NCBI GenBank assembly: GCA_002405515.1
Contig: DHLZ01000079.1
Coordinates: forward strand, 2,439-50,201
Direction: 5' to 3'
Origin: Planctomycetaceae bacterium UBA4655
GTDB taxonomy: Bacteria > Planctomycetota > Planctomycetia > Pirellulales > UBA1268
DNA: 47,763 nucleotides
Below are positions 1 through 47,763 of the stretch, piece by piece. Numbering within the stretch: position 1 is the first letter of the stretch; every line of letters begins with the position of its first letter. Position numbers and translations under genes: made by a program. The notes under the pieces are model-generated. The model did no database searches. It worked only from the letters and a program-made list of their open reading frames with translations, and was not told where the DNA came from.

Positions 1-300
1 CAGTCAGGTCCGAGTGAGCGAAGCACAGGATGTGCGGAGCGAACGTCCGGCGAGGGCATACGGGTAGCCCCGAACCCATCAGAGTCGACCGTTCGGGGCT
101 GTCCGTGCCCAGGAGCCGGCATCCGAGCGAGCGAAGGGCAGGCGGGCACCGATCCGCGCAGCGGATTGGTCGCGTAGCGAACGTCCGGCGATGGGCACGG
201 GCAGCCCCGAACCAGCAGAGTTGATCAGCGTTGACCGCGAGGGCTGCCCGAGCCATGTCGCCGGGCTATGTGAGCGAGCGCAGCACCCGAACCCGCGGCC
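1..300. repeat. Tandem REP/MITE-like imperfect palindromic elements (about 2.3 units, period roughly 115-145 bp)
   Basis: A 38-39 nt core, AGCGAACGTCCGGCGA..GGGCA..CGGG.AGCCCCGAACC, occurs at 38-76 and 176-213. Each copy is followed by an inverted partial copy (91-120 and about 238-268). For example, AGCCCCGAAC at 66-75 pairs with GTTCGGGGCT at 91-100. A boundary motif (C)GAG(T/C)GAGCG.AG..CA(GG/CC) recurs at about 11-29, 124-142 and 269-287. The array lies directly 3' of the minus-strand gene ending at 301, and the window starts inside it. Confidence 0.55.
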
Positions 301-1245
301 TCACGGCCCCGGAACGAGGTCGAGCGAGAACCGCACGCGGACGTCGGGATGCGTCGTGTAGAGCCGGTGACGCCGACCGTCGTGGACGAGCGTCGCGCTC
401 GACCGCTTCGGCGCCGCGGGGTCGACCGGCAGGATCGGGTTGCCGACATACTTCTCCCACCGCACGAGATCGTCGCTGGCGGCGATGCATGTCTGCCAGG
501 TCGCGCGGTCCTCCCGCGGGCTCGAGTGGTAGTAGGCGTAGTAGCGGCCGCGGTGCTTCACGATCTGGTCGAAGGCGACGGCGTGGAGGTCGTAGGGCTC
601 CGGGCCGCAGGCGAGCACCGGGTCGTCGCGGACGTTCTGGAACGTCCTGCCGTCAACGCCCGTGGCGAGCCAGACGCCCCGGTCCATCCGCTCGTAGAAG
701 AGGTGCCAGACGCCCCGTTCAAGCCAGACGGCCGGCGTGCCGCGCGGGCCGTCGGGGATGGGCTCGCCCGACGCGAGGCGAATCTCGAGCGGGCCGCGCC
801 GCTCCCAATGGATGCGGTCGGCCGATTCGAGGAGATGGGCGACGTCGTGCTCCCCCTCGGCGAACATGAGGTAGCGGCCGAGCCGCTTCACGACGCACAT
901 GTCCTCGACCCAGGCGTCGGCAACGAGCGGGTTCGCCGGCGACCGCACCCAGTTGAGCCCGTCGCCGCTCGTCGCGAGCCCGACGCGGCGAACCGGATCG
1001 CGATCGAGGTTCGACCCGGTGTACCAGAGTGTCCAGCGGCTTCCCTCCCGCAGGATCCAGCCGCGTTCGCGGAGGTCGCGATCCCAGGTGTCGTGCCCGC
1101 CCCCGGAGAAGAGCGGCGAGGCGGACACCGGTCCGAACTCGACGAGCTCCGAGGGAAACCCCTCGGCCACGGCCGGCCGGCCGCCGATGACCGCCGCGAG
1201 GACGGCGGCAACGACACCACATGCCATTCCCGAGGGTCGCATCAT
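301..1245 (-). CDS. Secreted beta-propeller glycoside hydrolase-like protein (GH43/GH32/GH130-type fold; family not resolved)
   Basis: ORF 301-1335. The internal start [29 protein letters not shown] (ATG at 1245) gives a signal-peptide-like N-terminus. Repeated blade-like motifs: [52 protein letters not shown]. Confidence 0.6.
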
Positions 1246-1421
1246 TCCGGCAGTGTAACCGGCTGGGAAAGAAGCCGCGGCCCCGGAACGGCCCATCTTC
1301 AGCGGGGCTGGGCATCTCCGCGCCCGGGCCCGCATGCAGTACGATGTCCGGTCAGCGCGCGACGAACGGGACTACGCAAGGCTGGTCGCTCGCGGTGAAC
1401 CGTGATCGAAGGAGATTCGAG

Positions 1422-2003
1422 ATGCTGACCTGCCGCCGCGTGGTGCTGTGGACGTTGACGGGTGTTGTGTTGCTGTCTTCCCAGGGAATCGCACAGGAAA
1501 AAAAGATGCTGCCAAGATGCTTTTTGGATATTTCCGCCGGCGGTGAGAAACTCGGACGGGTCGTCGTCGAGCTGCGGTCCGACGTGGTGCCCAAGACGGC
1601 GGAAAACTTCCGCGCCCTGTGCACCGGCGAGAAGGGCTACGGCTTCAAGGGGAGCACGTTCCACCGCGTGATCCCTGGCTTCATGTGCCAGGGAGGCGAC
1701 TTCACGAACCACAACGGCACCGGCGGCAAGTCGATCTACGGGGCGAAGTTCGCCGACGAGAACTTCACCCTCAAGCACACGGGCCCGGGCGTCCTGAGCA
1801 TGGCCAACGCCGGCCCCAACACGAACGGCTCGCAGTTCTTCCTCTGCACTGCCAAGACCGACTGGCTCGACGGCAAGCACGTCGTCTTCGGCCAGGTGGT
1901 CGAGGGCATGGACGTCGTCCAGAAAGTCGAGGCCCTCGGTTCGCGTGAGGGCAAGACGTCGCGGCGGATCGAGATCACCGACTGTGGCGAATTGAAGGAG
2001 TAA
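1422..2003 (+). CDS. Cyclophilin-type peptidyl-prolyl cis-trans isomerase, eukaryotic CypA/CypB-like, with N-terminal signal peptide
   Basis: The ATG at 1422 is preceded by GGAG at 1411-1414 and lies in frame with ORF 1221-2003. Contains [44 protein letters not shown] and [10 protein letters not shown], near-identical blocks to remembered human cyclophilin A. The hydrophobic N-terminus is [25 protein letters not shown]. Confidence 0.93.
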
Positions 2004-2058
2004 GGCTGTCGGTGGTCGGGGCGATCGGCTTCGCTCTTTACACGCAAAGCGCTCCGCC

Positions 2059-3085
2059 ATGGCCGACGCCGACCCTGAAACCCCGCGCGTCCGCGAGATT
2101 CGCAACGACGCCTCCGGCTGGCGGCGGCGGGGCCCCTGCCTCTCCGACCGTTCCTGGGGGACCGGCCGGGAGGACTACTCCGCGAACGGCGACGCCTGGC
2201 GGTTTCTCCCCTACGACCTCGCCCGCTCCAAGGCCTACCGCTGGGGCGAGGACGTGGGAGAACCGCCGCCGCGACGCCCCCGCGGCCGGACGTGCTCTTC
2301 ACCCGACGAGCCGCCGCACGATCCGCAACGCCCACTGGCGGCACCTCGACTCCCTGCGGGTCGTGAGCATGCCCGACACGTGGGGGTATCCCTGGTTCGC
2401 AGCCTGGGACCTCGCCTTCCAGGCCGTCCCATTCGCGCTCGTTGATCCCCGGTTGGCGAAGGACCAGCTCTGGATGCCGCTCTTCGAGGAGTTTCAGCAT
2501 CCGAGCGGCCGGCTGCCCGCCTACGAGCGGGAGTTCGGCGACCTCGCCCCACCGGTGCATGCCTGGGCCGTGTGGCGGGTCTACAACATGGAGAAGCGGC
2601 GGCACGGCACCGACGACCGCGCCTGGCTCGAACGCTGCTTCCACAAGCTGTTGCTCGTGTTCACCAGCTGGGTCAACAAGGTCGACCACGAGGGCGACAA
2701 CGTCTTCGAAGGGGGCTTCCTCGGGCCCGACAACATCAGCGTGTTCGATCGGAGCGAGCGGCTCACGGACTGCACGGTGCTCGAGCAGTCCGACGCGACC
2801 GGGTGGATGGGGATGTTCTCCCTCGTCATGATGCGGATGTCGCTCGAGCTGGCCCGCGGCAATCCCGTCTACGAGGAGCTCGCCTCGAAGTTCCACGAAC
2901 GGGAGCCGTTCGTGTTCGACGGCCGCGTCGTCGGTTACGAGCCCGCCGAGTCGCAGACGAAGCTCAAGGGGGGCAACTCCAACTGGCGGGGGCCGATCTG
3001 GTTTGCGACCACCTTCCTCGTCGTCGAGTCGCTACGGAAGCTCGGCACCGCGTTCGGCGACGGCTTCACGCTCGAGACGCCGTGA
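2059..3085 (+). pseudogene. Decayed relic of an MGH1/GH63-like glucosidase (frameshift plus at least two large internal deletions)
   Basis: The frame of 2059-2253 encodes ..[47 protein letters not shown]. This is the conserved N-terminus of the roughly 900-aa family (remembered consensus [21 protein letters not shown]...YRWGEDG), with changes at conserved W/Y/V positions. Homology resumes in another frame near 2330: [66 protein letters not shown]. After about 2890 it jumps to [12 protein letters not shown], and the stop is at 3085. Only about 340 aa of coding capacity remain. Confidence 0.7.
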
Positions 3086-3115
3086 TCCGGCGGGCGGCCG
3101 ATCGCGCTTACGGCG

Positions 3116-4400
3116 ATGGCCCACGACATCGCCCGCGGGCTCGCGCGGGCGTTGGTCGGCAGGCCGCAGCGATCGACTGCGGAACGTCGAGGCCGACTTG
3201 GCTCGCATTCGCTCGAGCGGCTCGAGGACCGCCGGCTGCTCGCGTTCGATCCGTCTCCCCAGGCCCAGGAGATGCTCGAGCACGTCAACCGGATGCGGAT
3301 GAACCCGCAGGCCGAGTTGCAGGCGCTCTTTTCGAGCCTCGACCCGCTGCGGGCCCGCGACGCCGATGCCAACGCCGCGGTCCAGTATTTCCGCGATCCC
3401 TCGGCAGCCGAGATCCGCTCCGAGTGGCCGGCCCTGCAGCCGACGGCCCCGCTTGCATGGAACGAGAGCCTGTCGGCCGCGGCCACCGCCCACTCGCGGC
3501 TGATGATCCAGCACGACACCCAGTCGCACCAACTGCCCGGCGAGCCCGACCTCGTGACGCGGACCCGCAACGCCGGCTACGCGGGCTACTCGGGCATCGG
3601 GGAAAACGCGTTCGCTTTCGCGAAGAACGTCTTCCACGCCCACTCCGCATTCGCGATCGACTGGGCCGTTCCTGATCGCGGCCATCGCACGATGATGATG
3701 GACCCGTCGTTCAAGGAGTTCGGCGCGGGGCTCGAGGGCGACGCGTCGCCGGCCACGTCGGTCGGGCCGCTCGTGGTCACGCAGAACTTCGGCAGCCGGT
3801 TCGCCGACGGCGGCCCGTTCCTCGTCGGTGTCGTCTACCGGGACGCGAATGCAAACCAGCGGTACGACGCGGGCGAAGGAGTCGGCGGCGCGACCGTGCG
3901 GGTGATCGGCCCCTCGGCAACCTTCACGACGACGACGATGTCGGCGGGCGGCTACCAGTTGCAGGTTCCGCAGGGCACCTACACGGTCTCCGCGACCGGA
4001 GGCGGCCTCCCCCGGGCTCTTCCAGGCCACCGGCGTGCAGGTCGTTTCCGCGAACGTGAAGGTCGATTTCAACGGGCAGGCGGCTCCGGTCGCCACCGTT
4101 CCCTCGGCCCCGACCAACGTCGTCGCCACCACCTTGAATCGGCGGGGAACCGTGCGATGGTCGCCGCCCGCCTCGAACGGCGGCCGGGCCGTTTCCAGCT
4201 ACCTGGTGCAGGCGTCGAAGGACGGCGGCCGCACGTGGCAGACCGTGCGGACGGTCAACGGCAAAACCACGTCCGTCAACGTCCCCGGCCTGATCTACGG
4301 CACGACCTACCTTTTCCGCGTGGCCGCCAGGAACGCGGCCGGTGTGAGCCCGTTCTCGACGGCCTCGGCCGGCGTCGCGCCCTCGAGACCGCCCGTGTGA
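3116..4400 (+). CDS. Secreted CAP/SCP (PR-1-like) domain protein with beta-sandwich region and C-terminal fibronectin type III domain; reading frame broken by a 1-nt insertion at C-run 4009-4013
   Basis: CAP motifs: HVNRMRMNP, PLAWNESLSAAATAHSRLM, GENAFAF, DRGHRTMMMDPSFKEFG. The next region is TVRVIGPS..GGYQLQVPQGTYTVSATGGGLP. After the C5 run the meaningful frame switches to ORF 4035-4400: LFQATGVQVVSANVKVDF..PSAPTNVVAT..GTVRWSPPASNGGRAVSSYLVQASKDGGRTWQTV..TTYLFRVAARNAAG, a clear FN3 domain. The original frame continues as an Arg/Gly-rich nonsense tail to 4414. Confidence 0.75.
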
Positions 4401-5554
4401 GGCCGCTTCCATGAATGGGAGGGTTTCCCGGCCGACGACACGATACTCCTGAAAAGCGCCGAATACGCCGACGCTATCCCCTCGCGCGAGTATGCCGTTC
4501 CCACGTGCCGCCGGGCGGCCCGGCCGATCGCTTCCCGGTCGATCTCCATCGCCCGACGCAAACCAACTTCGAGGGCCTCGCTGCTGCCTGCGGGAACGAG
4601 GATGCCGGTTTTCGCGTCCTCAACCATGTCTTTGGTGGCGCCGACGCAGTCGGTAACGACCACCGGCCGACCCAACGCCATCGCCTCCAGGATTGCGTTG
4701 CTGAACCCCTCGTACCGCGACGATGAAACGAATAGATCTGCAGCCCCGACCTCGGCGAGAACCCGGTCGCTGTGCCCCGCCAATTGGACCGAGCCGCCGA
4801 TCTCGAGCCGATGGGCAAGAGCCTGCAGCGCAGGCAATTCCGGCCCCTGGCCAAAGATGGTCAAAACGGCATCCGGATAATCCACGAGAAATCGTGCAAA
4901 CGCAGGCAACAGCAGGTCGAAGCCTTTTTGTGGGGCCAACCGACCAACGGCGACCAGCGATGGATTGCCACGCACGCGTTGCTGACCCATCGCCGCCTGC
5001 GTGGCACGCGCCGCGTCGATGTCGGCCAACGAAACAGGATTGCCGATCGCGACGATCCTTTGCCGCGGCGTGCCGAATGGAGCCAATTCGGCCGCCATGT
5101 CGGATGACTGGGCGACCAATACGTCGGGCATTCTGATCAAGCGTCGCACGACCTGCTCCGCGACCCGGTGCTTCAGCAGCGACGTTCTCTTCAATTCTGC
5201 GAAGTCGGCGGCAATGGCGTTCGCCTGCCGTGCGACATGCGGCGGCCGCCAACGCTGGAAAAGTTTCGCCATTGAAGCGGTCGCGTTCATCCGCAACGTC
5301 GTGAACACCAGATCGGGGCGCAACGCATCGACGGCTTTGGCAAACCGCCAAAACGGATACCGCCCGCCACCCGTCACGCGAACTTCGACGTCTCGAGGCA
5401 GCGCCTTGAAATACCGTCCGCCAGCCTTCGCCACCGCCAGCAATGGCAGAACTTCCGTCCTGTTCAAGCCACAGATGACCTCATAGAAGACGCGGTCCGG
5501 TCCTCCTGAATTCAGCTCCGGGATCGCGAACAACACTCGAGCGGGCCTATCCAT
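4307..5554 (-). CDS. Glycosyltransferase family 4 (GT-B, retaining type)
   Basis: Start MDRPARVLFAIPELNSGGPDRV (ATG at 5554) overlaps the stop of the upstream GT2 gene (ATGGATAG). E-x7-E region: SSSRYEGFSNAILEAMALGRPVVVTD. The last roughly 30 codons overlap the convergent FN3 coding end. Confidence 0.85.
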   Translation of the reverse strand: MDRPARVLFAIPELNSGGPDRVFYEVICGLNRTEVLPLLAVAKAGGRYFKALPRDVEVRVTGGGRYPFWRFAKAVDALRPDLVFTTLRMNATASMAKLFQRWRPPHVARQANAIAADFAELKRTSLLKHRVAEQVVRRLIRMPDVLVAQSSDMAAELAPFGTPRQRIVAIGNPVSLADIDAARATQAAMGQQRVRGNPSLVAVGRLAPQKGFDLLLPAFARFLVDYPDAVLTIFGQGPELPALQALAHRLEIGGSVQLAGHSDRVLAEVGAADLFVSSSRYEGFSNAILEAMALGRPVVVTDCVGATKDMVEDAKTGILVPAGSSEALEVGLRRAMEIDREAIGRAARRHVGTAYSREGIASAYSALFRSIVSSAGKPSHSWKRPHTGGLEGATPAEAVENGLTPAAFLAATRKR

Positions 5555-6635
5555 GCGGCAGCACCCGCTGCTCGTCGCCGACGAACCCGCCCTCCCGATA
5601 CGACGCCATGGCGGACTCGAGCCGTCGCCGGGCGATCGCCGTTCCGACCGGCCCCAACCAGAGCGCAAGCCTCAACATCCGTGCGAGCCGTGACGACGCC
5701 ATGAACGCCGGATAGGTCGCTTGCCCGAAATCGTGGTGCCTTCGGGCCAATGCCCTCTCTCCTTCCGCAACCGACTTCAGCCCCCGCAGCGCGACGTCGT
5801 GCTCGATGAACGCGCGTGCGAGATCGTCTTTCGTGAGTCCGGCGGCCGCCAGCACTTCCGGCGCGGTGTCGAAGGTCGCGCGATACTGATCGAGCAAATG
5901 CTTCAGGGCCCCCGACGAACGCTGGAGCGACCCCTGATTGCTGGTGTGCACCCGATAACTGAACAGGGGCAGATCGACGTAGTAGACGCTCTCCGCGACG
6001 CTCAGGATCTTCCAGACGAAAAACTTGTCCGGGTTGATCAGGCTGCCGCCGCCATACCCCTCGACCGCCTCGTAGACGCCGCGCGGGTAGCAGGTCGTCG
6101 CGAACGCCATCGGATTGCGAAGGTGAAGCAGCGCCTGCCGCAACAGGCTGCGAGCCGGAACCTCCATGATGGAGCCGCCGACGGCACGGCTCAATTCCGC
6201 GTTCGGCCGGGCGTCTACCCATTGCCGCGGATCGAGCCCCGTCCGCCCGGTCGTCTTTCCGTCGCCATCGACGACATGCTGATCCGAACAAAACACCGCC
6301 GTCTTCGCGGCCGGCCCCAGCGCCGCCGCCAGTCGCGCGTAGGTCGCCAGAGCGGCCGGACCCGCAAGATCGTCGGACGACAACAGGATCATCCGGTCTC
6401 CAGTCGCCCCCTGACACGCCCGGTCGAGGTTGCCGGCGAACCCGACGTTCCAGCGATTGCGGTGCAGCCGGATCCGCGGGTCCGCGATCTCCGTCACCCG
6501 CGCCACGGAATCGTCCGTGGACGCGTTGTCAGAGACGATCACCTCGAATTCCGCGTCCTGGGCCAGGACGCTGCGGATCGTTTCCCCGATGTATCGGCCG
6601 TAGTTGTAGTTGGGGATGCAAATCGAAAACTTCAT
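5547..6635 (-). CDS. Glycosyltransferase family 2
   Basis: MKFSICIPNYNYGRYIGETIRSVLAQ..EVIVSDNASTDDS..LSSDD, a typical GT-A/GT2 N-terminus with a DxD motif. ATG at 6635; the ORF track begins at a TTG two codons upstream. Confidence 0.88.
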   Translation of the reverse strand: MKFSICIPNYNYGRYIGETIRSVLAQDAEFEVIVSDNASTDDSVARVTEIADPRIRLHRNRWNVGFAGNLDRACQGATGDRMILLSSDDLAGPAALATYARLAAALGPAAKTAVFCSDQHVVDGDGKTTGRTGLDPRQWVDARPNAELSRAVGGSIMEVPARSLLRQALLHLRNPMAFATTCYPRGVYEAVEGYGGGSLINPDKFFVWKILSVAESVYYVDLPLFSYRVHTSNQGSLQRSSGALKHLLDQYRATFDTAPEVLAAAGLTKDDLARAFIEHDVALRGLKSVAEGERALARRHHDFGQATYPAFMASSRLARMLRLALWLGPVGTAIARRRLESAMASYREGGFVGDEQRVLPHG

Positions 6636-6761
6636 GGTCAAGCTGCCTTTTCCGAAGCACCATGCGGTTCGCCCGGGCAGTGACGCCGGGAATCGAACGA
6701 ATTTTTCGTACGCTGCCGGGGCTCCCCGGAGACCGAGTTTGGGCCGCTCGTGGCACGATGG

Positions 6762-8057
6762 TCATGAAGCGACGCCGGCCGCGGTGCGGAGCCTTGGCAG
6801 CATCGCGTCGGCGATCTGGCTTCGAATCGAATCGAGTTTGACCGCCAGGTCGGCGGCGAGCGTGTCGCGGCGCGACCGGGCCGTGTTGGCCTGTGCCACG
6901 ACGGCCTCGACCCACCCGTCGGCCGGTGGGCGGATCACCTCGACCGGCAATCCCAGCTCCTGGAACAAACCCGTGATCTTGAACGACGCGCCCTCGACCG
7001 GCACCACGGGCGCACCGCCCACCATCGCGAGAATCGCCGTGTGCATTCGACTCGTGACCACCAGGTCGAAGGCCCCGAGCAGCGCCGCGTAACGGTCATA
7101 ATCGAGCGATGCCCCCTCCATCGACACGCCGAGCCGCTCTTTCAGCTGCTCGTAGAAGGCGTGGTCCGAAGGCGCTTCGTTCGACACCAAAACGACACGG
7201 TGTCCGGCGGCCTGCAGTCCGCGGATCACGTCGAACCACCGCCCCGCATACCCCCGAGCCGCCGCCTCCGGAACGTTGATCGCCACCGCGACCTCCCCCG
7301 GCCGCCGCGGCAGCGCGGCCGCGGTTCGACTGGCAAGCGCCAGATCGGGAGCCACGACGACGTTGCCAAGGTCGCCGCCCATCTCGCGGAACGCCTGCAC
7401 GCTCGTGGTATCGCGAAACCCGACCAGGTCGAGTTCGCGATAGACCTTGGGGATGATCGCACGCAGCGTCGCGTCCTCGATATCCATCGTGTGGTTCACG
7501 ATGGCGGTCGGCACGCCGAGCTTGTGCGAGACATGTGCATCGATCAGGTGATAGAACGCCGGCTCCGGCTCGCGCGGGTAGAATTCGCCGGCCGGGTTGA
7601 CCACCACGAGACGTGCGCGTTGGCACGCCGCCAGACGCTGCAGATACGAGTGACGGTAGCCGCCGATCCTCGCGATCCAGCCGCGAAGATTGAGCCGCTT
7701 TCGCAGTTCCGGGAAGCGGACGGGCACCGGTATCGCTTCATCGAGCATGATCCGCGGCGCCGGATCCGGCGGCTGCTGGGCGCCGGCGCCGGGAGCGAGT
7801 CTCGCCAATCTGGTGGTCAGGTCGTCGAACGCACGGTAGGGATCGCGAGACCGCGCCAGCTGCGACAACGTGTATTGCAAAAGATGGGGCGGCCGACGCT
7901 CGAGCACGCGGATCGGCACGCCGGGAAACGCTTGTTGCAGCAGCCCCAGCCATGCGGCGGAAAGCGCCTGGTTTCCCTTGTTCAGGGTGCGCAACCGCGT
8001 GATCAGCAACACCTCGCCGGGGGAACTCGTCATCGCTTCTTCGACAGCTCGCAACAT
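6762..8057 (-). CDS. Polysaccharide pyruvyl transferase family protein (WcaK/CsaB-like)
   Basis: Family signature near the C-terminus: DLVVTSRMHTAILAMVGGAPVVPVEGASFKITGLF. Also a central VVNPAGEFY block. The start could be 8057 or the ATG at 8033. Confidence 0.75.
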   Translation of the reverse strand: MLRAVEEAMTSSPGEVLLITRLRTLNKGNQALSAAWLGLLQQAFPGVPIRVLERRPPHLLQYTLSQLARSRDPYRAFDDLTTRLARLAPGAGAQQPPDPAPRIMLDEAIPVPVRFPELRKRLNLRGWIARIGGYRHSYLQRLAACQRARLVVVNPAGEFYPREPEPAFYHLIDAHVSHKLGVPTAIVNHTMDIEDATLRAIIPKVYRELDLVGFRDTTSVQAFREMGGDLGNVVVAPDLALASRTAAALPRRPGEVAVAINVPEAAARGYAGRWFDVIRGLQAAGHRVVLVSNEAPSDHAFYEQLKERLGVSMEGASLDYDRYAALLGAFDLVVTSRMHTAILAMVGGAPVVPVEGASFKITGLFQELGLPVEVIRPPADGWVEAVVAQANTARSRRDTLAADLAVKLDSIRSQIADAMLPRLRTAAGVAS

Positions 8058-8398
8058 TGAGGGGAATCGACCTGCTCCGGTTCTTCCTCGTGGCTGCCCA
8101 ACCGTGCCTGCACGTCCGACCTGGTTCAGATTGACGTCGTCCAGGCCCCGGTGGTCGTGGAGAGCCTCTGGGATCGTTCAAAGATCCGATGATCGTGGAG
8201 AGAATGGGCGGAAAGGTCAATGGCACTTCCGCGACCATTTCCAGCTCGCCGGGGGGGTCGCGAGCCACGACACCCTGCCTTCGGTCCCCCGGACCGCGTC
8301 TCGGAGGCCAGCCCCCCCGCCCGTGGTGGCGACGTCGTGTCCGCCTTCTGGAGCGGCAGGACGAAGTCCTCTCGGCTGCCGCGGGACGTCGGACACGC

Positions 8399-9067
8399 TC
8401 AGACTTTTTCGAGCACGACGCAGCTCACCTTGAAGCTTCTGAACAGCCAGAGCATCCGGTGCAGCTGCGCGCAGGCGATCCAAGGCCTCGCGACGTTCAG
8501 GATCCTCAATCCGGCCATCGTGAAGTACCGCAGGCCCCCGATGATCCCGCCGGCGAACGCCTCGTTTCTCAACGTCCCGTCCACGAGGACGCTGCCCTTC
8601 ACCAGCTTCATCCCCGGAAACGCCTTCGCCAGTTCCTCGGGCGAAGGGCGGTACAACGTGTCGATCGGGTCCGGATGATAGGGATAGCTGAGCGGAACCG
8701 TCACGACGACCCGCCCGCCGTGCGCCACGATGTCGATCAGGGCCGAACTCAACGGCCCACGATCCGCAAGATGCTCCAGGAGGTTCGAGCAAATGACGGA
8801 ACGGAAACCCATTTTCTTCAACGTCGAGACGAAAGCCGGATCGGTCAGGTCGCCCGCCAGATCGACTCCTTCGTCCTCCTGAATGTCGATGTTGACGACC
8901 TTGTATCCGGCCTCACGCAATGGCCGAAACAATCTGTTTTCGATGTGCGGCTTCTTCTTCGTGCGGAACTCGAGGGTTTGCGATCCTATATTGGCGATCG
9001 GGGACATTTCGTCCGCGCCCCGCGACATCAGCTCGGCGCGAATCCAATCGGCTTCGTTGGGCCTCAT
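8399..9067 (-). CDS. Class I SAM-dependent methyltransferase
   Basis: The internal start MRPNEADW (ATG at 9067) forms an ATGA overlap with the flippase stop at 9064-9066. Contains VVNIDIQEDEGVDLAGDLTD and VICSNLLEHLAD (Methyltransf_11/23-like). Confidence 0.75.
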   Translation of the reverse strand: MRPNEADWIRAELMSRGADEMSPIANIGSQTLEFRTKKKPHIENRLFRPLREAGYKVVNIDIQEDEGVDLAGDLTDPAFVSTLKKMGFRSVICSNLLEHLADRGPLSSALIDIVAHGGRVVVTVPLSYPYHPDPIDTLYRPSPEELAKAFPGMKLVKGSVLVDGTLRNEAFAGGIIGGLRYFTMAGLRILNVARPWIACAQLHRMLWLFRSFKVSCVVLEKV

Positions 9068-10605
9068 GCTCGTGATCCTTTCGTTGGCGGGGTTGACGTC
9101 TGGAATGCGTCCTTCGCAACCCGCTGGAGTGTGGTGCCCTTGAACCAGCGGAATGTGGCCCGCCGGGCCCGGATGCCAGCCGGAAGCCAGGCATCGGGAA
9201 GAAAGACCGCGGTCGCGGCAAAAACAGCCGCACAGACACCGGCCCTCAACGTCCAATCCATGATTCCGGGAGAAACATCGGCCAGGATCGACAGTCCTTC
9301 GCTCGCACCGATCAACGCCGCACCGATTCCATATCCGGGAATCGCCGCGACGAGCCGCTGAAGAAAGCTGCCCGCCAGCAGCCTGTCGGATGGTCCGCCG
9401 GGAAACGCCAGGGTCGCATAGTGTCCGGCCGCCACGACCGAGGCGATGACGACGACTCCGCTACTGGCACCCAGCATGAGCCCTCCGGCCATCAGCAGGA
9501 CGATCATCAAGTTCCGTCCGGTCAGATGCAGGATCGAACCGCGGGCATACGTGAAGCCGTCGAGATAGACGCGGGCCACGCGTGCCGGAAGAGACGAGGC
9601 CAGGATCGACAGCGGAACGACGACCGCGGTCCACTGGCCGCCCAGAAAAAGTGCGACGACGGCCTCCCTCATGGCGATCACGGCGGCCGACACGATCGCC
9701 GCAGCAAGCACGACCATCCGCAACCCGCCGAGAGTCGCACGCGCGGCAACCGCATCGTCGAGACTCCGCTGGGCGACAAAGGCCTGCCGGACCACGGAAT
9801 CGATGGCAGCGAACGGCTCCTTGAGTTGCGTCGTGATGTTGTACGCACGGCTGTAAATGCCGGCGTCGGCCGCCCCCAACGCGGAAACGGCGAACATCGT
9901 GTCGATGTTCGCCGTCAGCCACGCCAGCAACCGCGACGAAAACCCGAGCCCCCCCATCCGCCACGCACCGAGCATCCGCATCTGCATCGGTGGAAGAATC
10001 GGTATCCCGGCCGAAATGCTCCCCGCGACCGTCGTCGTGCCGAGCGACGCCAACTGCCCCCCAACCAAACTCCAGATGCCACATCCCGCCAGGGCCAGCG
10101 CGATCGAAACGGCCGCATGGACGATGCCCGAAAGCAGGACATAGCCGCCGACCTCGGCGTACCGATGTTGCCTCCGCAATAGGGCATAGCTGGCGGAAAT
10201 GAATGGCTGCAACAGGATTGCAAAACAGGACACGCGAAGAACCGGAGCGAGATCCGGCAGATTCATCACGGCTGCCAACCAGGGGGCGGACAACCACAAC
10301 CCGCACGCAACCGCCGCCATCAGGGCGACGCTCGCCCATATGAGGTTGGCCAGGTCGAGCCGCGACAGCGAGTCTTCGCGGATGACCGGCACGTCGATCA
10401 ACCCGTCGAGCACCGCGATCGCCAGCGGCAAGACCATGAAGGCGACGGCGAACAGGCCAAAGTCCTCCGGCGTCAGCAATCGCGCCAAGATCGCGACGCC
10501 CAACAGCCCAACGGCCATCCGGGCAAAGCGGCCGCCCAGCAGCCACGCCGTGCCGCGCAGAACCATCGCTCCGACGTGTTTGTCCGATCCACGGCTAAGC
10601 TGCAT
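9064..10605 (-). CDS. wzx: Wzx-type oligosaccharide flippase (MOP superfamily polysaccharide biosynthesis protein)
   Basis: 513-aa polytopic membrane protein. The N-terminus LRGTAWLLGGRFARMAVGLLGVAILARLLTPEDFGLFAV is typical of Wzx/RfbX. Its start overlaps the upstream gene stop by 11 nt. Confidence 0.85.
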   Translation of the reverse strand: MQLSRGSDKHVGAMVLRGTAWLLGGRFARMAVGLLGVAILARLLTPEDFGLFAVAFMVLPLAIAVLDGLIDVPVIREDSLSRLDLANLIWASVALMAAVACGLWLSAPWLAAVMNLPDLAPVLRVSCFAILLQPFISASYALLRRQHRYAEVGGYVLLSGIVHAAVSIALALAGCGIWSLVGGQLASLGTTTVAGSISAGIPILPPMQMRMLGAWRMGGLGFSSRLLAWLTANIDTMFAVSALGAADAGIYSRAYNITTQLKEPFAAIDSVVRQAFVAQRSLDDAVAARATLGGLRMVVLAAAIVSAAVIAMREAVVALFLGGQWTAVVVPLSILASSLPARVARVYLDGFTYARGSILHLTGRNLMIVLLMAGGLMLGASSGVVVIASVVAAGHYATLAFPGGPSDRLLAGSFLQRLVAAIPGYGIGAALIGASEGLSILADVSPGIMDWTLRAGVCAAVFAATAVFLPDAWLPAGIRARRATFRWFKGTTLQRVAKDAFQTSTPPTKGSRA

Positions 10606-12238
10606 GGCGTAGCCTGCCGCCGTTCAGCACGCTTTCAGCGAAAAACCGGCCGTAAAGGCGGAGCCCGTTGGCCAGCAATGCACGCTGACGCAGCGGATCG
10701 TCCGCATGCAGCGGAATCATCGACAGGAACAACGACACCATCGCCGCCATGACGGCACGATCGCGAAATTCGACACCCGCCACCTGGGCGGCCAGAAACT
10801 GGCCTTCGAGCCAATCCCGCAGGGGATCTTCTGGAATCGTCAGCGCGAAATCCGACCCGTCTCCCTCGTCTCGCAATCCTTCGCCCACGATTTGGTCGTA
10901 GCGGCCGACGATGCTGTGGCCCAACTTGGCGATATCGTAACGGATATCGCCATAAATCGTCGCTTCATCCCCGATCAAACCGCGAGGATCGATCAATTGA
11001 ATCCGATCGCTCCGCAGGTCGAACAGCATGTTTGAAAAACAAAAGTCGCCATGCATAATGCAAGCGGGGCGGTTCGGGGCCACTGCAATCTCCCGCTCCA
11101 ATACCGCTGCGATCGAATCCAGACTGCCCACGCCTCGGCCGTTGATCGTCAGGGACGTATCTCGCTGAGGCAACGTCGTGGGAAGCTGGCTCAATCGCTC
11201 GCGCAGCTTGCCCGAGACCAACCAATCGAGGGATGAGTCACGGCCGTGCCCGACATGCTCCGCGGCGAGAGTCAAATACTCGAGGCACGAGTCCAAGATG
11301 CGCCGCCAAACGAACCTGGAAGACCTCGCCAAATAGAGCTCGGATACCGTCGGATAACTCGTGTACAGCGTCCGGTACTCGCCGGACACGGCTGCGGCAG
11401 GATCTTCGATCAGCCTGACGGTGAAAGGCTGCAGGTCGGCTGGCACGGACCGCAACCAATTTGCTTCCGCATCGATTTTCCGGCGATCGTGGCTGCGCTT
11501 GCGGACAACGCCCCCATCGACGCCAATCGCGTTGAAGTGCCGTGCAGAGGCCAGACTGCGTCGCGATGCATAGAAGGTCTTCAAATGCCCGCAATCCAGG
11601 GTCTGCAGATGGGTCTGCGGCCGCACGCGAGTCTCCCGGCAATAGGCGTCGAGTGCCCGCGTGAACGAGAACTCCCTCGCTGCAAGACACTTGAGCAGCC
11701 GCCACGGCTCGCGAATCGCAAAGTAACCCGACAGGATCTGCGAGTTCGCGGTGATCGCGTCGCTACGGTCCGCGTCGCGAACACCGCTAATCAGCATTCC
11801 GTCAGCATCGACGACCCCCCAACGATACTGCTCTGTCACCGGTCCGACGGACCATGCGTCCTCGGCCGGATTCTCCGGGGTGATCGCCAACGTATCGCCG
11901 TGCAGAATTTCGAGCGGCTTGTCGGGGCCGATTTCCAGGACAGAGTGGAATACCGACAGGCCGAGCGAAGTGCGCGGATCGACGAAAACGGTTCGCACGC
12001 CGCCGCTTTCCAGAATGCGCCGTTGCGGTTCGGTAATTCCGTAATCCTGAGGCAAAGACAGCCATTTATTCTTCCGATCCGCAATCTGTGACAATTGGTG
12101 CTGGATGACGAAGGCCGCACCGATCGGCAAAAACGCTGGCGGAATCCGGCCGAATTCGGCCTGCATTTCCTCGCCGATATAGCCGCCGGACGTGATCAAC
12201 GTATTCCATTCATGTTCCATGGGAATCGGACTCCCCAC
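10595..12238 (-). CDS. Bifunctional-looking protein: N-terminal nucleotidyltransferase-like (GT-A fold) domain plus C-terminal APH/choline-kinase-family phosphotransferase
   Basis: N-terminal part: TLITSGGYIGEE..FGRIPPAFLPIGAAFVIQHQL. This has an NTP-transferase-like layout without a canonical GxGxR loop. C-terminal part carries the Brenner motif CIMHGDFCFSNMLFD and the Mg-binding block IQLIDPRGLIGDEATIYGDIRYDIAKL. Confidence 0.7.
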   Translation of the reverse strand: MGSPIPMEHEWNTLITSGGYIGEEMQAEFGRIPPAFLPIGAAFVIQHQLSQIADRKNKWLSLPQDYGITEPQRRILESGGVRTVFVDPRTSLGLSVFHSVLEIGPDKPLEILHGDTLAITPENPAEDAWSVGPVTEQYRWGVVDADGMLISGVRDADRSDAITANSQILSGYFAIREPWRLLKCLAAREFSFTRALDAYCRETRVRPQTHLQTLDCGHLKTFYASRRSLASARHFNAIGVDGGVVRKRSHDRRKIDAEANWLRSVPADLQPFTVRLIEDPAAAVSGEYRTLYTSYPTVSELYLARSSRFVWRRILDSCLEYLTLAAEHVGHGRDSSLDWLVSGKLRERLSQLPTTLPQRDTSLTINGRGVGSLDSIAAVLEREIAVAPNRPACIMHGDFCFSNMLFDLRSDRIQLIDPRGLIGDEATIYGDIRYDIAKLGHSIVGRYDQIVGEGLRDEGDGSDFALTIPEDPLRDWLEGQFLAAQVAGVEFRDRAVMAAMVSLFLSMIPLHADDPLRQRALLANGLRLYGRFFAESVLNGGRLRHAA

Positions 12239-12653
12239 ATGAGATGGTCGCCCTCAGCGTGTCCATCGGCAGCGCCAGGAATTGGTCGGGCCGCATGCTC
12301 CGCAATTTCACATAAAAACCCTCGTGACCGCACCAGGGCTTGCCCATGTGGATTTCGTCGTAGCGCACGCCATGCTTGGCCAGCCACGCGATCAATACGG
12401 GCAGCGTATGTTTGTTGATGAGGCCGATGTTGCCAGCGTAGGTTCGCATGTTGCGCGCGCTGTACAAGACGATCCGCACACCAGCCGCATGTAAGGCGTT
12501 GACTCGCTCTATCACGTCGCTGCGAGGCTCCTTCGCGGTGTAGTCGAGACTCGAATTGTCGATCGTCAGCGTGCCATCGACATCGACGATGAGCCGCGGC
12601 ACCTCCGTCTCGCCTTCCTGTCGTGTGATGCTGACGGACATCTCAGGCTGCAC
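12210..12653 (-). CDS. HAD-superfamily phosphatase (capsule-locus type, subfamily IIIC-like)
   Basis: HAD motif I is LIVDVDGTLT. Further motifs: VLYSARN and IHMGKP. This resembles, from memory, the EcbF/BcbF capsule biosynthesis phosphatase subfamily. The start is 12653 or 12641. Confidence 0.7.
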   Translation of the reverse strand: MQPEMSVSITRQEGETEVPRLIVDVDGTLTIDNSSLDYTAKEPRSDVIERVNALHAAGVRIVLYSARNMRTYAGNIGLINKHTLPVLIAWLAKHGVRYDEIHMGKPWCGHEGFYVKLRSMRPDQFLALPMDTLRATISCGESDSHGT

Positions 12654-13383
12654 CTTTCCAAGGCTGAGGAGCCGGGATCAGCGCCTCATATTCGTGCGGC
12701 AGTCCGCAATGAACCAGATCCTCCGCCGCAACCGTCCCGTATCCGATGCGATGACCGGACGCGATGAGGTGGTTGTAGATCGGAGCGACATAGAGTTCCG
12801 GCGCGCTGGGGCGGGACCGCTCCTGCATCAGAGCACTGCGAAACAAGTCGCTGGAGGAAAAATGATAGAGGCCCGTGCAGCATAGATCGCTGATCGGAAT
12901 TTTTTCCGCAGTCTTCGCGGCGATCCCCGGTTCGCCCTCCTCGGGCAGCACGAACGACCAGTTGTCGCCCGCTCCCTTGAACACCTCGAGCCATCCCGCA
13001 AGACCGTCCTGGATGGGAAACGGCGATGCTGTGGGATTTCGAAAAGTATCGATGTTGAAGATCGTCAGCGGCGCCTCCGGCGGCGTTCCCGAAGCCGCAA
13101 GTCCCATTTCGACGGTTTCCGCCTGCCCTGCCGTAGGGGCGACGAGTTCGGTAAACAACGCTCGCCGGATTCCCAAGGCAGCCGCCCGCTCCGTCAAAAA
13201 CGTCTTCACGCCGCCGGTTTCCCGGTAGATGAACAAAAAGGGTTGGGTCTCAAAACTCGGCTGAAAGCTCGAAACAGCGAAATCGAAAACCGTGCCGCCC
13301 CACAGCGGCAGCATGTATTTCGGAAGGGTGTATCCCTTCTGCGTGAACCTGTTGCTCAGGCCGGCCATGGGGAAAATGATCAT
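12643..13383 (-). CDS. Nucleotidyltransferase-like (GT-A fold) capsule biosynthesis protein
   Basis: The start MIIFPMAGLSNRFTQKGYTLPKYMLPL (ATG at 13383) forms an ATGA overlap with the upstream stop. The PMAGxSxRF...PKYML pattern corresponds to the nucleotide-binding loop of sugar-phosphate nucleotidyltransferases. Confidence 0.65.
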   Translation of the reverse strand: MIIFPMAGLSNRFTQKGYTLPKYMLPLWGGTVFDFAVSSFQPSFETQPFLFIYRETGGVKTFLTERAAALGIRRALFTELVAPTAGQAETVEMGLAASGTPPEAPLTIFNIDTFRNPTASPFPIQDGLAGWLEVFKGAGDNWSFVLPEEGEPGIAAKTAEKIPISDLCCTGLYHFSSSDLFRSALMQERSRPSAPELYVAPIYNHLIASGHRIGYGTVAAEDLVHCGLPHEYEALIPAPQPWKGAA

Positions 13384-13718
13384 GCAGCGTCCAGCTTTTG
13401 GCGGATCTGATCGTAACTGTGGGCAAGAAACTCTTCGGGTGTGATCGCCTTGTCGTCGAGTGTCCATGCCTCCAAGCCTGTGGACGGCTTGCCGAAGACG
13501 ACGGAATCGCAGATCGAAGCCAAGGAGCCGATTTCAGCCGCCCAATCCTGAACCTTCGATGTGGCGAGGTTCGGACCATCGTGGCCGGCGGAAAGAACGA
13601 TCGAGAACCCATCCCTGCGATACGATGCGATGGTGTCGCGAAACGCCGGGCCATCGCGCCGAAGCGAGGCACGCACGTCCTCAAGATCCAAAACGACGAT
13701 TTGCATCAGGTGTTCCAC
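13380..13718 (-). CDS. Small HAD-like protein, divergent paralogue of the 12210-12653 phosphatase
   Basis: MQIVVLDLEDV occupies the motif I position (D-x-E instead of D-x-D). Also SIVLSAGHD and VVFGKP, which mirror VLYSARN and IHMGKP in the neighbouring gene. It is the first gene of the minus-strand operon. Confidence 0.5.
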   Translation of the reverse strand: MEHLMQIVVLDLEDVRASLRRDGPAFRDTIASYRRDGFSIVLSAGHDGPNLATSKVQDWAAEIGSLASICDSVVFGKPSTGLEAWTLDDKAITPEEFLAHSYDQIRQKLDAA

Positions 13719-14014
13719 CGCTCACGAACGGTCAAAAAAACTCGTGGCCGAAGGTTCGGTTTGCCTGTGTCCCATGCGTGCCTGTGTGCGGACTACGAAA
13801 GGACGCGGGAAACACACATGCTGCAAGCCATGGGCGTGCCGGACTCTGGGAAATTCAGCGTGGTGATTACGCTCGCGAGGGCAGACGGGTCAATGGCACA
13901 TTCGCAACCATTACGTGTCACTGAGCGACCCGCGGGGCGGAAGACGCCCCCCCCGACGGAAGGGATGTGCTGGTTGGACAAGCCTTGACGGGGAAGCGAA
14001 GACGCCGGGGAAAA
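13719..14014. promoter_or_regulatory. Divergent intergenic region between operon A (minus) and operon B (plus); presumed promoters
   Basis: About 300 bp non-coding spacer between divergently oriented first genes. It is locally A/T-richer (e.g. GGTCAAAAAAACTCG near 13730). No specific -35/-10 elements could be assigned. Confidence 0.35.
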
Positions 14015-16037
14015 ATGCGACCGGATCCCAGGCCGATCCGCGAACCCTGCGCGTCCGGCAAGTGGCAACGGCCGACCTCGTTTGCTTCAAAGGGCCGCCC
14101 GGCGCGAGCCGAAAAGCCTCAAGTGCATACTCACTCGAACCCCCTCTATCGCCCCGAAATCGACGGCCTGCGGGCCTTGTCGCTCGTGGGCGTGTTGCTC
14201 TTTCACGCTCGGTTCGGGATTCTGCCCGGCGGGTACGTGGGAGTGGACGTCTTCTTCGTGATCAGCGGCTACCTGATCACGTCGATCATCGCCCGCGATC
14301 TCGATTCGAACACCTTCTCGTTCCTGTCCTTCTACGAGCGACGGGCGCGTCGCATTCTCCCGGCGCTCGCCGCCATGCTCGTCCTGTGCTACCTGCCGGC
14401 GGCGTGGCTGCTCATGCCCGGAGATTTCGTCGATTTCGCCAAGTCCGCGTGTGCCGCGGTGCTTTCCCTGTCGAACTTCTGGTTTTTTCTCGTGAACGGC
14501 GATTACTTTCGACCGATGGCGGAGCGACAACCGCTCCTGCACACGTGGAGCCTTGCGGTCGAAGAGCAGTTTTACGCCTTGTTTCCGCTCGTGATGGTCA
14601 TCCTGTGGCGAAGGGGCCGTCGAGCGGTCCTGGCGACGCTGTTTGGGATGACGTTGATCTCATTCGCGTTGAGCGAGTGGTGGATGCGGGCAGGAGGGCG
14701 GCCGGGGGCCACGTTTTTCCTTCCGCCCTTTCGGGCATGGGAGCTTTTGATCGGGTCGCTCGTCGCGATGCTTCCGGCAGCCGCTCTCGAGCGGCTGCGG
14801 ACGAGGCGGTTCGTCGGAGATTCGGTCTGCGGGGCCGGGCTGGCAATCATCGTCGGCTGCATGCTTTGCTACGACGATGAGACGACATTCCCCGGCGTCG
14901 CCGCCCTCGTGCCGACCGTCGGTGCGGCGGTCGTGATCGCTTTCGCCGACCGACACACGTTCGTCGGTCGCCTGCTCGCTCATCCCCTTCCTGTCGGGAT
15001 CGGCCTCATTTCCTACAGCTCGTATCTCGTGCATCAGCCCTTGTTCGCGTTCACGAGAATCGCCGTGGAAAGGAAGCTCGACGCCGTCGAAAGCGGTCTG
15101 GTTCTCGTGGCTTCGATCGCGCTGGGGTATCTCGGTTGGAGGTTCATCGAGCAGCCGTTCCGAAACCGAGAGCGGATCGGCGGGCGGGCGATGCTCGCCG
15201 CCGGGGGAGGCATTACGGTCGTCATCGCCGTGGTCTCGTGGGTCATTTTTCTGGGCGGCGGCATCCCGGAACGCTTTTCCCGAAAGCGACCGGCAACTGG
15301 CCCTCGACCTCGACCGGACCTCGGCAGGCCAGTATGTCACGAAGCGATTTCGTGAGTGGCAGCACCATTTGCGGCCCTTCGATGACGACGGTCGCCCGAG
15401 GCTGCTGGTCATCGGCGACAGCTACGCGCAGGACTTCATGAACTGCCTGGACGAAAGCAACGCCCTGAAGCAGTTCCAGGTTCGCACGATCTACATTCCG
15501 GCGAGACGACAGCTTTACATCGGCGACGAAAACCCGCTCCAATTCGTTCCGCCCGATCAACGGGCCTGGGTCGCCCGAGATCCGGACCTGCGGGGCTGCC
15601 TGCCTGCCATCGGCGAGGCGGACCTGATCGTCCTGGCCAGCAGATGGGAGCAGTGGACGGCGGAGCGATTGCCCGGAACGCTCGAGCGAATCCCGTTGCG
15701 GCCCAACCAACGACTGGTCGTGGTCGGCACCAAGTGTTTCGAGCCTCCGAGGCCCCTCACTTACATGCGGATTCCGCCATCGGAGCGACAGGCGATGCGA
15801 GCCAGGATCGCCGAGTCTTTCCGTCGAGTGAACGAGACCCTGAAGGCGGCGGCTCCGCCCGACGTGTTTCTCGACCTGCAGTCCATCATCTGCGATGCCA
15901 GGGGAGACGTCATCCTGTTCAACGACAGTGGCAGGGCTCTCTCGTACGACGGGTTCCACCTCACGCGGGAGGGGGCACGATGGATCGGCCGTCGCGTCTG
16001 CGAGTCGGCCCCGTTGAGCGAGGTCGTGACGAAGTAG
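14015..16037 (+). CDS. OafA/YrhL-type O-acyltransferase (acyltransferase-3 membrane domain fused to SGNH domain); frame broken by a 1-nt insertion at 15275-15281
   Basis: AT3 motifs: YRPEIDGLRALSLVGVLLFH, VDVFFVISGYLIT, LLHTWSLAVEEQFY. SGNH motifs appear in ORF 15369-16037: LLVIGDSYAQ (block I) and YDGFHLTREGA (block V). Deleting one base from the TTTTCCC run joins ..GGGIPERF to PESDRQLALDL.. in a single frame. The start is the ATG at 14015 or the GTG at 14123. Confidence 0.8.
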
Positions 16038-16213
16038 CGGCGGCTCCGGGAGCCAAACCAGCCCTGCCTGCTTTTTCGTTTCGTCCCCGGGAAAACCCGT
16101 TCAAAGACCCCTTGCCGCGGCCTCGGCCACTTCCTAACGTCCCGCCCGTTCTCGGCGGAGCTGATTGGCACCTCCTCCGAGACTCGACCCACTCGCCCGG
16201 GAGCTCCAGGATC

Positions 16214-17599
16214 ATGGCCCAGTTCACGTCGAGTACCACCTCGGAATCCACCGCCATCCAAGCCGCTCCCGCATCCCTCCCGCCGACCGGAGCGATCCCA
16301 TCGCCGACTCGCCCGCAGCCGCGGACGACCCGCTACGACACCGCCGTCGTCGGCCTCGGCTACGTGGGCCTTCCGCTCTGCTTGGCGTTCGCCCGTGCCG
16401 GCGCCTCGGCCCTCGGCATCGACACCGACCGCACGAAGGTGTCCGCCTTGGCCGCGGGCCGCTCCTACATCAAGCACATCGCCGCCAGCGACGTGGCTGC
16501 CGCGACCGCCGGACGCCGTTTCCACGCGACGACCGAGTTTCGCGAGGCTTCCGAGGCCGATTCCGTGCTCATCTGCGTGCCGACGCCCCTCACCGCCAAT
16601 CGCACGCCCGATCTCTCCTACGTCGCCAACACGGCCCGATCGCTCGCACCGCACCTTCGTCGCGGGCAGCTGGTCGTGCTCGAATCGACGACCTATCCCG
16701 GCACGACGGAAGAGGTCGTGAAGCCGATCCTCGAGCAGGGAAGCGGCCTCGTCGCGGGGCGGGACTTCCATCTCGCGTTCTCGCCGGAAAGGGAGGACCC
16801 GGGCAACCCTCGCAGCCGGCTCTCGGAGGTGCCGAAGGTCGTCGGCGGCCTCACGCCCGCCTGTCGCGATCGTGCGGCCGACCTCTACCGCCGGATCGTC
16901 AAGGACGTCGTGCCGGTCTCGAGTTGCGGCGTCGCCGAGGCCACGAAGCTCACGGAAAACATCTTCCGGGCGGTGAACATCGCGCTGGTCAACGAGCTCA
17001 AGATGATCTACTCCCAAATGGGGATCGACGTCTGGGAGGTGATCAACGCCGCGGCGACGAAGCCTTTCGGCTACATGCCCTTCTATCCCGGCCCGGGCCT
17101 GGGCGGCCACTGCATCCCCATCGACCCGTTCTACCTCACCTGGAAGGCGCTCGAGTACGGGCAGCGGACACGGCTCATCGAACTGGCCGGCGAGATCAAC
17201 ACGGCGATGCCGGAGTACGTGGTCGCCAGGGTGATCGATGCGCTCAACGATGCCGGCAAGCCGGTGCGAGGCTCGCGGGTGCTGCTCCTCGGGCTCGCCT
17301 ACAAGGCGAACGTGGACGACGACCGCGAGTCGCCCAGCTACGAGATCATGAAGCTTCTGGAGAAGCGGGGCGCCGTCGTCGCCTACAACGATCCGCACGT
17401 GCCGGTGATCCTCGCCGGTCGCAGCCATCACGACGTTGCGGGCCGAATGTCACTTCCGATCACCGGCGACCACGACGTCATGGTTCTCTGCACGGCCCAC
17501 GAGGAATACCGCGGCTTCGACTTCGCGAAGCTCGGCGTGCCGCTGGTGGACTGCCGCAACTTCGCCACCCTCCGGCCCGCCGCTTACCACCGGGCCTGA
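16214..17599 (+). CDS. NAD-dependent nucleotide-sugar dehydrogenase (UDP-ManNAc / UDP-GlcNAc 6-dehydrogenase type, WecC/WbpA/TviB-like)
   Basis: ATG at 16214 (MAQFTSS). Motifs: VVGLGYVGLPLCLAFA, ICVPTPL, ESTTYPGTTEE, FSPEREDPGN, GGHCIPIDP. The upstream 190 codons in the ORF track are non-homologous. Confidence 0.9.
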   Translation: MAQFTSSTTSESTAIQAAPASLPPTGAIPSPTRPQPRTTRYDTAVVGLGYVGLPLCLAFARAGASALGIDTDRTKVSALAAGRSYIKHIAASDVAAATAGRRFHATTEFREASEADSVLICVPTPLTANRTPDLSYVANTARSLAPHLRRGQLVVLESTTYPGTTEEVVKPILEQGSGLVAGRDFHLAFSPEREDPGNPRSRLSEVPKVVGGLTPACRDRAADLYRRIVKDVVPVSSCGVAEATKLTENIFRAVNIALVNELKMIYSQMGIDVWEVINAAATKPFGYMPFYPGPGLGGHCIPIDPFYLTWKALEYGQRTRLIELAGEINTAMPEYVVARVIDALNDAGKPVRGSRVLLLGLAYKANVDDDRESPSYEIMKLLEKRGAVVAYNDPHVPVILAGRSHHDVAGRMSLPITGDHDVMVLCTAHEEYRGFDFAKLGVPLVDCRNFATLRPAAYHRA

Positions 17600-18066
17600 G
17601 CCTTCGCGCGGTCGAATCGCGGGGGCCGCTGCGGCCCGATTCCCACCCCGGCCGATCGGGACCGGGTGATGGATGCCGTTGCAGCCTCCCGCGGGCTCGA
17701 GGGCGTCTCACCATTCCGTGCGGGGCGTCCCCATCCTGGTGAGAACCCCGTTTTTCCCGGAAAAACCGGCCTCTTGAGGCCCGCCGGGCCACCGGCCAGC
17801 CATCTGAGCGGTGGATCGCGTCACCGAGTTGGTGAGCCGCCCCCGCCGCCGCCCGTCGCCGTCATGCGTCGAACGCGGCCCGGAAATCAGCTGTTTTTCC
17901 CGGCAAATCCTGCCGGCTGAAAATTTTTTCTCTCCTCAGCGACGAGTGGCACGCCGAGTGCCTTTCTCCTTCCCGTCGCGACGTGCGACGCAGACCACGC
18001 GATGCGGTAAGCGGCCTCGGGCCAAACCGCTTCGGTGGCGTGGATCAATCAGCGAGGAGGTGCGTG

Positions 18067-18549
18067 ATGATGGTCGTGGCGGTTGGTATCACGGCGGAGG
18101 ATTTGCGAACAGCACCTTCGCCGACATCTCGTGGCGGCCGGTTGCCCGGGCTGTCGCGGTGTCTGGTCGTGACGGGCGAAGCCGGCTTCCGGAACCGCCT
18201 CCTGGCGGCGACGGAACTTGCCGGCTGGCAGGAGTGCGACGCGCCGGAAACGGACGCCGATCTCCATTCAGTCATCGACGGCGACTATCGGCTCGTGCTG
18301 GTCGACGTCGCGAATCCAGTCGGGGACCGAGTTTCCGACATGGTCGAGCTCGCGGAGGAGTTCGCCGCGAGGCCGGGCACGCTTGTCGTGATCTGCGGTC
18401 CGGAGGACGGCATGGACGAGGAGTTGTGGGCTCGCCAGCTCGGCGCTTGGGTCTATTTGCCGGGGGCGATCGCCGGAGATGGCCTCGTGTCGTTGTTTCA
18501 AGAGGCCGGCCGTCTGGCTGACCGTCGCAGTGTCTTCGTGAATTCGTGA
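18067..18549 (+). CDS. Single-domain receiver-like (CheY-fold) protein with atypical active-site residues
   Basis: ATG at 18067 lies 6 nt after GAGGAGG (18054-18060). Beta-alpha pattern: CLVVTGEAGFRNRLL / YRLVLVDVANP / TLVVICGPED / AWVYLPGAI. The central Asp is kept, but the acidic pair and the conserved Lys are not. Confidence 0.5.
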   Translation: MMVVAVGITAEDLRTAPSPTSRGGRLPGLSRCLVVTGEAGFRNRLLAATELAGWQECDAPETDADLHSVIDGDYRLVLVDVANPVGDRVSDMVELAEEFAARPGTLVVICGPEDGMDEELWARQLGAWVYLPGAIAGDGLVSLFQEAGRLADRRSVFVNS

Positions 18550-18655
18550 GTGCGTTCGCACCCGGCTTCTGACTCTTCCATTTCCAGTTGCCCAAGTTTT
18601 TCATCTGTCCATTTTTCACCGTTTCCAAGTGAACCCATTGCAAAGGAGCAGTCTC

Positions 18656-19879
18656 ATGAGCGCCTCGTGTGTGTCCTTCCGGTCCGAGTCTGACAACGAC
18701 TACGCAATCGATTTTCGCGGGTCTTTCGAGAAGATTACCAAGCAGAATCGGCGGCCGCAGTATCGCCGTTCGAGCACGCCGCCAGTCAGCGTCAACGGTA
18801 TTCACAGGCGGCGCAACAGCCGCTGGACGTGGGGCCACCTCCGTGGCGCTCAGTCTCAGAATGTCCTCGCCTTCGCCCGCTGTGCCCTCGCCGCCGCTGC
18901 TGCCCTGTGTGCTTCTGCCACATCGGCGGGTGTGATTTCTTTCGGCACTTCTGCAGCTGCCTACAACTTGGTGCCGATCGGAAATCCCGGCAATGTAGCC
19001 AACCCGTCCGCACCCACCGGAACCCCCAACGTTCGCTCCCTCGGCGGTGGAAGCGTGGCGTACCTCTACGAGATCGGAGCCACCGAGGTGACGAACTCGC
19101 AGTACGCATACTTCCTCAACAGCGTCGCCAAAACGGATACCTACAACCTCTTCAATAGTTCGATGCGTATCTCCAGAACCGGTTCTGCAGGCAACTGGAG
19201 TTACTCAACAACGCCCGCCAACGCCAACCGGCCCGTGGGCTGGGTGTCGGCTCTCGACACCTTCCGGTTTGCCAACTGGATGCAGAATGGTATGCCGACG
19301 ACCGGCGTTCAAAATGCGTCCACGACGGAGAACGGCGTCTACAACATGGCTCTCTCCCAGCCGATTCGGCAGGCAGGAGCCTCTTTCTGGATTCCCAGCG
19401 TGAACGAGTGGTACAAGGCCGCCTACTATAATCCCACGCTCAACTCGGGTTCCGGTGGCTACATGCTCTATCCGGTGAACAGCAACTCGATCGTTTCGGG
19501 AACGGCTCCGGGCGGCGCCACAACGGCGAGCATTGCCAACGCCTACAACGGCTCGATCAACGTGGGTAGCTACACCAGTGCGACTTCATTCTATGGGGCC
19601 TTCGACATGGCGGGCAACGTGTCCGAGCGTCTCGACACCATCAGCGGCTCCAGTTACACCTACGCCTTGTCCCACTGGGTCAGCCCGGCCTCCCAGACGG
19701 CTTCGAACAGCTCGACCACGTTCAACGTCGCGTCGATCGGCGGCGAGCAAGCGCAGCTCGGCTTCCGTATCGCGGCCGTGCCGGAGCCCAGCACGATCGT
19801 ACTCGCCGGCATGGGCGCGGCGTCGGCTTTCATCGGCTTGAATCGTAAGAAGCTGAAGCGTGTCCGGCGGCGGGCCTGA
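18656..19879 (+). CDS. PEP-CTERM-anchored protein with FGE-sulfatase (SUMF1/EgtB/PvdO-like) domain
   Basis: ATG at 18656 lies 7 nt after AAGGAG (18643-18648). FGE-type blocks: YEIGATEVTNSQYAYFLNSV, NRPVGWVSALDTFRFANWMQNG, IPSVNEWYKAAYY, YGAFDMAGNVSE. The C-terminus is VPEPSTIVLAGMGAASAFIGLNRKKLKRVRRRA, i.e. PEP motif, TM helix and basic tail. Confidence 0.85.
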   Translation: MSASCVSFRSESDNDYAIDFRGSFEKITKQNRRPQYRRSSTPPVSVNGIHRRRNSRWTWGHLRGAQSQNVLAFARCALAAAAALCASATSAGVISFGTSAAAYNLVPIGNPGNVANPSAPTGTPNVRSLGGGSVAYLYEIGATEVTNSQYAYFLNSVAKTDTYNLFNSSMRISRTGSAGNWSYSTTPANANRPVGWVSALDTFRFANWMQNGMPTTGVQNASTTENGVYNMALSQPIRQAGASFWIPSVNEWYKAAYYNPTLNSGSGGYMLYPVNSNSIVSGTAPGGATTASIANAYNGSINVGSYTSATSFYGAFDMAGNVSERLDTISGSSYTYALSHWVSPASQTASNSSTTFNVASIGGEQAQLGFRIAAVPEPSTIVLAGMGAASAFIGLNRKKLKRVRRRA

Positions 19880-19910
19880 TTCGGGTCGGTCCCATCTCTT
19901 CGAGGACTCG

Positions 19911-19956
19911 ACGCACGATGCCCTCCCTCCGGGAGGGCATCGTGCGTTCGTTTTCG
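19911..19956 (+). terminator. Rho-independent terminator after the PEP-CTERM gene
   Basis: Perfect 16-bp inverted repeat: ACGCACGATGCCCTCC (19911-19926) and GGAGGGCATCGTGCGT (19932-19947), with a 5-nt loop. It is followed by TCGTTTTCG. It starts 32 nt after the stop at 19879. Confidence 0.8.
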
Positions 19957-20084
19957 CGGAACACGTGGCTTGCCCAGCCTGACTGTCCTGCCCCAGGGAG
20001 CCAACCCGGGCTTGACCCGTGCCGGCGATCCGGCCTAGCGTCCCAGCCCCGGCAGATGCCGGGGCTTCCCGAGGAGGCTCGTCG

Positions 20085-21290
20085 ATGCCGCAAGTCTGCC
20101 TGGCCGCGCATGCGCGGGGCGGTCCGCGGCTGCTGCCGCCGCGGGAAAGGGTGCGGCCGCAAACCGCGTCGCTGTGGCTGGGCGGAGTCTGGATGCTGGC
20201 CCTGGCCCTGCTCCCGGTCTATGTCGGCAAGTCTGGAACCATCCAGCCAGGCCATGCCGTCATGGCCGTCGCGGCGGTTGCGACCCTGGCCGGCCATGCC
20301 GTCAAGCGTGATGAACTCTGGCTCGCATTCTGCATCCTCGACGCGGTCGTCGTGGCCCGCTGCAGCTGGGAAGGGTTGGTGACCTGGGAACTCCAGGAAA
20401 TGGCTTCGGCATCTTTTTTCGTCTTCAATTCGCTGGTCGTCCTGTCGCTGCGGGCCTTCGTCGAGCGCGAAGACGGCATGCGATTCATCTGTCGAGGGAT
20501 CGTGGCGGCACTCGTCGTCGCCGTCGCGGGAATTTTCCTGCTCGGCGTCCGCGAGTCGATCGGCACGAACACGCGGATTGCAGGGACGTTCAACAACCCC
20601 AATCAGCTCGGCTACTTCAGCACCTGCATCAGCGTCCTGCTGGCGGTGGCTTATTTCCGAGGATATCTGTCGCCGCGTCTGCTGTGCGTCGGGCTCTTGG
20701 CGGGCGGCTTTCTCGCGGTCGTCTCCCTCTCGAAGGCGGCCATGGTGTCAACCGCCATCGGCGTCGGGTTCCTCGCCCTCGGCTTCCGCCGCACATCCTC
20801 AGGGCTGTTCGTCGGCATTCTCGCATTGATGGCGACGCTGGCGCTGGTGATGAACAGCCTCGAGAGCGGAATGTTCGAGGACATCCCGGCAGTGCAACGG
20901 CTTCGGCTCATCGGGAACGACTCGGATGATTCCCTCGAGGCCCGCGGATACGGGATGCTGGCGTCAGACGAGCCGAGCGTCATCCTCTTCGGCCGGGGCC
21001 ACGGCGAGGTGATCGATACCCTCGGCCACGAGGTGCACAGCACCCTCGGCTCGGTATGGGTCGGATATGGTGCCGTCGGCTGGCTTATTTTCGTCGGCCT
21101 GCTCTGGATCTGGTCTCGGTCGCTGCACGCCCACTATGGACTGCTGCGAACACTGGCCATCGTGGCGCCGCCGCTGCTCTTCGGCCTGACCCACAACGGT
21201 TCCCGGGCGACGATTTTCTGGGTGCTGATGGCCGTGGCGCATGCCCGCGATGCCACCGGCACGAAACTTCCGGACAGGAGACGGGCATGA
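20085..21290 (+). CDS. Wzy_C-family membrane protein (O-antigen polymerase / ligase-like)
   Basis: ATG at 20085 lies 6 nt after GAGGAGG (20072-20078). Polytopic membrane protein with RIAGTFNNPNQLGYF, VVSLSKAAM and HEVHSTLGSVWVGYG blocks. The stop overlaps the next start (ATGA at 21287-21290). Confidence 0.75.
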   Translation: MPQVCLAAHARGGPRLLPPRERVRPQTASLWLGGVWMLALALLPVYVGKSGTIQPGHAVMAVAAVATLAGHAVKRDELWLAFCILDAVVVARCSWEGLVTWELQEMASASFFVFNSLVVLSLRAFVEREDGMRFICRGIVAALVVAVAGIFLLGVRESIGTNTRIAGTFNNPNQLGYFSTCISVLLAVAYFRGYLSPRLLCVGLLAGGFLAVVSLSKAAMVSTAIGVGFLALGFRRTSSGLFVGILALMATLALVMNSLESGMFEDIPAVQRLRLIGNDSDDSLEARGYGMLASDEPSVILFGRGHGEVIDTLGHEVHSTLGSVWVGYGAVGWLIFVGLLWIWSRSLHAHYGLLRTLAIVAPPLLFGLTHNGSRATIFWVLMAVAHARDATGTKLPDRRRA

Positions 21291-23057
21291 ATCTGTTGTT
21301 CGTGGCGAACAAGAAACTCCCCCCTCTGACTACCGGGTGCAGTACGGGCTGACGACCAAGGCCTGCCGCGTGTTTTTCGGTCTCCCCGGCCGGCCCGAGG
21401 GCGTGCCGGAGAGCCGCTTCGTGCACGTCGACGCCGGTGAGGGCTTCCGTCTGTCGGACCTGAGGACACTGGTGCGGCTGTGGGCCTTCCTCCGTCGTCG
21501 CGGCGTGGACTACGCGCATTTCAGTGCCACGATCCTGATTCTGCTCGGCCCCTACGTCGCGGCCGCGGCGGGCACCCCCTGCCTGATCACGCTCACGGGA
21601 TTCGGCCGGACGTTCACGAGCCGGCGACTCGCGTACCGGCTGTTGCGGCCCGTCTACTGGCTGCTCATGGCCGGCGCCGTGCGGATCGCGGAGCGGGTGC
21701 TTCTGCAGAACACCGGCGACGTCGCCGCGATGCGGGCCCGCTATCCGAAGTTGGCCTCGAAGTTCGTGCTCGTGGGCAGCGGTCTCGGCGTCGACGTCAG
21801 GCCCGTCGAACGACCCGCGGAGGTTTCGTGCGCGTGTTGCTGGTGGCCCGACTGCTGCCCGACAAGGGGGTCGGAGACTTCCTCACGGTGGCTTCCCGGC
21901 TGCACGGGCCGGAAGTGAAGTTCGTGCTCGTCGGACCGGCGGCCCGCGGCGGCGACAGCACGCTCCAAGCGGTGCGGCGCGCCGCGGAGGCCGGCGAGAT
22001 CGAGTATCTCGGCGAACTCGATGCCGACGGACTCCGACGCGAGTACGCGCTGGCACACGTGCTGCTCTTTCCTTCCGTTGGCGAGGGGATGCCGCGAGTC
22101 ATGCTGGAAGCCGGCTTCGCGGGGCTGTGCCCGGTGGCCTACGACATTCCGGCCAACAAGGACCTGGTGAGGCCCGGAGGAGGCATGCTCGTGCCCACCG
22201 GCGATCTCGAGGGGTTGGCGGCGGCCGTGGCCGGCCTGACGGCCGACCGGGACCGGATCACCGCCAACGCGCGGGCCTTCCAGCGGCACGTGGTGGCGGA
22301 ATTCGGCATGGAGGCGTTCGTTCGGAGGATGGATGGCATCGTGGCCTCGCTGCGACCCGACCGAGCGGCCGACGGTGAAGGCCCGACAGCCGCCGCAGCG
22401 GCACCGGGCATTCGCCCCGCCACACCCGCCGACCTGCCGGCCGTCGTCGCGGCGCACTCAGCGGCCTTTCCTGGATTCTTCCTGACCCGCATGGGGCCTC
22501 GATTCCTGGGTGCCTACTATCGGATGGTGCTCGAATCGCCGGAGGGCATCCTGCTGGTCGCCGAATCGGCGGGCGCCGTCGCCGGTTTCGTGGCCGGGAT
22601 CGCGCGGCCCGCCGCGTTCTACCGCGCCATGATGCGGCGGCCGTGGGCGCTGGGCTTCCCGGCGATGCTGCGTCTCGTCACGCGGCCAAGGTTGCTGCTC
22701 GACGTGGCGGAACGCGTGTGCCGGCTCGGCTCGAGCGGGCATCCGCAGGGGCATCGCGGCCCTAGTCAGGCCCGAGCCAAGCTGGCAAGTCTCGCGGTGC
22801 TTCCGTCCCAGCGGCGACTCGGGCTGGGTCGGCAACTCGTCGCGGCCTTCGTGGCGGAGGCCGGCCTGCGGCAGGTCGCGGAAGTCCGGCTCACGACCGA
22901 TGCGGTGGACAACCAGGCGACGCACGCCTTCTACGAGAGCCTCGGTTTCTCCCGCTCCTCCGACGTCCTGGGCACCGCGGACCGGCCACTCACCGAGTAC
23001 ACCATCACGACGGCCACCAGCGGAACCGGCGCCCCGCCCGTCGAGCGGGCGGCCTGA
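21287..23057 (+). CDS. GT4 glycosyltransferase fused to a C-terminal GNAT N-acetyltransferase domain; reading frame interrupted twice (C6 run 21319-21324 and about 21790-21826)
   Basis: MNLLFVANKKLPP is coupled to the wzy-like stop, then the frame switches to SDYRVQYGLTTKACRVFFG..LITLTGFGRTF..VLVGSGLGVD. A second switch leads to GFVRVLLVARLLPDKG..LFPSVGEGMPRVMLEAGFAGLCPVAYD (E-x7-E). The GNAT part is IRPATPADLPAVVAAHSAAF..LASLAVLPSQRRLGLGRQLV..THAFYESLGF. Confidence 0.75.
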
Positions 23058-23067
23058 CGCGGACCCG

Positions 23068-24102
<1,035 letters not shown>

Positions 24103-24285
24103 GAACACGGAGCCTCTCGTCGGTGGCTTTGCGCCCCGGTTGACCCGGGTCACACCCGCTGAATACGATGCCAGAAAGGCAGCGGCTTTGCAACGTTGCA
24201 ATGGGGCTTGACTCACCCCATCAGTCACGCCGTGAATGCGGGAACGAAGATGGACCCATTCTCGGTGTCTTGCCGTGAGTTTGCG

Positions 24286-25545
24286 TCATGCGGCACGAAT
24301 CAGACTCTTCACCCCGGCCAGTGTCGCCGCTTGGAGCACTTTGCGGATGGCTTGTGACGTCTGGTCGATCTCGTCCGACGACAGCGTCGGGTGGACCAGG
24401 AACACGAGGCTGGTCTCCCCCAGCTCCCGGGCCACGGGAAGGCGATGCGGCGGCCGCAACCCCGCGGCGGCGAAGGCTTTTTCCGCGTAGATCTCGCTGC
24501 AGGAGCCGGGGCCACAAAAGACCCCCTCGGCCTGAATGGCTTGAACGATACGATCGCGCGTCCATCCCGGCTGTAGCCGTTCGCTCCGCACGAATGCGTA
24601 GTACTTGTAGTAGGCATGGCCGACGTGATCCGGAGGCTCCGGGATCCGCAGCGCCGGTTCACCGGCGAGTGCTGTCGATAGCCTCGCGGCATTCGCCCGC
24701 CGGGCGGCGACCAAGTGCGGCAGCCGACGCAGCATAACGCGTCCCATCGCGGCCTGTGGCTCCGTGAGCCGCCAGTTCGTGCCAAAGCTCTCGTGGCACC
24801 AAAGGAACCCGTGGGGCTTCCGTGGACGTTGCAGAACATCCCAGTCCTTGCCGTGATCCTTGAAGCTCCAGCACCGCCTCCACAGCTCGTGATCGTTGGT
24901 GACCAGCAGGCCGCCCTCGCCACCGGTCGTCATGATCTTGTCCTGGCAGAAAGAAAATGCGGCCGCGTGCCCCATCGAACCACAATGCCGGCCCTTGTAC
25001 ATGGCGTGATGCGCCTGGGCACAATCCTCGATGACCTTGATCCCCCGCGATTCCGCGAATGCCATGATCGGGTCGAGGTCACAAGGCCAGCCCGCCAGAT
25101 GAACGGCGACGATCGCCTTCGTGCGCTGTGTCGCCACGGCGCGAATGGTATCTACGGTGACGTTGCCGCTGTCGGGATCGAGGTCCGCCACGACCGGCTT
25201 CGCTCCGCGCATGACCACACAACTGGCCGAGGCGATGAACGTACGGCTGGGAACGATCACTTCGTCGCCTGGCCCGATGCCTAAGCCGTAGAGCGCCAAC
25301 TCCAACGCCACCGTGCCGTTCGTGAGTGCGATGGCATACCGGCTGCCGATCGCGGCGGCATACTCCGTCTCAAAGTCGCGGCATTCAGTCCCGGTCCAGT
25401 AGTTCACCTTGCCCGACCGCAGCACGCGGCTCGATGCCTCGATCAATTCCTCGTCGAAGTAGGGCCATGGTGACATCGATCCCGTCCGCACCGGACGTCC
25501 GCCGTCAATCGCCAGTCGGCTGCCGCCGGCACCCGTCGCTGTCAT
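24286..25545 (-). CDS. DegT/DnrJ/EryC1/StrS-family PLP-dependent sugar aminotransferase (PglE/WbpE-like)
   Basis: ATG at 25545 is preceded by AAGGAGG. Motifs: AIALTNGTVALELAL, VIEDCAQAH and AAFSFCQDKIMTTGGEGG (PLP-lysine block). Confidence 0.88.
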   Translation of the reverse strand: MTATGAGGSRLAIDGGRPVRTGSMSPWPYFDEELIEASSRVLRSGKVNYWTGTECRDFETEYAAAIGSRYAIALTNGTVALELALYGLGIGPGDEVIVPSRTFIASASCVVMRGAKPVVADLDPDSGNVTVDTIRAVATQRTKAIVAVHLAGWPCDLDPIMAFAESRGIKVIEDCAQAHHAMYKGRHCGSMGHAAAFSFCQDKIMTTGGEGGLLVTNDHELWRRCWSFKDHGKDWDVLQRPRKPHGFLWCHESFGTNWRLTEPQAAMGRVMLRRLPHLVAARRANAARLSTALAGEPALRIPEPPDHVGHAYYKYYAFVRSERLQPGWTRDRIVQAIQAEGVFCGPGSCSEIYAEKAFAAAGLRPPHRLPVARELGETSLVFLVHPTLSSDEIDQTSQAIRKVLQAATLAGVKSLIRAA

Positions 25546-25609
25546 GCCGCCTCCTTGGGGTCCGTCCGGAACCGTGTCATTTCTGTTGAGGTACATTCCC
25601 ACGCCGCCG

Positions 25610-26884
25610 CTAGGCCGCCTTGCGGTCGTTCCCCTCTGACTCGAATGCACGCAGGTAGCGCGGCGTCTGCCCGATCAACGTCCTGCCCGGCGGAACATCT
25701 CGCACTACGACCGTTCCCGCGCCGACCGAGGCGTCGTCGCCAATGACGATCTTGGGGATGACGCTGCTGCCCGTCCCCAATGCCGACCTCCGGCCTAACG
25801 TCACCGTCCCGGCCAGATGGGCACCGGGCGCGATACTGGCGAAATCACCGACACGTCCATCGTGGTCGATGGACGCCGCCGTGTTGATGATCACGTGCCG
25901 ACCAACGACGACGTCAGGTTGCACGACAGCCCCCGCGAAGACGACCGTGCCGGGACCGAGCTGCGCCGACTGGTGAACGATGGCCTGCGGGTGGATCACC
26001 GTCAGCCAGTCGATGTTCAATCGCCGAGCGAGTCGCTCGCGGACCGCGTTATCGCCGATCGCGATCACCCCCGACACCAATCCGTCCAGTTCGTCGATCA
26101 TGTCGATAGAGCCCCGCACTGGGACGCCCAGCACGTCGGAGCCCCAAGCGCGAGGGCCGTCGTCGAACACCGCTTCGATTTCGATGCCGCACGCCTTCAG
26201 GGTGCTGACGACGACCTTGGCGTGGCCGCCCGCACCGATTACGACGACCCGCCTCGCCTGGGGAACCGCTCGCGCGGGGCTGGCGAATTCGGGCATCGTC
26301 ACATGGCCCGAGGCCGAGATTCCTCTGCGGCTCAGCACGGCGGCGATCGTCATCCACAGAATCCGGATGTCGAGCCACAGGCTCATGTTGTCGACGTACC
26401 AGACATCGAGTTCGAAGCGTTTCTCCCAGGCAACGGCATTGCGGCCGTTGACCTGCGCCCATCCCGTCACGCCCGGTAGGACGTCGTGTCGCCGGCTCTG
26501 CTCAGGGGAATAGAGGGACAGGTAGTGCGTCAGCAGCGGTCGCGGCCCGACCAGACTCATCTGCCCGAGAAGCACGTTCCATAGCTCCGGAAGCTCATCG
26601 AGGCTGCACGACCGAAGAAATCTTCCAACCCAGGGCAATCGCCGTTCGTCTGGAAGCAGTGTGCCGTCGGCAGCACGGGCATCGATCATCGTGCGAAACT
26701 TGCAGATCCGGAACAGCCGCCCCCCGAGCCCCGGACGCTCCTGCCAATAGAGGACCGGCGTTCCGAGGTGGATGCGCACGACGATGGCCGTCACCACGAG
26801 CACGGGAGCCAGCACCAGCAAGGCTGGAATCACGATCGCCAGATCGAGGAACCGCTTGCCGTATCGGACGTAAAACCCTGCCAT
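25610..26884 (-). CDS. Bifunctional monotopic phosphoglycosyl transferase (PglC/WbaP C-terminal type) fused to a NeuD/PglD-family hexapeptide acetyltransferase (Neisseria PglB-like architecture)
   Basis: PGT half: GKRFLDLAIVIPALLVLAPV, CKFRTM, LDELPELWNVLLGQMSLVGPRP, PGVTGWAQVNG. Acetyltransferase half: VVVIGAGGHAKVV..IGDN..R, then left-handed beta-helix repeats (GPGTVVFAGAVV, GRHVIINTAASI, GDFASIAPGAHL, GDDASVGAGTVV). The ATG at 26884 lies 4 nt after the upstream stop. Confidence 0.85.
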   Translation of the reverse strand: MAGFYVRYGKRFLDLAIVIPALLVLAPVLVVTAIVVRIHLGTPVLYWQERPGLGGRLFRICKFRTMIDARAADGTLLPDERRLPWVGRFLRSCSLDELPELWNVLLGQMSLVGPRPLLTHYLSLYSPEQSRRHDVLPGVTGWAQVNGRNAVAWEKRFELDVWYVDNMSLWLDIRILWMTIAAVLSRRGISASGHVTMPEFASPARAVPQARRVVVIGAGGHAKVVVSTLKACGIEIEAVFDDGPRAWGSDVLGVPVRGSIDMIDELDGLVSGVIAIGDNAVRERLARRLNIDWLTVIHPQAIVHQSAQLGPGTVVFAGAVVQPDVVVGRHVIINTAASIDHDGRVGDFASIAPGAHLAGTVTLGRRSALGTGSSVIPKIVIGDDASVGAGTVVVRDVPPGRTLIGQTPRYLRAFESEGNDRKAA

Positions 26885-26888
26885 CGCG

Positions 26889-28244
26889 TCACGCAGCCTT
26901 GCTGGAGGGGAGTTCATGGACGTGCGCGGTTGGCAGCCGACCCACGGTGCGGTCCCAGGCGATGCCGTGGGCCTGCAACCGTTCGCGATACAGGTCGAGC
27001 AGGCCATTCCAGATGCGAGCGGACGGAAAGTCACGAAGAGCGCGTTCCTTGGCGGCCGTTCCGTGGCGCCGGCGCAGGGCCGGATCGGTCAGGTATCCGG
27101 TGATGGCGTTCGCCAGGGCGGCCACGTCGCCGAGCGGCACGATCGTTCCAGTGACGCCGTGCTGGATCGCGTCCACGACGCCGGTTGCCGAGAACCCGAC
27201 CGTGGGCAGCCCGGCACAGGCGGCTTCGAGTGGCACGTTGGGGAAGCCCTCGCGATGTGACGGAAACGCAAGGACGCTCATCACGTGATAGTAGGCTGAA
27301 GCATCCTTCACGAATCCCGTGATCACAACATCAGGATCGGACTTGAGCGCAGAGATCGTTTCGGCGTCGACGGGATCGCCGTCCTCGAAGTAACCGACGA
27401 CGAGCAGCTTGACTCCGGGATGCCCATGCCGAATGAGAGTGAACGCAGCGGCGAGTTCCCGGACTCCCTTGTCCCTGGTGAGTCGACCGACGAAACCGAC
27501 GACAGGCGCTCCCGGTGCGATACCGTACCGAGCCGCAATGTCGCGGACATCGGCCGAGTTCCTCCGGGCGATTATTCGTTCTGCATTTACGCCATTCGAC
27601 GAACCGCTGCCGATGACCAAGGCCTTGGCTTCGCGAACGAGCTTGCGCTCCAGGCACGTCGCCCGCAGGCTGGGGCTGACGAACAGGACCCGGTCCGCGC
27701 AAAAACCCGCCAGCCGTTCGGTCATCGTCAGTAGCCATAGCCGCCATCCGGAACAAGTCTCCAGACGCAGGCCGCGTTGCGTGTAGATGCGAACTGGGAC
27801 ACCGGCCAAGTACGCCGCGATCATTCCCAATAATCCTGCCTTCGGGGTTCCCGCGTTCACGATCTCCGGCTTCAGGCGACGGAACAGGCGCCACAGCCGA
27901 ACGAGTGAAACAAAATCCGCAATTGGTGACATTTCCCGGGACATCGGAACGGCGATCACAGTGATTTCGTCTCGTGCGGCCAATTGCCGGAGCTGCGGCC
28001 CAGGAGATGCCACTGCGATAACATCGATGCCGTTTTCGCGGAGAAAAGACAACTGTCCCGCCTGTAGCCAGAGCCCGCTCATTGCCGATGTGGTCAGGCT
28101 CACCAGTCGCACGCCTAGCCGCGGATTTGTCCTCGTCGATTCAACGACATCAACAAGACGCTTCGCCACGGCTTTGTCCGGATAACGCGAGAGGAAGACG
28201 GGCCGCGGAGGCTCGCGGAAATCCGGCTTTGACGCAAGGTCCAT
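26889..28244 (-). CDS. Glycosyltransferase family 4 (PglA/WbpH-like position next to the initiating transferase)
   Basis: RLVSLTTSAMSGLWLQAGQLSFLRENG, PKAGLLGMIAA and FPSHREGFPNVPLEAACAGLPTVG (E-x7-E). The true start may lie downstream of 28244. Confidence 0.8.
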   Translation of the reverse strand: MDLASKPDFREPPRPVFLSRYPDKAVAKRLVDVVESTRTNPRLGVRLVSLTTSAMSGLWLQAGQLSFLRENGIDVIAVASPGPQLRQLAARDEITVIAVPMSREMSPIADFVSLVRLWRLFRRLKPEIVNAGTPKAGLLGMIAAYLAGVPVRIYTQRGLRLETCSGWRLWLLTMTERLAGFCADRVLFVSPSLRATCLERKLVREAKALVIGSGSSNGVNAERIIARRNSADVRDIAARYGIAPGAPVVGFVGRLTRDKGVRELAAAFTLIRHGHPGVKLLVVGYFEDGDPVDAETISALKSDPDVVITGFVKDASAYYHVMSVLAFPSHREGFPNVPLEAACAGLPTVGFSATGVVDAIQHGVTGTIVPLGDVAALANAITGYLTDPALRRRHGTAAKERALRDFPSARIWNGLLDLYRERLQAHGIAWDRTVGRLPTAHVHELPSSKAA

Positions 28245-28408
28245 TCAGAGCCGCAGCTTCGGCCGCCTCCCCCATCCTGCGCACCCGCCCGTGCCCGCGC
28301 CGCTCCTCTACAAACCCGAATTTCCGCAACTTTTAGAGAACGTCTTTTCAGCCCCGGCTTGCAATTCGGTGAACGCTGTCAGCCGGCCTGCGTTCCGATA
28401 TTCCTCAG

Positions 28409-29491
28409 TCACGCGTAGTGAAGCAACGCATGGACGATGCGCTCCCCCGCCCTCCCGTCACCGTAAATTTCTGGCCGTTCGACGGTCGGCGCGGAAAATG
28501 TTTCCAGGGCATTTGCCAGGCGTCCCGACAACGGAGGAACCAGGATGTTCCAGCCGGAATCAACGAGTTCCACCCACTCCGTCTCTTGCCGCATTGTCAC
28601 GCACGGCACTCCATGAAAATACGCTTCCTTTTGGAGACCACCGCTGTCCGTCGCGATCAGCCAGGCGTGCTTCTCGAGCTTCACCATGTCGAGGTAGCCG
28701 AGCGGATCGGTCGCGATGACGGTATGCGGAAGCACGATGCCGAACTCATCAAGGCGTCGACGGGTGCGCGGGTGCACGGGCCAGACGATGGGCCGGCTCG
28801 AGGCCGCAAACGCATCGACGATCGCCGACAGCATTTCGCGGGAATCGGCGTTTTCCTGGCGGTGCACCGTCGCGAGGGTGTACGAGCCCGACTCGCAGCC
28901 GAGCCGCTGAAGGATCGTGCTCTGCCGCTCCGCCTGCTGGCCGAATTGAATTGCCGCGTCGTACATCACGTCACCGACGTTGACCACGGCCGGACCCTCG
29001 ATCCCCTCCCTCGCGAGATTTGCCGTTGCCTCAACGGTCGGCGTGAGCAACAGGTCGCTCGCGTGGTCGGTGAGAATCCGATTGATCTCCTCCGGCATGC
29101 GGCGGTTGCGGCTGCGAAGCCCGGCCTCCACATGGGCGATCCGCAGATGAATTTTCGAGGCAGCCAGCGCTGCCGCCACGGTCGAATCCGTGTCGCCATA
29201 TACGAGCACCCAATCCGGACGCTCTTCGAGGAGCACCCTCTCGATCGCCTCGATCATGCGGCCCGTGTTCTGGCCATGGGTTCCGCCGCCGATGCCGAAG
29301 TGGTGGGAAGGGGCCGGCAGGCCAAGCTCCTCGAAGAAGATGTCGCTCATGCTCGCGTCGAAATGCTGCCCCGTATGGACGATTTTTTCGGAGATGGCAC
29401 CCGCGACGCTCGGCGCGGCGATGGATCGTGACACGACGGCGGCCTTGACGAATTGCGGCCGGGCGCCGACGACCGTGATAAGATTGAGCAT
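28409..29491 (-). CDS. wecB: UDP-N-acetylglucosamine 2-epimerase (non-hydrolysing)
   Basis: MLNLITVVGARPQFVKAAVV, LVYGDTDST, AHVEAGLRS, DSGGLQKEA. Full-length at 360 aa. Confidence 0.92.
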   Translation of the reverse strand: MLNLITVVGARPQFVKAAVVSRSIAAPSVAGAISEKIVHTGQHFDASMSDIFFEELGLPAPSHHFGIGGGTHGQNTGRMIEAIERVLLEERPDWVLVYGDTDSTVAAALAASKIHLRIAHVEAGLRSRNRRMPEEINRILTDHASDLLLTPTVEATANLAREGIEGPAVVNVGDVMYDAAIQFGQQAERQSTILQRLGCESGSYTLATVHRQENADSREMLSAIVDAFAASSRPIVWPVHPRTRRRLDEFGIVLPHTVIATDPLGYLDMVKLEKHAWLIATDSGGLQKEAYFHGVPCVTMRQETEWVELVDSGWNILVPPLSGRLANALETFSAPTVERPEIYGDGRAGERIVHALLHYA

Positions 29492-29536
29492 CGTGACCCT
29501 TTTTCGACGTCTTCCGGATCGACCGTCCCCCCGGGA

Positions 29537-31492
29537 TCAGGCGGCCTTGGTGTCCCCTCGGGTGCCACGATCCTGACCGGGCTGCGGTGCCCTCGGCCCG
29601 ACCCGCCCGGCGATGGCACCAGCCAGTTCCGGCGTGTAGTCGGGAACGAGGCCGGCGAGCGCCTCACGCACGACGTGGGCGGGGGAGTTCACGATTCCAA
29701 CCAGGTGATCGACGACCTGCGGCACGTCGAGATCCGCCACCTCGGGCCTTGCCGCGACGATCTTTGGATGCGCGGTGGCCTCGAGCGACTCGACGTCCTC
29801 ATCGAACAGTTCCTCGTAGAGCTTCTCGCCGGGCCGGAGGCCGGAGAACTGGATCTCGATGTCACGGCCCTCGACCAGATTCGAGAGCCGGATCATGTCG
29901 CGGGCCAGGTCGGCGATTCGGACCGGCTCACCCATATCGAGGACGAACACCTCTCCCCCGCGTCCCATGAGCCCGGCCTGGAGCACGAGCCGCGACGCCT
30001 CTGGAATCGTCATGAAGAAACGCTCGATGTCGGGATGGGTGACGGTGATCGGTCCGCCGCGGAGGAGCTGCTCTCGAAAAAGCGGCACGACACTGCCGGC
30101 CGAGTCGAGCACGTTGCCAAATCGGACCGTGATGAACTTCGTGAGAGACTCTGGGGCGACCGCGCGGACGAGCATCTCGGCGAGCCGCTTGCAGGCCCCC
30201 ATGACGCTCGTGGGGTTCACCGCCTTGTCGGTCGAGATCATGACGAACGTCTCCACCTCGGCGGCGGCGGCGGCCCGCGCGAGCCCGGCGGTCGCGATCG
30301 CGATGTTCTTGACCGCCTCTCCCGGATGCGCCTCCATGAGCGGCACGTGCTTGTAGGCGGCGGCGTGGAAGACGATCGAGGGCCGCTGCTCGAGCAGGAT
30401 CGCCTGCATTCTCGTGGAGTCGGTGATGTCGCCGATGCACGGCAGGCACTCGATGCCGGAAAAGTCGCGATGCATCTCGCGTTCGAGCCAAAACAGCCCG
30501 TTTTCGTTCCGGTCCACGAGGACGATCCGGGCCGGGGCATGCCTCGCGACCTGACGGCAGATTTCTGCCCCGATGCTGCCGGCCGCACCGGTCACCAGCA
30601 CAGTCTCTCCCGAGAGCCACGCCCCGATGCCCTCGAGGTCGATCTCCACCGGCTCCCTCCTGAGGAGGTCGCCGATGTCGAGCGGCCTCGGCTGGACGTG
30701 CAGGCCGCCGCTCACGAGCGTCTCGATTCCCGGCACGATCCGCACGCGGCAACCTGAAGCGAAGCATCGCTGCTCGATCGAGCGGACCTGGCGGCCCACG
30801 AGCGTTCCCGAGACGAGCATCACCTCGTCCACTCGATGCAGGGCGACGAGACGCTCGAGATCGTCGGTCGTTCCCAGAACCGGCACGCCGACCGTGGCGC
30901 GGCCGACGAGTTGTGACTCGTCGGCCGGGGCAATGACGCCGATGATGCGGCTTTCGGACCTGGGAGAGCCGTTGACCGTCCGAACGATCGCCTCACTGGA
31001 GAGGCAGGTGCCGACGAGCAGGCAGCGGCTCGCACTGCTCTGCTGACGGCGGTGCAGGATGTCATGCACCTCGCAGGCAGCGGCCCGAATCCCGGCGAGG
31101 ATCGAGATGGAGACGAGCCAATCGATGACGGCAACGCTCCGCGGCACCCCGACACCGGCGAACTGACAGACGACGAACCCCGCCAGCGATCCCAACGTGA
31201 CCGCCCTGACGAGCCTCCAGAGGTCGTCGCGGCTGACGCCCCGTATGCTCCGACGATGGAAGTCGGCCAAAATGAGAAACGCCCACTGGATCGGCACCAC
31301 GATGCCCATCGCCCCGTGCAAGGTTTCCCATACGCGGCCGTCGAGTTCCCAGTCGAAACGCATCAGGTAGGCGATGACCATCCCGAGCGAGAGTGCGGCG
31401 AAGTTCACGCCAGCCCGGGCGACGTCGTTCTTCGACCATCCTTGGAACGCCTTGAATGCCCTCGAACGGCGAATCAACTGTTGAATGCCCAT
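29537..31492 (-). CDS. Membrane-anchored UDP-GlcNAc 4,6-dehydratase family protein (PglF/CapD/WbpM-like)
   Basis: N-terminal TM segments, then VLVTGAAGSIGAEICRQV, VFHAAAYKHVPLME, STDKAVNPTSVMGACKR, RFGNVLDSAGSV. ATG at 31492; the ORF track start at 31576 is a TTG. Confidence 0.88.
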   Translation of the reverse strand: MGIQQLIRRSRAFKAFQGWSKNDVARAGVNFAALSLGMVIAYLMRFDWELDGRVWETLHGAMGIVVPIQWAFLILADFHRRSIRGVSRDDLWRLVRAVTLGSLAGFVVCQFAGVGVPRSVAVIDWLVSISILAGIRAAACEVHDILHRRQQSSASRCLLVGTCLSSEAIVRTVNGSPRSESRIIGVIAPADESQLVGRATVGVPVLGTTDDLERLVALHRVDEVMLVSGTLVGRQVRSIEQRCFASGCRVRIVPGIETLVSGGLHVQPRPLDIGDLLRREPVEIDLEGIGAWLSGETVLVTGAAGSIGAEICRQVARHAPARIVLVDRNENGLFWLEREMHRDFSGIECLPCIGDITDSTRMQAILLEQRPSIVFHAAAYKHVPLMEAHPGEAVKNIAIATAGLARAAAAAEVETFVMISTDKAVNPTSVMGACKRLAEMLVRAVAPESLTKFITVRFGNVLDSAGSVVPLFREQLLRGGPITVTHPDIERFFMTIPEASRLVLQAGLMGRGGEVFVLDMGEPVRIADLARDMIRLSNLVEGRDIEIQFSGLRPGEKLYEELFDEDVESLEATAHPKIVAARPEVADLDVPQVVDHLVGIVNSPAHVVREALAGLVPDYTPELAGAIAGRVGPRAPQPGQDRGTRGDTKAA

Positions 31493-31584
31493 GGCCGATT
31501 TCCGGGAAGAGGAATGAACCCTTGCCCGCACTATCGGCACAACCGATCCATCTTCTCCAGGAATTGCTTTCGGCAACTTCCGCG

Positions 31585-34254
31585 TTACCGTCGCGTTTTT
31601 TCAGGCTTTGCCGCAGCCGACTGGGATCCTTCGCCACGACTTCGGGCCTCCACTCTGCCCAGCTTCCCCCGAAGATCGTTCCTGTCGGGCCTCCGCAGCA
31701 GACACCATTCGAGTTCTTTGGCGGCGGTGGCCCAGTCTTCGACGACGATCGCCGCATCGGCCGTAGCTCGATGAGCCTCGAACGATGATGGGTCGGCACG
31801 GATCGCCTCCTGGACCGTCGCGAGCGCCTCGGCCGGGCGGCCAAGGCGTTGCTCGATCGCGGCGGCCTCCAAGAGCAGTCGGCTCCTCGTCGCCGGCTCA
31901 GCCCGCTCGGCGGCACTCGCACGAAGCCGCTCGAGCCGACGTTCTCGCACCTCGGCCAAGGCCTCGGCCTTTTCGCGACGGCTCCAGGCCGCATCGATCG
32001 CCCGCAGGCCGTCGAGGTCGGGGGCGAGCAGGTCGCACGCCTCCGCCGAAGAAAGTCGCGGCAGGAGGATTGCGATGATCCTCGTCCGCTGACGCGAGTC
32101 CGCCGCGAAACTTCTTCGCCAGAACTCCGCAGCCCGGTCCATGTCGCCGTCGAGGGCCGCTTGGTTGGCCACCTCGAACAGCACGAGCGAGTCGGATGGC
32201 CGCACGAGCAGGCCCTGCGCGACCAGGTCTGAGGCCGCTTCGGGCCGACCGGCGAGGAAGGCCAGTTGCGCGAGCACGCACCAGGCCTCGCCGGCGAGCG
32301 GGGAGACGCGAACGGCCCTCGAGGCATCGCCGAGCGCGAGTTCGAGGTCGTCCGCATCGGGGGCGGCGGCACGCCGGACCCAGTCGACCAGTTCACCGTG
32401 CGACGCGAACCCCCCCTTGCCGGCGGCGAGCCTGATGTCCATGAGTCCGATTGATTTGCCATCAGCCAGTCGGCTTCTTCCGAATCGCTCCATGCGCGCG
32501 AGGGCCAGAGCTGAGGAGGCCCGCGGGTGATCGGGCCGCAGCGACACGCACCGCTCGAGCGCCGTGATTCGAGCGTCGAGCTTGTCGAGCAGCCGTTCCT
32601 GTCCGTCATTGCCCTCCGATCCGGCTTGCTCGGCAGGCCTTGATGCCGCCATCTCGATCTCCCGGGCGAGCTTCACCGACGCCTCCCAGAAGGGTTCCGC
32701 GCGGGCGGCCGCGATCTGCCGCACGGCACTGCCGCACAAAAGCACCATGATTCCCACGCCACCGACGACTGCCGCGTGTCGGCCGAGTCGCAGATCGATC
32801 GTGGGCAGCCAAGCGACACGCCGCGACGCCAGAGCGATGCCGCAGCCGCCGAGCGTCACGAGCAGCGTCGAGCAGGCAGGCACGTACCATGCGAAGTCCA
32901 CGAGCGCATGCACCACGCCGGCCGCAAGCCCCGACGCGATCGCCACGCCGACATGCCGTTCCCGCTCATTGCCGAGAGCGACCAAGAACCATGCGGCGGC
33001 GGTTGCCGCCATGATCGCAATCACGACGACGGCGAGACCGACGAAGCCGGTCTCGACACCGACATTCAAAAAGCCGTTCTCGGCATGCGTGAAGACGATT
33101 TCCCCGGTGGGTGGCATCGCAAGCGGCGAGACGTCCGCATGCGTTCCAGCTCCGGTGCCAAGCCAGGAAAACTCCGCGATCAGGCGGCACGCTGCCCGCC
33201 AGATGGCGAGCCTTTTGAAGTCGACGGACGTCGGTCCACCGGACTCGAACCCGAGCCCCATGACCTCAAAACGACCCATCAACCGATCCCATCCATGGAT
33301 TCCCAGCGCGGCCGAGACGAGGGCCGCAGCGGCAATCAAGCCGACGGCGGAGGAGACCCGCCACACGGTCGATCGTGCGAGGCAGCACAGGGCGACCACG
33401 ATCGCGAAACCGCATGCGAGCGACCCTCCCCGCGAGAGCGACGACGCCGCCGCAAAGGCCACCACGGCCAGCATCAACCAGCCCGCGAGGCGTTCCCGTT
33501 CGTAGAGCCCTTTTTGGAGCCCGGATGGTGAGGCCATCGCCCGAACGAGCACCGCCCCACAGCCGATCGCGAGGAACCCCGCGAAGTGATTGCGGTTCGT
33601 GAATGTGCCCTTCACGGCTCCACCGGCATCGTTGTGGGCAAACTCATAGATCCAGAGGTATCTGCCGTTGCCGGAGAGGTACTGCACGATTCCAAGCGTT
33701 GCGAGGATGCCCATCGCCCACGTGATCGCCCTGAGGATCCGTTCCACGTCCTCCACGGAGCGGATTTTCTGCACGACGACCGCGGTGAAAACGCCCTGAG
33801 CGAGCAGGATTCCCAGGCACGCGAGCGTTTCGCCCGGCACGAGCGAGAGGCAGTCCCAGCGTCCGAAGCTCCGAGCGCCGCCATCGAGGCAGGGCAGCAG
33901 GGAAACCACTCCCTGTGAGATCGCCTCGATCCACGGCCGTGGCAATGGAAGCACCTGGAGAAACCCGATCGCGATGCCGAGGATCGCCAACGCATCGAGC
34001 AGGCCGAATCGCCAGGTGCCGTCGCGCCGCCAGGCGGCGATCGTCCAGGACGCCATGGCTGCCAGGGCGGCCCCCGTGAGGATGGCCTGTCCGAGAGGGT
34101 GCCGACCACCCATGGCGAGCGGCATCGCCACGATTGCGAGCACCACCGCAAGATCGAGGCATCCTCGCTCGACTCGGTCCAGGGGATCGGCCACGACCGC
34201 TTGCGGCGGGTTCCCGCGATGCGACTGAGCGGACCTGCCCCTGGGCGACGCCAT
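31585..34254 (-). CDS. Wzy_C-domain membrane protein (O-antigen ligase / O-oligosaccharyltransferase family) with about 400-aa C-terminal TPR-like helical repeat domain
   Basis: GTFTNRNHFAGFLAIG, SLSRGGSLA and THAENGFLNVGVETGFVG within roughly 12 TM helices. The C-terminal half is made of Ala/Leu/Arg-rich paired-helix repeats, e.g. AEALATVQEAIRADPSSFEAHRATADAAIVVEDWATAAKELEWCLLRRPD. The start overlaps the Wzc stop (GTGA/TGATG at 34252-34257). Confidence 0.8.
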   Translation of the reverse strand: MASPRGRSAQSHRGNPPQAVVADPLDRVERGCLDLAVVLAIVAMPLAMGGRHPLGQAILTGAALAAMASWTIAAWRRDGTWRFGLLDALAILGIAIGFLQVLPLPRPWIEAISQGVVSLLPCLDGGARSFGRWDCLSLVPGETLACLGILLAQGVFTAVVVQKIRSVEDVERILRAITWAMGILATLGIVQYLSGNGRYLWIYEFAHNDAGGAVKGTFTNRNHFAGFLAIGCGAVLVRAMASPSGLQKGLYERERLAGWLMLAVVAFAAASSLSRGGSLACGFAIVVALCCLARSTVWRVSSAVGLIAAAALVSAALGIHGWDRLMGRFEVMGLGFESGGPTSVDFKRLAIWRAACRLIAEFSWLGTGAGTHADVSPLAMPPTGEIVFTHAENGFLNVGVETGFVGLAVVVIAIMAATAAAWFLVALGNERERHVGVAIASGLAAGVVHALVDFAWYVPACSTLLVTLGGCGIALASRRVAWLPTIDLRLGRHAAVVGGVGIMVLLCGSAVRQIAAARAEPFWEASVKLAREIEMAASRPAEQAGSEGNDGQERLLDKLDARITALERCVSLRPDHPRASSALALARMERFGRSRLADGKSIGLMDIRLAAGKGGFASHGELVDWVRRAAAPDADDLELALGDASRAVRVSPLAGEAWCVLAQLAFLAGRPEAASDLVAQGLLVRPSDSLVLFEVANQAALDGDMDRAAEFWRRSFAADSRQRTRIIAILLPRLSSAEACDLLAPDLDGLRAIDAAWSRREKAEALAEVRERRLERLRASAAERAEPATRSRLLLEAAAIEQRLGRPAEALATVQEAIRADPSSFEAHRATADAAIVVEDWATAAKELEWCLLRRPDRNDLRGKLGRVEARSRGEGSQSAAAKPEKTRR

Positions 34255-36617
34255 CACGCGGCCCTCGCACGCGGAGGCTCTCCGCCTGGCGGGCGACCAC
34301 GGGAATGATCCATCTGGACGGCGACGTCGGCATCGCCCTTATCCACATCGGTCGCGGACTCTTCTTCGCCATATGGCTTGCCGTAGCCGTAGCCGTAGCC
34401 GTAGCCGTAGCCGCCGTAGCCATAGCCATAGCCATAGCCGTGCTCCTCGAAGCCAACCGCGTTGATGACGGCTCCCGCCAGCGTGGTGCCGAGGGCCCGC
34501 AGCGTCTCGACGGTCTTGCGGATGGAGTTGCGTCGGTTTTTCTCAGGACGGATGACCATCACCGTGGTGTCGCTCGCCCTCCCAATCGCCGCCGCATCGG
34601 TTCCCGCGAGTACCGGGGGCGAATCGATGATGATCTGGTCGTAGACGGTCTCGGCCCAACCCAGCAGATCCGCAAAGCGGTTGCCAAGCAGAAGCTCGGC
34701 TGGATTCGCCGGTCGCCTGCCGGACGGAATGATGTCGATCGGCACGGCTCCGGACCGGCAGATCACGGCCGCGGCGACGTCTGCGACCGGATCCGAGCCC
34801 GAGAGGATCTCGGCGAGACCACGATGCGACCGCTCGCCGATCAGGTTCGTCAGGCCGGGCTTTCGCAGGTCGCCATCAATGAGCAGCACACGCCTGCCCG
34901 CCTGGTGGTAGGAGATCGCAAGATTGACACTCACGGTCGTCTTGCCGTCGCCCGGCTCCGAACTCGTCACGCTGACTCGCCGCACGTCGCCGCCTCCCAT
35001 GACGATCACGGTCCGCAGCGTGCGAAAACCCTCGCTCGCGGCGTCGGAGGATTCCTTCCACACGTGCGCCTTCTCGAGGCCGGCGGAACCATCGTCACCG
35101 GCTTCTTCGTCATCGTCGGCCATCCCGGGGATCGTCGCGAGCGTCCGCAGCCCGAACCTGCTTTCGAGGTCGGCGGGCGACCGCACGCGATCGTCGAGAC
35201 TGTCGAGAATCAGGACTAAGCCCACACCGACGGCCAGACCTGCCGCCGAGAAAAACAGGATCGTCAGGTTGGGCTTCGGCGAGACGGGGCTTGTCGGCAC
35301 GACCGCCTCCCGCACGACCGTTGTCTTCACCCCGCCGTGCTCCTGCCTGAGATCGACACTCGCGATCTGGCCGAGAATCGTGTTGCGGAGTTCCCGCAGC
35401 CATCGCAGGTCGTGCTCGACGATGTCGAGTTTCGCGGTTTCGCTCGCAAACCCGATCGACTCCTTCTTCGCCTGCTCGTAACTGTCCCGGAGCCCTGCCT
35501 CATGGCGGCTCGTCGCCTCGAGCTTCTGCCGCAGGATCTGCTCCACCGCCCGGGCAACCGTGGCATCATCTTGGCCGAGCGACGGCCCGTTTCCGACACC
35601 GTCCAACTGCTTGAGATACGCCTCGACCTGGCCGATCTTCTTGCGACGCTCGACGACTCGCGGGTGATTGTCGCCGTAATACTCGAGCATCGTCTCGAGC
35701 TGCGCCCGGTCCTCGATAAGCTGCTTCTCGAGCGAGACACGGGTCTCCTTGTTTCGGCCGCCGAGCCCCATCGATTCGAGGAACGCATCCTTGCCGAGCG
35801 TCTCCTCGATCGCCATCAGGCTCTTGCGGAGATCGTCTCCCCGCTGCATCGACTCGACGAGGGCGTGGTGCGTGGCCTGGAGCGCGAGCCGCTTTTTCTG
35901 TGTCTCGACGAGCGCTGCATTCAGCTGGATCGCCCGCTCCACGACCGGATGGGCCCGCTTGTCGTCACTCTTGATACCGAGGTCGCCGACCCGCTCGCGG
36001 ATCGCGAGGTATTCCCGCTGCTTGCCCTCGATCCTTTCGTCGACCGACGCCTTCTCCTTGTTGAGCGTTTCAACGAGAGTGCCGGCCTTTCCCTTGTGCG
36101 ACTCCTCCATGAACCGGGCGTAGGCCTGAACGACCGACTGCAGCACCGCGGCGGTCAACTCGGGCTGCGGCGAGCGGAACCGCAGGTCGATCAGGTTCGT
36201 CTGCTTCACACCACGGATCTTCAGCGACTTCGAGATTCGCGTAGCGAGCCGTTCCGGATCCCGCGAGCCCATCATGGCTTGCAGCGACGGGTCGAGGAGC
36301 GATGCAGCCGATTGGAGAACGAGCGGGCTTGCGATCAGGGTTTCGTAGGTCGTCATCGCTTTCAGTTCTTCGCCCCTCGCGGCCAGCGACGTGCTGAGCG
36401 ACTCGCGGTGCGAATCGACGACGAGGATCTCCGTCTCGGCCTCGAAGATCCGCTCGGCCGTTGCGAAATAAAGACCTCCAAGACCGAGGCTGGCGGCGAA
36501 GCACGACACCACCACGAAGCGTCGCCGCCAGAGCAACCCCAAGAGCCGCATCGCTCGTTGGACCATCGCCTCCGCGGAATCTTCGGCCACGAGTTGGCTC
36601 TCGATCATGGACTGCAT
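34254..36617 (-). CDS. wzc: Polysaccharide co-polymerase / BY-kinase (Wzc/GumC-EpsB type tyrosine autokinase)
   Basis: N-terminal Wzz/GumC domain with two TM segments and a long coiled-coil region. Walker A is SSEPGDGKTTVSVNLA, Walker A' is VLLIDGDLRKP and Walker B is YDQIIIDSPPV. The C-terminal tyrosine cluster is HGYGYGYGYGGYGYGYGYGYGKPYG. Confidence 0.92.
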   Translation of the reverse strand: MQSMIESQLVAEDSAEAMVQRAMRLLGLLWRRRFVVVSCFAASLGLGGLYFATAERIFEAETEILVVDSHRESLSTSLAARGEELKAMTTYETLIASPLVLQSAASLLDPSLQAMMGSRDPERLATRISKSLKIRGVKQTNLIDLRFRSPQPELTAAVLQSVVQAYARFMEESHKGKAGTLVETLNKEKASVDERIEGKQREYLAIRERVGDLGIKSDDKRAHPVVERAIQLNAALVETQKKRLALQATHHALVESMQRGDDLRKSLMAIEETLGKDAFLESMGLGGRNKETRVSLEKQLIEDRAQLETMLEYYGDNHPRVVERRKKIGQVEAYLKQLDGVGNGPSLGQDDATVARAVEQILRQKLEATSRHEAGLRDSYEQAKKESIGFASETAKLDIVEHDLRWLRELRNTILGQIASVDLRQEHGGVKTTVVREAVVPTSPVSPKPNLTILFFSAAGLAVGVGLVLILDSLDDRVRSPADLESRFGLRTLATIPGMADDDEEAGDDGSAGLEKAHVWKESSDAASEGFRTLRTVIVMGGGDVRRVSVTSSEPGDGKTTVSVNLAISYHQAGRRVLLIDGDLRKPGLTNLIGERSHRGLAEILSGSDPVADVAAAVICRSGAVPIDIIPSGRRPANPAELLLGNRFADLLGWAETVYDQIIIDSPPVLAGTDAAAIGRASDTTVMVIRPEKNRRNSIRKTVETLRALGTTLAGAVINAVGFEEHGYGYGYGYGGYGYGYGYGYGKPYGEEESATDVDKGDADVAVQMDHSRGRPPGGEPPRARAA
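34380..34439 (-). repeat. Hexanucleotide tandem repeat (GGCTAC/GGCTAT)n encoding the (Gly-Tyr)n tyrosine cluster of Wzc
   Basis: The plus strand reads GCCGTA x5, then GCC, then GCCGTA, then GCCATA x3 (34380-34436). This gives 9 Gly-Tyr dipeptides interrupted by one extra Gly. Confidence 0.9.
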
Positions 36618-36643
36618 ATGTGGCTCGGAGTTCCCCGGAGATG

Positions 36644-37783
36644 TCAGAAGAGCGGCACGCTCGCGCCGATGCCGATCCGGAAGACGCGGTCGAAGATGGT
36701 CTGGATCGTCGTCAGCGGCGTCCCCTCGACGCTCACGACGTCGCCCGGAGCCAGCCGCAGGTTCGATGCGTCTTCACGCTTCGCGGCGGCGATGCTTGTC
36801 TGAATCACCACTGGCTCCTTTTCGCCCTGGACGTTTCGCGTGATGATGATCCTGTCGGCCACTGGATTGCTCCAGCCACCGGCCAGGGCGATGGCATCGA
36901 GCACGTGGATCGGCTTGCTCACCGGCATCTCGTACTGCCCGGGCTTTTGCACGAGACCGATCACGCTGACCGGCATCAGATCACGAGTCTCGACACGGAC
37001 GATGTCGCCATCCCGAAGCTGTACATCCCGGCCGGACGCGGGGTCGAGATCGGCGAGGTCGAGCCGCATGAACGTGTCGGCTTCGCCCACGGCGTCTGGC
37101 GGCGGGAGCGGCAACGGCCCGCCCGCATCGACGAGCGCGACCGCCGGTTGCACCTCCCCTTGACCACCGGTGGCCGCCGCGGCGGAGACAGGCAGCGGCC
37201 GCGCGGCCATGCGAGCATGCCGACGCACCTCGATGACCGTGCCCGCGGCCTTGTTGAGCGATCCGGCCGAGACGAGCGCCGCCAGGAGCGTGCTCTGCCC
37301 CCGAGGCAGTTCCTGCACACCCTGCTTTTCCACGGCGCCGATAACCGTGACTCGGTTCACCGCCTTCTTCCGCATGGTGACGGTGACCTGCGGCGCCTTG
37401 TAAAGTCCGCGGGCGACGGCGGCCTGCGAGATCGCCTCTTCCGCTGCGAATGGCTCGAGGCCTGCCAGCCTCAAGGGCCCCACGAGCGCGAGCGTCGCCA
37501 CGCCATCGTCATCCAGCCGCACCGGCGTGGGAGCCACCTGTCCGGCCGGCTCGAGGCCGCTGGCGATCGTGACGTCGATGACGTCCTGTGGTTCGAGAAT
37601 GTCGCTCGCCACCGTCGGCATCGAGAGCCTGCCCAGGTCGGCCGTCCTGGCGTTGCCGATGTCCGCAGCCTGGTAATGGGCCGGCATCTTCGACGCCTTC
37701 ACGACCCGCCGCGCACAGCCCGAGAGTGGCGTCGCGGCGAGCATCACCGCGACGACCATGAGACGACGGGTTGACAGGGACAT
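36644..37783 (-). CDS. wza: Outer-membrane polysaccharide export lipoprotein (Wza family: Poly_export plus SLBB domains)
   Basis: ATG at 37783. Lipoprotein signal MSLSTRRLMVVAVMLAATPLSGC. Domain blocks: ILEPQDVIDVTI, VRLDDDGVATLALVGPLRLAGL, VTVIGAVEKQGVQELP, VSVIGLVQKPGQYEMP, LRLAPGDVVSV. Confidence 0.88.
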   Translation of the reverse strand: MSLSTRRLMVVAVMLAATPLSGCARRVVKASKMPAHYQAADIGNARTADLGRLSMPTVASDILEPQDVIDVTIASGLEPAGQVAPTPVRLDDDGVATLALVGPLRLAGLEPFAAEEAISQAAVARGLYKAPQVTVTMRKKAVNRVTVIGAVEKQGVQELPRGQSTLLAALVSAGSLNKAAGTVIEVRRHARMAARPLPVSAAAATGGQGEVQPAVALVDAGGPLPLPPPDAVGEADTFMRLDLADLDPASGRDVQLRDGDIVRVETRDLMPVSVIGLVQKPGQYEMPVSKPIHVLDAIALAGGWSNPVADRIIITRNVQGEKEPVVIQTSIAAAKREDASNLRLAPGDVVSVEGTPLTTIQTIFDRVFRIGIGASVPLF

Positions 37784-38021
37784 ATCTTCGCCCGCACGCG
37801 GGTTCGCGGACGGTCGACAGCAACAGCTGTCGAAATCTTCAGGCCGTCCGAGGTGAAGATGTAGCGAACCCCGCCCCCCCGACGCTACGGGTGTTTTTGG
37901 CCGGGTCAAACCGACAGAAGTTCCCGGATTTCCTGGCTTCCGACCTCGGGCCAGCCTACCCCGCCATCACCCAGGACGGCCGGCCGAAAACGGAACCTTT
38001 GAAGAACGTCGGATTCCGACC

Positions 38022-38585
38022 TCACGGGCTGGCAGGCTTTTGCGACGTCGCGATCGGAATCGCAATCGCCGCACCGATCCCCGCGGCGACGAGCGCCGTC
38101 GTCGCAAGCGGATAGGCGGCGAAGGCCCTCTTCAGCGGGCCGCGCCGGGGAGGATCCACCCTTTGCTGCTGGGGCGGGCAGTCGTCGCAGCAACTGACAT
38201 GGGCGACCTGTCGAACCTGAGGAGGGGCCGTCTTCTTCGGCCAGAGCCGGTAACTCGCCGTCGACGTGCCCGATCGGATCTCATGCACGCCCTCGCGAAG
38301 CCCGGCGACCCGGAAGTTGCCGCCGGCATCGGTCTGCGTCGTGGCGATCACACCACCGGCGAACATGACCTCGACGTCCTTCGCTGGCACGGGACGCCCC
38401 GTTTCGGTGCTGACCTTGCCGACGAGAACACCCTCGTCGATCACGACGTCCTCGACATGGACGGCCGCAACGGCCTGATTCGCGGATCCTGCGGCCATGC
38501 AGGAAAGCGGCTGGCCGAGCATGCTGACCATGCACGCAACCACACCGAACCGCTTGATCAAGCCGGTGACGCTCATGTCCCCCAT
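38022..38585 (-). CDS. Small secreted carboxypeptidase-regulatory-like (CarbopepD_reg) beta-sandwich protein with Cys cluster and C-terminal TM anchor
   Basis: Signal-like N-terminus LIKRFGVVACMVSMLGQPLSCMAAG. Domain block GKVSTETGRPVPAKDVEVMF..TQTDAGGNFRVAGLREGVHEI. Then CCDDCPP and a hydrophobic tail, PLATTALVAAGIGAAIAIPIA. The start is the ATG at 38585 or 38576. Confidence 0.6.
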   Translation of the reverse strand: MGDMSVTGLIKRFGVVACMVSMLGQPLSCMAAGSANQAVAAVHVEDVVIDEGVLVGKVSTETGRPVPAKDVEVMFAGGVIATTQTDAGGNFRVAGLREGVHEIRSGTSTASYRLWPKKTAPPQVRQVAHVSCCDDCPPQQQRVDPPRRGPLKRAFAAYPLATTALVAAGIGAAIAIPIATSQKPASP

Positions 38586-38718
38586 CCTTATTCCGGAGCG
38601 TAAGGCCTGCGGTCGCCGGCTTCCTGTAAGCCAGAGCACAAGCCAAATCACCATGTTGATCGGCGGGACGCGATCGGCGGCATGAGAACACTATCGGAAA
38701 GTTCAGGTTATTCCGATT

Positions 38719-39510
38719 TCAGCCGGTCAGCCGGGCGAACCAGCCCCGGCCGCTGCCGGGCCGGCCGGAGCGTCCTGCGGCGACCACCTCGACGCCCTCG
38801 GCCACCTTTGCCGGGTTTTCGCAGACCACCAGATCTGCCAATTCTGCGTCGGCGAGCACCGCGACCGCATCGCGGGCCGCCGACAGGCCGAACGGCCGCC
38901 GGCTCGTGTCGTGCGCGTCACTGGCCACGAAGTGCACGAGCCGCTTCCGCACGCACCACTCGGCCATCTTTCTCGCCGAGCCACCAAAGCCGCCGGTCAG
39001 GCTGCCGGCGGTGATCTGGATCAGGCCGCCGGCGCGGACGACCTCGGCCACCGTTTCCGGTCGGGCCTGCATGCCGCGGTTTCGCTCGGGATGCGAAAGG
39101 ATCCCCGTGAGGCCCTGCTTGGAGAGCGCGGCGAGCAGCGTTTCGAGCGGAAAATAGACCTCGTGCGGAAGCTCGAGAAGAACGTGCTTCCCCCGGTCGG
39201 CGAGCGTGAGAACCTCGCCCCGCCGCAGGAGCTTCGGCAGCTCCGGCTCGATCCGGACATCGGCGCCCGGCAGCACCTCCAGCTCGATTCCCGCCGCGGC
39301 GATCGCCCCGTTGAGCGATGCGACGCCGGCGCGGATCGCCGACGCCGTCACGTGGGCGTTGCCACCGAGCTGGTGGGGCGTGGCGATGACGGTCGTGGCG
39401 CCGTCGAGCGACGCCGCGGCGGCCATCGCCAGCGACTCCTCGAGATCGCTCGCGCCATCGTCGATGCCGGGAACGATGTGGCAGTGGATGTCGGTGTAGG
39501 CGGCGGACAT
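38719..39510 (-). CDS. PHP-family (CpsB/CapC/YwqE-type) manganese-dependent protein-tyrosine phosphatase
   Basis: N-terminal signature TDIHCHIVPGIDDGA. Also ATPH, SHPERN and ASDAHD histidine/aspartate blocks. Length is 263 aa. Confidence 0.88.
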   Translation of the reverse strand: MSAAYTDIHCHIVPGIDDGASDLEESLAMAAAASLDGATTVIATPHQLGGNAHVTASAIRAGVASLNGAIAAAGIELEVLPGADVRIEPELPKLLRRGEVLTLADRGKHVLLELPHEVYFPLETLLAALSKQGLTGILSHPERNRGMQARPETVAEVVRAGGLIQITAGSLTGGFGGSARKMAEWCVRKRLVHFVASDAHDTSRRPFGLSAARDAVAVLADAELADLVVCENPAKVAEGVEVVAAGRSGRPGSGRGWFARLTG

Positions 39511-39590
39511 GGCCGCAAGACGTTCGCAGGAGACGGGGTGCGAGACAACCCCAAAAAATGCCCCGCCCCGCTTCGGGTATAAAACGCTCC

Positions 39591-40550
39591 ATGAAAATCG
39601 TCGTTCTCGACGCCTACACGACCAATCCCGGCGACCTGTCCTGGTCGCCGATCAAATTGCTCGGCGATTGCTCGATCCACGACCGCACGCCTGACGGCGA
39701 GACGGTCGCCCGGGCTGCCGCCGCCGACGTCGTGATCACGAACAAGACCGTGCTCGACCGCCGCACGATCGAATCGCTCCCGGGTCTGCGTGCGATCGCA
39801 CTGCTCTCCACCGGGACGAACGTCGTCGATCTCGCGGCCGCGAGGGAACGCGGCATCCCGGTGATGAACGTCCCGGAATACAGCACGCCCGACGTCGCGC
39901 AGGCCACGTTCGCGCTCCTGCTCGAACTGACCAACCGCACCGGCCATCACGCGGCCCTCGTGCGAAACGGTGCCTGGAGCCGCTGCGAGGACTTCTGCTT
40001 CTGGGAAGGGGAACTCGTCGAGATCGCCGGGCTCACGCTCGGCGTCGTCGGCTACGGCAAGATCGGCCGGGCGGTCGCGGCCGTCGCACGTGCCTTCGGC
40101 ATGCAGGTGGTGGCGAGCCGACGGACCTCGATGGGCCAGGCAGCCGACGACGGCACGCCGCTTCTCGACCTCGACACGCTCTTCGCGGAAGCCGACGTCG
40201 TGAGCCTCCACTGCCCGCTCACGCCGGAATCGGCGAAGCTCGCAAGCGCCGGCCGGATCGCGCGGATGAAGCCGACCGCGTACTTTCTCAACACCGCCCG
40301 CGGCGGACTCGTCGACGAGCCCGCGCTCGCGGAAGCTCTTCACGCCGGCCGGATCGCAGGAGCCGGCCTCGACGTGCTGACGGCTGAGCCGCCGGCGGCC
40401 GACCATCCGCTCCTCTCGGCCCCCAACTGCATCATCACGCCCCACGTCGCCTGGGCCACGAGGAAGGCCCGCGAGCGGCTCATCCTCGAGGTCGCCGAAA
40501 ACATCCGCAGCTTCACCGCCGGTCGCGACCGCAATCTTGTCAATCGCTGA
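39591..40550 (+). CDS. D-isomer-specific 2-hydroxyacid dehydrogenase (glycerate dehydrogenase/HprA-like)
   Basis: ATG at 39591 (MKIVVLDAY). NAD motif: LGVVGYGKIGRAVA. Also FLNTARGGLVDE and ITPHVAWAT. Confidence 0.88.
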   Translation: MKIVVLDAYTTNPGDLSWSPIKLLGDCSIHDRTPDGETVARAAAADVVITNKTVLDRRTIESLPGLRAIALLSTGTNVVDLAAARERGIPVMNVPEYSTPDVAQATFALLLELTNRTGHHAALVRNGAWSRCEDFCFWEGELVEIAGLTLGVVGYGKIGRAVAAVARAFGMQVVASRRTSMGQAADDGTPLLDLDTLFAEADVVSLHCPLTPESAKLASAGRIARMKPTAYFLNTARGGLVDEPALAEALHAGRIAGAGLDVLTAEPPAADHPLLSAPNCIITPHVAWATRKARERLILEVAENIRSFTAGRDRNLVNR

Positions 40551-40580
40551 CGCGATGTCGTGTCGTCAATCGCTGACGCG
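40539..40580. repeat. 16-bp direct repeat GTCAATCGCTGACGCG (x2, 26-bp period) spanning the stop codon of the dehydrogenase gene
   Basis: Exact copies at 40539-40554 and 40565-40580. The first copy contains the TGA stop at 40548-40550. Confidence 0.7.
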
Positions 40581-40603
40581 CGACGGGCGGCCGACGGGCA
40601 GCG

Positions 40604-41392
40604 TCATCCCCGGTTCCGCGGCCGCCTGAGGATCATGAGATCGTCGGCCTCGCCGCGGACGTCGCCCGACGCCATCGGCTTGGCGAGCAGCATCCCGGCG
40701 ATGAATCCCGCGACGTGCGCCGAATAGGCGACGCCGCCGCCGCCCGCCCCCGACTGGTCAAAGAGGCCGCTCACGACCTGGAAGAGAAACCAGATTCCGA
40801 CGGCCACGTAGCCGGGCACGTCGATGATCATCCTGAGCATCATGACGCTCACGCGGCGGGCGGGGTGCAGGACGAGGTAGCCCCCGAGCACGCCCGAGAT
40901 CGCGCCGGAGGCGCCGAGGCAGGGCGTCAACGAGGCCTCCCCGGAGCTGTTGAGCGCGACGAAGGCGAGCGACGCGAGCACGCCCGTCGCCAGATAGAAG
41001 AGCAGATACTTCACGTGCCCCATGTCGTCCTCGACGTTGTCGCCGAAGATCCAGAGGAACCACATGTTGCCGGCGAGGTGCATGATGCTGCCGTGCATGA
41101 AGATCGCCGTCAGGAGCGTGAGCCAGACGGGGATCGGCGTGGGCTCGAGCCCGGGAACCTCCAGCGACATCGTCTGCCCCTGCACCGAGATCTCCCGGAC
41201 GGAGGGCTCGGTGACCACGTCCCGGCCGCTCAGGATCTCGGCCGGCACCTGGCAGTAGGCGAGCGTGACGGCGTTGTTGGCCCCCATCTGCTGGAGCACG
41301 ACGAACACGAAGATGTTGGCGGCGATCAGGGCCACCGACACGATCGGAAAGATCCGGCGGTCGGAATTATCGTCGGCAATGGGGAAGACCAT
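40604..41392 (-). CDS. Rhomboid-family intramembrane serine protease
   Basis: ATG at 41392 (MVFPIADDN). Motifs: FMHGSIMHLAGNMWFLWIFG, GASGAISG (catalytic Ser) and AHVAGFIAG (catalytic His). The 156 upstream codons in the ORF track are Arg-rich non-coding read-through. Confidence 0.88.
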   Translation of the reverse strand: MVFPIADDNSDRRIFPIVSVALIAANIFVFVVLQQMGANNAVTLAYCQVPAEILSGRDVVTEPSVREISVQGQTMSLEVPGLEPTPIPVWLTLLTAIFMHGSIMHLAGNMWFLWIFGDNVEDDMGHVKYLLFYLATGVLASLAFVALNSSGEASLTPCLGASGAISGVLGGYLVLHPARRVSVMMLRMIIDVPGYVAVGIWFLFQVVSGLFDQSGAGGGGVAYSAHVAGFIAGMLLAKPMASGDVRGEADDLMILRRPRNRG

Positions 41393-41541
41393 GCACGAAC
41401 CTGCGGGGTTTCGGGAATTACTGTCGCCGGGCGAGCGCAGAGAGTATGGCCGCCAGCGGCCCCCTCGGCCAAGGTCGCAGCCACGAGCCGCGGAAAGCCG
41501 CCGGCCTGTCCCGGGGAAACTTCGCCGCTCCAGGTCGGCCG

Positions 41542-42018
41542 TCAGGGCTTGGCCGGTGTCTTTGCCGCACGCTGACCGGGCGAGTTCTCCGCCTCGGCCA
41601 TCTTCTGCTCGATCCAGCCGTCGACGCTCCAGGGGCCGGGCCCGAACGCGGCCAGCATCAGGAGCCCGCCACCGATGGCGACGTTCTTCATGAAGTGCCA
41701 CGTTTCGCTGAACTGCGTGTTCACGTCCTGCACCTTCCAAAAGTCGTGGTAGTAGAACGTCGCCGCGGCGAGGAACGCGAAGAGGAACATCGCGCCCACC
41801 CGCGCCCAGGCGCCCGCGATCACCGACAGGCTCCCGATCAGGAGCACGCCGATGGCGCAAAAGAGCGCGAGCCTCGGCTGCGGCACACCCTCCATCCCCA
41901 TCCTCGCCACCGTCGCCTTGAAGTCCGGGATCTTGTAGGCGACCGTGAGCCAGAGGAACACGGCCGTCAGCATCAGCCGGGCGAGCAGCGTCATGATCCC
42001 TTGCACGATCGTCGCCAT
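41542..42018 (-). CDS. DoxX-family membrane protein
   Basis: 158 aa with four hydrophobic segments: LLARLMLTAVFL, LFCAIGVLLIGSLSVIAG, GAMFLFAFLAAATFYYHDFW, KNVAIGGGLLMLA. Confidence 0.7.
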   Translation of the reverse strand: MATIVQGIMTLLARLMLTAVFLWLTVAYKIPDFKATVARMGMEGVPQPRLALFCAIGVLLIGSLSVIAGAWARVGAMFLFAFLAAATFYYHDFWKVQDVNTQFSETWHFMKNVAIGGGLLMLAAFGPGPWSVDGWIEQKMAEAENSPGQRAAKTPAKP

Positions 42019-42123
42019 GAAAAAACCCTACGGGAAATGCCTCTTGGCCGGTGGATCAGCCGCAGCATGCGGCCACTGCCCGGAATGGTCGCGGAAGCGT
42101 GCGGTCGGGGGCAAGGCGTATTT

Positions 42124-43164
42124 TCAGCGGCCTTCAGCCGGATTCCAGGCGGGCTCGTCCCGCGTGATGCAGTGGATCGCCCCGCGTCCCCAGACGAGGT
42201 CGCGGCAGTCCACAGGCTCGATCGACCGACCGGGAAAACAGTCGGCGAGGGTGCGGATTGCGGCGGCGTCGGTCGACCCGCCGAACACCGGCACGAGCAC
42301 CGAGCCGTTCGTGACGAGGAAATTCAGATGGCTCGCCGGCAGCTGCACGCCGTGCCGCTCGAACCGCGGCGGGATGTCGATCGGGATCAGCTCGAGCCGA
42401 CGGCCACGGGCATCCTGCATTCCCGCAAGCCGCCGCAGGTTCGCCTCGAGATCCGCGTGGTTGGGATCTCCCACATCCGGCTGCCGTGCCGCGACGACCC
42501 TGCCCGGCGCCACGAACCGCGCGATCTGGTCGACGTGGCCGTCGGTGTCGTCCCCCGCGAGCGCCCCGTCGAGCCAGCCCACGGCATCGACCCCGAGCGT
42601 GTCGCGGAGAATCGTTTCGGCATCTTCGCAAGTCAGCCCGGGATTGCGACGCGGATCGACGACACACCGCTCGTTCACGAGCAGCGTTCCCTCCCCGTCG
42701 GTCTCGATCGCGCCCCCTTCGAGCACCATGCTCGGCCGCACCACCGGCAGCGACTCGCTCGCGGCGATCCGACCCGACACGGCCGCGTCGAGATCCCATG
42801 GCGGATACTTGCCGCCCCAGGCGTTGAACGGCCAGCAGACGGCCAGCGGAGGGAGCCCGCGGCCGGGCCGCGGCAGGAGAAACACGGGAGCGGTATCGCG
42901 AATCCAGCCGTCGCTCGTGAAGACCTCGATGAAGGAGATGTTCGGCTCGCCCTCGAGATGCCGCTTCGCGTCGGCGAGGGCGCGGCCGCCTGCCACGATC
43001 CGCACTGGCTGGTGCCGCGCGATGAGCCGTGCGACCGTCGCGTAGACGTCCGGGATCGGGTCGAAGTGGCCGGGCCAGGTCGCGAGCCTGTGCGGCCAGG
43101 CCAGGAACGTGGCCGCCTGCGGCTCCCACTCCGCAGGCAGCCGGTAGTCGTCTCGGAGCTTCAC
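42124..43164 (-). CDS. aguA: Agmatine deiminase
   Basis: RLPAEWEPQAATFLAWPH, WIRDTAPVF, LEGGAIETDGEGTLL, DGHVDQIARF, and C-terminal GAIHCITRDEP (catalytic Cys). Confidence 0.9.
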   Translation of the reverse strand: MKLRDDYRLPAEWEPQAATFLAWPHRLATWPGHFDPIPDVYATVARLIARHQPVRIVAGGRALADAKRHLEGEPNISFIEVFTSDGWIRDTAPVFLLPRPGRGLPPLAVCWPFNAWGGKYPPWDLDAAVSGRIAASESLPVVRPSMVLEGGAIETDGEGTLLVNERCVVDPRRNPGLTCEDAETILRDTLGVDAVGWLDGALAGDDTDGHVDQIARFVAPGRVVAARQPDVGDPNHADLEANLRRLAGMQDARGRRLELIPIDIPPRFERHGVQLPASHLNFLVTNGSVLVPVFGGSTDAAAIRTLADCFPGRSIEPVDCRDLVWGRGAIHCITRDEPAWNPAEGR

Positions 43165-43165
43165 G

Positions 43166-44080
43166 TCATCGCCCCCAACGATCGAGCAGGCCGCCGTAGG
43201 CGTCGATCCGCCGGTCGCGGAAAAACGGCCACCGCGTCCGCGACCATTCGATACGGGCGAGGTCGCACTCCACGACCACGGTCTCGGGCGTGTCGTGGCC
43301 GGCCCTCACGAGCGTTTCACCGCTCGGCGCGTAGACCACGCTCGCCCCCCAGAATCGCAGCGGTCCTTCCCGGCCGGTGCGATTCACCGCGACGACGAAC
43401 ACCCCGTTGGCGATCGCGTGGCTGCGAAGCATGGTATCCCAGGATTCATACTGGGCGCGGTGGAGCGACTCCTCGCCGTCGAGCCAGCCGATCGCGGTGG
43501 GATAGAAGATCGCCTCCGCGCCGGCCATCGCCGTAAGCCGCGCCGCCTCGGGGTACCACTGGTCCCAGCAGACGAGCGGGCCCACCTGGAGCGTCCGCGG
43601 CTTCGCCTCCCGCGGACCGATCGCGGTCGGCACGGCCAGGAAGCCGGTATCGCCCGGCGCGAAGTAGAACTTCTCGTAGTAGTGCGGGTCATCGGGGATG
43701 TGCATCTTGCGGTAGGTTCCCGCGTGCTCGCCGTCGCGGTCGATCACGACCGCGGTGTTGTGGAAGAGCCCGTCGGCTCGCCGCTCGAAGACGCTGCCGA
43801 CGATCGCGACGCCGTGCTGCCGCGCCGCCTCGCGGAGTTGCTCGGTGAGCGGCCCGGGCACCCGCTCCGCCTCGGCGAATTTCCCGTGGTCCTCCGCCTG
43901 GCAGGGATACTCGCCGGCGAAGAGCTCCTGGAGGCAGACGATGTCGGCCCCGCCGGCCGCCGCCTCCGCGATTCCCGCGAGGGCCTGCGCGACGTTCTGC
44001 TCCCGGTCGCCCGTGCAGGCCGACTGCACGAGACCGACCCGCACGATCGAGGGCTTCGTGGACCTGGATTGGCGATTCAT
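43166..44080 (-). CDS. aguB: N-carbamoylputrescine amidase (carbon-nitrogen hydrolase family)
   Basis: ATG at 44080. Motifs: VRVGLVQ, IVCLQELF, YRKMHIPDDPHYYEKFYFAPGD, LVCWDQWYPEAAR (catalytic Cys). Lies directly upstream of aguA with a 1-nt gap. Confidence 0.9.
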   Translation of the reverse strand: MNRQSRSTKPSIVRVGLVQSACTGDREQNVAQALAGIAEAAAGGADIVCLQELFAGEYPCQAEDHGKFAEAERVPGPLTEQLREAARQHGVAIVGSVFERRADGLFHNTAVVIDRDGEHAGTYRKMHIPDDPHYYEKFYFAPGDTGFLAVPTAIGPREAKPRTLQVGPLVCWDQWYPEAARLTAMAGAEAIFYPTAIGWLDGEESLHRAQYESWDTMLRSHAIANGVFVVAVNRTGREGPLRFWGASVVYAPSGETLVRAGHDTPETVVVECDLARIEWSRTRWPFFRDRRIDAYGGLLDRWGR

Positions 44081-44336
44081 GGAGGTATGGTACGTCGCCC
44101 GATCGATCCTTGCAGCCATCCGCACCGCCCTCCGGCGAATCACGATCTCTCTTCGTGGCCCGGCTAGCGGCGACGGGGCGACGGATTGATCGGGGCGTTT
44201 CCATGCTTTCGGCCGGGCCGTTGCCGACCTGCAATTTCGGTCATGGCTGGCATCGCCACGAATCTCCGGCTTACCACATCCGAGCAGGAGGGCATTCGCC
44301 GTGCGGTCGCGAGGGCATGCGAGGAACTCGGCGTCG

Positions 44337-45401
44337 TCAGAATTCGTCGTCGCGGAGCCTGCGGTCGTCCTTCTCTCCTCCGCGCTTCTTCATGGGGCAA
44401 CCGTCATCGCAGTCCTTGCAGCCCGAACCGCCCCGGTCGCCGCCGCGTTTGCCCTGCGAACGCATCCACTCCTTCCGCTTCTGCTCCCAGTGATCGGCCA
44501 TCTTCGCGACGACGGCCCAGACCTCCTCGGCCGGGGCATCCCACACGATCATGCAGGTCGAGCCCTCGGTTTTCGTCTTCACACCGTCGATGAGTTTCAT
44601 CGCGGCCGCGTCGTCGCCGAAGCGGAGTCGGCCCAGCGCCTCCATGCCCTCGACCACGTCCTCCGTCTGCCCGGCCGCCTCGGACGACGCCATGTCGAGC
44701 TTGGCCCGGTAAAACGAAGAGCCCTCGTTCTCCCCAATGGCCACGCGGAACGACCGCCCCTGCCGCAGCACCGGGCACTTCGTGCCTGGATCGACCGCGG
44801 CCGCCCGCGCCACGATGATCGAGCCGGGCCGCACGCGGCCGCCGAGCGGCCCGTCTTCCGCCGCCGGCTTCTCCTCGCCGTCGAGCACGTCGATCGCCGC
44901 CTTCACGCGCTCCGGCTTCCGTGAGAACACCATCACGTCGTCGCGGTAAAACGTCCCCACCACCTTCTCCCCGGCACGGCCCTTCCAGCCCTTGTGGGTC
45001 CAGGCGTGCAACGTGTACTTCCGATGCTCCATCGTCTCGTGGTCGGGCGCCTTCTCGACCATCTTCTCGAGCATCTGGCGGTTGGCCTTCACCCGCACGA
45101 TCATCACGCCGTTGCGTTTGTCGGTGTCGAGGCCATAGGCCGTGACGTCGCGGAGGTCCTTCCGCAGGTCCATGCCCATCATGCCGGCGCCCATCCGCAT
45201 CATCTGCTCGACAGCGGGATGAATCTTCAGCGCCCGCTCCCAAGCACGCTGCATGACGATCGACTCGCGGGCGGCGTCCATGTCGAAGTGCATGACCCAG
45301 GTGGCCCCGGCGGCCACACGATCGAGGTCGAACGGGGCCGCAGGCACGGGCGTCGCCCATGCGAGGGTGATGGCACACAATGGCAGCACGCGGGCGAGCA
45401 T
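44337..45401 (-). CDS. Secreted protein of unknown function with Cys-rich, highly charged C-terminal tail
   Basis: ATG at 45401. Signal peptide MLARVLPLCAITLAWATPVPAAP. No family recognised. The tail is GGSGCKDCDDGCPMKKRGGEKDDRRLRDDEF. Confidence 0.55.
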   Translation of the reverse strand: MLARVLPLCAITLAWATPVPAAPFDLDRVAAGATWVMHFDMDAARESIVMQRAWERALKIHPAVEQMMRMGAGMMGMDLRKDLRDVTAYGLDTDKRNGVMIVRVKANRQMLEKMVEKAPDHETMEHRKYTLHAWTHKGWKGRAGEKVVGTFYRDDVMVFSRKPERVKAAIDVLDGEEKPAAEDGPLGGRVRPGSIIVARAAAVDPGTKCPVLRQGRSFRVAIGENEGSSFYRAKLDMASSEAAGQTEDVVEGMEALGRLRFGDDAAAMKLIDGVKTKTEGSTCMIVWDAPAEEVWAVVAKMADHWEQKRKEWMRSQGKRGGDRGGSGCKDCDDGCPMKKRGGEKDDRRLRDDEF

Positions 45402-45660
45402 GAGAGGTCTCCGGAAAAAGTGTTCGATCTGCGGCCGGGGCTCCTGCGGCCCCACTATATACACCGCCAACCCGCCGAAGGTTTCAACAAACAGCCCGAT
45501 CAACGCCGCTCCCGCCGGTTTTTCCGGGCGGCCAGCGGCCGATGAGCCCTTGCCCGAACCTCCCGAGCCGCCGCAGCGCGGCGAACGAGCAGTGTGTCGT
45601 GCGTCACTTCCCCGGTTTCTCGAACGACACCCGCTCGTGGTCGTTGTTCATGCCGGTCCA

Positions 45661-46959
45661 TCAGCCCGCGACCGCCTCCTCGAGCTTCGCCGCCGGCACG
45701 GGAAACTGCTCGGCCAGTTCCGCGACCTCGCGGCGGGTGGTCTCGACGACGGCGGCGTCACCGGGGCTCTTGAGCGCCCGCAGGATCCAGGCGGCGATCC
45801 GCTTCATCTCGTCCGAACCCATGCCGCGGGTCGTGAGGGCCGGCGTGCCGAGCCGGATCCCGGAGGGGTCCATCGGCTTCCGCTCGTCGTAGGGGATCAT
45901 GTTCTTGTTGCAGGTGATCCCGCAGCGGTCGAGCGTTTCCTCGGCGAGTTTGCCGCCAATTCCGAGCGGCGTCACGTCCACGAGCATCAAATGGTTGTCG
46001 GTGCCGCCGCTGACGAGCTTCACGCCGCCGGCAGCCAAGGCCTCGGCGAGCGATCTCGCGTTGGCGACCACCTGCTTCGCGTAGGCTTTGAACTCGGGGC
46101 GGAGCGCCTCGGCGAAGGCCACGGCCTTGCCGGCGATCACGTGCATGAGCGGCCCCCCCTGCTGCCCCGGAAACACCGATCGGTCGAGCAGCTTGGCGTT
46201 CTCGGCCCGGCACATGGCGATGCCGCCTCGCGGGCCGCGGAGCGTCTTGTGGGTCGTGCTCGTGACGAAGTCGGCCACCGGCACGGGGTTGTCGTGGATG
46301 CCGGCGGCGACGAGGCCCGCGTAGTGGGCCATGTCGACCATCAGCTTCGCGCCCACCTCGCGGGCGATCTCGGCGAACTTCCCGTGCGGGATCTCCCGCG
46401 GGTAGGCGCTCGCTCCCGCCACGATCAATTTCGGCTTGTGCTCGCGTGCGAGGCTCGCGATCTGGTCGAAGTCGAGCCGGTGGTCGTCGCGGCGGACGCC
46501 GTAGTGGACGAACTTGTAGAGCACGCCCGAGGCGTTGAGCTTCATGCCGTGAGTGAGGTGGCCGCCGTGGGCGAGGTCGAAGGCGAGCACCGTGTCGCCC
46601 GGGGCGATCGCCGTCATGTAGACGGCCGCGTTGGCCTGGCTGCCGGAGTGGGGCTGCACGTTGACGTGCTCGGCCCCAAACAGCCGCTTGAGCCGCTCGC
46701 GGGCGAGATCCTCGACCGTGTCGACGAACTCGCAGCCGCCGTAGTAGCGGTGGCCGGGGTAGCCCTCGGCGTATTTGTTGGTGAGGACGCTGCCCACCGC
46801 CTGCATCACGGCGGGGCTCGTGAAGTTCTCGCTCGCGATCATCTCGAGCCCTTCCTGCTGCCGCGTCTGCTCCGCGACGATCGCCGCGTGGACCTCCGGA
46901 TCCTCCGACTCGATGAAACTGAGCGACTGCGACCCAATTTTGTTGAGCGAAGTATTCAC
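45661..46959 (-). CDS. glyA: Serine hydroxymethyltransferase
   Basis: GTG at 46959 lies about 7 nt after AGGAG. Motifs: [54 protein letters not shown] (PLP-Lys). The 63 upstream codons in the ORF track have no SHMT homology. Confidence 0.93.
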
Positions 46960-47410
46960 CGACGTTCTCCTGAAGTCTGTCTCGGGGAAGGCTGCCAAGG
47001 CATCCGTGAACCCATCGGTCAGCAGGGTTCCTTGAAGCGGATTGTAGCCGACATCGCGGCCCCCACGAGCCGCGGCCGCTTCCGCCCGAAATTCACAAAC
47101 CTCGCACCGGCCATGAGCCACATTCCTCCGGCTGAACGGCCTGAGCAAAACCCCGAGGACGCATCAATGGGTTCCGATGGCGTACCCCGTGCATGATGTT
47201 ATTGACGTCGATTCATCCCTTGCTCCTTTGGCTTGAATTTTCGGACGGCCTGACGGTGCTTTCGCACAGAGCTTGGGGAATCTGTTCCGCCATCACCGTG
47301 AGGAGATCATCGGGAAGCTCGCAGAATCTCCCTGCAACTTCGGGTCGCCTTGGCCGGTGGTCGAGGGTCACTCGGGAGTTGATCGCCCGCCACCCTTTTC
47401 CACGACAGCC

Positions 47411-47763
47411 TCAATCACGACGCGGAATCTGCACCCGCAACGACTCCATTCGGCCACCGGGAGCCGCGGGCTTCACGCAATGCTCCTTGAGATCGTCGCG
47501 GCCGATGATCGACAGCCGGGTCCGCGGGGCCACCACCCCTTTTTCCAACACGATGTCGAAGACGTGACGGACCACATGCGCGTCGTCCTCGACCGTATGC
47601 TGAGCCCGTTCACAGGGCGCGGCTCGACAAACACGAACGGGCAGGCGTTGACAGCTCCACCTGGGCGGACTTCGGCCCACAGTTCCGCCGGTGGCGGAGA
47701 GAACAACGCGGGATTACTGTTTTGCAGCGAAACGGGAAACCTTACTACCGGGAGCATCAAGTA
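47411..47763 (-). CDS. Partial ORF of unknown function running off the window; apparently split between two frames near 47575-47600
   Basis: ORF 47473-47760 reads ..SPPPAELWAEVRPGGAVNACPFVFVEPRPVNG. ORF 47411-47680 reads ..VEDDAHVVRHVFDIVLEKGVVAPRTRLSIIGRDDLKEHCV..*. Each looks protein-like only over complementary halves. No family recognised. Confidence 0.3.

Follow-up and report, generated by a model that had tools for sequence, protein, structure and literature searches.

Gene organization of the module

The window, a stretch of 47,763 nucleotides of DNA from Planctomycetaceae bacterium UBA4655, was examined by ORF analysis, and four translationally coupled genes, here termed g1 to g4, were found on the minus strand from 13706 to 10595, where they stand first in a Wzx-type polysaccharide operon. 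All four ORFs were present on this strand at the coordinates given by an earlier interpretation of the DNA, here called the sequence-only reading. The ORF of g1 spans 13380 to 13718, with GTG 13718 as its limit, and the likely start at ATG 13706 gives a protein of 108 aa. For g2, listed at 12643 to 13467, the real start was the internal ATG at 13383 (MIIFPMAG), giving 246 aa. The ORF of g3 (12210 to 12653) likely begins at ATG 12641 and encodes 143 aa, while that of g4 (10595 to 12238) likely begins at ATG 12220 and encodes 541 aa, or 547 aa if read from GTG 12238, the limit of the ORF. The chosen starts agree with the gene calls of the source contig (108, 246, 143, and 541 aa for g1, g2, g3, and g4). 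Inspection of the junctions bore out the tight coupling that had been described from ATGA and 11- to 29-nt overlaps: g1 and g2 share a common ATGA, the stop of g2 and the start of g3 lie 1 nt apart with ATG or overlap by 11 nt with GTG, g3 and g4 overlap by 11 nt with ATG or 29 nt with GTG, and g4 overlaps the next gene, encoding a Wzx-type flippase, by 11 nt.

The flippase (9064 to 10605, minus strand) was assigned by Pfam and by its junction with g4. Next in the operon, Pfam matches indicated a methyltransferase-like gene, a pyruvyl transferase (6762 to 8057), a GT2 (5547 to 6641), and a GT4 (4307 to 5668), and a matching downstream gene order was found in the relatives L001, L084, L085, and L090. 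Across the sub-clade the neighborhoods vary, with pyruvyl-, sulfo-, or methyltransferases.

The nucleotidyltransferase g2

The product of g2 (12643 to 13383, minus strand) was assigned to the sugar-phosphate nucleotidyltransferase family of BcbE and PDB 4evw, with an E value of 3.3e-62 against 4evw, 45% identity to the ORF that follows kfoE in Escherichia coli K4, and 3,558 homologs. Its signature motifs are PMAGLSNRF (13345 to 13371), which is the PMAGxSxRF loop noted previously, NIDTF (13042 to 13056), and AEK (12895 to 12909), and residues G8, S10, R12, K22, D112, E160, and K161 were invariant (alignment A4). All the expected elements (the G-x-G/S-x-R loop, the Lys that follows, the catalytic Asp, and the sugar-phosphate motif E-K) are therefore in place, in a protein of the size (about 240 to 250 aa) of BcbE/4evw-type nucleotidyltransferases (NTases). 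Pfam NTP_transferase models gave no match to the window g2 protein itself, and PF12804 matched some of its homologs. The name given by NCBI to g2 homologs is "glycosyltransferase family 2."

The KfoE-family fusion g4

The product of g4 (10595 to 12220, minus strand) matched E. coli K4 KfoE over its full length in BLASTP, with 33% identity over 531 aa (E 8e-85). The kfoE gene was pinned by mapping published deletion primers, whose arms directly flank the 522-aa CDS in L087 with 0 mismatches. At E ≤ 1e-30 the family contained 730 clusters, almost all of 505 to 545 aa, and g4 displayed its two-domain architecture of an NTase-like N-terminal domain and an APH kinase (about 520 to 545 aa).

In the AF2 model of g4 (pLDDT 94.7), the N-terminal domain (11549 to 12205) has a sugar-1-phosphate nucleotidyltransferase fold. 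Foldseek matched it to GalU/RmlA with an E value of about 1e-10 and a TM score of about 0.6 normalized to the target, and hhalign identified it as a distant paralog of the g2 family (probability 92.5%, E 5e-7). The alignment to g2 begins past the G-x-G-x-R (G-x-S-x-R) loop, which is absent from g4, and contains no equivalent of E-K; the motifs PPAFLP (12125 to 12142) and LHGDTL (11888 to 11905) are present. Although the fold was retained, the catalytic motifs of a sugar-1-phosphate nucleotidyltransferase were not found, and the domain is, as judged from sequence and model, a predicted pseudo-NTase with its catalytic motifs lost. The sequence-only reading was thus correct in describing a loop-less second NTase-like domain.

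The same reading had described a fused kinase of the aminoglycoside/choline kinase fold, and this also held for the C-terminal half, with Pfam APH scoring 26.1 bits against a cutoff of 23.2. The domain (10619 to 11530) carries the HxDxxxxN catalytic loop as HGDFCFSN (11030 to 11053), the DxG-type Mg-binding site as IDPRG (10979 to 10993), and the N-lobe Lys/Glu pair. Residues H396, G397, D398, N403, D417, K247/K254, and E258 were invariant across 41 diverse members of the g4 family.

Two HAD proteins with partial motif loss

The product of g3 (12210 to 12641, minus strand) probably belongs to the EcbF-BcbF "capsule biosynthesis phosphatase" family of HAD proteins. It matched TIGR01689 with 144.6 bits (E 1.4e-42), below the curated cutoff of 162, and PDB 1xpj with an E value of 1.8e-38, and was 46% identical to the K4 HAD ORF. 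HAD-IIIA and HAD-IIIC models were also matched, weakly, and the GmhB equivalog gave no match to the HAD in the profile search. The protein had been called a canonical HAD phosphatase; motif I, DVDGT (12570 to 12584), and motifs II and III are indeed present, but the Asp-Asp of motif IV is replaced by Lys-Leu (within 12297 to 12314).

The small HAD-like protein encoded by g1 (13380 to 13706, minus strand) is HAD-related, as had been proposed, but it is not a separate kind of protein: ORF analysis, a partial TIGR01689 match (NCBIfam), and alignments identify it as a diverged, cap-less paralog of g3, and in tblastn it aligned at 26 to 35% identity to the HAD genes found elsewhere. Its motif I is degenerate, reading DLEDV (13674 to 13688) instead of DxDxT so that the Asp+2 residue is missing, while the Ser, the Lys, and motif IV (LDDKA, 13446 to 13460) are kept. 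Hence, neither g3 nor g1 carries all four HAD motifs [DxDx(T/V), S/T, K, and a DD or comparable acidic pair]. In the sub-clade, the phosphatase step may have been weakened, altered, or divided between the two HADs. The occurrence of g1 was restricted to the sub-clade with the order g1-g2-g3-g4, in which the duplicated HADs have lost complementary motifs, the Asp-Asp of motif IV in the main HAD and an intact motif I in the small one.

A conserved three-gene cassette

Locus comparison revealed that the HAD, the KfoE-like fusion, and the NTase are adjacent in this order in about 70 of 80 genomes from Alphaproteobacteria, Gammaproteobacteria, and Bacteroidota. The KfoE-type fusion is invariably accompanied by a HAD and a true NTase. 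Hundreds of Proteobacteria and Bacteroidota carry the conserved cassette within capsule, O-antigen, and LPS-core loci, including those of the K4 capsule, O20/O137-type O-antigen, and Vibrio wav LPS core, and its parts also occur as natural fusions of the HAD with g4 (P0383) or with g2 (P0159). By these comparisons the conserved unit is three genes, not the four that had been grouped together. In the window the three genes are likewise adjacent and co-directional within a surface-glycan locus, but their order is unlike the canonical HAD-fusion-NTase, and the sub-clade is further set apart by the extra paralog g1 and an altered HAD active site. The flanking glycosyltransferases differ between loci, and g2 is 39 to 60% identical across phyla (45 to 60% to canonical cassette members); the same cassette among differing glycosyltransferases, together with this level of conservation, points to a small-molecule pathway rather than an acceptor-specific transferase.

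Capsule region 2 of E. coli K4 contains the same three families, with the HAD ORF, kfoE, and a downstream 241-aa ORF adjacent and co-directional in a polysaccharide locus, as in the window. The K4 order is HAD, KfoE, NTase, with a single HAD bearing an intact Asp-Asp and export by an ABC transporter (kps), whereas in the window the genes run g1, g2, g3, g4, both HADs are partly degenerate, and export is Wzx dependent. The K4 kfoE gene is needed for the β-fructofuranose branch, and its deletion yields a capsule without fructose, i.e., unfructosylated chondroitin (PMC3673904, PMC8858990, PMC7925653).

The similarity to capsule loci of Pasteurella multocida types B and E, which the sequence-only reading had offered, proved real, since BcbF of the BcbE-BcbF-BcbG set (EcbE/F/G) defines TIGR01689, which g3 matches with an E value of 1.4e-42. 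These loci, like the window, also carry wecB/wecC-type genes. BcbE, a 241-aa NDP-sugar-transferase-like protein, shares its size and annotation class with g2, and the Pasteurella order of NTase-like protein, HAD, and large protein would be that of g2-g3-g4 if BcbE/F/G correspond, BcbF and g3 being the only pair aligned. BcbG probably belongs to the g4 family, judging from gene adjacency and size rather than alignment; Pasteurella was not among the top matches. In contrast to the Pasteurella HAD, g3 falls under the TIGR01689 cutoff and lacks motif IV, and g1 has no known counterpart there. Type B P. multocida mutants in bcbE or bcbG no longer carry the fructose side chain, while bcbF mutants were unobtainable. 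Genetic evidence connects both the K4 trio and BcbE/F/G with attachment of fructose as a side branch (PMC3673904, PMC8858990, PMC13552107).

In the Vibrio wav cluster, the same cassette lies in a core-oligosaccharide locus with a heptosyltransferase, KdkA, WaaA, and WaaL. Structures of its HAD (1xpj) and NTase (4evw) are solved, 4evw being 98% identical to the V. mimicus copy. The wav cassette is followed by WavE, as in 31 of 80 loci, whereas the window is without WavE. The LPS core of V. cholerae O1/O139 contains fructose, and the capsule of Haemophilus influenzae type e bears fructofuranose branches. In Campylobacter jejuni HS:1, fructose is added by a single 849-aa protein and the 11-gene locus has no recognizable cassette; the cassette is therefore not the sole route to fructosylation.

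The module is consequently not unassigned, as had been thought, being homologous to both the K4 HAD-KfoE-NTase trio and P. multocida BcbE/F/G. It appears to be a sub-clade variant of a cassette known from genetics: orthology to a characterized pathway extends to the genetic level only, and the literature search found no paper giving enzymology for any cassette member, explaining the chemistry, or identifying the fructose donor.

A proposed route to an activated fructose

The domains and motifs support the view already taken of the module, namely, an activation-type set of kinase, phosphatase, and nucleotidyltransferase that differs from textbook NDP-sugar pathways. The preferred reading, with a probability of roughly 0.55, is that the window holds a sub-clade variant of the HAD/KfoE-like/BcbE-like cassette supplying a fructofuranose side branch by way of an NDP-fructose. 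The APH-fold domain of g4 would phosphorylate the anomeric O-2 of fructose-6-phosphate to give fructose-2,6-bisphosphate, with the degenerate NTase domain holding the sugar during the kinase step. The HAD phosphatase g3, possibly with g1, would then remove the 6-phosphate, g2 would join the resulting fructose-2-phosphate with an NTP to form NDP-fructofuranose, and a locus-specific transferase would attach the fructose to the pyruvylated heteropolysaccharide that the downstream genes specify and that Wzx exports. We infer the substrate, the step order, the nucleotide, the bisphosphate intermediate, and the presence of fructose on the window glycan.

By analogy, the route would follow the logic of NDP-glycero-manno-heptose synthesis (HldE/HddA, GmhB, HldC/HddC), a likeness pointed out previously and upheld here: anomeric phosphorylation of a sugar phosphate drawn from central metabolism, removal of the original phosphate by a small HAD, and nucleotidylation. 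HAD-IIIA includes GmhB, the heptose-bisphosphate phosphatase of that kinase-phosphatase-NTase route. At the sequence level the module is not a member of the pathway, as its kinase is APH-fold rather than a ribokinase or GHMP kinase and its HAD lacks a GmhB equivalog match; moreover, no isomerase would be needed and the substrate would be a ketose. The domain arrangement of g4 resembles that of Bacteroides Fkp (fucokinase/GDP-fucose pyrophosphorylase), in which an NTase-fold domain also lies N-terminal to a sugar kinase, but Fkp has a catalytic NTase domain and a GHMP-type kinase, whereas g4 has an NTase domain without catalytic motifs and an APH-type kinase, and a separate NTase is encoded.

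The partial motif losses in the HADs (motif IV in g3, Asp+2 in g1) may count against a simple phosphatase step in the sub-clade. An improbable alternative keeps the same chemistry in a different order, in which the bisphosphate is converted to NDP-fructose-6-phosphate, fructose-6-phosphate is transferred to the glycan, and the HAD then dephosphorylates the polymer. Removal of phosphate after transfer is an established pattern, as in the sucrose-6-phosphate and trehalose-6-phosphate synthase/phosphatase pairs and in PRPP-dependent ribofuranosylation. The unobtainable bcbF mutants would fit build-up of a toxic or dead-end intermediate, and the altered active sites of the window clade could reflect a polymeric substrate. 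However, the HAD equals the other two proteins in its conservation across loci whose acceptors differ and is fused to g4 or g2 in some genomes, both of which better fit a soluble small-molecule substrate, and its weak matches include HAD-IIIA, the class of the sugar-bisphosphate phosphatase GmhB. About equally improbable is that the sub-clade uses the cassette for another sugar, e.g., another ketose phosphate, so that the K4/Pasteurella fructose assignment is not transferable. With an identity of only 33% between g4 and KfoE the specificity could differ, and the rearranged order, extra paralog, changed HAD active site, and differing neighborhoods of the sub-clade point the same way; against this, canonical members share the motifs of the kinase and the NTase and most of the invariant residues, the identity of g2 to these reaches 45 to 60%, and no family member has been linked to a non-fructose sugar.

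The annotation of kfoE as a fructosyltransferase (PMC8858990) suggests a further reading, in which the kinase domain makes a phosphorylated donor and the GT-A-like N-terminal domain transfers its fructose. Deletion of kfoE alone abolishes fructosylation, the domain has a GT-A-type Rossmann fold, and the NCBI name of g2 homologs is that of a glycosyltransferase family. Nevertheless, a knockout cannot separate donor synthesis from transfer, the N-terminal domain is without a DxD motif and has nucleotidyltransferases, not glycosyltransferases, as its closest structures, and one family would need to serve GlcA-O3, ManNAcA-O3/O4, and LPS-core acceptors. WavE appears the better transferase candidate in the loci where it follows the cassette, and we regard a transferase role for the KfoE family as unlikely. 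Least probable by far is a phospho-alcohol or aminosugar substituent made along the lines of LicA/LicC (phosphocholine) or AmgK/MurU. The sequence-only reading had proposed this from the APH-fold kinase and NTase, which are indeed the architecture of those systems, but they lack a phosphatase, and neither Pfam nor NCBIfam matched the module to choline kinase, LicC, or MurU. Alditol-phosphate, choline, or ethanolamine products are likewise now unlikely because homologous cassettes are genetically tied to a fructose side branch.

Should the NDP-fructose route be correct, it could be the first known to a nucleotide-activated ketohexofuranose, with bacterial fructose-2,6-bisphosphate made by an APH-fold kinase that uses a recycled, catalytically dead NTase domain as its substrate site and, in the sub-clade, a phosphatase split between two complementary HAD paralogs working only together; this fuller picture is tentative and on balance doubtful.

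Glycans of medical and industrial importance bear fructofuranose branches, among them the E. coli K4 capsule, a chondroitin feedstock, and the P. multocida B/E capsules of hemorrhagic septicemia strains. By sequence and predicted fold, the so-called fructosyltransferase KfoE is a pseudo-NTase/kinase fusion, a fold that does not support the transferase label. With a HAD and a true NTase as its constant partners, the donor question becomes one of three-enzyme reconstitution, and two of these cassette proteins have known crystal structures (1xpj and 4evw). The reading also predicts unnoticed acid-labile fructose in other cassette-bearing glycans, for example that of the E. coli O20/O137-type O-antigen cluster.

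Gene organization and predicted proteins

Four consecutive ORFs are present on the minus strand of the window (G+C of ~66%): g1 (13380-13718; likely start ATG 13706; 108 aa), g2 (12643-13467; likely start an internal ATG at 13383; 246 aa), g3 (12210-12653; ATG 12641; 143 aa), and g4 (10595-12238; ATG 12220; 541 aa). The gene calls of the source contig (GCA_036747375.1), at 108, 246, 143, and 541 aa, match these inferred starts. The genes are as tightly coupled as the sequence-only reading had described, with an ATGA common to g1 and g2 and 11-nt overlaps at g3/g4 and at the junction of g4 with the Wzx gene. The anatomy given to the module in that reading was also correct.

For g2, the Pfam search gave no match, and PDB entry 4evw, deposited as a "nucleoside-diphosphate-sugar pyrophosphorylase," was matched with an E value of 3.3e-62. 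Residues G8, S10, R12, K22, D112, E160, and K161 were invariant in 27 diverse family members; in RmlA/GalU-type sugar-1-phosphate nucleotidyltransferases (NTases), these residues make up the G-x-G/S-x-R loop, the Lys that comes next, the catalytic Asp, and the E-K motif. The HAD protein g3 matched NCBIfam TIGR01689, "EcbF-BcbF capsule biosynthesis phosphatase" (E 1.4e-42), at 144.6 bits, below the cut-off of 162, and also PDB entry 1xpj (E 1.8e-38), with weak matches to the HAD-IIIA and HAD-IIIC models. Because the match of g1 to TIGR01689 was confined to the C-terminal part of the model, and g1 fell on the HAD gene of other loci in tblastn (26 to 35% identity), g1 is a paralogue of g3 that has diverged and has no cap. 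The recently solved 134-aa "capsule biosynthesis protein" 9iqw, with DVDD at motif I and an intact IDDK at motif IV, is related more distantly to the cassette HAD (E 3e-11). Literature searches for 9IQW found no paper naming it, and those for 1XPJ, 4EVW, and BcbF gave no useful return.

The sole Pfam match of g4 was APH, barely over threshold, and phmmer against the PDB gave no match. A g4-family profile searched against the PDB gave weak matches to APH, ACAD11, and GlmU only, beside summed matches to designed TPR proteins that were rejected as spurious. An AlphaFold model from the single sequence was unusable (pLDDT 35.6); the model from a 116-sequence alignment reached a pLDDT of 94.7 and a pTM of 0.92. 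Its N-terminal ~230 residues resemble GalU/RmlA-type NTases (Foldseek, E ~1e-10) and form a distant paralogue of g2 (profile-profile probability of 92.5%, E 5e-7), in an alignment that begins past the G-x-S-x-R loop and lacks the E-K motif. When the kinase domain was used with Foldseek, each of the best 50 matches lay in the NTase domain, and no structural neighbor of the kinase was obtained among them. In the kinase half, H396-G-D398...N403, D417-P-R419, and a Lys/Glu pair (K247/K254-E258) were invariant in 41 diverse members. Because the loop and E-K motif are missing and the kinase residues are invariant, g4 is predicted to be a dead NTase domain joined to a live kinase. The Foldseek and profile-profile results, the APH match, and the invariant residues thus bear out the earlier proposal of an NTase-like/APH-kinase fusion.

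Relationship to KfoE and BcbEFG

The module, previously considered unassigned, belongs to the KfoE/BcbEFG cassette for fructose branches, which is composed of a HAD, a g4-type fusion, and a g2-type NTase. The cassette was found in 131 of 5,426 complete E. coli genomes by distant blastn with a low-GC cassette copy as the query. In one E. coli context, a kps group-2 capsule locus, the gene content of region 2 was that of K4, in the order galE/kfoA, a 546-aa ORF, a 686-aa GT2 polymerase, an IS element, a 477-aa ORF, a 126-aa HAD, a 522-aa "hypothetical protein," a 241-aa "GT2," ugd/kfoF, and a 446-aa GT2. The position of kfoE was fixed with the primers that Badri et al. 2021 used for lambda-Red deletion (PMC7925653, Supplementary Table 3). 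Their 50-nt homology arms match the E. coli locus L087 with 0 mismatches at 12191-12240 and 13810-13859 and flank exactly the 522-aa CDS; therefore, KfoE is the homologue of g4 (33% identity over 531 aa, E 8e-85). The ORFs flanking kfoE encode homologues of g3 (46% identity) and g2 (45% identity). Deletion of kfoE yields unfructosylated chondroitin, and KfoE has been termed a fructosyltransferase (PMC3673904, PMC8858990, PMC7925653).

The parallel drawn in the sequence-only reading to similar gene sets in Pasteurella capsule loci was right: the TIGR01689 family matched by g3 is named after BcbF of Pasteurella multocida type B, and bcbE and bcbG mutants lost fructose and a bcbF mutant was unobtainable (PMC13552107 and a 2021 study cited therein). 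BcbE is a 241-aa "NDP-sugar transferase-like capsular biosynthesis protein" (IPR016873). From gene adjacency, we infer that BcbG is the g4 homologue; it was not among the best 120 matches of a KfoE-seeded search.

Distribution and contexts of the cassette

The g4 architecture was found in 2,909 representative clusters at an E value of ≤1e-3 and in 730 at ≤1e-30, with nearly all lengths between 505 and 545 aa. A scan of species-representative genomes gave >570 loci in Alphaproteobacteria (Acetobacteraceae, Phenylobacterium, Sphingomonas, Roseomonas), Gammaproteobacteria (Vibrio, Photobacterium, Shewanella, Marinobacter, Aeromonas), and Bacteroidota. The order HAD, fusion, NTase, directly adjacent, was observed in ~70 of 80 fetched loci. 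Natural fusions join the HAD to the KfoE-like protein (P0383, 643 aa) and the g2-type NTase to the HAD (P0159, 389 aa). A third protein (P0285, 1,227 aa) combines a KfoE-like part with TPRs and a C-terminal region of ~700 aa of no assigned family; its last ~300 aa, the part tested, matched no Pfam family and had no significant similarity to WavE.

The LPS-core cluster holds the cassette in Vibrionaceae, Shewanella, and Marinobacter, where it neighbors ADP-heptose epimerase, GT9 heptosyltransferase, KdkA, WaaA, and WaaL. Entry 4evw has 98% identity to the cassette copy of V. mimicus and 1xpj is near-identical to the V. mimicus cassette HAD, placing both structures, by sequence, in this context. 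Fructofuranose occurs in the V. cholerae O1/O139 core and in the H. influenzae type e capsule; a literature search for V. cholerae core fructose gave no useful return.

In E. coli O20:H12 (L088, NZ_CP062855.1), galF is followed directly by the three cassette genes (10001-12713) in an O-antigen cluster of the O20/O137 family. According to a 2019 review, the published O20 structure is at odds with the O20 galF-gnd cluster; the word "fructose" is absent from its main text. The standard mild-acid LPS work-up may have removed an acid-labile branch of fructofuranose. C. jejuni HS:1 differs in that fructose is added via a single 849-aa protein, without a visible cassette. An extra capsule insertion in C. 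jejuni IA3902 holds consecutive "unknown" genes (CJSA_1353-1355; 240, 507, and 132 aa) (PMC7901785), which resemble the NTase, KfoE-like protein, and HAD by size alone.

Proposed route to an activated fructose

The KfoE/BcbEFG cassette is so far known from genetics. The papers examined do not discuss kinase, phosphatase, or nucleotidyltransferase chemistry for its proteins, and no relevant paper came out of literature searches for a fructose donor activated by a nucleotide. Read literally, the literature makes KfoE itself the transferase, which is possible. The acceptors differ, however, being GlcA in K4, ManNAcA in Pasteurella, the LPS core in Vibrio, and an O-antigen locus in E. coli of the O20/O137 type; the surrounding glycosyltransferases are different in each context, and g2 identity across phyla is 39 to 60%. 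These observations argue for a soluble donor-synthesis pathway rather than an acceptor-specific transferase. The earlier "activation module" reading is a reasonable one.

The proteins of the cassette follow the logic of the NDP-heptose route, combining a kinase of the anomeric type with a small HAD and a complete NTase for sugar phosphates, and by this analogy we propose a path from fructose-6-P to NDP-fructofuranose. The g4 kinase, with a sugar-binding site supplied by its dead NTase domain, would convert fructose-6-P to fructose-2,6-bisphosphate, the HAD would release fructose-2-P, and g2 with an NTP would form NDP-fructofuranose. Other step orders are possible, such as dephosphorylation following transfer. 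Membership in the NDP-heptose pathway itself was ruled out by the different kinase fold, and the suggested LicA/LicC and AmgK/MurU logic did not hold, as those systems are without a phosphatase and no family matches were found here. With KfoE reread and a route of three enzymes proposed, the fructofuranosyl donor, a question of long standing, becomes open to direct testing, an insight that is family-wide and not particular to the window.

One transferase common to all cassette loci was not found. In 31 of 80 loci (L011, L017, L030, L060, and 27 others, at ~10300-11300), including V. mimicus and several Acetobacteraceae, the gene right after the cassette encodes a WavE protein (PF07507, E 8e-95), and this family of unknown function is a candidate fructosyltransferase. 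Neither K4 nor the window carries a WavE gene, and a borderline match lies nearby in Sphingomicrobium (L089; 26.5 bits versus a cut-off of 27). KfoB and KfoD have no Pfam domain, and a literature search for wavE/wavD gave no useful return.

Complementary HAD degeneration

The window contributes a four-gene variant whose order is rearranged and whose HAD proteins have degenerated in complementary ways. Roseovarius amoyensis and several metagenomic contigs are among the closest g4 relatives (at least 49% identity). The order g1-g2-g3-g4 was seen in the window's contig and in five further contigs that were fetched. Throughout these loci, the Asp-Asp of g3 motif IV is gone, replaced by KL, QS, RA, RA, ES, or AR, and g1 keeps "DDKA" in every one. 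Motif I of g1 ranges from an intact DLDD in L090, whose g1 retains the cap insert, to the degenerate DLED, DFED, DAVD, and DATD. Motif IV is also altered (HD, SA) in two related genomes without an adjacent g1. The g1 and g3 pair may form one phosphatase, g1 may have taken over catalysis in some lineages, or the phosphatase step may be altered in this sub-clade.

Surrounding polysaccharide locus

The window region is a Wzx-dependent heteropolysaccharide locus. By Pfam, g4 is followed on the same strand by a Wzx flippase, a weak methyltransferase-like ORF, a pyruvyl transferase, a GT2, and a GT4. The wider region holds an AT3 acyltransferase, an SGNH protein, a DegT aminotransferase, an epimerase/dehydratase, a Bac_transf/PglD-type initiating transferase, and an ORF resembling a nucleotide-sugar dehydrogenase, the last read from its sequence. 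The slot between the Wzx and pyruvyl transferase genes varies among close relatives: the methyltransferase-like ORF in the window (8399-9256, minus strand), a sulfotransferase in Pelagerythrobacter and Roseovarius (L001, 14425-15306; L085, 6835-7668), and a TylF-type methyltransferase in L090 (9113-9862). Because its content differs in this way, the slot suggests a swappable decoration on one backbone.

An FGE-sulfatase-like ORF (18629-19879, plus strand) carries a C-terminal PEP-CTERM sorting motif, so the host probably has an exosortase system beside the polysaccharide locus. Two further fusions were observed, a GT4 glycosyltransferase with a GNAT acetyltransferase (21480-23057, plus strand) and the Bac_transf initiating transferase with a PglD-like hexapeptide acetyltransferase (25610-27034, minus strand).

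What the first reader, a model, noticed from the sequence alone, without database searches (positions are those of the whole stretch)
24286..34254. Neisseria-pgl-like gene set next to a Wzy_C-TPR protein: candidate O-linked protein glycosylation system
Five components lie contiguously on the minus strand:
- a membrane-anchored PglF/CapD-type 4,6-dehydratase (29537-31492)
- a DegT aminotransferase (24286-25545)
- a PGT-acetyltransferase fusion (25610-26884)
- an adjacent GT4 (26889-28244)
- directly upstream, a Wzy_C-family protein with a roughly 400-aa TPR-like extension (31585-34254)

In Neisseria, the same enzyme logic builds a di-N-acetylbacillosamine-based glycan on undecaprenyl phosphate. 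That set is a dehydratase, an aminotransferase, the bifunctional PglB, PglA, a flippase and the Wzy_C-family O-oligosaccharyltransferase PglL. PglL then transfers the glycan to many proteins.

A TPR module is a protein-protein interaction device. A polymerase or lipid A-core ligase has no obvious need for one, but an enzyme selecting protein acceptors would. A separate Wzy-like gene (20085-21290) and a Wzx (9064-10605) are also present, so polymerase and transferase roles could be split.

The alternative is that this is simply the initiating module of the exported EPS repeat unit and the TPR protein is its polymerase.
Basis: partly seen in the sequence, partly recalled or inferred. Interest (0 to 1): 0.68.

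Follow-up and report, generated by a model that had tools for sequence, protein, structure and literature searches.

The report
Planctomycete polysaccharide export locus with TPR-polymerase
The genes are real, but the big membrane enzyme with the TPR tail is a conserved partner of the planctomycete polysaccharide export pump (Wza/Wzc) and looks more like a sugar-chain polymerase than a protein-glycosylating enzyme.

Summary
It missed a WecB epimerase between the GT4 and the dehydratase, and did not note that the Wzy_C-TPR gene is translationally coupled (TGATG) to a Wzc tyrosine kinase, itself preceded by Wza.

The sugar logic is supported: dehydratase, aminotransferase and a PglB-like PGT-acetyltransferase fusion, giving a diNAcBac-type primer.

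The protein O-glycosylation reading is not supported, though not excluded.
- **Synteny:** In about 80 related loci, nearly all Planctomycetota, Wzc lies immediately upstream in 58-61 of 69. The dehydratase follows in only 26 of 67.
- **Catalytic residues:** WaaL and PglL share two Arg and a catalytic His. This family keeps the Arg (R276, R349) but has a near-invariant Glu (E393) for the His, as in inverting Wzy polymerases.
- **PglL models:** PglL_A and Wzy_C_2 do not match.
- **TPR:** The 13-TM model places it in the periplasm, which fits either reading.

Best reading: a Wzc-coupled polymerase-like enzyme with a periplasmic TPR scaffold, in a Wzx/Wzy-dependent EPS or capsule locus. Caveat: a second WaaL-fold protein (20085-21290), a likely cassette polymerase, leaves a ligase or transferase role open.

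The parts
38719..39510 (-). CpsB/CapC-type (PHP) tyrosine phosphatase, partner of the Wzc kinase
   Evidence: PF19567 E=2.6e-49. Seen in 14 of 34 full-length related loci.
38022..38654 (-). Small secreted CarboxypepD_reg-domain protein with a C-terminal hydrophobic anchor; conserved module member of unknown role
   Evidence: PF13620 at 30.1 bits, just under its cut-off. Signal-like N-terminus and a C-terminal TM at residues 183-201. Present in 21 of 34 full loci, often as 2-4 tandem copies.
36644..37783 (-). Wza-like OPX lipoprotein (Poly_export plus SLBB domains), with no long C-terminal helix
   Evidence: PF02563 and PF22461/PF10531. Lipobox LSGC and a short C-terminus.
34254..36617 (-). Wzc: PCP-2a co-polymerase fused to a BY-kinase with a C-terminal (YG)n tyrosine cluster
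   Evidence: Wzz, GNVR and AAA_31 domains; TIGR01007 at 160 bits, above its 108 cut-off. Two TM segments. Tyrosine-rich tail. Stop codon overlaps the next gene's ATG as TGATG.
31585..34254 (-). Wzy_C-TPR protein: 13-TM WaaL-fold (GT-C_B) enzyme plus a periplasmic TPR solenoid. This is the focus of the finding.
   Evidence: PF04932 E=1.7e-16. AF2 model pLDDT 91, pTM 0.89. Foldseek matches 7TPG WaaL for the TM part and CTPR/OGT TPR structures for the tail. Profile against PDB hits only 7TPG, E=2.3e-12.
33076..33294 (-). Periplasmic catalytic loop (residues 322-394) carrying R349 and the H391-A-E393-N motif. R276 lies just upstream, at the periplasmic end of TM8.
   Evidence: CmWaaL R191/R265/H313 and E. 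coli WaaL R215/R288/H338 align to R276/R349/E393. R276 and R349 are invariant and E393 is 49 of 50 in alignment A1. Glu at this position in at least 79 of 84 loci, never His.
31633..32640 (-). TPR solenoid (residues about 540-875), following TM13 and its long helix (residues 493-538)
   Evidence: TPR_2, TPR_14, TPR_19 and TPR_8 above cut-off. Helix-hairpin array in the model. Conserved almost as well as the TM part: 34% against 39% mean pairwise identity.
29537..31492 (-). Membrane-anchored PglF/CapD/WbpM-type UDP-HexNAc 4,6-dehydratase
   Evidence: PF02719 E=2e-107 plus PF13727. N-terminal TM segments. Immediately downstream of the TPR protein in 26 of 67 related loci.
28409..29491 (-).
   Evidence: PF02350 E=2.5e-101. 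TIGR00236 at 283.8 bits, above its 210 cut-off.
26889..28244 (-). GT4 glycosyltransferase, probably adding the second sugar
   Evidence: PF13692, PF00534 and PF13579.
25610..26884 (-). PglC-type phosphoglycosyltransferase fused to a PglD-type N-acetyltransferase (Neisseria PglB-like order)
   Evidence: PF02397 at residues 60-234, PF17836 at 262-339, and Hexapep. TIGR03570 above cut-off. One re-entrant hydrophobic segment.
24286..25545 (-). DegT/PglE-type sugar aminotransferase
   Evidence: PF01041 E=3.8e-91.
23068..24228 (-). SDR nucleotide-sugar epimerase/dehydratase, last gene of the minus-strand operon
   Evidence: PF01370 E=1.9e-59. TviC-like hit far below its cut-off.
20085..21290 (+). 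Second WaaL-fold protein ('Wzy2', 401 aa), in the low-GC variable part. Likely the cassette's repeat-unit polymerase.
   Evidence: Homologues carry PF04932 or are named 'O-antigen ligase family'. hhalign against the TPR family E=5e-5. AF2 pLDDT 87.7 with 7TPG TM 0.60. In Alphaproteobacteria it is the only Wzy-like gene in clusters with Wzx and glycosyltransferases.
18629..19879 (+). FGE-sulfatase-domain protein with a PEP-CTERM sorting signal (VPEPS, TM, RRRA)
   Evidence: PF03781 E=1.3e-15. PF07589 at 23.4 bits, above its 20.7 cut-off. Sequence.
15644..17599 (+). UDP-ManNAc/GlcNAc 6-dehydrogenase. The domain starts near residue 233, so the true start is probably internal.
   Evidence: TIGR03026 at 419 bits. 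WecC and TviB models are the next best hits.
9064..10605 (-). Wzx flippase
   Evidence: PF13440 E=7e-40 and PF01943.
4307..8057 (-). GT4 (4307-5668), GT2 (5547-6641) and polysaccharide pyruvyl transferase (6762-8057) of the variable cassette
   Evidence: The same Wzx, pyruvyl-transferase, GT2, Wzy2 order occurs in Altererythrobacter (L086).
21480..23057 (+). GT4-GNAT fusion
   Evidence: PF13692 and PF00583.

Best explanation
The region is the conserved core of a planctomycete Wzx/Wzy-dependent, Wza/Wzc-exported acidic polysaccharide (EPS or capsule) locus.

**Shown by sequence**
- PglF-type dehydratase, DegT aminotransferase and a PglD-type acetyltransferase fused to a PglC-type phosphoglycosyltransferase.
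- WecB with a UDP-HexNAc dehydrogenase, and a GT4.
- One Wzx.
- An export module of Wzc (PCP-2a/BY-kinase), Wza and a CpsB phosphatase.

**Inferred pathway**
- The first three enzymes build a 2,4-diacetamido-2,4,6-trideoxyhexose (diNAcBac-type) sugar on undecaprenyl phosphate.
- WecB, the dehydrogenase and the GT4 add a HexNAc-uronic acid.
- Wzx flips the unit. Wzc, Wza and CpsB control chain growth and export.

**Role of the Wzy_C-TPR protein (inferred)**
- It is the third constant part of that export module.
- It is a WaaL-fold Und-PP-glycan transferase that works with Wzc, most likely as the polymerase. R276 and R349 would hold the diphosphate and Glu393 would activate a sugar hydroxyl.
- A 13th TM helix puts its TPR solenoid in the periplasm. 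There it would dock onto the Wzc/Wza assembly or guide the nascent chain, as the TPR scaffolds of synthase-dependent systems do.

**The second WaaL-fold protein (20085-21290)**
It belongs to a lower-GC cassette that looks horizontally acquired (Wzx, pyruvyl transferase, GT2). It is probably that cassette's own repeat-unit polymerase, so the two enzymes may make different linkages or be partly redundant.
For: **Gene content and operon structure**
- Domain assignments.
- TGATG overlap between Wzc and Wzy_C-TPR.

**Synteny**
- More than 540 relatives were found in species-representative genomes. The 80 best are almost all Planctomycetota.
- Wzc is immediately upstream on the same strand in 58 of 69 loci. 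Three more are stop-to-stop ORF artefacts, and five others have Wza adjacent.
- Paralogous copies within one MAG each have their own Wza-Wzc: L017/L067, L041/L081, L025/L044.
- Sugar genes vary between loci. PglF follows in 26 of 67; WecA-type initiating transferases replace the PglB type in L004, L023, L025 and L081.

**Catalytic signature**
- WaaL R/R/H aligns to R276/R349/E393.
- Glu is present in at least 79 of 84 loci and His never.
- Inverting Wzy families of clan GT-C1 have Glu or Asp where O-antigen ligases have His (PMC10920833).
- PglL keeps the His (PMC3643930).

**Other support**
- Several loci with a Wzx nearby show no other polymerase candidate within 10 kb: L025, L033, L038, L042, L047.
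- Periplasmic TPR scaffolds are established in polysaccharide export (PMC9601211; PMC9384988, listed).
- The TPR part is nearly as conserved as the TM part, which fits a conserved partner.
Against: - A separate polymerase candidate sits in the same cluster in the window (Wzy2). PF14296 Wzy genes do the same in L028 and L043. The conserved enzyme could therefore be doing something other than polymerisation.
- Classical Wzy polymerases are repeat-unit specific and poorly conserved. This family instead diverges in step with Wza/Wzc, across loci whose sugar genes differ.
- Wzy_C plus a C-terminal TPR motif is the architecture reported for the O-OTases PglL and WsfB (PMC2943079).
- The Glu-versus-His rule comes from alignments and models of a limited set of families. 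It is not biochemistry on this protein.
- No experiment exists for any member of the family.
- No TPR-Wzc contact was tested.
Confidence: 0.5

Rival explanations
1. The Wzy_C-TPR protein is a PglL-like O-oligosaccharyltransferase. It takes the flipped Und-PP-linked diNAcBac-based glycan and transfers it to Ser/Thr of periplasmic or surface proteins, with the TPR domain selecting the acceptors. Wzy2 would be the polymerase for the exported polymer. Possible acceptors are PEP-CTERM proteins, such as the one at 18629-19879, or the conserved CarboxypepD_reg proteins.
For: - Architecture precedent: PglL and WsfB have Wzy_C plus a C-terminal TPR motif (PMC2943079). The GT-C pilin glycosyltransferase TfpW also has a periplasmic TPR domain.
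- The TPR domain is predicted to be periplasmic.
- A second WaaL-fold protein that could be the polymerase is present. PF14296 Wzy genes occur in L028 and L043.
- The family is conserved across loci with different sugars, as expected for an enzyme with relaxed donor specificity.
- A PEP-CTERM protein lies in the locus.
Against: - PF15864 (PglL_A) and PF11846 give no hit even at E<=10. No NCBIfam ligase or O-OTase model matches.
- The His conserved in PglL and WaaL is Glu here.
- The conserved partner is Wza-Wzc, with translational coupling. An O-OTase does not need that machinery, and PglL genes are typically outside polysaccharide loci.
- The pgl-like genes are not the conserved neighbours.
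- No exosortase is present in the window.
Confidence: 0.15
2. The protein is a terminal ligase or release enzyme of the export pathway. After Wzy2-type polymerisation, it would transfer the finished chain from Und-PP to a non-protein acceptor, or to water. Candidate acceptors are lipid A-core (a WaaL or K_LPS-like role), another lipid anchor, or peptidoglycan. This step would be coupled to hand-over to Wzc/Wza.
For: - Closest solved structure, and the only PDB sequence hit, is the WaaL O-antigen ligase.
- The gene is a conserved module part, while the polymerase-like genes vary between loci.
- Coupling to Wzc/Wza.
Against: - The catalytic His of O-antigen ligases is Glu here.
- Several loci show no other polymerase candidate nearby.
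- No lipid A-core genes lie in the neighbourhood.
- No such step is known for Wza/Wzc pathways in Gram-negative bacteria (own knowledge).
Confidence: 0.15
3. The TM domain is catalytically inert. The protein is only a membrane-anchored TPR scaffold for the Wza/Wzc machine.
For: The TPR domain is conserved and the gene is tied to Wzc/Wza.
Against: The residues that bind Und-PP and sit at the catalytic position are invariant or nearly so: R276, R349, E393, E402, D454. All lie on the periplasmic face. That pattern is unlikely in a dead enzyme.
Confidence: 0.03

Closest known systems
Wzy polymerases of CAZy clan GT-C1 (inverting bacterial polysaccharide polymerases, GT125-GT129) acting with a PCP/Wzc co-polymerase
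   Same: - WaaL-like GT-C_B fold.
- Two conserved Arg, and an acidic residue at the position of the ligase His.
- Encoded in a Wzx/Wza/Wzc locus.
   Different: - An extra 13th TM helix and a roughly 330-aa periplasmic TPR solenoid.
- Conserved across a phylum and co-inherited with Wza/Wzc, rather than swapped with the repeat-unit genes.
- Membership in a specific CAZy family was not tested.
WaaL O-antigen ligase (GT121; Cupriavidus metallidurans 7TPG, E. coli K-12 WaaL)
   Same: - Best structural and sequence match in the PDB: Foldseek TM 0.55 on the target, profile E=2.3e-12.
- Both Und-PP-binding Arg are conserved.
   Different: - Catalytic His (H313 in C. metallidurans, H338 in E. coli) is Glu.
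- 13 TM helices rather than 12.
- TPR tail.
- Sits in an export operon, not an LPS core locus.
PglL / WsfB / TfpO O-oligosaccharyltransferases
   Same: - Wzy_C core followed by a C-terminal periplasmic domain described as TPR-containing.
- Use Und-PP-linked glycans, including diNAcBac-based ones in Neisseria.
   Different: - No PglL_A or Wzy_C_2 match.
- His replaced by Glu.
- Operon with Wzc/Wza rather than standing alone or lying next to a pilin or target gene.
E. coli group 1 capsule / colanic-acid type Wza-Wzb-Wzc systems, and Myxococcus EPS/BPS/MASC pathways
   Same: - OPX plus PCP-2a BY-kinase plus phosphatase plus Wzx/Wzy logic.
- Tyrosine-rich Wzc tail.
   Different: - PHP-type (CpsB) phosphatase.
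- The polymerase-like gene is fixed directly after wzc and carries a TPR domain.
- The OPX lacks the long C-terminal helix.
- Conserved CarboxypepD_reg proteins accompany the module.
Periplasmic TPR scaffolds of synthase-dependent secretion (PgaA, BcsC, AlgK, PelB)
   Same: A periplasmic TPR solenoid attached to polysaccharide secretion machinery, thought to guide the polymer or recruit partners.
   Different: In those systems the TPR is fused to, or partners with, an outer-membrane beta-barrel in a synthase pathway. Here it is fused to an inner-membrane WaaL-fold enzyme in a Wzx/Wzy pathway.
Neisseria/Campylobacter diNAcBac pathway (PglD/F dehydratase, PglC/E aminotransferase, PglB or PglD+PglC, PglA)
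   Same: The same four enzyme activities. The PGT-acetyltransferase fusion has the order of Neisseria PglB.
   Different: - Here the genes are embedded in a Wza/Wzc export operon.
- In some relatives all cytoplasmic steps are fused into one 1196-aa protein.
- The stereochemistry of the product is unknown.

Membership tests
PglL-type O-oligosaccharyltransferase | Wzy_C (PF04932) core domain | tested here: met
   60.7 bits against a 31.7 cut-off.
PglL-type O-oligosaccharyltransferase | PglL_A motif (PF15864), built to separate PglL from WaaL; also Wzy_C_2 (PF11846) | tested here: not met
   Neither model is listed, even at max E-value 10, for the whole protein, the TM part or the TPR part. The purpose of the model is given in PMC3643930.
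PglL-type O-oligosaccharyltransferase | Conserved Arg, Arg, His triad (N. meningitidis R224, R298, H349) | tested here: not met
   Both Arg are present (R276, R349). The His position is Glu393, seen in 49 of 50 sequences and at least 79 of 84 loci, and is never His.
PglL-type O-oligosaccharyltransferase | Gene lies outside polysaccharide loci, often next to its target protein | tested here: not met
   Wzc is immediately upstream in 58-61 of 69 loci. Stop and start codons overlap in the window.
PglL-type O-oligosaccharyltransferase | Transfer of Und-PP-glycan to Ser/Thr of proteins | not testable with these tools
   Needs glycoproteomics or a reconstituted assay.
WaaL O-antigen ligase (GT121) | 12-TM GT-C_B fold with a periplasmic loop carrying two Arg | tested here: met
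   Foldseek match to 7tpg_B. HMM alignment over residues 175-352 of 7TPG. The protein has one extra TM helix.
WaaL O-antigen ligase (GT121) | Catalytic His (CmWaaL H313, E. coli H338) | tested here: not met
   Aligns to Glu393.
Inverting Wzy polymerase, clan GT-C1 | One or two conserved Arg, plus Asp or Glu at the position of the ligase His | tested here: met
   R276, R349 and E393. The criterion is from PMC10920833.
Inverting Wzy polymerase, clan GT-C1 | Match to a specific CAZy BP-Pol family HMM (GT125-GT129), or placement in a curated Wzy tree | not tested
   Those HMMs and curated sets are not available in the tools.
Inverting Wzy polymerase, clan GT-C1 | Polymerises Und-PP-linked repeat units | not testable with these tools
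   Needs mutant analysis or an in vitro assay.
Wzx/Wzy-dependent Wza-Wzc export system | OPX, PCP-2a with BY-kinase and a Tyr cluster, phosphatase, Wzx, initiating PGT | tested here: met
diNAcBac-type sugar pathway | 4,6-dehydratase, C4 aminotransferase, PglD-type N-acetyltransferase and PglC-type PGT | tested here: met
   TIGR03570 scores above its cut-off.
diNAcBac-type sugar pathway | Product is UDP-diNAcBac (gluco configuration) | not testable with these tools
   The aminotransferase matches several equivalog models only far below their cut-offs.
PEP-CTERM/exosortase EPS system | Exosortase gene and a TIGR03097-type ligase in the locus | tested here: not met
   A PEP-CTERM protein is present. 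No exosortase domain and no TIGR03097 hit were found in any ORF scanned.

The most novel reading that the evidence does not exclude
The conserved Wza-Wzc-(WaaL-fold-TPR) triad is a planctomycete-specific machine. In it, the TPR-bearing enzyme is not the polymerase but a terminal transferase. It would attach the Und-PP-linked polysaccharide or repeat unit to a protein or other anchor as it enters the Wzc/Wza conduit. Candidate anchors are PEP-CTERM proteins or the co-conserved CarboxypepD_reg proteins. That would amount to O-glycosylation or capsule anchoring with an acidic catalytic residue in place of the His of PglL and WaaL.
Probability: 0.2. Interest if true: 0.75.

Novelty: new variant of a known kind. 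Interest (0 to 1): 0.38.

Why it matters
- **A constant part in a variable pathway.** Wzx/Wzy pathways are usually described with a variable, poorly conserved polymerase. Here a WaaL-fold enzyme with a periplasmic TPR solenoid is a fixed, co-inherited third component of the Wza/Wzc machine across Planctomycetota. That offers a tractable handle on how polymerase, co-polymerase and outer-membrane exporter are physically coupled.
- **Annotation.** Wzy_C plus TPR plus pgl-like sugar genes is not enough to call an O-glycosylation system. The His-versus-Glu position and the PglL_A model are quick discriminators.
- **If the minority reading is right.** It would reveal a new type of protein or anchor glycosylation in a phylum whose cell-surface biology is little known.

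Tried and rejected
- **Single-sequence search of the whole protein against PDB.** It returned only designed and natural TPR proteins. A profile of the TM part was needed to reach WaaL.
- **Whole-model Foldseek.** The list is dominated by TPR hits. No Wzy or PglL structure appeared in the lists shown or in the profile search, so a structural vote between the classes was not possible.
- **hhalign of Wzy2.** The single sequence against the TPR family gave only a short motif. The Wzy2 profile found nothing against PDB sequences or E. coli WaaL. Its catalytic residues therefore could not be mapped. I dropped an initial idea that Wzy2 is the His-type ligase and the TPR protein the polymerase on that basis alone.
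- **Local HMMs of both WaaL-fold families against 10-kb flanks of 85 loci.** No further copies were found, apart from a partial TPR-only match in L021. Extra polymerase candidates had to be sought by TM counting plus Pfam. Many multi-TM ORFs turned out to be unrelated transporters.
- **Exosortase search.** Looking for one in the window to support a PEP-CTERM glycosylation link found none.
- **Literature searches.** Searches for a Wzy_C-TPR enzyme in Planctomycetes, or fused polymerase-TPR proteins, found no description of this family.
- **Searches not run.** I did not run the 1.84-billion-protein representative search or the third homologue search. The top lists would have been saturated by the same family without adding names.

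Full report
**1. What is there**

The window is high-GC (about 0.59-0.70). The closest relatives of its proteins are Pirellulales and other Planctomycetota MAGs. The best match to the Wzy_C-TPR protein is 97% identical, and the next are 65-70%.

One long minus-strand operon runs from about 39.5 kb to 23 kb:

| Coordinates | Gene |
|---|---|
| 38719-39510 | CpsB/CapC tyrosine phosphatase |
| 38022-38654 | small CarboxypepD_reg protein |
| 36644-37783 | Wza-like OPX lipoprotein |
| 34254-36617 | Wzc PCP-2a/BY-kinase with a (YG)n tail |
| 31585-34254 | Wzy_C-TPR protein |
| 29537-31492 | PglF/CapD-type dehydratase |
| 28409-29491 | WecB |
| 26889-28244 | GT4 |
| 25610-26884 | PGT-acetyltransferase fusion |
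| 24286-25545 | DegT |
| 23068-24228 | SDR epimerase |

- The Wzc stop codon overlaps the Wzy_C-TPR start codon as TGATG.
- The four reader start coordinates I checked (dehydratase, DegT, PGT-acetyltransferase, Wzy_C-TPR) are ATG codons.
WecB interrupts the "contiguous" five genes. The operon continues upstream into the export genes.

The rest of the locus (4-23 kb) has lower GC (0.59-0.64 over 8-16 kb). It holds the following:
- Glycosyltransferases: a GT4-GNAT fusion, a GT2 and a GT4.
- Membrane enzymes and transport: a second WaaL-fold protein ("Wzy2", 20085-21290) and one Wzx.
- Sugar synthesis and modification: a UDP-HexNAc dehydrogenase, an acyltransferase, a pyruvyl transferase and an APH-like kinase.
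- A PEP-CTERM protein.

No exosortase is present.

**2. The Wzy_C-TPR protein itself**

- **Domains.** Pfam gives Wzy_C at 60.7 bits. When the tail is scanned alone, several TPR models pass their cut-offs.
- **Model.** AlphaFold2 with 50 homologues gives a confident model, pLDDT 91 and pTM 0.89. It has 13 TM helices and a 73-residue loop at residues 322-394. TM13 continues as a long helix (493-538), followed by a TPR solenoid (542-873).
- **Structural matches.** Foldseek matches the TM part to the WaaL ligase 7TPG and the tail to CTPR and OGT TPR structures. A profile of the TM part finds only 7TPG in the PDB, at E=2.3e-12.
- **Topology (inferred).** The alignment anchors the catalytic loop to the periplasmic face. 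Four helices follow that loop, so the TPR domain is periplasmic. The positive-inside count does not contradict this.

**3. What travels with it**

- More than 540 relatives were found in species-representative genomes. The best 80 are almost all Planctomycetota. I searched the flanks with the window's own proteins.
- Wzc lies immediately upstream on the same strand in 58 of 69 loci with enough upstream sequence. Three more are ORF-calling artefacts, and five have Wza adjacent.
- Only three loci (L036, L059, L064) lack both Wza and Wzc nearby.
- The PglF-type dehydratase follows in 26 of 67 loci. Within 10 kb, DegT appears in 8 of 34 loci, the PGT in 4 of 34 and the PglD-like acetyltransferase in 2 of 34.
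- Some loci use a WecA-type initiating enzyme instead: L004, L023, L025 and L081.
- MAGs with two copies have a separate Wza-Wzc pair for each copy.
- Bit scores of Wza, Wzc and the TPR protein fall off together across loci.

The invariant unit is therefore Wza-Wzc-(Wzy_C-TPR). The Neisseria-like sugar genes are one of several cargo-synthesis options.

**4. Ligase, O-OTase or polymerase?**

- Schulz et al. state that E. coli WaaL R215, R288 and H338 are conserved in PglL as R224, R298 and H349. They built PglL_A (PF15864) to separate PglL from WaaL (PMC3643930).
- In my alignments CmWaaL R191/R265/H313 and E. coli R215/R288/H338 map to R276/R349/E393.
- Both Arg are invariant. The His position is Glu in 49 of 50 aligned homologues and in at least 79 of 84 loci. 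It is never His.
- The CAZy analysis of Und-PP-sugar transferases reports that inverting Wzy families of clan GT-C1 have Glu or Asp where O-antigen ligases have His (PMC10920833).
- PglL_A and Wzy_C_2 do not match even at E<=10. No NCBIfam ligase model matches.

These tests argue against membership in PglL or WaaL and fit a polymerase-type active site. They rest on alignment, not biochemistry.

**5. Complications**

- **Architecture precedent.** A review notes that PglL and WsfB combine Wzy_C with a C-terminal TPR motif (PMC2943079). TfpW, a GT-C pilin glycosyltransferase, also has a periplasmic TPR domain.
- **Wzy2 is real.**
  - Homologues carry PF04932.
  - hhalign against the TPR family gives E=5e-5.
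  - Its model matches WaaL with TM 0.60.
- **Wzy2 looks like a polymerase by position.**
  - In Altererythrobacter and Aquamicrobium its relatives are the only Wzy-like gene in clusters with Wzx and glycosyltransferases.
  - One of those clusters has the same Wzx, pyruvyl-transferase, GT2 order as the window.
  - Wzy2 is thus probably a cassette polymerase acquired horizontally.
- **Other loci are mixed.** L028 and L043 carry a PF14296 Wzy in the same cluster. Loci such as L025, L033, L038, L042 and L047 have a Wzx but no other candidate polymerase within 10 kb.

The evidence therefore does not settle whether the conserved enzyme is the polymerase or a terminal transferase.

**6. Best explanation and ranking**

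| Reading | Confidence |
|---|---|
| Wzc-coupled polymerase-like enzyme with a periplasmic TPR scaffold | about 0.5 |
| Terminal ligase or release enzyme | about 0.15 |
| Inert scaffold | about 0.03 |

- In the leading reading, the TPR domain docks to Wzc/Wza or guides the chain. This is analogous to the TPR scaffolds of synthase-dependent systems (PMC9601211; PMC9384988, listed).
- The inert-scaffold reading is unlikely because the periplasmic-face residues are invariant.
- The locus as a whole is, with high confidence, a Wzx/Wzy-dependent EPS or capsule locus primed by a diNAcBac-type sugar.
- From established knowledge, such 2,4-diamino-trideoxyhexose primers also start O-antigens and capsules. 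The sugar genes alone therefore do not indicate protein glycosylation.

**7. Novelty**

- I found no paper describing this family. Source annotations read only "O-antigen ligase/TPR repeat protein".
- It is a new variant of a known kind. It matters as a fixed, TPR-bearing, Glu-type WaaL-fold component of the export machine across a phylum. It is not established as a new glycosylation system.

Noticed in passing
L002 1-2469 and L003 1-3012 (relatives at 41% identity): One 1196-aa protein fuses GT4, Bac_transf (PGT), PglD_N/Hexapep (acetyltransferase) and DegT (aminotransferase). Most of the cytoplasmic diNAcBac-type pathway, plus the next glycosyltransferase, is in a single polypeptide beside the Wza-Wzc-TPR module.
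   Followed up: no
window 38022-38654 (-); tandem copies in L028, L032, L034, L041, L044, L072: A roughly 200-aa protein with a signal-like N-terminus, a CarboxypepD_reg beta-sandwich and a C-terminal hydrophobic anchor is co-conserved with CpsB and Wza (21 of 34 full loci). It often occurs as 2-4 tandem paralogues. Its role is unknown; it could be a structural part of the exporter or an acceptor.
   Followed up: partly
window 36644-37783 (-): The Wza-like OPX is a lipoprotein (lipobox LSGC). It ends shortly after the last SLBB domain (...IGIGASVPLF) and has no long amphipathic C-terminal helix like that of E. coli Wza. By the scheme of PMC9601211, it may need a separate outer-membrane beta-barrel partner.
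   Followed up: no
window 18629-19879 (+): An FGE-sulfatase-domain protein rich in Ser, Thr and Asn, with a textbook PEP-CTERM signal (VPEPS, TM, RRRA), sits inside the polysaccharide locus. No exosortase gene is in the window.
   Followed up: partly
window about 4300-21300: The variable half of the locus has lower GC (0.59-0.64) than the flanks (0.67-0.70). Its Wzx, pyruvyl-transferase, GT2 ... Wzy2 set mirrors a cluster in Altererythrobacter confluentis (L086). This suggests a horizontally acquired cassette.
   Followed up: partly
L046, L049, L056 (Thermoguttaceae): In these loci Wza is followed directly by the Wzy_C-TPR gene, then CpsB and the CarboxypepD_reg protein. No Wzc was detected within the roughly 8.7 kb held upstream.
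   Followed up: no
window 10595-12653 (-): An APH-like kinase-fold protein (10595-12238) and a small HAD/PNKP-like phosphatase (12210-12653) lie between the Wzx and the variable glycosyltransferases. They might phosphorylate or otherwise modify the glycan.
   Followed up: no
window 21480-23057 (+): A GT4 glycosyltransferase C-terminal domain is fused to a GNAT acetyltransferase.
   Followed up: no
window 39558-47148: The right flank holds housekeeping genes. They are a D-2-hydroxyacid dehydrogenase, a rhomboid protease, agmatine deiminase with N-carbamoylputrescine amidase (putrescine synthesis), and serine hydroxymethyltransferase. The rhomboid, dehydrogenase, CpsB order is syntenic in L001.
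   Followed up: no
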